Positions 1 to 64,000 of a stretch of 64,000 bases of DNA are shown here, piece by piece (positions within the stretch are counted from its first letter, which is position 1; each line of letters begins with the position of its first letter). The notes under the pieces were generated by a model. It ran no database searches, had not been told where the DNA came from, and saw only the letters and a program-made list of their open reading frames with translations. The stretch is from Octopus vulgaris. Lineage: Eukaryota. The position numbers and the translations under genes are program-made. The stretch spans positions 8,122,001-8,186,000 of the forward strand of contig OX597840.1 in the NCBI GenBank assembly GCA_951406725.2, written 5' to 3'.

Positions 1-3000
1 CCTCCAGGTGAATGTCCAGTGTGGTGTGGTCACTCTGTATATTATATCTGTTATTATTTCCTCCAGGTGAATGTCCAGTGTGGTGTGGTCACTCTGTATA
101 TTATATCTGTTGTTATTTTCTCCAGGTGACTATCCAGTGTGGTGTGGTCACTCTGTATATTATATCTGTTGTTGTTTTCTCCAGGTGACTATCCAGTGTG
201 ATGTGGTCACTCTGTATATTATATCTGTTGTTGTTTTCTCCAGGTGACTATCCAGTGTGGTGTGGTCACTCTGTATATTATATCTGTTGTTATTTTCTCC
301 AGGTGACTATCCAGTGTGATGTGGTCACTCTGTATATTATATCTGTTGTTGTTTTCTCCAGGTGACTATCCAGTGTGGTGTGGTCACTCTGTATATTATA
401 TCTGTTGTTATTTTCTCCAAGTGAATGTCCAGTGTGGTGTGGTCACTCTGTATACTATATCTGTTGTTATTTTCTCCAGGTGAATATCCAGTGTGGTGTG
501 GTCACTCTGTATACTATATCTGTTGTTATTTTCTCCAAGTGAATGTCCAGTGTGGTGTGGTCACTCTGTATATTATATCTGTTGTTATTTTCTCCAAGTG
601 AATGTCCAGTGTGATGTGGTCACTCTGTATATTATATCTGTTGTTATTTTCTCCAGGTGAATGTCCAGTGTGGTGTGGTCTCTCTGTATATTATATCTGT
701 TGTTATTTTCTCTGGGTGAATGTCCAGTGTGATGTGGTCACTCTGTATATTATATCTGTTGTTGTTTTCTCCAGGTGACTATCCAGTGTGGTGTGGTCAC
801 TCTGTATATTATATCTGTTGTTATTTTCTCCAAGTGAATGTCCAGTGTGGTGTGGTCACTCTGTATACTATATCTGTTGTTATTTTCTCCAGGTGAATAT
901 CCAGTGTGGTGTGGTCACTCTGTATACTATATCTGTTGTTATTTTCTCCAAGTGAATGTCCAGTGTGGTGTGGTCACTCTGTATATTATATCTGTTGTTA
1001 TTTTCTCCAAGTGAATGTCCAGTGTGGTGTGGTCACTCTGTATATTATATCTGTTGTTATTTTCTCCAAGTGAATGTCCAGTGTGGTGTGGTCACTCTGT
1101 ATATTATATCTGTTGTTATTTTCTCCAAGTGAATGTCCAGTGTGGTGTGGTTACTCTGTATATTATATCTGTTGTTATTTTCTCCAAGTGAATGTCCAGT
1201 GTGGTGTGGTCACTCTGTATATTATATCTGTTGTTATTTTCTCCAAGTGAATGTCCAGTGTGGTGTGGTCACTCTGTATATTATATCTGTTGTTATTTTC
1301 TCCAAGTGAATGTCCAGTGTGGTGTGGTTACTCTGTATATTATATCTGTTGTTATTTTCTCCAAGTGAATGTCCAGTGTGGTGTGGTCACTCTGTATATT
1401 ATATCTGTTGTTATTTTCTCCAAGTGAATGTCCAGTGTGGTGTGGTCACTCTGTATATTATATCTGTTGTTATTTTCTCCAGGTGACTATCCAGTGTGGT
1501 GTGGTCACTCTGTATATTATATCTGTTGTTATTTTCTCCAAGTGAATGTCCAGTGTGGTGTGGTCACTCTGTATACTATATCTGTTGTTATTTTCTCCAG
1601 GTGAATATCCAGTGTGGTGTGGTCACTCTGTATACTATATCTGTTGTTATTTTCTCCAAGTGAATGTCCAGTGTGGTGTGGTCACTCTGTATATTATATC
1701 TGTTGTTATTTTCTCCAAGTGAATGTCCAGTGTGATGTGGTCACTCTGTATATTATATCTGTTGTTATTTTCTCCAGGTGAATGTCCAGTGTGGTGTGGT
1801 CTCTCTGTATATTATATCTGTTGTTATTTTCTCTGGGTGAATGTCCAGTGTGATGTGGTCACTCTGTATATTATATCTGTTGTTGTTTTCTCCAGGTGAC
1901 TATCCAGTGTGGTGTGGTCACTCTGTATATTATATCTGTTGTTATTTTCTCCAAGTGAATGTCCAGTGTGGTGTGGTCACTCTGTATACTATATCTGTTG
2001 TTATTTTCTCCAGGTGAATATCCAGTGTGGTGTGGTCACTCTGTATACTATATCTGTTGTTATTTTCTCCAAGTGAATGTCCAGTGTGGTGTGGTCACTC
2101 TGTATATTATATCTGTTGTTATTTTCTCCAAGTGAATGTCCAGTGTGGTGTGGTCACTCTGTATATTATATCTGTTGTTATTTTCTCCAAGTGAATGTCC
2201 AGTGTGGTGTGGTCACTCTGTATATTATATCTGTTGTTATTTTCTCCAAGTGAATGTCCAGTGTGGTGTGGTTACTCTGTATATTATATCTGTTGTTATT
2301 TTCTCCAAGTGAATGTCCAGTGTGGTGTGGTCACTCTGTATATTATATCTGTTGTTATTTTCTCCAAGTGAATGTCCAGTGTGGTGTGGTCACTCTGTAT
2401 ATTATATCTGTTGTTATTTTCTCCAAGTGAATGTCCAGTGTGGTGTGGTTACTCTGTATATTATATCTGTTGTTATTTTCTCCAAGTGAATGTCCAGTGT
2501 GGTGTGGTCACTCTGTATATTATATCTGTTGTTATTTTCTCCAAGTGAATGTCCAGTGTGGTGTGGTCACTCTGTATATTATATCTGTTGTTATTTTCTC
2601 CAAGTGAATGTCCAGTGTGGTGTGGTCACTCTGTATATTATATCTGTTGTTATTTTCTCCAAGTGAATGTCCAGTGTGATGTGGTCACTCTGTATATTAT
2701 ATCTGTTGTTATTTTCTCCAGGTGAATGTCCAGTGTGGTGTGGTCACTCTGTATGTTACATCTGATGTTATTTTCTCCAGGTGAATGTCCAGTGTGGTGT
2801 GGTCACTCTGTATATTATATCTGTTGTTATTTTCTCCAAGTGAATGTCCAGTGTGATGTGGTCACTCTGTATACTATATCTGTTGTTATTTTCTCCAGGT
2901 GAATGTCCAGTGTGGTGTGGTCACTCTGTATGTTACATCTGATGTTATTTTCTCTGGGTGAATGTCCAGTGTGGTGTGGTCACTCTGTATATTATATCTG

Positions 3001-4251
3001 TTGTTATTTTCTCCAGGTGAATGTCCAGTGTGGTGTGGTCACTCTGTATATTATATCTGTTGTTATTTTCTCCAGGTGAATGTCCAGTGTGGTGTGGTCA
3101 CTCTGTATATTATATCTGTTGTTATTTTTTCCAGGTGAATGTCCAGTGTGGTGTGGTCACTCTGTATATTATATCTGTTGTTATTTTCTGCAGGTGAATG
3201 TCCAGTGTGGTGTGGTCACTCTGTATATTATATCTGTTGTTATTTTTTCCAGGTGAATGTCCAGTGTGGTGTGGTCACTCTGTATATTATATCTGTTGTT
3301 ATTTTCTGCAGGTGAATGTCCAGTGTGGTGTGGTCACTCTGTATATTATATCTGTTGTTATTTTTTCCAGGTGAATGTCCAGTGTGGTGTGGTCACTCTG
3401 TATATTATATCTGTTGTTATTTTCTGCAGGTGAATGTCCAGTGTGGTGTGGTCACTCTGTATATTATATCTGTTGTTATTTTTTCCAGGTGAATGTCCAG
3501 TGTGGTGTGGTCACTCTGTATATTATATCTGTTGTTATTTTCTGCAGGTGAATGTCCAGTGTGGTGTGGTCACTCTCTGTATATTATATCTGTTGTTATT
3601 TTTTCCAGGTGAATGTCCAGTGTGGTGTGGTCACTCTGTATATTATATCTGTTGTTATTTTCTGCAGGTGAATGTCCAGTGTGGTGTGGTCACTCTGTAT
3701 ATTATATCTGTTGTTATTTTCTCCAGGTGAATGTCCAGTGTGGTGTGGTCACTCTGTATATTATATCTGTTGGTATTTTCTCCAGGTGAATGTCCAGTGT
3801 GGTGTGGTCACTCTGTATATTATATCTGTTGTTATTTTCTCTAGGTGAATGTCCAGTGTGGTGTGGTCACTCTATATTATATCTGTTGTTATTTTCTCCA
3901 GGTGAATATCCAGTGTGGTGTGGTCACTCTGTATATTATATCTGTTGTTATTTTCTCTGGGTGAATGTCCAGTGTGGTGTGGTCACTCTGTATATTATAT
4001 CTGTTGTTATTTTCTCCAGGTGAGAGTCCAGTGTGGTGTGGTCACTCTATATTATATCTGTTGTTATTTTCTCCAGGTGAATGTCCAGTGTGGTGTGGTC
4101 ACTCTATATTATATCTGTTGTTATGTTCTCCAGGTGAATGTCCAGTGTGGTGTGGAAACTCTGTATATTATATCTGTTGTTATTTTCTCTGGGTGAGTAC
4201 CCAATTTGGTGCGGTCACTCTGTATGTTACATCTATTGTTGTTGTCTCCAG
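1..4251 (+). repeat. 59-bp tandem minisatellite (~72 units, truncated by window start) in the intron before the plus-strand paralogue exon
   Basis: Unit GTGAATGTCCAGTGTGGTGTGGTCACTCTGTATATTATATCTGTTGTTATTTTCTCCAG repeats every 59 nt and runs directly into the exon at 4252. Confidence 0.97.
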
Positions 4252-4486
4252 GTGGGTGTCCAGTGTGGTGTGGTCACTGTGTACGCTTCATTTAACAACA
4301 GTTATCCCAATGAAGCCGACTACGACTACGAGGCTTGGGCAACTGACAATAAGCCGGGCAAATTATTTCTTGTACAAAAATCAGAACTTGATCAGCTTTT
4401 CCTTACTGTTCTTTCCAAGAAACGATTTGATCTCAATTCCGCAGCCTGTGACAATCCTTCCTACAACATCAGCTTCAAACCAACAG
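4252..4486 (+). CDS. Penultimate coding exon of the plus-strand paralogue of the VWA-domain gene (upstream exons outside window)
   Basis: gtctccag|GTG...ACAG|gtaag, 235 nt, phase 0/1. Encodes VGVQCGVVTVYASFNNSYPNEADYDYEAW...NISFKPT, 70/78 aa identical to exon 22559-22793. Confidence 0.88.
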
Positions 4487-4529
4487 GTAAGCTACATCAT
4501 TTTCTTTTAAAAATTATTCTATAATATCC

Positions 4530-4890
4530 TTTTCAAGCTCCACCCATCTAACACCCGTGGACATGTTTACAAAGTCAGAAAACAGCACAGCTCTCATGAC
4601 TTTAGGAAACATTTTTTCATGCTGAGAGTTGCTGAAGCATGGAACAAACTGCCGGCATCAGTTGTTAGTTGTCTGAGCACTGCATCCTTCAAAACTTCCA
4701 TACTTCCTGAGATTCGCCAATACTACACCTAATTTCCTCCCCTCCATACACACGCAAGCATGTATCTGACTCATACACTGTTAACTTCCCAGACATTTGT
4801 ACATTACTGCATATGCTTTATACGCACTTTCTGACAAGTTGTGGTGCACCTGAGCACTGTATACAATAATTACATTACTATTATTATTAT
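4530..4890 (+). mobile_element. CR1-type LINE 3' fragment
   Basis: Encodes NTRGHVYKVRKQH...RKHFFMLRVAEAWNKLP (CR1/L2 ORF2 C-terminus), followed by 3' UTR and (ATT)n tail. Confidence 0.85.
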
Positions 4891-5081
4891 AATGTTTATA
4901 TCTTTAATGTAAAGTCTGTAGATTACGGAATAATCAGTGAACCCTTTAGCATTCAAACTGGACATATCCGGCCCAAATATCCTACCTGATTTATGTTCAG
5001 ACTGGGGCTGCTCTAATATTTTTTTCCACTGCTATTTCATTACAATTCTATGAATGTGTGAAACATCAGATGAAAATGAAA

Positions 5082-5285
5082 CATCATCATCATCATCATC
5101 GTTTAACGTCCATTTTCCACGCTAGCACAGGTTGGATGGTTCGACCGGGGCCTGGGAAGCCAGAAGGCTGCACCAGGCTCCAGTCTGATCTGGCAGTGTT
5201 TCTACAGCTGGATGCACTTCCTAACACCAACCACTCCATGTGTTTAGTGGGTGCTTTTTACGTGCCACCGGCACAGGTGCCAGGG
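5082..5285 (-). mobile_element. Retroposon 3' end with (GAT)n tail (GGCATCCAGCTGTAGAAAC family)
   Basis: Recurs at ~21420-21603, 27300-27505, 34425-34750, 48785-49205 and 60495-60890. Confidence 0.7.
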
Positions 5286-5533
5286 GTGACGCCAATCCTA
5301 ACCTTGCTGACAGCCTCTCTGTATAGGGCCTGTACAGCCCTTATTAGCCATTCGTCAATCTCCAGTTTCCGCATCGACCACCAGATAAGGGATCGGGGGA
5401 CCCTGTCAAAGGCTTTTTTAGGTTCTTGAAAGCAGGTAGGTGATGGGTGGGGGAAGGAGCAGTGAACGTTTCTTTAAGAAAAATTAAATTTTAAAAAGAA
5501 ATATATTTCCTAGATTCGTAATCTCTTTCTCTT

Positions 5534-5918
5534 TCTCTTTTACTTGTTTCAGTCATTTGGCTGCGGCCATGCTGGAGCACCTCCTTTAGTCAAGCAAATC
5601 GATCCCGGGACTTATTCTTTGCAAGCGCAGTACTTATTCTATCGGTCTCTTTGCCGAACTGCTAAGTGACGGGGACATAAAAACACCAGCATCGGTTGTC
5701 AAGCAATGCTAGGGGGACAAACACAGACACACAAACATACACACACATACATATATATGACAGGCTTCTTTCAATTTCCATCCACCAAATCCACTCACAA
5801 GGCATTGGTCGGCCCGGGGCTATAGCAGAAGACACTTGCCCAAGGTGCCACGCAGTGGGACTGAACCCGGAACCATGTGGTTGGTTAGCAAGCTACTTAC
5901 CACACAGCCACTCCTGCG

Positions 5919-5920
<2 letters not shown>
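5534..5920 (-). mobile_element. tRNA-derived SINE with internal (TA)n/(CA)n tract (dominant family; representative copy)
   Basis: Head GGCGCAGGAGTGGCTGTGTGGTAAG (A box) ... GGTTCAGTCCC (B box); tail GAAACAAGTAAAAGAG. Further copies at ~8448, 11951, 12882, 13750, 15913, 18397, 20770, 25875, 28111, 33967, 44078, 45198, 46045, 47812, 51856, 55758, 56885, 57750, 59520 and 63572. Confidence 0.9.
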
Positions 5921-5962
<42 letters not shown>

Positions 5963-6335
5963 AGGCTTCTTTCAGTTTCTGTCAACCAAATCCACTCACA
6001 AGGCATTGATCGGCCTGGGGCTAGAGCAGAAGACACTTGCCCAAGATGCCACGCAGTGGGACTGAACCTGGAAGCATGTGGTTGGTTTGCAAGCTACTTA
6101 CCACACAGCCACTTCTGCGCCTATGTGATCTTTCTTAAGAAAAGAAAACACTTCTATGCAAACCCATGCAAAGTGTAACTTCCCTTTTCACTTTTAAACA
6201 AGCAATAACTTCCATTATGTCTGTAACCCAGTTCACTACATGTCAGCAGTGATGATTCTGCCCATAAGAAAGGAACAAATAATACAATATGGCTGTAGGT
6301 TATAACACCCGGGCAACGCCGGGATGCATTGCTAA

Positions 6336-6822
6336 TCTTTATGTATAAAAGTGAGGTTGTGTGCTGCTTGTCTCCTACGATTTAGATTCCTAACTACTCC
6401 CACATATTGCGGTGCAGTATCTTATGGTCGTGATTGATATCGAGCTCTTCTGGGTATTAGCGTGCGTCTACGATGATTCTACGATTTTAAAAATAATTTA
6501 CCATCATTTTTTTCCATTTTAATGCATTATTTCCCTATTATCTAAGGGAAGTAACTCTCTAAAAATGTGTGCGATGAGTCAACGATTTAAAAAAAAAATT
6601 ACCATCACTTTTTTCCATTTTAATGCATTTTCTTCGCTATTATATAAGGGAAGTAACTCTCTAAAAATGTCTACGATGCGTCAAAAATTTTTAAAAAAAT
6701 TTACAATCATTTTTTTTCTATTTTTAATGCATTTCTTTGCTATTTTTTGGCTATAACTCTCTAAAAATGCTTATATAGTTATTTCCCTTACAAACCCGAG
6801 CAACGCCGGGCGATACTGCTAG
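6336..6822 (+). mobile_element. Non-autonomous Helitron-like element
   Basis: 5'-TC start after A, subterminal hairpin CCCGAGCAACGCCGGG, 3' CTAG followed by T, no TSD. Family members at 10349-10658, 15428-15820, 16831-17140(-), 20207-20585(-), 42858-43258, 47330-47721, 54540-54938 and 59036-59428. Confidence 0.78.
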
Positions 6823-6860
6823 TATGTAATAAACGTATTTCCATCTTTTATATTTTTCAG

Positions 6861-6967
6861 TGGCCACGATAACTCCAGTAAGAATGAGTGATGCTGCAGT
6901 CACTAAACAGCTTTTCATAAACTCATGGATTTATGCTGGACTCTTACTTGTTTGGCAAATGGCTTGA
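6861..6967 (+). CDS. Terminal coding exon of the plus-strand paralogue (GPI-signal-like hydrophobic tail)
   Basis: tttttcag acceptor; phase 1 fits the preceding exon. Encodes (V)ATITPVRMSDAAVTKQLFINSWIYAGLLLVWQMA-TGA. Same length (107 nt) as 20062-20168. Confidence 0.8.
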
Positions 6968-7729
6968 TCAGAACCAGTGACCATCTATAAATGGTACCAA
7001 TATCCATGAACTCTTATACACCCACATGAACACATCCATACATGCATGTGACCGCGTGTGTACCGTTGGCGATTTTTTTTTCTCTGTCTTCCCTTCTCCT
7101 ATGTTTCCGACGAAGAGCTCCGCTCGAAACATTAAACCCTCCTTCTTTCCTTCTTTCTTGAGCGTCCAATAATACTACATTTGTTCCATGTCCTCGCGTT
7201 GTTGTGTTTTTTTGTGCTTTCATGTTTGGATTAACTATATATACATATATATGTATATACATACATTTATATATATATATATATATATACATAATAAATA
7301 TAAGAGAGTGGTCACTATATGGCTCACTCTAGCACCAGTTAATCCAAAAGGTTTCAACCACAAAAATACATGTTTCCCATGAAAGTCAGTACGATTGTTA
7401 GCTCACACGGACAGATATTTTTTTTCTAATTTTTATATATGGCGGTGCCCCAGCATGGCCACAGCTCATTAGCTGGAACTGAAAAATCAAAAAAATCAAA
7501 AATCAAATATATATATTATATTTTGTGAAATTTGATTTAGTATTTCTAAACTGAATTTTTCCCTGTAAGTTTGGAATAATATTCCCTATTATTATTATTA
7601 TTGTTATTGTTGTTGTTTTTCTTGTTGTTATTGTTGTTGTTATTGTTGTTTTTGTTGTTGTTGTTATTATTATTATTATTGTTATTATTATTATTATTAT
7701 TATATTATATTTATACCTAATGTTTTTGA

Positions 7730-9900
7730 ATGTATTTACCCTTAATTTCGTCAGTTATGGAACTTACAGGTAAAATAGAACCACTTTTTTGGAATTCATC
7801 TTTGAAGGATATTCCCATACCGTCTAGAAAGGAATATATTTTAAAACTGATTAATAATATTAAAGATTTTATTTCTAGGATTAAATGGAAAGCCTACTAT
7901 AATAGTTGTAACATATCTAACATTAATGATGTAGAGAATAATAATCATATTAATTGAAGATTTAAATCTAGGAAGGAACTTCCATATAATAGAGAAATTC
8001 AGGTTTTAGAGGACAATATTTGGGAGGAGGTAAAAAAATTTTATTTTCATAAATACCCAAAATTGACATAATAAATATTTAAGAAATTTTGCTATTAAAA
8101 TAAAAGAAATGTGAAATATGGAAGGTATTATAGTACAATCAGATAAAACTAAGAACCTCTATAAACTAGATATTAAATTATATGATATCCTATTAGAGAA
8201 AGAAAGAAAGAAATGAAAAATATAATATTGTTCCAGAAAATATACTCTATAATATAAATAAAGCCTCTGAATTAATAATGATGAAATATAATTTAGATAA
8301 TAAAACTGAACCTTATGTACCTATGCACCCTAGAATGACCTTGAAAGACCATAAGGAAAATTTTTACTCTGACCCCAAGGTTAGATTAATTTGTCCATGT
8401 AAATCAGATTTAGGTAAATTAATTAAATTTATTCTAGATAAATAATTTACTCTCTTTTTACTCTTTTACTTGTTTCAGTCATTTGACTGCGGCCATGCTG
8501 GAGCACCACATTTAATCGAGCAAATCGACCCCAGGACTTATTCTTTTGTAAGCCCAGTACTTATTCTATCGGTCTCTTTGGCCGAACTGCTAAGTTACGG
8601 GGACATGAACACACCAGCATCGGTTGTCAAGCGATGTTGGGAGGACAAACACAGACACACAAACACACACACATACATATATATACATATATATATACGA
8701 AAGGCTTCTTTCAGTTTCCGTCTACCAAATCCACTCACAAGGCTTTGGTCAGCTCGAGGCTATAGAAGAAGACACTTGCCCAAAGTGCCACGCAGTGGGA
8801 CTGAACCCGAACCATGTGGTTGGTAAGCAAGCTACTTACCACATAGCCACTCCTTAATAGATTAAACAAAATTAATTACCTTAAATTTGGGAATAGTACT
8901 ACTGATACTTAAAAATGATTTCATAATACTAAAGATCAAAAGAAATATAAATTCATTCAAATAAATATAGATAATTATTATTCTTCTATTGATGAGATCG
9001 TACTCAATAAAGCCCTAATTTATGCAATGAATAAGGTAGGAATGACTTCAGATGAAGTTAATGATATTAAAATGGCTAGAAAATCATTAATTAGATATAA
9101 TAATAAATTATAGGCTTGGATGGATACTAGGAACTATTTTGATATACATATGGGGGCACCAGATTCTGCACAGGTTACTGATTTAGTAGGTTTTTATTTA
9201 TTATCAGAACTTCAATTAGAAAATGTTTCATTGGAGGATGGTTTATATAAGGATGACCTTTTATTACTTACTAAAGATTGTCTCTCTATCCGCTCAGTCG
9301 AAGTCGACTCTCGGTCACTCGTTGGATCAGTGTCCTCCTGTCAGTTCTATCCTGGGCCACTTCTTTCAGATTTGCTATGTCCATTCCGGTATCACTCTTG
9401 ATGGTGTCAAGCCAGTGGGTTCTTGGTCGGCCTCTTCCTCTCTTGCCACTGACCATTCCGAGCATGATGTCCTTCTCCAGGGATTTTCTCCGCATAATGA
9501 CAGAAATATGCCAATCTAAGGATTGTACAAATAGAAAATTAGAATTATATAAAAAGAAACTTTATAATTTCTTTAAAAGATATGGTTTAAGTATTACTAT
9601 TTATAATGAGAACTATAATGTTAATTATGTAGATGTTAATTTTAATTTAATAAGGGGTAAAACCCAACCATTCCATAAAATTAAGGTAAATCTCAGATAT
9701 ATTAATGCTTATAGTAATCATCCACCTGCTGTTTAAAAATCATTGATAAATAACGTAGGTAAAAGAATATCATTATTTTCTTATGATTTAGAGATTTTTA
9801 ATAAACATGCACCTTATCATAATAAAGCCCTGCATGAGGATATAATAATATTATTAAATTCTTTAATATTTGTAATTGTAATTATTATTTGAAGGATTAT
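7730..9900 (+). pseudogene. Degenerate Penelope-like element reverse transcriptase, interrupted by a SINE and an RTE fragment
   Basis: Motifs in order: SLKDIPIPSRKEYILKLI...WKAYY, SDKTKNLY, TLKDHKENF...RLICPCKSDLGK, FDIHMGAPDSAQVTDLVG, GLY(K/R)DD, NYVDVNFNL, YINAYSNHPP. Multiple stops and frameshifts. Confidence 0.8.
9282..9515 (-). mobile_element. 5'-truncated RTE-type LINE insertion with target-site duplication
   Basis: MRRKSLEKDIMLGMVSGKRGRGRPRTHWLD. Flanked by CTAAAGATTGT (9271-9281) and CTAAGGATTGT (9516-9526); empty site in the right arm near 17970-17985. Confidence 0.85.
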
Positions 9901-10777
9901 AACATAAATGATTTTTATAATGATAAACCTAATTATCTGAATTATGATAAGTTTTATTTAGGTAACTATCGTCTTAATAATAATAGGTATTTTGATAATA
10001 TAAATCATACATTTAATAATGGAATAAAAAATTAAAATATAAATAAAAATAAGATAAAATTTAATTCAATTAATGATGATAATAAATTTAATAATATTAC
10101 AAAAAATATAATAATAATAAAATATAAAAGATAAGAATAAAATATGGTTAATCGTTCCTTTTGGGGCTCAGGTAAAAATATGTTATTAAAGAGATTTTAA
10201 ATATAATTGAAATATTCATTAGGGATAATAAAACATATTAAAACATTCTAGAAGCTTAGATAATTTTCGTCTTTTTCATTAATAAAAATATTTCTTCATT
10301 TTCATTAATAAATTTATTCTATCTTTTTACACGTCTTCACGAGTTTATTCTTTATATATAAAAGTGAAGTTCTGTGTGTGAGAGTCTGTCTACTCCGATT
10401 TAGATTCCTAACTACTCCCACATTTTGCAGTGAAGTTTAACCAAAAGAGGGTATCTTATAGTCGTGATTCATATCGAGCCCTTCTGGGTATTAGCGCGCG
10501 TCTACGATGAGACTACGATTTAAACAAAAATTTACCATTATTTTTTCGTTCTTTTAATGCATTTTTTACACGGTTTTATATAAGGAAAGTAACTCTCTAA
10601 AAATGCTTATATAGTTATTTCCCTTACAAACCCAAGCAACGCCGGGCGATACTGCTAGTTTCTTATAAATGCTAAGACCTACATTTTTACGTTTAATATT
10701 CAGTTATATAATATTCATCGATAAGTAACGTTTTTTATTTAACAATATTATTTAATTTTTGAATTGTATTATGTTTA

Positions 10778-11420
10778 ATAATAATGAAATTATTGGATAC
10801 TGTGCTCAGGTGCACCACAACTTGTCAGAAAGTGCGTATAAAACATATTCAGTAATGTACAAATGTCTGGAAAGTGAACAGTGTATGAGTCAGATACATG
10901 CTTGTGTGTGTATGGAGGGGAGAAAATCAGGTGTAGTGTTGGCAAATGTCAGGTAGCATGGAAGTTTTGAAGGATGCAGTGCTCCGACAACTAACAACTG
11001 ATGCCGGTAGTTTGTTCCATGCTTCAGCAACTCTCAGCATGAAAAAATGTTTCCTGAAGTCATGGGAGCTGTGCTGTTTTCTTACTTTGGAAACATGTCC
11101 ACGGGTGTTAGACAGGTGGAGTTTGAAAAGGTGCTCAGAGTTATTGTTTGTAAGATGGTTGATAATTTTATGGGTGTCTGCCAAGTCAGCTGCCAGACGT
11201 CAGAGTTTCAATGTATCCATGCCCAGTGAAGTAAGGCGTTCAGAATATGGCAAATGCCTGATGGAGGGTATTCTATTGGTTGCACGTCGCTGAACAGCTT
11301 CCAGACGATTAATATCCTGGGCAAGATAGGGGTTCCAGACCAGTGATGCAAATTCCAGGTGAGGTTGCACCATAGCTATATAAAGCCGCAGATAGATAGC
11401 CGGAGAACGGCTCACAAAAT
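10778..11420 (-). mobile_element. CR1-type LINE 3' fragment
   Basis: LYIAMVQPHLEFASLVWNPY...LEAVQRRAT and TRGH...FFMLRVAEAWNKLP motifs. Confidence 0.9.
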
Positions 11421-12516
11421 TTGATTATTATAATTGCTAAAATATTAATTTATATATAATTTCTTGATATTATTAGTTACGATATGTATACCTATTTAAT
11501 TTATTGTTTATCATTATTTTTATGATGTGATTTAACGTATTACATATAATTTACTTTGAGAAATAGTTTTGTAAGACAATATATTATTTAATGGTTAAGA
11601 GGTCTATTTGTTACATAGTATTACATTTAAGTAAATAAGTTTATAATTAATTGATATTTTGGTCAACTCTATAAGTGAGTGAAATGTTAAATCTATATAT
11701 ACTATAAATAATTAATAATATAGTAAGTTTATATAATAGGTGTGTATATATTTATAGCTTGTACTAGTATTATGTATTTAATTTAACATGAATTTTTTTA
11801 GTATATATTGCCTAATTAGAATAAGATTTAATTTAGATGTTTATTAAATAAATAAATTAATTAATTAATAATTTAATTTAATGTATATAGATTAAATTAT
11901 AATATTTTAGTTTTCGCTTAATGTATATTTTGTATTTTATATATATATATTTACTCTTTTTACTCTTTTACTTGTTTCAGTCATTTGACTGCGGCCATGC
12001 TGGAGCACCGCCTTTATTCGAGCAAATCGACCCCGGGACTTATTCTTTGTAAGCCCAGTACTTATTCTATCGGTCTCTTTTGCCAAACCGCTAAGTGACG
12101 GGGACATAAACACACCAGCATCGGTTGTCAAGCAATGCTAGTGGGACAAACACAGACACACAAACACACACACATAATATATATATATACATATATACGA
12201 CAGGCTTCTTTTAGTTTCTGTCTACCAAATCCAGTCACAAGGCTTTGGTCGGCCCGAGGCTATAGTAGAAGACACTTGCCCAAGGTGCCACGCAGTGGGA
12301 CTTAACCCGGAACCATGTGGTTGGTATTTAAAATACAATAAAGGTAAGCATACAAGGAGGTTTAATTTTCTATAATAGGTTGGTGGGTGAGAAAAATTTT
12401 CGAGGTTCACAGATATGAAAGCTTTAAAAATTTGTGAATAGCAAAGTTTGAAACTTAAAGGATGTGTGGAAGGTAATTCTATTTAAATATGTTATTACCT
12501 GTATGTTTTAATAAAT

Positions 12517-12880
12517 ACTAGCAATATGACCCGGCGTTGCCGGGTCATAGTGCTAGTGCATACATATACAGCTGCGTGCGTGTGCACATACACACGAGTA
12601 CTGTCCAAATCTCCGACCAATCACATACAGCTAGCTGGCATTCAATTGGCGTATCAAGTTTCAGGTATTTTGATTGGGTTTTGGATAGAAAATTCACAAA
12701 AAAGTCACTTCTATTGATTTTTTAATGGTTTTGCTGGGTGACTGGGGAAATGTAAAGATGTGCACGACCACCCTTGGAAGGTTTTGAAGGACCATAGAAA
12801 GTGCGAGCCCTCTAACTGAAATTGTGGATTTGTATAAAGGACACACACACAGATAGACAGACATTTTGCCGTTTGTATAT
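12517..12880 (-). mobile_element. Second Helitron-like non-autonomous family
   Basis: Minus-strand 3' end with GACCCGGCAACGCCGGGTC hairpin and CTAG. Copies at ~44844-45197 and ~56524-56885. Confidence 0.55.
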
Positions 12881-13093
12881 TCTTTTTACTCTTTTACTTG
12901 TTTTAGTCATTTGACTGCGGCCATGCTGGAGCACCGCCTTTAGTCGAGAAAATCGACCCCGGGACTTATTCTTTGTAAGCCCAGTACTTATTCTATCGGT
13001 CTCTTTTACCGAACTGCTAAGTGATGGGGACGTAAACACACCAGCATCGGTTGTCAAGCAATGCTAGGGGGACAAACACAGACACACACACAC

Positions 13094-13146
<53 letters not shown>

Positions 13147-13676
13147 TACATATATACGACGGGCTTCTTTCAGTTTTCGTCTACCAAATCCACTCACAAG
13201 GCATTCGTCGGCCCGGGGCTATAACAGAAGACACTTGCCCAAGATGCCACGCAGTGGGACTGAATCTGGAAGCATGTGGTTGGTTAGCAAGCTACTTACC
13301 ACACAGCCTGCTCATTAAAATCCATTCTGTAATAAAGGATACAAAGCAGAATATATAGTGATGTTTCAAAATAATTATATGCACTGAAAACACCTCACCA
13401 CTTTCAAAAACTTACAAGTGAAGAAGTTTCTTCAGAAATAAGGTCGTTTAACTGTTGTTTCTAGCATGTCAGGTTTTCTGGCATTTTTAAGTTTACTATT
13501 TCAGTAGAATTCTAAACATGAAGCATAAAATCGAAAGATTGGAAGATTTTAGCTTTATGAAAGCTGGTAGGTGATGGGTGGGCGAGGTGGGAGAAGGGGT
13601 ATTGAGTGTTTCTTTAAGAAAAATTAAACTATAAAAAATGTATATATATATATATATATACACCACTCCCACTTTT

Positions 13677-13721
<45 letters not shown>

Positions 13722-13902
13722 CAAAAGAGGGAGTGGTGTTTCCATGCAGGAAGTGTGGTAAGTAGCTTGCTAACCAACTACATGGTTCTGGGTTCAGTCC
13801 CACTGCATGGCATCTTGGGCAAGTGTCTTCTGCTATAGCCCCAGGCTGACCAATGCCTTGTGAGTGGATTTGGTAGACAGAAACTGAAAGAAGCCTGTCG
13901 TA

Positions 13903-13939
<37 letters not shown>

Positions 13940-14142
13940 CGCGGGCATGGCTGTGTGGTTAGGGAGCTTGCTTCCTAGCTACATGGTTTCAGGTTCAGTC
14001 CCACTGCGTGGCACTTTGGGTATGTGTCTTCTGCTATAGACCCGAGCCGACCGAAGCTTTGTGATTGAATTCGGCAGGAAGAAGTTACTGCCGTGTGTGT
14101 ATATGTGCGTGTAGGTGCTTGTGCCTCTCCGAAAGAGAGAGA

Positions 14143-14182
<40 letters not shown>

Positions 14183-14699
14183 GTGTGTGTCTGTGTTTGT
14201 CACCCTAGCATTGCTTGACAACCGATGCTGGTGTGTTTACGTCCTCGTCACTTAGCGGTTCAGCAAAAGAGGCCGATAGAATAAGTACTGGGCTTACAAA
14301 GAATAAGTCCCGGGGTCGATTTGCTTGACTAAAGGCGGTGCTCCAGCATGGCCGCAGTCAAATGACTGAAACAAGTAAAAGAGAAAAGAGAAAAAAATAG
14401 AAAAATATGTTGTTGAAAATGCACTTAAATTTCAAAAGCTCATAAATATTTAGCCCTTTAGGGTTCACATTATTCTGCCAAAATTAATCCTTCTTCATCC
14501 ACATTGTTTTGAACTAATCAGGCATTATCTTGGAGTTATGAGATTATGATGAGGTAGCTGTTAACTTTTAAAACGATATTGTAGGGTTGGTGTGAGAGAC
14601 CAGATCTGGTCAGTTTGAACATAAAACAGGCAGAATGCTTTTGGCCGGATGTAACCGGTTTAAATGCTAAAGGGTTAAAATACATTCATTTACATATAT

Positions 14700-15117
14700 A
14701 CCTATTTCTTTATTACCCACAAGGGGCTAAACATAGACAAGATAAACAAGGACAGACATAGGTATTAAATCGATTACATCGACCCCAGTGCGTAACTGGT
14801 ACTTAATTTATCGACCCCGAAAGGATGAAAGGCCAAGTCGACCTCAGTGGAATTTGAACTCAGAATGAAAAGACAGACGAAATACCTATTTCTTTACTAC
14901 CCACAAGGGGCTAAACACAGAGAGGACAAACAAGGGCAGAAAAACGGATTAAGTCGATTATATCGACCCCAGTGCGTAACTGGTACTTATTTAATCAACC
15001 CCGAAAAGATGAAAGGCCAAGTCGACCTCGGTGGAATTTGAACTCAGAACGTAACGACAGACGAAATACCGCTAAGCATTTCGCCCGGCGTGCTAACGTT
15101 TCTGCCAGCTCGCCACC
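14700..15117 (-). mobile_element. Second SINE family (head GGCGAGCTGGCAGAAACGTTAGC), with duplicated 3' part
   Basis: Recurs at ~28537-28660, 31352-31580, 33255-33803 (three tandem part-copies), 46785-47020 and 58493-58725. Confidence 0.75.
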
Positions 15118-16118
15118 TTTTCCATATATATTTACATATATACCACTTCTTTTTATCAGTATGACTTGTCGATGACCACTGAAATTAATTAACCTTGTAC
15201 ATTCTAGCAAATTAATATACAGTTTTAATTTCAAACTAACACCTTCTGTTTTGAACGTGATAATTTATCAACATTGAAAGATTTTAAATTAGCAACATTG
15301 AAAAATTTCAGTTTGTCGATATTGAAACATTTTGATTTGTCAACATTGAAACTTATAACGATGTTTATCTAATTTTACACTTTTACCAGTGATAAACAAA
15401 AAATATTGTTGAAACTAGTTTGGTATATCTTTATATATAAAAGTCTTTATATATAAAAGAAAGGTTGTGTGTCTGTCTACTCCAATTTAGATTCCTAACT
15501 ACTCCCACATTTTTCGGTGCAGTTTAACCGAATCGTGATTCATATCAAGCTCTTCTGGGTATTAGCGCTCGTATACGATGAGTCTACGATTTTAAAAATA
15601 ATTTACCATCATTTTTTTCCATTTTAATGCATATTTTTTGAATATAAGGGAAGTAACTCTCTAAAAATGTCTACGATGAGTCAACGATTTAAAAAAAAAT
15701 TTACCATAATTTTTTTTCCATTTTTAATGCATTTTTTTCTATTTTTTGGCTATAACTCTCTAAAAATGCTCTATAGTTATTTCCCTTACAAACCCGAGCA
15801 ACGCCGGGCGATACTGCTAGTATGTAAATAAATTTATTTTAAACATTTACGAGTTTTTGAAATTTAAGTGTATTTTCAACAACACATTTTCCTATTCTCT
15901 TTTCTCTTTCTCTTTACTTGTTTCAGTCATTTGACTGCGGCCATGCTGGAGCACCGCCTTTAGTCGAGCAACTCGACCCAGGGACTTATTCTTTTTGTAA
16001 GACCAGTACTTATTCTATCGGTCTCTTTTTGCCGAACCGCTAAGTAACGGGGACGTAAACACACCAGCATCGGTTGTCAAGCAATGCTAGGGGGACAAAC
16101 ACAGACACAAACACAAAC

Positions 16119-16149
<31 letters not shown>

Positions 16150-17639
16150 TACGACAGGCTTCTTTCAGTTTCCGTCTACCAAATCCACTCACAAGGCATT
16201 GGTCGGCCCGGGGTTATAGCAGAAGACACTTGCCCAAGATGCCACGCAGTGGGACTGAACCCGGAACCATGTGGTTGGTTAGCAAGCTACTTACCACACA
16301 GCCACTCCTGCGCCTATATTATTTTCCAGCGTAGAAACACCACTCCCTCTTTTGTTATATATCTACCATGCCTGGAATGAAAACGCCACCACCCAAAGTC
16401 AAACAAAAGGTAACACAACACTCGACAAAATCTTACATGAACAGAAAGATATTAATTCAAAACTCACACTCCTATTGGACAAATCACATTGCAAAGATAC
16501 ATTCCCGGAAAACGGAATATCCCTACATACAGAAATAAGTGAAAGCATCCAAAAAAATCTGTAAAGCATTTGAAACCTCACTAATGCAGAAACCTGAAAA
16601 TAACCGTAATTCTGGAATGGAAAACAATAGTTTCATATATCAACAGTCTTCCGATATCAAGAAAGCTATCTTTCAAGTATGGACCAAAAATCATAATAAT
16701 TTCATTATTATTAAACATAATACAATTCAAAAATTAAATAATATTGTTAAATAAAAAACGTTACTTATCGATGAATATTACATAACTTAATTTTAAATGT
16801 AAAAATGTAGGTCTTAGCAATTAAAAGAAACTAGCAGTATCGCCCGGCATTGCTCGGGTTTGTAAGGGAAAAAACTATAGAAGCATTTTTAGAGAGTTAC
16901 TTCCCTTATATAAAACCGAGTAAAAAATGCATTAAAAAAACGAAAAAATGATGGTAAATTTTTTTTTAAATCGTAGACTCATCGTAGACGAGCGCTAATA
17001 CCCAGAAGGGCTCGATATGAATCACGACTATAAGATACCCTCTTTTGGTTAAACTGCACTTCAAAATGTGGGAGTAGTTAGGAATCTAAATCGGAGTAGA
17101 CAGACTCTCACACACACAACTTCAGTTTTATATATAAAGAATAAACTCGTGAAGACGTGTAAAAAGATAGAATAAATTTATTAATGAAAATGAAGAAATA
17201 TTTTTATTAATGAAAAAGACGAAAATTATCTAAGCTTCTAGAATGTTATAATATTTTTTATTATCCCTAATGAATATTTCAATTATATTTAAAATCTCTT
17301 TAATAACATATATTTTTACCTGAGCCCCAAAAGGAACGATTAACCATATTTTAGTCTTATTTTTTATATTTTATTATTATTATTATATTTTTTGTAATAT
17401 TATTAAATTTATTATCATCATTAATTGAATTAAATTTTATCTTATTTTTATTTATATTTTAATTTTTTATTCCATTATTAAATGTATGATTTATATTATC
17501 AAAATACCTATTATTATTAAGACGATAGTTACCTAAATAAAACTTATCATAATTAAGATAATTAGGTTTATCATTATAAAAATCATTTATATTATAATCC
17601 TTCAAATTATGATTATATTTACAAATTTAAAAGAATTTA

Positions 17640-19520
17640 ATAATATTATTATATCCTGCCTCACACAGGGCTTTATAATGATAAGGTGCATGTTTATTAA
17701 AAATCTCTAAATCATAAGAAAGTAATGATATTCTTTTACCTACGTTATTTATCAATGATTTTTAAACAGCAGGTGGATGATTACTATAAGCATTAATATA
17801 TCTGAGATTTTCATTAATTTTATGGAATGGTTGGGTTTTACCCCTTATTAAATTAAAATTAACATCTACATAATTAACATTATAGTTCTCATTATAAATA
17901 GTAATACTTAAACCATATCTTTTAAAGAAATTATAAAGTTTCTTTTTATGCAATTCTAATTTTCTATTTGTACAATCCTTAGTAAGTAATAAAAGGTCAT
18001 CTCTATAAACCACCCTCCAATTTTAAATTTTCTAATTGAAGTTCTGATAATAAATTAAAACCTTCTAAATCAGTAACCTGTGCAGAATCTGGTGCCTCCA
18101 TATGTATATCAAAATAGTTCCTAGTATCCTTCCTAGCCTATAATTTATTATTATATCTAATTAACGATTTTCTAGCCATTTTAATATCATTAACTTCATC
18201 AGAAGTCATTCCTACCTTATTCATTGCATAAATTAGGGCTTTATTGAGTACGATCTCATCAATAGAAGAATAATAATTATCTATATTTATTTGAATGAAT
18301 TTATATTTATTTTTATCTTTAGTATTATGAAATCATTTTTAAGTATCAGTAGTACTATTCCCAAATTTAAGGTAATTAATTTTGTTTAATCTATTAAGGA
18401 GTGGCTGTGTGGTAAGTAGCTTGCTTACCAACCACATGGTTCGGGTTCAGTCCCACGTGGCACTTTGGGCAAGTGTCTTCTTCTATAGCCTCGGGCTGAC
18501 CAAAGCCTTGTGAGTGGATTTGGTAGACGGAAACTGAAAGAAGCCTTTCGTATATATATATGTATATATATGTATGTGTGTGTGTTTGTGTGTCTGTGTT
18601 TGTCCTCCCAACATCGCTTGACAACCGATGCTGGTGTGTTCATGTCCCCGTCACTTAGCGGTTCGGCAAAAGAGACCGATAGAATAAGTACTGGACTTAC
18701 AAAAGAATAAGTCCCGGGGTCAAGTTTGCTCGATTAAATGTGGTGCTCCAGCATGGCCGGAGTCAAATGACTGAAACAAGTAAAAGAGTAAAAAGAGAGT
18801 AATGTATTTATCTAGAATAAATTTAATTAATTTACCTAAATCTGATTTACATGGACAAATTAATCTAACCTTGGGGTCAGAGTAAAAATTTTCCTTATGG
18901 TCTTTCAAGGTCATTCTAGGGTGCATAGGTACGTAAGGTTCAGTTTTATTATCTAAATTATATTTCATCATTATTAATTTAGAGTCTTTATTTATATTAT
19001 AGAGTGTATTTTCTGGAACAATATTATATTTTTCATTTCTTTCCTTCTTTCTCTAATAGGATATCATATAATTTATAGTTTATAGAGGTTCTTAGTTTTA
19101 TCTGATTGTACTATAATACCTTCCATATTTCACATTTCTTTTATTTTAATAGCTAAATTTCTTAAATATTTATTATGTCAATTTTGGGTATTTATGAAAA
19201 TAAAATTTTTTTACCTCCTCCCAAATATTGTCCTCTAAAACCTGAATTTCTCTATTATATGGAAGTTCCTTCCAAGATTTAAATTTTCAGTTAATATGAT
19301 TATTATTCTCTACATCATTAATGTTAGATATGTTACAACTATTATAGTAGGCTTTCCATTTAATCCTAGAAATAAAATCTTTAATATTATTAATCAGTTT
19401 TAAAATATGTTCCTTTCTAGATGGTATGGGAATATCCTTCAAAGATGAATTCCAAAAAGTGGTTCTATTTTACCTGTAAGTTCCATAACTGACGAAAATG
19501 AGGGTAAATGCACTCAGAAA
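17640..19520 (-). pseudogene. Inverted copy of the degenerate Penelope-like RT
   Basis: Mirror of 7730-9900; retains YRDD (ORF 17762-18013) and lacks the RTE insertion. Confidence 0.8.
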
Positions 19521-19695
19521 CATTAGGTAAAAATACAACAACAACAACAACAATAACAATAATAATAATAAACAACAACAACAACAACAATAATAGGGAA
19601 TATTATTCCAAACTTACAGGGAAAAATTCAGTTTAGAAATACTAAATCAAATTTCACAAAATATAATATAGATATATATAAAAATTAGAAAAAAA

Positions 19696-19760
<65 letters not shown>

Positions 19761-19880
19761 ATACATATATATGTATATATAGTTAATCCAAACATGAAAG
19801 CACAAAAAAAACACAACAACGCGAGGACGTGGAACAAATATAGTATTATTGGACGCTCAGGAAGGAAGGGAAGAAGGTGG

Positions 19881-19915
19881 GTTTTACGTTTCGAGCGGAG
19901 CTCTTCGTCAGAAAC
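19881..19915 (-). ncRNA. Minimal hammerhead motif (Penelope-type) in a small repeat just downstream of the stop codon
   Basis: Minus strand: GTTT-CTGACGA-A-GAGCTCCGCTC-GAAACGT-A-AAAC. The mirror copy at 7103-7137 has a mutated core; a degenerate relative lies at ~32459-32494. Confidence 0.55.
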
Positions 19916-20061
19916 ATAGGAGACGGAAGGATCCAGAGAAGACAGAGCAAAAAAAATCGCCAACGGTACACACGCGGTCACATGCATGTATGGATGTGTT
20001 TATGTGGGTGTATAAGAGTTCATGGATATTGGTACCATTTATAGCTGTTCACTGTTTCTGA

Positions 20062-20168
20062 TCAAGCCATTTGCCAAAGAAGTAAGAGTCCAGCATAAAT
20101 CCATGCATTTATGAGAAGCTGTTTAGTGACTCCAATATCAGATGCTGTTGATGCATACATCTCAGAAT
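20062..20168 (-). CDS. Exon 6 (terminal) of minus-strand VWA-domain gene; GPI-signal-like tail
   Basis: tttttcag acceptor, phase 1. Encodes (D)SEMYASTASDIGVTKQLLINAWIYAGLLLLWQMA-TGA. Confidence 0.8.
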
Positions 20169-21794
20169 CTGAAAAATATAAAAGATGGAAATACGTTTAT
20201 TCACAACTAGCAGTATCGCCCGGCGTTGCTCGGGTTTGTAAGGGAAATAACTATATAAACATTTTTAGAGATGTAAAGTATAATAGCCATCTCAAGGTGG
20301 GGTGTTACTGTAGCTTTTTACGTTCTGAGATTTAATAATAAATTTTTAGAGAGTTACTTCCCTTATATATGCCAAAAATGCATTAAAATGGAAAAAAATG
20401 ATGGTAAATTTGTTTTTAAATCGTAGACTCATTGTAGACGCGCACTAATACCCAGAAGGGCTTGATATGAATCACGACTATAAGATACCCAGTTTTGGTT
20501 AAACTGCACCGCAAAATGTGGGAGTAGTTAGGAATCTAAATCGTAGGAGACAGACAGCACACAACCTCACTTTTATATATAAAGATTAGCAATGCATCCC
20601 GGCGTTGCCCGGGTGTTATGACCTACAGCCATATTGTATTATTTGTTCCTTTCTTATGGGCAGAATCATCACTGCTTGTTTATTATTGCTTCTTTAAAAG
20701 TGAAAAGGGAAGGTACACTTTGCATGGGTTTGCATAGAAGTGTTTTCTTTTCTTAAGAAAGATCACATAGGCGCAGGAGTGGCTGTGTGGTAAGTAGCTT
20801 GCAAACCAACCACATGGTTCCGGGTTCAGTCCCACTGCGTGGCACCTTGGGCAAGTGTCTTCTGCTATAGCCCCGGGCCGACCAAAGCCTTGTGAGTGGA
20901 TTTGGTGGATGGAAATTGAAAGAAGCCTGTCGTATATATGTATGTGTGTGTGTGTTTGTGTGTGTGTGTTTGTGTGTCTGTGTTTGTCCCCCTAGCATTG
21001 CTTGACAACCGATGCTGGTGTGTTTATGACCCCGTCACTTAGCAGTTCGGCAAAGAGACGGATAGAATAAGTACTGGGCTTGCAAAGAATAAGTCCCGGG
21101 GTCGATTTGCTCGACTAAAGGAGGTGCTCCAGCATGTCCGCAGTCAAATGACTGAAACAAGTAAAAGAGAAAGAGAAAGAGATTACGAATCTAGGAAATA
21201 TATTTCTTTTTAAAATTTAATTTTTCTTAAAGAAACGTTCACTGCTCCTTCCCCCACCCATCACCTACCTGCTTTCAAGAACCTAAAAAGCCTTTGACAG
21301 GGTCCCCCGATCCCTTATCTGGTGGTCGATGCGGAAACTGGAGATTGACGAATGGCTAATAAGGGCTGTACAGGCCCTATACAGAGAGGCTGTCAGCAAG
21401 GTTAGGATTGGCGACTCCCCTGGCACGTAAAAAGCACCCGCTACACTCATGAAGTGGTTGGTGTTAGGAAGGGCATCCAGCTGTAGAAACACTGCTAGAT
21501 CAGACTGGAGCCTGGTGCAGCCTCCTTGGCTTCCCAGACCCCGGTCGAACTGTCCAACCCGTGCTGACGCGGAAAACGGACGTTAACCGATGATGATGAT
21601 GATGTTTCATTTTCATCTGATGTTTCACGCATTCATAGATTAATATGAAATAGCAGAGGAAAAAAATATTAGAGCAGCCCCAGTCTGAACATAAAACAGG
21701 TAGGATATTTGGGCCGGATATGTCCAGTTTGAATGCTAAAGGGTTCACTGATCATTCCGTAATCTACAGACTTTACATTAAAGATATAAACATT

Positions 21795-22516
21795 ATAATA
21801 ATAATAGTAATTTAATTATTGTATACAGTGCTCAGGTGCACCACAACTTGTCAGAAAGTGCATATAAAGCATATGCAGTAATGTACAAATGTCTGGGAAG
21901 TGAACAGCGTATGAGTCAGATATATGCTTGTGTGTGTATGGAGGGGAGGAAATTAGGTGTAGAATTGGCGAATCTCAGGAAGCATGGAAGTTTTGAAGGA
22001 TGCAGTGCTCAGACAACTAACAACTGATTCCGGCAGTTTGTTCCATGCTTCAGCAACTCTCAGCATGAAAAAATGTTTCCGAAAGTCATGGGAGCTGTGC
22101 TGTTTTCTGACTTTGTAAACATGTCCACGGGTGTTAGACAGGTGGAGTTTTTAAATAATAATAATGATAATGAAATTATTGTATACAGTGCTCAGGTGCA
22201 CCACAACTTGTCAGAAAGTGCATATAAAGTATATGCAGTAATGTACAAATGTCTGGGAAATGAACAGTGTATGAGTCAGATACATGCTTGCCAGTGTATG
22301 GAGGGGAGAAAATCAGGTGTAGTGTTGGCGAATCTCAGAAATCATGGAAGTTTTGAAGGATGCAGTGCTGCGACAACTGATAACTGATGCCGGCAGTTTG
22401 TTCCATGCTTCAGCAACTCTTAGCGTGAAAAAATGTTTCCGAAAGTCATGGGAGCTGTGGTATTTTCTGACTTTATAAAAATGCTCACGGGTGTTAGACG
22501 GGTGGAGTTTGAAAAG
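21795..22516 (-). mobile_element. Two tandem CR1-type 3' fragments
   Basis: Two successive copies (about 21795-22150 and 22155-22516) of the same 3' end; the other arm has only one at 4530-4890. Confidence 0.85.
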
Positions 22517-22558
22517 GATATTATAGAATAATGTATAAAAGAAAATGAAGTAGCTTAC

Positions 22559-22793
22559 CTGTTGGTTTGAAGCTGATGTTGTAGGAAGGATTGTCACAGG
22601 CAGCGGAATTGAGATCAAATCGTTTCTTGGAAAGAACAGTAAGGAAAAGCTGATCAAGTTCTGATTTTGGCAGAAGAAATAATTTGCCCGGATGATAGTC
22701 AGTTGCCGAAGTCTCGTAGTCGTAGTCGGCTTCATTGGGATAACTGTTGTTAAATGACCCATACACAGTGACCACACCACACTGGACACTCAC
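22559..22793 (-). CDS. Exon 5 of minus-strand VWA-domain gene
   Basis: ttctccag|GTGAGT...ACAG|gtaag, 235 nt, phase 0/1. Encodes VSVQCGVVTVYGSFNNSYPNEADYDYETS...NISFKPT. Confidence 0.88.
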
Positions 22794-25700
22794 CTGGAGA
22801 AAACAACAACAGATATAATATACACAGTGACCACACCACACTGGAAACTCACCTGGAGAAAACAACAATAGATGTAACATACAGAGTGACCGCACCAAAT
22901 TGGGTACTCACCCAGAGAAAATAACAACAGTTATAATATAGAGAGTGACCACACCACACTGGACATTCACCTGGAGAATATAACAACAGATATAATATAC
23001 AGAGTGACCACACCACACTGGACATTCACCTGCAGAAAATAACAACAGATATAATATACAGTGACCACACCACACTGGACATTCACCTGGAGAAAATAAC
23101 AACAGATATAATATACAGTGACCACACCACACTGGACATTCACCTGGAGAAAATAACAACAGATATAATATACAGAGTGACCACACCACATTGGACATTC
23201 ACCTGGAGAAAATAACAACAGATATAATATACAGTGACCACGGCGTACTGGACATTCACCTGGAGAAAATAACAACAGATATAATATACAGAGTTCCCAG
23301 ACCACACTGGACATTCACATGGAGAAAATAACAACAGATATAATATACAGAGTTCCCAGACCACACTGGACATTCACATGGAGAAAATAACAACAGATAT
23401 AATATACAGAGTGACCACACCACACTGGACATTCACCTGGAGAACATAACAACAGATATAATATACAGAGTGACCACACCACACTGGACATTCACCTGCA
23501 GAAAATAACAACAGATATAATATACAGAGTGACCACACCACACTGGACATTCACCTGCAGAAAATAACAACAGATATAATATACAGAGTGACCACACCAC
23601 ACTGGACATTCACCTGCAGAAAATAACAACAGATATAATATACAGAGTAACCACACCACACTGGACATTCACCTGCAGAAAATAACAACAGATATAATAT
23701 ACAGAGTGACCACACCACACTGGACATTCACCTGGAGAAAATAAGAATAGATATAATATACAGAGTGACCACACCACACTGGACATTCACATGGAGAAAA
23801 TAACAACAGATATAATATACAGAGTGACCACACCACACTGGACATTCATATGGAGAAAATAAAAACAGATATAATATACAGAGTGACCACACCACACTGG
23901 ACATTCACATGGAGAACATAACAACAGATATAACATACAGAGTGACAACACCACACTGGACATTCACCTGGAGAAAATAACAACAGATATAATATACAGA
24001 GTGACCACACCACACTAGACATTCACCTGGAGAAAATAACAACAGATATAATATACAGAGTGACCACACCACACTGGACATTCACCTGCAGAAAATAACA
24101 ACAGATATAATATACAGAGTGACCACACCACACTAGACATTCACCTGGAGAAAATAACAACAGATATAATATACAGAGTGACCACACCACACTGGACATT
24201 CACCTGAAGAAAATAACAACAGATATAATATACAGAGTGACCACACCACACTGGACATTCACATGGAGAAAATAACAACAGATATAATATACAGAATGAC
24301 CACACCACACTGGACATTCACCTGCAGAAAATAACAACAGATATAATATACAGAGTGACCACACCACACTGGACATTCACATGGAGAAAATAACAACAGA
24401 TATAATATACAGAATGACCACACCACACAGGACATTCACCTGAAGAAAATAACAACAGATATAATATACAGAGTGACCACACCACACAGGACATTCACCT
24501 GGAGAAAATAACAACAGATATAATATACAGAGTGACCACACCACACTGGACATTCACATGGAGAAAATAACAACAGATATAATATACAGAATGACCACAC
24601 CACACTGGACATTCACATGGAGAAAATAACAACAGATATAATATACAGAATGACCACACCACACTGGACATTCACCTGCAGAAAATAACAACAGATATAA
24701 TATACAGAGTGACCACACCACACTGGACATTCACCTGCAGAAAATAACAACAGATATAATATACAGAGTGACCACACCACACTGGACATTCACCTGCAGA
24801 AAATAACAAGATATAATATACAGTGACCACACCACACTGGACATTCACCTGCAGAAAATAAGAACAGATATAATATACAGAGTGACCACACCACACTGGA
24901 CATTCACATGGAGAAAATAACAACAGATATAATATACAGAGTGACCACACCACACTGGACATTCACCTGGAGAAAATAACAACAGATATAATATACAGAG
25001 TGACCACACCACACTGGACATTCACATGGAGAAAATAACAACAGATATAATATACAGTGACCACACCACACTGGACATTCACCTGCAGAAAATAACAACA
25101 GATATAATATACAGTGACCACACCACACTGGACATTCACCTGCAGAAAATAACAACAGATATAATATACAGAGTGACCACACCACACTGGACATTCACAT
25201 GGAGAACATAACAACAGATATAATATACAGAGTGACCACACCACACTGGACATTCACCTGGAGAAAATAACAACAGATATAGTATACAGAGTGACCACAC
25301 CACACTGGACATTCACCTGGAGAACATAACAACAGATATAATATACAGAGTGACCACACCACACTGGACATTCACCTGGAGAACATAACAACAGATATAA
25401 TATACAGAGTGACCACACCACACTGGACATTCACCTGGAGAACATAACAACAGATATAATATACAGAGTGACCACACCACACTGGACATTCACCTGGAGA
25501 AAATAACAACAGATATAACATACAGAGTGACCACACCACACTAGACATTCACCTGGAGAAAATAACAACAGATATAATATACAGAGTGAACACAACACAC
25601 TGGACATTCACCTGGAGAACATAACAACAGATATAATATACAGAGTGACCACACCACACTAGACATTCACCTGCAGAAAATAACAAGAGATATAATATAC

Positions 25701-25844
25701 AGAGCGACCACACCACACTGGACATTCACCTGGAGAAAATAACAACAGATATAATATACAGAGTGACCACACCACACTGGACATTCACCTGGAGAAAATA
25801 ACAACAGATATAATATACAGTGACTGCACTAAACTGGACACTCA
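22794..25844 (-). repeat. 59-bp minisatellite (~52 units) in intron 4; inverted counterpart of 1-4251
   Basis: Reverse complement of the same unit (some 57-bp variants), abutting the exon 5 acceptor. Confidence 0.97.
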
Positions 25845-26036
25845 TGAAAAGCATATAACATATGCAGTGTTATAGGTGCAGGAGTGGCTGTGTGGTAAGT
25901 AGCTTGTTTACCAACCACATGGTTCCGGGTTCAGTCCCACTGCGTGGCATCTTGGGCAAGTGTCTTCTACTATAGCCTCTGGTCAACTAAAACCTAGTGA
26001 GCGGATTTGGTAGACGGAACCTGAAGAAAGCCCATC

Positions 26037-26119
<83 letters not shown>

Positions 26120-26794
26120 TGTGTGTGTTTGTGTGTCTGTGTTTGTATCCCTGGCATTGCTTGACAACCGATGCTGGTGTGTTTATGTCCCCGTTTCTTA
26201 GCGGTTCGGCAAAAGAGACCGATAGAATAAGTACTGGGCTTACAAAAGAATAAGTCCCAGGGTCGAGTTGCTCGATTAAAGGCGGTGCTCCAGCATGGCC
26301 GCAGTCAAATGACTGAAACAAGTAAAAGAGTAAAAGAGTGTTCCTGATTTCATCTGACTGCTTCATTTAGAAAAGAAGTCCAAACTGTGTCCCCTAAACC
26401 CTCTGTGTCCACCTATTGTCTCTTCCACCACACTACAACATTGTCTTCTCAGAAGTAGCTATTTACATACCAGCCCCTTCTAAGCAAATTTGGCACACCC
26501 GTTTCTGCCCTCCTCATCACACATTCTATGTCTAAACCCCACTTTCCCTGTACTAACAACTATGCCCAATCCTTTCTCCACCCACCCAATGTCGACCCAC
26601 CCTCCAGAATTCCCTCGTTTGTCCACATTTATCTTGCAGCCATAAATCTCCCAATTAAACATCAATAATAAGAATGTGACCATCCAGTCTTGGAAGGACT
26701 AAGAGGTTTATGGGTACTGTCCCGTCTTTCTCACTCATCCATAAAATTAGAAAACCACAACTCAGTTGACATTGTTCTAGAATATTCGTCTTAC

Positions 26795-26919
26795 CAGAAC
26801 TGTTGTACCCAAGGTGGACTTTGCCATGTTGTTGATCTGCAGGACTTGTTGTTTTGTCTCATTCGTCTTTGGAATGGCCATATTGAGTAACGAAGTTTCG
26901 TTCTGAACAACGGCCGGAG
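26795..26919 (-). CDS. Exon 4 of minus-strand VWA-domain gene
   Basis: tgttttcag|CT CCG...GTT CTG|gtaag, 125 nt; phase 1/0 bridges exons 3 and 5. Encodes (A)PAVVQNETSLLNMAIPKTNETKQQVLQINNMAKSTLGTTVL. Confidence 0.8.
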
Positions 26920-27505
26920 CTGAAAACAGAAGGTAACATTTAAGAAAACATAATATAGCAGTTAAATACAATACAATACAATACCATACCATACCATACC
27001 ATATGGTATATCATATAATATAATATAATATAACTAGCAGTACAGCCTGGCTTTGCGTGGACTGAACCCGGAACCATGTGGTTCGTAAGCAAGCTACTTA
27101 CCACACAGCCACTCCTATGCCTATACACACACACACACACACATATATATATAATCAGGAAAAAAAACACTTATTATCAATTCAAAATGAACAATTAAAT
27201 TACACCATCTAGAAAATTACATATAATAGAAATATTAAAATTAAAATAACAATAAAATAATTAAGTAATAAATATACTTTAATATATATATATATAGCCT
27301 CGTCTGGCACCTGTGTCGGTGGCACATAAAATCAGCCACTACACTCTCGGAGTGGTTGGCGTTAGGAAGGGCATCCAGCTGTAGAAACACTGCCAGATCT
27401 GACTGGCCTGGTGCAGCCTTCGGGCTTGCCAGACCCCAGTTGAACCGTCCAACCCATGCTAGCATGGAAAGCGGACGTTAAACGATGATGATGATGATGA
27501 TGATG

Positions 27506-27548
<43 letters not shown>

Positions 27549-28704
27549 AGTGCCACACTCTAGCAGTTGAGGGAACCTGTGGAAGAGGTAGACCCAGGAA
27601 GACCCAGGAAGACCTGGGATGAGATGGTGAAGCATGACCTTCAAACACTGGACCTCACCGAGGCAATGACTAGTGACCGGGACCCCTGGAAATATGCTGT
27701 GCTTGAGAAGACTTGGCAAGCGCAACTGAGACCATAACCTTGTGGCCTATGCCAGGGGTGTAACCGGCCCACTTATGCCTGCTTTTCCTTCATTGGACAC
27801 TAAACTCTGCTTGCAAAATCTTGTTGAGGCTAGTTAAAATCAAAATCGAATTCGATGACTGGCATCCGTGCTAGTGGAGCGCTAAGAGAACCATACGAGT
27901 GAGATGGGGGCCAGAGCAACAAGCTGGCCTCCGAGCCGATGGCACATTAAAAACATCATTTGAGCGCGATCATTACCTGTGTTGCCTTACTAGCACTTGT
28001 GCTGGTGGCATGTGAAAAAACATTCGAGCGAGGTCATTGCCAGTGCCTCATTTAACTGTGACCAGCTCCATGGCCCCTGGCTACAAGTTCGGCCTGAAGG
28101 AAATATATATACTCTTTTACTCTTTTACTTGTTTCAGTCACTTCACTGCGGCCATGCTGGAGCACCGCCTTTAGTCGAGCAAACTCGACCCCGGGACTTA
28201 TTCTTTTGTAAGCCCAGTACTTATTCTATCGGTCTCTTTTGCCGAACCGCTAAGTGACGGGGACGTAAACACACCAGCATCGGTTGTCAAGCAATGCTAG
28301 GGAGACAAACACATACACACACATATATATATATATATACATACATATATACGACAGGCTTCTTTCAGTTTCCGTCTACCAAATCCACTCACAAGGCATT
28401 GGTCGGCCCGGGGCTATAGCAGAAGACACTTGCCCAAGATGCTACGCAGAGGGACTGAACCCGGAACAATATGGTTGGTTAGCAAGCTACTTACCACACA
28501 GCCACTCCTGCGCCTATATATATATATACTTAATTCACTGACCCCGAAAAGATGAAAGACAAAGTCGACCTTGATGGAATTTGAGCTCAGAACATAGTTG
28601 CAGACGAAATACTGCTAAGCATCTCGCCCGGTGTGCTAACGATTCTGCCAGCTCACCGCCTACCACCACCACTGATAATGACAATTATTAGACGGCAGAC
28701 TTAC

Positions 28705-29262
28705 CTTCACAGGAATCAGATTCAATTTCCCTCACAATAAAATCAATCTCATTATAATCTTTCAAGTTGATGAAATGTGTACAACTGGGTTCACTTGCTG
28801 CTGCAGTTAACTCAGACGCACTTGGATTGACAACTCCAATTGTAAATATAGTGACGCCGTCATCTTTCAGTTTCTGAGCTGCCGCTACTGTTCTCGTTTC
28901 GCTCTCTGACTTTCCATCTGTGACCAAAACTAAAACTTTTGCAGCAACAGATTTTCTTGTATTTGTAAAGACACTGGTACGTGCTAAGTCAAGAGCTTCA
29001 TCCGTGTGAGTAAACCCTTCATTATAAGTTATATCGTCAATAGCCTTTCTTACTGCAGAGTTCGTACTGTGGTCACTTAAGGAAAATGATACGTGAGGAT
29101 TGGTTGAAAATCTAATCACTGCAACACGTGTCTTATCTGGACCAATGTCTAGATTACGCACAATATTTTCTAAGAAGATTTTTGTCTTATTAAAGTCCTG
29201 CTCTCCAACACTTCCGGATGAATCAATAACGAAAACAAGGTCGATCTGGGCACTGGCGCAAT
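28705..29262 (-). CDS. Exon 3: von Willebrand factor A (integrin I-like/matrilin-type) domain
   Basis: ttttccag|AT...GAAG|gtaag, 558 nt, symmetric phase 1/1. CASAQIDLVFVIDSSGSVGEQDF (MIDAS DxSxS), GFTHT, VLVLVTDGKS, GVTIFTIGV are canonical VWA motifs. Confidence 0.95.
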
Positions 29263-29359
29263 CTGGAAAAAATATTTAAAACAAACTTATGTTTATAGGT
29301 CTGTAAATATATAATTCTTATTAAATTTATGCATTTGATTGTTTTTAAATTACAGCTGC

Positions 29360-31235
29360 AAGAATAAAAATAGGATGGAGAAAATTCAGAGCCATTACAC
29401 TTACGGGCAACAAAAGATCTCTCTGCATAAAAATGCAGATTGTAAGATTTTTGTGGATGAAGAGCAATGCTACATGGTAGTGAAAAATGGGCCATGAATG
29501 AAAAGGACATCCGAAGACTAGAGAGGAATGAAGTTAGTATGCTCTGTTGGATGTCCAACATCAGTGTGCATGTATGATAAAGTGCTTGTGTATTGAGAAA
29601 AAATTAGGCATAAGAGGGAGTGTGGAAAAGAGACGACTGTGTTGGTTTGGGCATGTGATGTGTATGGATGAAGACAGTTGCATAAAGAAGTGGCTGTCGC
29701 TTAAACTAGATGGAATTGTGAGAGAAGAGACATGAGATGTGGTAAAGAGGGAACTGTGATGGTTTGGACATGTGATGTGTATTGATGAAGAGAGTAGCAT
29801 AAAGAAGTGGCTGTCACTTAAAATGGATGGAACATGTGGAAGTAGAAGAAACATGAGATGTAGGAAAGGAGGTACTGTGTTAGTTTGGGCATGTGATGTG
29901 TATGAATGAAGACAGTTGCATAAAGAAGTGGCTGTCACTTAAAATGGACAGAACTTGTGGAAGAAGAAACATGAGATGTGGTAAAGAGGGTACTGTGATG
30001 GTTTGGACATGTGATGTATATGGCTGAATACAGTTGTATAAAGAAGAGGCTGTCGTCTAAAATGGATGGAACTTGCGGAAGGAGAAGAGATATGAGATGT
30101 GCAAAAGAAGGGACTGTGATGGTTTGGACATGTGATGGGTATTGATGAAGAGAGCAGCATAAAGAAGTGGCTGTCGCTTAAATTAGATAGAACATGTGGA
30201 AGAAGAAACATGAGATGTGGGAAAGGAGGTACTGTGTTAGTTTGGGCATGTGGTGTGTATGAATGAAGACAGTTGCATAAAGAAGTGGCCGTCACTTAAA
30301 ATGGATGGAACATGTAGAAGAAGAGACATGGGAAAGAGGGGACTTTATTAGTTTGGACATGTGATGTATATGGCTGAATCTCTCTCTATTCGCTCAGTCG
30401 AAGTCGACGCTCGGTCACTCGTTGGATCAGTGTCCTCCAGTCAGTTCTATCTTGGGCCGCTTCCTTCAGATTGGTCATGTCCATTCCGGTATCACTCCTG
30501 ATGGTGTCAAGCCAGCGGGTTCTTGGTCGGCCTCTTCCTCTCTTGCCACTGACCATTCCGAGCATGATGTCCTTCTCCAGGGATTCTCTCCGCATAATAT
30601 GACCAAAATATGCCAATCTACGCTTGGTGATCCTAGCTTCTAGCGACATTTTCGGCCTGATCTGCTTAAGAACTTCTCCATTGGTTGGCCTCTTCCTCTC
30701 TTGCCACTGACCATTCCGAGCATGATGTCCTTCTCCAGGAATTCTCTCCGCATAATATGACCAAAATATGCCACTCTACGCTTGGTGATCCTAGCTTCTA
30801 GCGACATTTTCGGCCTGATCTGCTTAAGAACCTCTCCATTGGTGAGCCTCGCTGTCCATGGAATCCGCAATATGGCTGAATACAGTTGTATAAAGAAAAG
30901 GCTGTCGTCTAAAATGGACGGACTTGCGGAAGGAGAAGAGACATGAGACGTGGAAAAGAAGGGACTGTGTTGGTTTGGACATGTGATGTTTTTGGATGAA
31001 AGTGGGTACATAAAGATGTGGCCATCACTTAAAATGGATGGAACTTGTGGAAAGAGAAGAGACATGTGGAAAAGAGGGGAGTATGTTATGTTTGGTTATG
31101 TGATGTCTATGGATGAATGCAGTTGTGTAAAGAAGCGGATGTCGCTCAAAATGGATGGAACTTATGAAAGAAGAGGCATGAGATGAAGTAGTGATGGCTG
31201 ATCTCAAGATGTTGGGTCTTATGGAAGAGATGACA
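29360..31235 (+). repeat. Decayed RTE-like LINE whose WFGHVM-coding segment is amplified as a ~119-bp tandem repeat
   Basis: Unique LINE-like region from ~29360 (AMLHGSEKWAM...RRLERNE), then repeated GGTTTGG(A/G)CATGTGATG units at ~119-nt spacing. Confidence 0.75.
30380..30869 (-). mobile_element. RTE-type LINE 3' fragment with internal duplication and 12-bp TSD
   Basis: LRIPWTARLTN...RRLAYFGHIMRR...GRGRPRTRWLD. TSD ATATGGCTGAAT at 30368-30379 and 30870-30881. Confidence 0.88.
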
Positions 31236-32092
31236 AATGACAATTGGTGATTAACTCTGCTTCAAAAGGTCTGTCTATATGGGGTCCTAAAAAGATTTTC
31301 TCTCTACTTGTACTTCCCAGTCATGTACTCCCCATATCTCATCTCCCAACCTATTTCTTTACTGCCCACAAGGGGCTAAACACTGAGGGGACAAACAAGG
31401 ACAGAAAAAGGGATTAAGTTGATTACATCAACCCCAGTGGGAAACTGTTCCTCTATCGACCCCGAAAGGATGAAAGGTAAAGTCGACCTCGGTGGAATTT
31501 GAACTCAGAACGTAATGACAGACGAAATACGGCTATGCATTTCGCCCGGCATGCTAACGATTTTGCCAGCTCACCGCCTGACTATAAAAATAGCACCAAT
31601 AATGCTTCTCCCTGGAGGCAAGGCCAAACAGCATTCCATTTAGCCGAAATCTACTCCTCATTAATTGGGGTGTAACCCTGTCTGTAATTTTATACTTGCT
31701 TGTAAAACTCTATACTTGCTTCTAAGACATCTCCCTTACCCTTGTAGCAGCTAACAATAATACTGCTGCACCAGCCACTGGGTATTTCGACTTCCTAAAT
31801 AACCTGAGTAACCATGCGGGTGACAAGCCCGTATCCTACCCTACCATATATTTTGAACATCTTAGCAATGACGTTCAAAAAACAGAGGGACCAGCTGTTT
31901 TATACATATATATACATATATATATATACATATATACATATATATATATATTATATATACATATATATATATACACATATATATATACACATATATATAT
32001 ATACACATATATATATACATATATATATATATTATATAAATATATATATATATGTATATATACACACACACACACACATATATGTATATGTG

Positions 32093-32400
32093 GAGGCGCA
32101 ATGGTCCAGTGGTTAGGGCAGCGGACTTTCAGTCATAGGATCGCGGTTTCGATTCCCAGACTGGGTGTTGTGAGTGTTTATCGAGTGAAAACACCTAAAG
32201 CACCACGAGGCTCCGGCAGGGTGGTGGTGCCGAACCCTGCTGTACTCTTTCGCCACAACTTTCTCTCACTCCTTCTTCTGTTGGCCTGCTCACTTAGCTA
32301 GCGGGGTGGCATCATTCGAAGGCTAAAACAATGCGAACCTATTGTGACCAGCGATGTGTAGCAACATCTGATAGTCTGGTCAGTCACATGATCACATGAT
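32093..32400 (+). mobile_element. Third tRNA-derived SINE-like element
   Basis: GAGGCGCAATGGTCCAGTGGTTAGG (A box) ... GGTTTCGATTCC (B box); (ATCACATG)n-like tail. Confidence 0.6.
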
Positions 32401-32577
32401 CATGATTGATCATTAGCCACTACACACATTTTTTTCTCTCCTTGTTTTCTCTGTGTACCTTTCTGTAGAAGAGCGTAGGCTCAAAACGTAAAAGACTTTT
32501 TCTATTCCTGAGCATTATACTAATACATCTGTTTGTTTTGTACACCACCTGTCTTTGTTTTTTGTTTTTTTCGTAAA

Positions 32578-32615
<38 letters not shown>

Positions 32616-32924
32616 ATATATATATATATATATATATATAGATATAAAATTGAATAAGGGTAGAAATTGATATTAATCAATTAAAACCAGTGGCCTAGCA
32701 TATTAAAAAAATCTGAAGATTAAAATATTTTTTACATACAAAATTTAAAGGACTGACCACTAAAAGTGGACGGTCAATATGCTAGATATAGACGTCAAAA
32801 ACACTGCATTCTGTGATCCGATCCGGAATAAACTTGTTATTTGTACTTCAATGCTCGGTCCTCCTCACCAGGTCCTCACATGTCAAATATCTCGCATGCA
32901 ATTCTAAACAACATCTCTACTTAC

Positions 32925-33213
32925 CATTCCTCTGTTCTAATTTCTTTGCAGAATCTACGAAGACTTCCCTCGCGCCATCTGGGTTGATATGCTGGACCCA
33001 GTAATCTGCTTGCCCTTGTTTATCGACTGCGATTGGCGCTTGTAAGTTTAAGATAAACAAGCTCATTACCAGTCCAGAATATAGGGGTTTTTGTAGGTCG
33101 GACACTGTTACGGTTGATACAGCAACGTTCAACTCTGTTTGGACATTAATACAGTTTGTTCTCAGTATACCTTTGCAAGCATCTTTGACAGTTGTCAGTT
33201 GGGCTTCGGTTAC
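32925..33213 (-). CDS. Exon 2 of minus-strand VWA-domain gene (second half of N-terminal domain)
   Basis: tttctgtag|GTA ACC...AAT G|gtaag, 289 nt, phase 0/1. Encodes VTEAQLTTVKDACKG...DLQKPLYSGLVMSLF...QADYWVQHIN...LEQRN. Confidence 0.87.
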
Positions 33214-34425
33214 CTACAGAAATAAAAGACAAAAGCATTATTACCCAACTTATACCTACTTCTTTACTGCCCACAAGGGGCTAAACACAGAGGGGACAAA
33301 CAATGACAGACAAACGGGTTAAATCGATTACATCGACCCCAGTGCGTAACAGGTCCTTAATTTATCGACCCCGAAAGGATGGAAGGGAAAAGTCAACCTC
33401 GGCAAAATTTGAACACAGAACGTAACGGCAGACGAAAAACAAGGACAGACAAATGGGTTAAGTCGATTACATCGACCCCAATGCGTAACAGGTCCTTAAT
33501 TTATCGACCCCGAAAGGATGAAAGGCAAAGACGACCTCGGCCGAATTTTGAAGTCGGAACGTAACGGCAAACGAAATACCTATTTCTTTACTTCCCACAA
33601 GGGGCTAAATACAGAGGGGACAAACAAGGACAGACAAACGGGTTAAGTCGATTACATCGACCCCAGTGTGTAACAGGTCCTTAATTTATCGACCCCGAAA
33701 GGATGAAAGGCAAAGTCGACCTCGGCCGAATTTTGAACTCAGAACGTAGCGGCAGACGAAATACGGCTACACATTTCGCCCGGTGTGCTAACGTTTCTGC
33801 CAGTTTCAGACAAAAGCATTATTACCCAACTTATAACAGAAGATGTAACACTCAATGATTGGCATAGCAGTATCTTTGTAAAGTGCAACAAAGACAAAAC
33901 AGATGCCTTCGAAAGAGCAAACCATAGAAGAATCAAACCATTGGATCAAGGTATAAAGATCACGAAGGCGCAGGAATGGCTGTGTGGTAAGTAGCTTGCT
34001 TACCAACCACATGGTTCCGGGTTCAGTCCCACTGCGTGGCACCTTGGGCAAGTGTCTTCTACTATAGCCTCTGGCTGACCAAAGCCTTGTGAGTGGATTT
34101 GGTAGACGGAAACTGAAAGAAGCCTGTCGTATATAGGTATATATATATGTGTGTGTGTCTGTGTTTGTCCCCCTAGCATTTTATGGCCTTAGAACCTTGA
34201 TTAAAAGCAAAAAGAAGGAGGTGTCGAAAATGCTTGTTTTTCTTAACTTGACATTCCATTTTAATGATCTCAAAATAAACAAAAATTAGCTAAAATTAAC
34301 TAGAGGCGCAGGAGTGGCTGTGTGGTAAGTAGCTTGTTTACCAACCACATACTTCTGCTATAGCCTCGGGCCGACCAAAGCCTTGTGAGTGGATTTGGTA
34401 GGTGGAAACTGAAAGAAACCGTCGT

Positions 34426-34458
<33 letters not shown>

Positions 34459-35206
34459 GTTTAACATCCGTTTCCCATGCTAGCATGGGTTGGACGGTTT
34501 TACTGGGGTCTGGGAAGCCAGAAGGCTGCGCCAGGCCCAGTCTGATCTGGCAGTGTTTCTACAGCTGGATGCCCTTCCTAACGCCAACCACTCCGAGAGT
34601 GTAGTGGGTGCTTTTTACGTGCCACCGGCACAGGTGCCAGGGGAGTCTGGCAGCGGCCACAACTGGTTGGTGCTTTTAACGTGCCACCAGCACGGAAACC
34701 AGTCGAGACGGCGCTGGCATCGGCCACGTTCGGATGGTGCTTTTTATGTGCTTTTCTCCTAATCCTACAGAGCATCACAGAGGAGTGTAAGATAGGTTAT
34801 CCACTGGGACTCCTTTATGCTGATGGCTTAGTTCCCATAGATCAACAGGCGAATTAAAGAGGAAATTCTAAGAATAGACTTGAGAGGTTTTCGAATAAAC
34901 TTAGCAAAGATGAATGTTTTAGTAAGGAGAAAAGACAGGATACTTGTTCACTTAAATATTACTCTCTTTTACTTGTTTCAGTCATTTGACTGTGGCCATG
35001 CTGGAGCACCTCCTTTAATCGAGCAACTCGACCCCGGGACTTATTCTTTGTTAGCCCGGTACTTATTCTATCAGTCTCTTTTTGCTGAACCACTAAGTGA
35101 CGGGGACATAAACACACCAGCATCGGTTGTCAAGCAATGCTAGGGGGAAAAACACAGACACACAAACACACACATGCATATATATATATATAAATATATA
35201 TATATA

Positions 35207-41087
<5,881 letters not shown>

Positions 41088-41909
41088 CAAGATAAGAAAA
41101 TGGAGAAATACATCTAAATCAAATATCAATTACCAAATAATACTCAATCACATACTTTATTAAACCACCACATAAGAGACTGTAGGGTTAAATATAAAAA
41201 GCAGAACAAATCAGTGTACATAGAGGAAAGTACATAAAAAAGTGTACATAAAAGAGTAATGTTGTATAATAAGTAGAATATATATTGGATATATGTTATC
41301 CCATGGAGGGTTGCATTTACAACCCGTATCTCAATTTGTATATATATAAAATATATATATATATATACAATATATATATATATATATATACTTTATATAA
41401 ATAATAATAAATATTAGGGAATAAATCCAAATTTACAGGGAAAAATCTGATTTAGGATTGAATCCAATTTTATAGTAAAATATTATATTATATTATATTA
41501 GAGACAAAACCACTATTATGCAAATCAAACAAAGAAAGACTTAAGCCAATACATAAAATAATTTATATAATTTATATATAATATAATATATTATATATAT
41601 ATATATATACATATATACGACGGGCTACTTTCAGTTTCCGTCTACCAAATCCACTCACAAGGCTTTGCTCGGCCCGAGCTTATAGTAGAAGACATTTGCC
41701 CAAGGTGCCATGCAGTGGGACTGGTTGGTAAGCAAGCTACTTACCACACAGCCACTCCTGCGCCTATATAGATATGATTATATATAGATATATAGATATG
41801 ATTTATACACGCACACACACACATGTCCATGCAGAAACACAAAAACACACACACCCAATATATCTTTCATCTGGAAACACATCAGGAACTAATATCTGTA
41901 TATATATGG

Positions 41910-41948
<39 letters not shown>

Positions 41949-42221
41949 CTCTTCTGTTTGTAATTATTTGAAACCTTCTGCAAGGAAAGAGCTGGTTTCT
42001 AACAAAGATACTAAGCTCCATCGTCGGAATATAGAAAACGAAAATAATGTCACGTTTTAATACTTCGGAAAAGTCTTGCGTATTTTTATTGTTCCACTTA
42101 CAGATAGTCTTTGTAATGTACAAGTTAGTTGATTGATTTCTTTTTCTAAAAAACCCAGCTTATAAACATTATCACTTCGGCATTTACTCAAAAATTAAGG
42201 GCACCAATTATTTCTCTGAGT

Positions 42222-42575
42222 ACCTTTTCAAACTCCACCCGTCTAACACCCGTGGACATATTTACAAAGTCAGAAAACAGCACAGCTCCCATGACTTTAT
42301 GAAACATTTTTTTCACGCTAAGAGTTGTTGAAGCATGGAACAAACTGCTGGCATCAGTTGTTAGTTGTCGGAGCACTGCATCCTTCGAAATTTCCATGCT
42401 TCCTGAGATTCACCAACTCTACACCTGATTTTCTCCCCTCCATACACACACAAGCATGTATCTGACTCATACACTGTTCACTTCCCAGACATTTGTACAT
42501 TACTGCATATACTTTATACGCACTTTCTGACAGGTTGTGGTGCACCTGAGCACTGTATACAATAATTTCATTATT
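42222..42575 (+). mobile_element. CR1-type 3' fragment (second copy ~53900-54258)
   Basis: Same sequence family as 4530-4890. Confidence 0.85.
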
Positions 42576-43430
42576 TTTTTTTTTTTTTATTATTGATATA
42601 AATATGAATTTGCAATCTGGATATAGAAGTTGGTTTCAAGGCAGCAGTTGTCCATAGTTATCTTCTTTCTCTGAGATTTTCAAAGAGATATTCATATTAA
42701 CAGGGCAGCTAACCTCTATGACGGTACACACTTTTTCTGGTCGGTACAAAACAACAATATCTGGGTTCTTTTTGTTTACATTTAACAGAAGTTTTGATGA
42801 CAATGCTCCACTAATATTCCTAAATGTATGTATTCAATAACAGAGAGATTCTAGTTATCTTCTTTATATATAAAAGTGAGGTTGGTGTTTGTCTGTCTCC
42901 TACGATTTAGATTCCTAACTACTCCCACATTTTGCGGTGCAGTTTAACCAAAACCGGGTATCTTATAGTCGTGATTCATATCGAGCCCTTCTGGGTATTA
43001 GTGCGCGTCTATGATGAGTTCTACGATTCAAAAAAAATTTACCATCAATTTTTCCCATTTTTAGTGCATTTTTGGCATATATAAGGGAAGTAACTCTCTA
43101 AAAATTTATTATTAAATCTCAGAACGTAAAAAGCTACAGTAACACCGCCCCCCTTTGTGGTTAGCCATATTGAGATGGCTATTATACTTTACATCTCTAA
43201 AAATGCTTATATAGTTATTTCCCTTACAAACCCAAGCAACGCCGGGCGATACTGCTAGTTTATTCTAAAACAGTCTTTATCTGAATGGCAGAGGGAAGTT
43301 GTCCATTGATGACATTTTGGGGAAGTTACTCAAAACAAGCGTGATATGTTTGTATGTATATGTGTGTGCATGTGTACTTCTCTGTATGTGAGTGTGTGCC
43401 TGTGTGTATATTAGCAAATCTGGTACTTAC

Positions 43431-43658
43431 CCTCCATATTCCACCCGTTCTTGCTTGGATAGACTCCATCTGGGCCTCTGCCAACCGTCTCAGGAAATAA
43501 TTGTCTTGTGCCAGAATACATTTTGTTCTGATTTTTCTTATGGTTGCATCGATGACGACATTACTGGTTTCACCAGGTTTCAGGGTCAAATCCATGGCAT
43601 AGACGTGTCTGGCAATGCCAAGACAAATGCCCACAAGCAGAAGATATCCGATGGTCAT
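43431..43658 (-). CDS. Exon 1 of minus-strand VWA-domain gene (signal peptide plus start of N-terminal domain)
   Basis: ATG; MTIGYLLLVGICLGIARHVYA is signal-peptide-like; ends ...FLRRLAEAQ...GGIWR|gtaagt. 228 nt; phase 0 matches exon 2. Confidence 0.87.
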
Positions 43659-43755
43659 GGCTGGAAATGTTTTCGTTTCTTCTGAAGCGATAAAAGTTAG
43701 GCAGCAGATCGCGATCGTGAACTAGTCGTTTGGAATCCTATCCTCAACTTTACTC

Positions 43756-43762
43756 TTTTATA
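43756..43762 (-). promoter_or_regulatory. Candidate TATA box for the VWA gene
   Basis: TATAAAA(G) on the minus strand ~100 nt upstream of the ATG; also present in the second copy at 55436-55442. Confidence 0.45.
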
Positions 43763-43885
43763 TGTGAAGAACTTTTCTCAGAAATTCTAAAAATTGTGGG
43801 AAGAACTTAGTAATAACAAGTAGGAGTGACGCCTATTGAATTGCACCATATATAATAATACATACTAGAATGTCTGCTACATGGG

Positions 43886-43920
<35 letters not shown>

Positions 43921-44303
43921 CGAATGGAACAATGCATAGAAATCCAACTGGTTGAAAAATAAGCTTATGACAAATAAAGTTTGAAGATTCAAAAGGAAGT
44001 TTTCAAAATACAGATTTAAAAGAGAAAATAATGTGTGATGCAAAACCTCTTCAACTTCTCCTTCACTTCTCCTCGTTTACTCTCTTTTACTCTTTTACTT
44101 GTTTCAGTCATCTGACTGTGGCCATGCTGGAGCACCGTCTTTTTAGTCGATCAAATCGACCCTGGGACTTATTCTTTTTGTAAGCCCAGTACTTATTCTA
44201 TCGGTGTCTTTTGCTAAACCACTAAGTAACGGGGACATAAACACACCAGCATCGGTTGTCAAGCAATGCTAGGGGTACAAACACAGACACACAAACACAC
44301 ACA

Positions 44304-44369
<66 letters not shown>

Positions 44370-45409
44370 TACTACGGGCTTCTTTCAGTTTCCATCTACC
44401 AAATCGACTCATAAGGCTTTGGTCGGCCCAAAGCTATAGTAGAAGACACTTGCCCAAGGTGCCATGCAGACACACAAACATATACACACACATACACATA
44501 TATCTATATATATACATATATACGACGGGCTTCTTTCAGTTTCCGTCTACCAAATCCACTCACAAGGCTTTGGTCGGCCCGAGGCTATAGTAGAAGACAC
44601 TTGCCCAAGGTGCCACGCAGTGGGACTGAACCCACAACCATGTGGTTGGTATTTAAAATACAATAAAGGTAAGCATACAAGGAGGTTTAATTTTCTATAA
44701 TAGGTTAGTGGGTAAGAAAAATTCTTTGAGGGTCACAGATATGAAAGCTTTAAATATTTGTGAATAGCAAAGTTTGAAACTTAAAGGATGTGTGGAAGGT
44801 AATTCTATTTAAATTTATTATTACCTGTATGTTTTAATAAATACTAGCACTATGACCTGGCAACGCCGGGTCATAGTGCTAGTACATGCATATACAGCTG
44901 CGTGTGTGTGCACATACACACGAGTACTGTCCAAATCTCCGACCAATCACATACAGCTAGCTGGCATTCAATTGGCGTATCAAGTTTCGGGCATTTTGAT
45001 TGGGTTGTGGATAGAAAATTCACAAAAAGTCACTTCTATTGATTTTTAATGGTTTTGCTGGGTGACTGGGGAAATGTAAAGATGTGCACGACCACCCTTG
45101 GACGGTTTTGAATGACCATAGAAAGTGCAAGCTCTCTAACTGAAAAATTGCGGATTTGTATAAAGGACACACACACAGACATTTTGTTGTTTATATATTC
45201 TTTTTACTCTTTTACTTGTTTCAGTCATTTGACAGCGGCCATGCTGGAGCACCGCCTTTAGTCGAGCAACTTGACCCCGGGACTTATTCTTTGTAAGCCC
45301 AGTACTTATTCTATCGGTCTCTTTTGCCGAACTGCTAAGTGATGGGGACGTAAACACACCAGCATCAGTTGTCAAGCAATGCTAGGGGGACAAACACAGA
45401 CACACAAAG

Positions 45410-45458
<49 letters not shown>

Positions 45459-46193
45459 TACGACAGGCTTCTTTCAGTTTCCGTCTACCAAATCCACTCA
45501 CAAGGCATTCGTCGGCCCAGGGCTATAGCAGAAGACACTTGCCCAAGATGCCACGCAGTGGGACTGAACCCGGAACCATGTGGTTGGTTAGCAAGCTACT
45601 TACCACACAGCCTGCTCATTAAAATCCATACTATAATAAAGGATACAAAGCAGAATATATAGTGATGTTTCAAAATAATTATATGCACTGAAAACACCTC
45701 ACCACTTTCAAAAACTTACAAGCGGGGAAGTTTCTTCAGAAATAAGGTCGTTTAACTGTTGTTTCTAGCATGTCAGGTTTTCTGGCATTTTTAAGTTTAC
45801 TATTTCAGTAGAATTCTAAACATGCAGCAAATATTGAAAGATTGGAAGATTTTAGCTTTATGAAAGCTGGTAGGTGATGGGTGGGCGAGGTGGGAGAAGG
45901 GGTATTGAGTGTTTCTTTAAGAAAAATTAAACTATAATAAATGTATATATATATATATATATATATACACCACTCCCACTTTTGCTATATATATGTATAT
46001 ATATATATATATAGCAAAAGAGGGAGTGGTGTTTCCATGCAGGAAATGTGGTAAGTAGCTTACTAACCAACCACATGGTTCCAGGTTCAGTCCCACTGCA
46101 TGGCATCTTGGGCAAGTGTCTTCTGCTATAGCCCTGGGCCGACCAATGCCTTGTGAGTGGATTTGCTAGACAGAAACTGAAAGAAGCCTGTCG

Positions 46194-46265
<72 letters not shown>

Positions 46266-49200
46266 CTTTGTGTGTCTGTGTTTGTCCCCCTAGCATTGCT
46301 TGACAACCAATGCTGGTGTGTTTACGTCCCCGTAACTTAGCGGTTCGGCAAAAGAGGCCGATAGAATAAGTACTGGGCTTACAAAGAATAAGTCCCGGGG
46401 TCGATTTGCTCGACTAAAGGCGGTGCTCCCGCATGGCCGCAGTCAAATGACTGAAACAAGTAAAAGAGAAAAGAGAAGAAAATAGGAAAATATGTTGTTG
46501 AAAATGCACTTAAATTTCAAAAGCTCATAAATATTTAGCCCTTTAGGGTTCACATTATTCTGCCAAAATTAATCCTTCTTCATCCACATTGTTTTGAACT
46601 AATCAGGCATTATCTTGGAGTTATGAGATTATGATGAGGTAGCTGTTAACTTTTAAAACGATATTGCAGGGTTGGTGTGAGAGACCAGATCTGGTCAGTT
46701 TGAACATAAAACAGGCAGAATGCTTTTGGCCGGATGTAACCGGTTTAAATGCTAAAGGGTTAAAATACATTCATTTACATATATACCTATTTCTTTATTA
46801 CCCACAAGGGGCTAAACATAGACAGGATAAACAAGGACAGACATAGGTATTAAATCGATTACATCGACCCCCAGTGCGTAACTGGTACTTAATATATCAA
46901 CCCCGAAAGGATGAAAGGCCAAGTCGACCTCGGCGGAATTTGAACTCAGAACGTAACGACAGACGAAATACCGCTAAGCATTTCGCCCGGCGTGCTAACG
47001 TTTCTGCCAGCTCGCCGCCTTTTCCATATATATTTACATATATACCACTTGTTTTTATCAGTATGACTTGTCAACGACCACTGAAATTAATTAACCTTGT
47101 ACATTCTAACAAATTAATATACAGTTTTAATTTCAAACTTACACCTTCTGTTTTGAACATGATAATTTATTAACATTGAAACATTTTAAATTAGTAACAT
47201 TGAAAAATTTCAGTTTGTCGATATTGAAACATTTTGATTTGTCAACATTGAAACTTATAAGGATGTTTATCTAATTTTACACTTTTACCAGTGATAAACA
47301 AAAAATATTGTTGAAACTAGTCTGGTATATCTTTATATATAAAAGTCTTTATATATAAAAGAAAGGTTGTGTGTCTGTCTACTCCGATTTAGATTCCTAA
47401 CTACTCCCACATTTTTCGGTGCAGTTTAACCAAGTCTTGATTCATATCAAGCCCTTCGGGGTATTAGCGCGCATCTACGATGAGTCTACAATTTTAAAAA
47501 TAATTTACCATCATTTTTTTCCATTTTAATGCATATTTTTTAAATATAAGGGAAGTAACTCTCTAAAAATGTCTACGATGAGTCAACGATTTAAAAAAAA
47601 TTTACCATAATTTTTTTTCCATTTTTAATGCATTTTTTTCTATTTTTTGGCTATAACTCTCTAAAAATGCTTTATAGTTATTTCCCTTACAAACCCGAGC
47701 AACGCCGGGCGATACTGCTAGTATGTAAATAAATTTATTTTAAACATTTACGAGTTTCTGAAATTTAAGTGTATTTTCAACAACACATTTTCCTATTCTC
47801 TTTTCTCTTTCTCTTTACTTGTTTCAGTCATTTGACTGCGGCCATGCTGGAGCACCGCCTTTAGTCGAGCAACTCGACCCCGGGACTTATTCTTTTTGTA
47901 AGCCCAGTACTTATTCTATCGGTCTCTTTTTGCCGAACCGCTAAGTAACGGGGACGTAAACACACCAGCATCGGTTGTCAAGCAATGCTAGGGGGACAAA
48001 CACAGACACAAACACAAACATATATGTATATATATATATATATACATATATACGACAGGCTTCTTCAGTTTCCGTCTACCAAATCCACTCACAAGGCATT
48101 GGTCGGCCCGGGTTATAGCAGAAGACACTTGTCCAAGATGCCATGCAGTGGGACTGAACCCGGAACCATGTGGTTGGTTAGCAAGCTACTTACCACACAG
48201 CCACTCCTGCGTTGCTTATATTATATTCCAGCGTAGAAACACCACTCCCTCTTTTGCTATATATCTACCATGCCGGGAATGAAAACGCCACCCAAAGTCA
48301 AACAAAATGTAACTCGACACTCGACAAAATCTTACATGAAGAGAAAGATATTAATTCAAAACTCACACTCCTATTGGACAAATTTCGACAAATCACATTG
48401 CAAAGAAATATTCCCGGAAAACGGAATATCCCTACAGACAGAAATAAGTGAAACCATCCAAAAAAATCTGTAAAGCATTTGAAACCTCAGTAATGCAGAA
48501 ACCTGAAAATAACCGTAATTCTGGAATGGAAAACAATAGTTTCATATATCAACAGTCTTCCGATATCAAGAAAGCTATCTTTCAAGTAAGGACCAAAAAT
48601 CACAAAAATCACAAATTCGCTTTCTGGAACAGTCCTTTCCAATTTACTATTTTGCTTGGGTACAGTTGTAAGTTGTCTCTCCACCTGGCTCTCTCTCACT
48701 TCAGAAGAGTGCTAGGTACTTAAATATTCGTATGTTGGTTTCGTTTTTGCTTGGCCATATGGTCGCAGTTTGGATTAATGATGTGCCGGCGGCACGTAAA
48801 AAGCACCATCCGAATCGTGGCCGAAGCCAGTGCCGCTCGACTGGCTTCCGTGTCGGTGGCACGTAAAAAGCACTATCTGAATCGTGGCCGAAGCCAGTGC
48901 CGCACTATTGAATCGCCAGCCAGTGCCGCTCGACTGGCTTCCGTGCCGGTGGCACGTAAAATGCACCAATCCGACCGTGGCCATTGCCAGCCTCACCTGG
49001 CACCTGTGTGAGTGGCACGCAAAAAGCACCCACTACACTCACGGAGTGGTTGGTATTAAGAAGGGCATCCAGCTGTAGAAAGATTGCCAGATAAGACTGG
49101 AGCCTGGTGCAGCCTTCTGGCTTCCTAGATCCCCGGTCGAACCGTCCAACCCATGCTAGCATGGAGAACGGACGTTAAAAGATGATGATGATGATGATAA

Positions 49201-49456
49201 TGATGTATGCAGGAATTTAAGGTCTATGTAAAATCATTTCTTTGCTTCTTTTGCTTGCTGATTAACAGTAGAAATACGATTTGTTAATCTGTTTTCTTTT
49301 TCTCTTCAAATTTCAGAAGATAGGATATGTTTCTTATTTCTTTACTACCCGCAAGAGGCTAAACACAGAGAGGACAAACAAGGACCTGACATGACACGCA
49401 CAGACCCGGGTTTCTGGGTATTTACCCGTTGTCAGCGCACGACAATCACCGGTCTT

Positions 49457-49488
<32 letters not shown>

Positions 49489-49494
<6 letters not shown>

Positions 49495-49867
49495 TTTATA
49501 GAAGGAGCTTCTACAGGACTAGAACTATTTCATTCAAATGAAATCATCAGGAAGCTTGCTGTCAAAATAAGTTCTGGCATTTATACATTTAGGCAGATTT
49601 AATGGGGTGGTGGTGGGGGACATTTTTTGGGTAAGCAGGGCACAAACTGTCTTTCTTAGGGGAGTGGTCAAAATCAGTGATAAAGTAAATACTCCCCTAA
49701 GAAAAACAGTTTGTGCCCTGCTTACCCCAAAAATGTCCCCCACCACCACCCCATTAAATCTGCCTAAATGTATAAATGCCAGAACTTATTTTGACAGCAA
49801 GCTTCCTGATGATTTCATTTGAATGAAACAGTTCTAGTCCTGTAGAAGCTCCTTCTATAAAATAAAT
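49489..49867. repeat. ~175-bp-arm near-perfect palindrome with ~30-nt loop (4 copies: ~49489, 50747, 61174, 62440)
   Basis: The ORF track gives the same peptide on both strands; the arms end in outward-facing hammerhead motifs. Confidence 0.92.
49800..49850 (+). ncRNA. Type-I hammerhead ribozyme motif
   Basis: AGCTTC-CTGATGA-TTTCATTTGAAT-GAAA-CAG(TTCTAGTC)CTG-TA-GAAGCT: 6-bp stem I, ACAG/CTGT stem III, GUA site. Copies at 49506-49556(-), ~50397, ~51057, ~51660 and in the post-gap duplicate. Confidence 0.82.
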
Positions 49868-49932
49868 GAATTTACTCTGCTATGTATTGAGTACCTTATT
49901 TACTGTGGTTAACCCCGACTCAACCCGGGACC

Positions 49933-49973
<41 letters not shown>

Positions 49974-50120
49974 TAAAAGCAATTAAGATTCAAGTGAGTT
50001 CTGTTGAATTCACATGAATGCGGTACTTAACTTAGATGCTCCAGAAATCTATATGGTATTAACCATAAGATAATGCGGGGTGATTATAAACAAGAAAAAA
50101 GCAACAAAAATGGATCAATA

Positions 50121-50188
50121 TTTCGGTACAATTGTTTCGTACGAAACAATTGCAGCAAATACAAGCGACTCGTACTCATCAGCCGAAA
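50121..50188 (-). ncRNA. Type-I hammerhead ribozyme motif with palindromic stem III
   Basis: Minus strand: TTTCGG-CTGATGA-GTACGA...TCGTAC-GAAA-CAATTG-TA-CCGAAA. All core nucleotides are canonical; GUA site. Intact copy also near 61807-61874. Confidence 0.88.
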
Positions 50189-50457
50189 AAACATCTGAGT
50201 TCTCAAAACATCTAAGGGGGTGAGGCTACACTCCTGAAACATCAGGGATAGTTCTATAAAAATCAGATTTAAATAATAAACGGACTTCCATATTTGCAGC
50301 CTTAATAAAGGTGGTCTTCGTACGAAACAATTGTACCGAAATATTGATCCATTTTTGTTGCTTTTTTCTTTATATATATATATATATATATATCAGGCTT
50401 CCTGATGATTTCATTTGAATGAAACAGCTCTAATCCTGTAGAAGCTCCTTCTATAAA

Positions 50458-50542
<85 letters not shown>

Positions 50543-50688
50543 CTCTTCAAATTTCAGAAGATAGGATATATTTCTTATACCCGCAAGAGGCTAAACACAG
50601 AGAGGACAAACAAGGACCTGAAATGACACGCACAGACCCGGGTTTCTGGGTATTTACCCGTTGTCAGCGCACGACAATCACCGGTCTT

Positions 50689-50752
<64 letters not shown>

Positions 50753-51190
50753 TTTATAGAAGGAGTTTACAGGACTAAGAACTATTTCATTCAAATGAAA
50801 TCATCAGGAAGCTTGCTGTCAAAATAAGTTCTGGCATTTATACATTTAGGCAGATTTAATGGGGTGGTGGTGGGGGACATTTTTTGGGTAAGCAGGGCAC
50901 AAACTGTCTTTCTTAGGGGAGTGGTCAAAATCAGTGATAAAGTAAATACTCCCCTAAGAAAAACAGTTTTGTGCCCTGCTTACCCCAAAAATGTCCCCCA
51001 CCACCACCCCATTAAATCTGCCTAAATGTATAAATGCCAGAACTTATTTTGACAGCAAGCTTCCTGATGATTTCATTTGAATGAAATAGTTCTAGTCCTG
51101 TAGAAGCTCCTTCTATAAAATAAATGAATTTACTCTGCTATGTATTGAGTACCTTATTTACTGTGGTTAACCCCGACTCAACCCGGGACC

Positions 51191-51231
<41 letters not shown>

Positions 51232-51623
51232 TAAAAGCAATTAAGATTCAAGTGAGTTCTGTTGAATTCACATGAATGCGGTACTTAACTTAGATGCTCC
51301 AGAAATCTATATGGTATTAACCATAAGATAATGCGGGGTGATTATAAACAAGAAAAAAGCAACAAAAATGGATCAATATTTGCACAATTGTTTCGTACGA
51401 AACAATTGCAGCAAATACAAGCGACTCGTACTCATCAGCCGAAAAAACATCTGAGTTCTCAAAACATCTAAGGGGGTGAGGCTACACTCCTGAAACATCA
51501 GGGATAGTTCTATAAAAATCAGATTTAAATAATAAACGGACTTCCATATTTGCAGCCTTAATAAAGGTGGTCTTCGTACGAAACAATTGTACCGAAATAT
51601 TGATCCATTTTTGTTGCTTTTTT

Positions 51624-51659
<36 letters not shown>

Positions 51660-51724
51660 GCTTCCTGATGATTTCATTTGAATGAAACAGCTCTAGTCCT
51701 GTAGAAGCTCCTTCTATAAAATAA

Positions 51725-51857
<133 letters not shown>

Positions 51858-52677
51858 CGCAGGAGTGGCTGTGTGGTAAGTAGCTTGCTAACCAACTGCA
51901 TGGTTCCGGGTTCAGTCCCACTGTGTGGCATCTTAGGCAAGTGTCTTTTGCTATAGCTCCGGGCCGACCAATGCCTTGTGAGTGGATTTGGTAGACGGAA
52001 ACTGAAAGAAGCCTGTCGTATATATGTATATATATGTGTATGTATGTGTATGTGTTTGTGTGTCTGTGTTTGTACCCCTAGCATTGCTTGACAACCGATG
52101 CTGGTGTGTTTACGTCCCCGTCACTTAGCGGTTCGGCAAAAGAGACCGATAGAATAAGTACTGGGCTTACAAAAAATAAGTCCCGGGGTCGAGTTGCTCG
52201 ACTAAAGGCGGTGCTCCAGCATGGCCGCAGTCAAATGACTGAAACATGTAAAAGAGTAAAGAGTAAAGAGATATATGTATGTGTGTATGTGTGTATGTAT
52301 GTATGTATGTATGTATCTACTCACACACACACACACATGTATACACACATCACATGCACACATACACCTTCACATATATATCAGTGGAAAAGTATATATC
52401 ATCAAAGAAAAACGTACGTGATATTATGTAAAAATTGGTGAGTCGGCATGTAACTAAAGAATTAGGCTCGTGCCTATATATGCATGGAAGACTGACTAAT
52501 GACATGGGAGTCATTAACTGTGACCCTCTCTGTGTGATTGTGCGAGGGTGGCAGGAACGAAAGAGAGGGAGAGACAGACAGACTGACAGAGACAGAAGGA
52601 AGGAAAGAAGGGGTGTTTATCACATTAATAGGGCTTATGATAAACAGGATTACATATGTATCGATCTAAGGAGTGGC

Positions 52678-52777
52678 NNNNNNNNNNNNNNNNNNNNNNN
52701 NNNNNNNNNNNNNNNNNNNNNNNNNNNNNNNNNNNNNNNNNNNNNNNNNNNNNNNNNNNNNNNNNNNNNNNNNNNNN
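52678..52777. other. Assembly gap (100 N)
   Basis: Run of exactly 100 N, typical of an unsized scaffold join. Confidence 0.99.

Positions 52778-64000
<11,223 letters not shown>

What the first reader, a model, noticed from the sequence alone, without database searches (positions are those of the whole stretch)
22794..25844. Minisatellite made of stacked splice sites: each 59-bp unit is a GT...AG cassette
Seen: each unit is the first ~33 nt of exon 5 plus the last ~26 nt of the intron. Many unit junctions therefore read TTTTCTCCAG|GTGAAT, an acceptor immediately followed by a donor-like sequence, dozens of times ahead of the real acceptor. 59 is not a multiple of 3 and one frame hits TGA, so using an upstream acceptor as an exon start is non-productive. 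Some units have lost the AG (CAT|GTG, TGG|GTG) or shifted it (CAAG). Established: YAG|GT zero-length exons define recursive (ratchet) splicing, and tandem duplication of AG|GT proto-splice sites is a classic intron-gain model. Inference: the intron may be removed stepwise, or the array may act as a copy-number-dependent decoy/NMD rheostat. Both paralogues keep it (also 1-4251).
Basis: partly seen in the sequence, partly recalled or inferred. Interest (0 to 1): 0.72.

Follow-up and report, generated by a model that had tools for sequence, protein, structure and literature searches.

The report
Octopus repeat copying a splice boundary
A 59-base piece straddling the start of one exon in an octopus cell-surface gene has been tandemly copied about 50 times; such repeats are known from amphioxus and humans, where the extra splice sites mostly stay silent, and nothing here shows stepwise splicing.

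Summary
Intron 4 of an Octopus VWA-domain gene (minus strand) ends in 52 units of about 59 bp, each 33 nt of exon 5 plus 26 nt of acceptor. Of 51 upstream junctions, 38 read CAG|GT, and all 38 lead to a stop.

It is best read as a 'mirage', a minisatellite spanning an intron-exon boundary. These are described in amphioxus and, on the donor side, in human genes, where most extra sites are silent.

The ratchet reading is poorly supported. The GT is the exon's Val codon (16 of 17 family modules). Donors regenerated in the array are weak (U1 pairing -5.4 kcal/mol), while the real exon regenerates the strongest one (-11.1), so a ratchet would run through exon 5. The AG is lost in 13/51 and 34/72 units rather than conserved. 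The paralogue inherited the array through a recent duplication (flanks 96-97% identical). It is not intron gain.

Still open: low-level use of decoys feeding NMD, which could depend on copy number; and a weak hint that acceptor-killing alleles spread in both arrays. No RNA data could be examined. Interest 0.27.

The parts
22794..25845 (-). Array B: 52 units of about 59 bp (33 nt exon-5 copy + 26 nt acceptor) forming the 3' three-quarters of intron 4
25789..25845 (-). 5' edge unit, 57 nt, degenerate: no AG before it, starts AT instead of GT; shares positions 5, 14 and 20 with the diverged 3' edge unit
25846..25870 (-). Short degenerate acceptor-like remnant between a SINE-like end (class recalled) and the first unit; weak similarity to the unit tail (shuffle p 0.02-0.03)
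22853..22911 (-). Diverged 3' edge unit (10 of 59 differences from consensus), preceded by a dead TGG junction; 58/59 identical to the unit at 4193-4251 of paralogue A
22794..22852 (-). B-specific last unit: a recent copy of the real boundary with live CAG and GTGAGT; the one place where a two-step cut is conceivable
22559..22793 (-). Exon 5 of gene B (235 nt, phase 0 to 1), starts GTGAGT (Val-Ser); itself a putative RS-exon
26795..26919 (-). Exon 4 of gene B (125 nt); ends CTG, donor GTAAG
28705..29262 (-). Exon 3: VWA domain (PF00092, E 1.6e-45)
32925..33213 (-). Exon 2; also begins AG|GT (Val codon) with no array in front of it
43431..43658 (-). Exon 1 (signal-peptide-like N-terminus, by inspection); second copy at 55338 in a duplicated block
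20062..20168 (-). Exon 6 coding part: hydrophobic C-terminal tail and stop
1..4251 (+). Array A of the inverted paralogue, at least 72 units, cut by the window edge; contains a 19-unit higher-order duplication
4252..4486 (+). Exon 5 of paralogue A, starts GTGGGT (Val-Gly)
6862..6967 (+). Exon 6 coding part of paralogue A
16695..25844 (-). B arm of the inverted segmental duplication whose other arm is about 1-10794

Best explanation
A 'mirage': a minisatellite born from tandem duplication across the intron 4/exon 5 boundary of an Octopus VWA-domain gene. It expanded and turned over by slippage or unequal exchange, and was inherited by both paralogues through a recent inverted duplication.

Every unit carries AG because it copies an acceptor, and GT because exon 5 starts with a phase-0 Val codon.

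Mature mRNA comes mainly from one cut, exon 4 donor (26795) to the last acceptor (22793). That acceptor is the only canonical YAG that opens the reading frame, and it pairs across a 235-nt exon with a strong GTAAG donor. Upstream acceptors are mostly ignored; rare mis-splicing gives premature-stop transcripts that NMD would clear.

Shown: anatomy, frames, turnover pattern, recent duplication. Inferred: exon definition as the selector, silence of the decoys, NMD.
For: 1. Architecture equals amphioxus BflGb6 (3' end of an intron + 5' part of the next exon in tandem). There, 'many, but not all' units keep AG/GT, edge units escape homogenisation, and RT-PCR showed regular splicing (PMC3087553 passages; PMC3902484 passage). 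Human donor-side cases use only the authentic site (F7, LMNB2, PDGF) or up to two pseudo-sites as well (6-16, CBS) (PMC1557585 Introduction).

2. Val opens the exon-5-type segment in 16 of 17 'xxVQCG' modules in the 13 Octopus homologues; the second residue varies K/N/T/S/G, so the donor-like hexamer is not conserved.

3. The O. sinensis RefSeq model closest to paralogue A (LOC115230439, P0015) joins exon 4 directly to exon 5. Exons 4+5 form one predicted beta-sandwich domain (TM 0.73 to a mollusc VWA-protein model).

4. Turnover signature: a run of 18 identical units at lag 19 in A, array-private alleles, shared diverged edge units.

5. Flanks are 96.3-96.8% identical between paralogues.

6. 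Splice signals erode rather than persist. AG is lost in 13/51 (B) and 34/72 (A) junctions, and +5 G is absent in 49/51 and 70/72 units.
Against: No transcript data were available, so silence of the decoys rests on analogy.

In unspliced RNA each CAG|GTGAAT pairs with U1 about as well (-8.4 kcal/mol) as the real exon 4 donor (-8.0). A unit is therefore a plausible 59-nt cryptic exon.

B carries a fully intact acceptor only 59 nt upstream of the real one.

The arrays (52 and at least 72 units) are much longer than the precedents read (3-6 units in BflGb6; 5-26 in the human cases).

The public O. vulgaris model whose first four exons match gene B (P0014) does not use this exon 5; this is unexplained.

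The homologues are predicted proteins, several are isoforms of one gene, and their RNA support could not be checked.
Confidence: 0.74

Rival explanations
1. Leaky decoy field or NMD rheostat: a sizeable share of transcripts uses an upstream acceptor, or includes a 59-nt unit as a poison exon, and is degraded, so output falls with the number of live-AG units.
For: All 76 live decoys give premature stops well upstream of the last junction. In a unit the downstream donor (-8.4) beats the regenerated one (-5.4), which under the donor-competition model predicts inclusion rather than zero-length skipping. The G of the AG is the top array-private variant in both arrays by different changes (G>A 29/72, G>T 12/51); joint p is about 0.0006-0.005 in a naive permutation, as if decoys cost something. 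Intronic VNTR length can alter splicing, as at ABCA7 (PMC13196383 passage).
Against: The permutation ignores mutation bias and rests on three alleles amplified by turnover. AG loss shows no positional pattern in B (19/25 vs 18/25 live) and is, if anything, rarer near the exon in A (15/35 vs 22/36, p 0.16). Loss of decoys suggests a burden, not a maintained regulator. Precedents are mostly silent.
Confidence: 0.16
2. Recursive (ratchet) splicing: intron 4 is removed stepwise through zero-length AG|GT sites in the array.
For: 38 of 51 junctions are acceptor+GT pairs, each followed within 59 nt by another donor-like site. This resembles the roughly 50-nt cryptic RS-exon of Drosophila ratchet points (PMC8605326 Introduction). 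The B unit at 22852 regenerates a good donor (-9.2). 59 nt lies within the 50-90 nt range of the shortest typical animal introns (PMC13644364 passage).
Against: Ratchet points are ultraconserved, sit in long introns, and have a donor stronger than the RS-exon's. Here the AG ends in the most or second-most variable position, the intron is 4 kb, and the regenerated donor (-5.4) is weaker than the next unit's (-8.4) and than all five genuine donors (-8.0 to -11.4). The strongest regenerated donor is at real exon 5 (-11.1 in B, -10.3 in A), so an unchecked ratchet would delete exon 5 and frameshift into exon 6.
Confidence: 0.05
3. Editing-gated decoys: A-to-I editing, abundant in coleoid cephalopods (recalled; search listing), could restore the acceptor in CAA units and the +5 G of the array donors, making the decoys switchable.
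For: Two of the array's main departures from good splice sites are G>A: position 59 in 29/72 A units, and +5 in most units. The paralogues are inverted and convergent, so read-through could form dsRNA.
Against: G>A is a common mutation, and B's loss is G>T, which cannot be edited back. The array has no special fold once periodicity is controlled (44, 58 and 134 of 150 shuffled-unit repeats fold as well). dsRNA would need long read-through.
Confidence: 0.03
4. Intron gain by tandem duplication of an AGGT proto-splice site.
For: Each unit is a GT...AG cassette, as in the tandem genomic duplication model (PMC3443670 passages). Mirages have been proposed as raw material for new introns.
Against: The model needs duplication of an exonic segment. 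Here 26 of 59 nt are intronic, and the intron has its own donor and 949 non-array nt. No new exon or intron has formed.
Confidence: 0.02

Closest known systems
Amphioxus 'mirages' (Adh3, BflGb6, BflGb9, TnC, PGBD5); PMC3087553, PMC3902484
   Same: Tandem copies of an intron-exon boundary, acceptor side as in BflGb6. Many but not all units keep AG/GT. Edge units are excluded from homogenisation.
   Different: Found in a mollusc; 52 and at least 72 units against 3-6 in BflGb6; 59-bp unit; every live junction has both AG and GT. Splicing outcome and length polymorphism are not measured here.
Human boundary-spanning VNTRs (F7 IVS7, 6-16, CBS IVS13, LMNB2, PDGF); PMC1557585
   Same: Splice site reiterated in a minisatellite next to the authentic one; pseudo-sites are functional in sequence but mostly unused.
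   Different: Those repeat a donor downstream of the real site, where 5'-to-3' scanning picks the first. Here acceptors lie upstream, so the real site is the last.
Drosophila ratchet points and vertebrate RS-exons; PMC8605326, PMC6224609
   Same: AG|GT juxtaposition with a second donor less than 100 nt downstream. Exon 5 itself regenerates a strong donor, like the 3.6% of human exons that are putative RS-exons kept in by the EJC.
   Different: Not conserved, not in a long intron, regenerated donors weaker than the downstream ones, and dozens in tandem.
Intron gain by tandem genomic duplication; PMC3443670
   Same: Duplicated AG|GT yields GT...AG cassettes.
   Different: The duplicated segment spans an existing boundary, and no new intron results.

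Membership tests
Mirage (boundary-spanning minisatellite) | Tandem units each containing intron end plus exon start | tested here: met
   31/33 nt exon match + 26 nt acceptor; 52 units
Mirage (boundary-spanning minisatellite) | Many but not all units keep splice dinucleotides | tested here: met
   38/51 and 38/72 junctions live
Mirage (boundary-spanning minisatellite) | Turnover in the interior, diverged edge units | tested here: met
   Lag-19 run of 18 units, private alleles, edge unit 49/59 to consensus but 58/59 between paralogues. Mean within-array identity (94.7-94.9%) is barely above between-array (94.4%), so homogenisation since the split is slight.
Mirage (boundary-spanning minisatellite) | Regular splicing not disturbed | not testable with these tools
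   No RNA data; only predicted proteins with the direct junction
Mirage (boundary-spanning minisatellite) | Length polymorphism or somatic instability | not testable with these tools
   One sequence per paralogue; the copy numbers differ (52 vs at least 72)
Recursive splice site (ratchet point) | Polypyrimidine tract + YAG directly followed by GT | tested here: met
Recursive splice site (ratchet point) | Regenerated donor stronger than the downstream RS-exon donor | tested here: not met
   -5.4 vs -8.4 kcal/mol in a crude U1-duplex score; exception: unit 22852 at -9.2
Recursive splice site (ratchet point) | Acceptor-donor motif highly conserved | tested here: not met
   G of AG is the 1st (A) and 2nd (B) most variable of 59 positions. 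GT is intact in 50/51 and 72/72 units, but 24-29 positions are invariant anyway. Cross-species conservation untested.
Recursive splice site (ratchet point) | Located in a long intron | tested here: not met
   4001 nt, of which 949 outside the array
Recursive splice site (ratchet point) | Splicing intermediates, saw-tooth coverage, lariats | not testable with these tools
   No RNA-seq access
Intron gain by tandem duplication | Duplicated segment exonic; new intron bounded by duplicated AGGT | tested here: not met
   Unit is 44% intronic; the intron has its own donor at 26794
Poison-exon / AS-NMD regulation | Alternative event creates a premature stop | tested here: met
   76 of 76 live decoys
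Poison-exon / AS-NMD regulation | Event actually used, regulated and conserved | not testable with these tools
   Two protein searches with array-derived frames found nothing; these are uninformative about RNA

The most novel reading that the evidence does not exclude
The array is a working field of decoy acceptors and 59-nt poison exons whose number of live AGs sets gene output through NMD. The spread of different AG-killing alleles in the two paralogues records selection tuning it. The GTGAGT-starting last unit and exon 5 are handled by a short recursive step or by EJC protection in a mollusc.
Probability: 0.1. Interest if true: 0.7.

Novelty: new member of a known kind. Interest (0 to 1): 0.27.

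Why it matters
As a mirage it extends a class known from amphioxus and human to an octopus, with unusually many units. It is a natural test of how the spliceosome picks the last of about 40 near-identical acceptors, the mirror image of the F7 donor problem. Two paralogues with different AG-killing alleles make it possible to ask whether cryptic splice sites are purged inside a turning-over repeat. Exon 5 regenerates a consensus donor on exon 4, so it could test whether the EJC blocks re-splicing in molluscs. That repression is reported as strong in mammals and was not detected for annotated RS-exons in Drosophila cells. Without RNA evidence it is a curiosity of repeat turnover, not a new mechanism.

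Tried and rejected
RNA structure: a CTGCAG-rich block folded with z -3.5 against ordinary shuffles, but the real-acceptor region (z -0.5) and a CAA block (z 0.05) did not. With periodicity kept, none of three blocks was special. Predicted accessibility of the real acceptor (0.38 in B, 0.48 in A) is like that of CTCCAG decoys (0.41, 0.43), so structure does not single it out.

Rfam: no family in 22500-27000.

Protein searches with a 96-aa array-derived frame and a 119-aa array-to-exon-5 frame found no hits, so nothing was learned about the array in other octopuses.

Microhomology origin: the 25 nt before the array resemble the unit tail only weakly (p 0.02-0.03); suggestive, not established.

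Purging of decoys near the exon: not seen.

Retention in both paralogues as a sign of selection: rejected, because the duplication is recent.

Assembly artefact: unlikely for the array, given patterned variants and a shared diverged edge unit in two loci; exact copy numbers remain unverified.

An Octopus minimal intron size was not found in the listing or the passages.

The original mirage paper (Canestro 2002, PMC117041) is not held and is known only through citations.

Accession numbers and cluster membership of the homologues were not obtained. No eukaryotic genome or RNA collection was on hand; the one genome collection is prokaryotic and was not scanned.

Full report
WHAT IS THERE. The finding lies in intron 4 of a six-exon gene on the minus strand ('B'). 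Exon 1 is 43658-43431, exon 2 33213-32925, exon 3 29262-28705, exon 4 26919-26795, exon 5 22793-22559, and exon 6 starts at 20168; the phases are consistent throughout. Exon 3 encodes a VWA domain. Exons 4+5 resemble a PPC-like beta-sandwich (a lead from predicted models). A search with exon 5 returned 13 proteins among 44 candidates, all named Octopus. The first four exons match an O. vulgaris predicted protein (P0014): 77 of 78 residues in exon 1, and exons 2-4 in full by sequence comparison. The window is thus Octopus, probably O. vulgaris. An inverted copy ('A') occupies about 1-10794, with its own array (1-4251, cut by the window edge), exon 5 (4252-4486) and exon 6.

THE OBSERVATION. It is confirmed. 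B has 52 units from 25845 to 22794. The consensus matches exon 5 at 31 of the first 33 nt, followed by 26 nt of acceptor. Of 51 junctions upstream of the real acceptor, 38 are CAG|GT, 12 CAT and 1 TGG. Of 72 in A, 38 are live, 29 CAA and 5 TGG. All 76 live decoys meet a stop within 3-60 codons. A few units are 57 nt and would be in-frame cassettes (5 of 51 in B, 3 of 72 in A). The array is 3052 of the 4001 nt of the intron.

WHERE THE GT COMES FROM. Exon 5 starts in phase 0 with Val. The pattern found 27 modules in the 13 homologues. I kept the 17 of the 'xxVQCG' type and dropped 10 of a second type whose exon boundary I cannot see. Sixteen of the 17 start with Val; the next residue is K (5), N (6), T (3), S (2) or G (1). 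Several rows are isoforms of one gene. So GT follows from the protein, and the donor-like hexamer is not conserved. Exon 2 of the same gene also starts AG|GT and has no array.

HISTORY. Flanking non-coding blocks of A and B are 96.3-96.8% identical, so sharing the array is inheritance from a recent duplication. A diverged unit near the exon is 58/59 identical between paralogues but only 49/59 to the consensus. It shares three states with the degenerate 5' edge unit. The interior carries array-private alleles and, in A, a 19-unit higher-order duplication. B has since added one fresh copy of the real boundary (22852-22794). This pattern is what unequal exchange or slippage with frozen edges produces (inference).

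TESTING THE RATCHET. Drosophila ratchet points are ultraconserved, lie in long introns, and have a donor stronger than that of the short cryptic exon behind them (PMC8605326, Introduction). I scored donors by U1 duplex energy, a crude measure using a recalled U1 motif; no MaxEnt or Octopus-trained model was available. Genuine donors, all GTAAG, score -8.0 to -11.4 kcal/mol. The array's donor regenerated on exon 4 scores -5.4, and the same site in unspliced RNA -8.4. The real exon 5 regenerates -11.1 (B) and -10.3 (A). The polarity is therefore wrong. A recognised unit should be included as a 59-nt poison exon rather than skipped, and a free-running ratchet would find its best donor at exon 5 and delete it out of frame. 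The +5 G is absent from 49/51 and 70/72 units, and the G of the AG is the most (A) or second-most (B) variable position. In favour of the ratchet: the AG|GT plus nearby-donor geometry is right, GT is almost never lost (though 24-29 of 59 positions are invariant), the last B unit regenerates -9.2, and 59 nt is within the typical animal minimum of 50-90 nt (PMC13644364 passage). Exon 5 is itself a putative RS-exon. In human, 3.6% of exons are, and the EJC keeps them in. In Drosophila cells no EJC sensitivity was found for annotated RS-exons (PMC6224609, abstract and sections 8 and 15). No mollusc was named in the sections read.

TESTING THE RHEOSTAT. The stops are real, so any mis-splicing would feed NMD (established rule, not tested). 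One hint suggests decoys have a cost: the top private allele in each array hits the same base of the AG by a different change. Reassigning allele positions at random while keeping copy numbers gives p 0.06 (B), 0.01 (A) and 0.0006 jointly. It gives 0.003-0.005 under softer or four-position criteria. This rests on three alleles and ignores mutation bias. There is no positional pattern (B 19/25 vs 18/25 live; A 15/35 vs 22/36). If real, it points to purging rather than maintenance. RNA structure does not distinguish the real acceptor.

WHAT IS KNOWN. [quoted passage not shown] BflGb6 repeats the 3' end of an intron plus the 5' part of the exon; many but not all units keep AG/GT; edges escape homogenisation; splicing appears regular (PMC3087553 passages). 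Adh, TnC and PGBD5 are further cases (PMC3902484 passage). Human donor-side minisatellites use only the authentic site, or it plus two pseudo-sites (PMC1557585 abstract and Introduction). Intron gain by tandem duplication needs an exonic duplicate (PMC3443670 passages), which does not fit. ABCA7 shows that VNTR length can affect splicing (PMC13196383 passage). I saw no report of a mirage or of recursive splicing in an octopus or mollusc in the listings. Those were listings only, most subscription papers are not held, and no supplements were read.

VERDICT. A real, large mirage, a new member of a known kind, most likely spliced in one step to the last acceptor (0.74). Appreciable decoy/NMD use 0.16, ratchet 0.05, editing-gated decoys 0.03, intron gain 0.02. 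None of the splicing outcomes could be observed; RNA junction and lariat data would settle them. Interest 0.27.

Noticed in passing
window 35247-40995 (intron 1 of gene B): About 560-bp satellite at ~99% identity with an internal inversion (35247-36706 against 36714-40995); the pre-mRNA could form a near-perfect duplex of about 1.4 kb, a candidate editing substrate.
   Followed up: no
window 41080-52284 and 52778-64000: 11.3-kb direct duplicate at 97.9% on either side of a 100-N gap (52678-52777), each copy holding exon 1 (43658, 55338); may be two haplotypes assembled in tandem.
   Followed up: partly
P0014 against window 43658-26795: The O. vulgaris model matches gene B's exons 1-4, then jumps to exon 2 of another copy and never uses this exon 5; a prediction artefact, a different haplotype or real skipping.
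   Followed up: partly
window 4252-4486 vs 22793-22559: Exon 5 differs more between paralogues (94.5%) than neighbouring non-coding blocks do (96.3-96.8%): diversifying selection or conversion with other family copies.
   Followed up: no
window 22847 (-) and 4198 (+): In both paralogues a GAG 54 nt upstream of the real acceptor is the only upstream AG in the array giving a stop-free in-frame extension (18 codons); in A it is the first AG after the dead TGG junction.
   Followed up: partly
P0006-P0013: Family members carry several tandem exon-4/5-type modules, and O. sinensis LOC115230178 isoforms X1-X3 include one or both of two such modules.
   Followed up: no
array units, exon 4 frame: Use of a decoy would end the protein in a hydrophobic 20-residue tail, loosely like the normal exon 6 tail.
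   Followed up: no
window 29621-30378 and 30871-31171 (intron 2): Unrelated 118-bp minisatellite interrupted by a 158-bp tandem pair.
   Followed up: no
window 49297-51804 and 60982-63498: Tandem 1.27-kb units, each holding a ~380-bp self-palindrome.
   Followed up: no
window 21795-22510 (intron 5 of B): 360-bp element in two tandem copies in B, one in A (about 4512-4883), with further copies at 10776-11131, 42206 and 53888.
   Followed up: no
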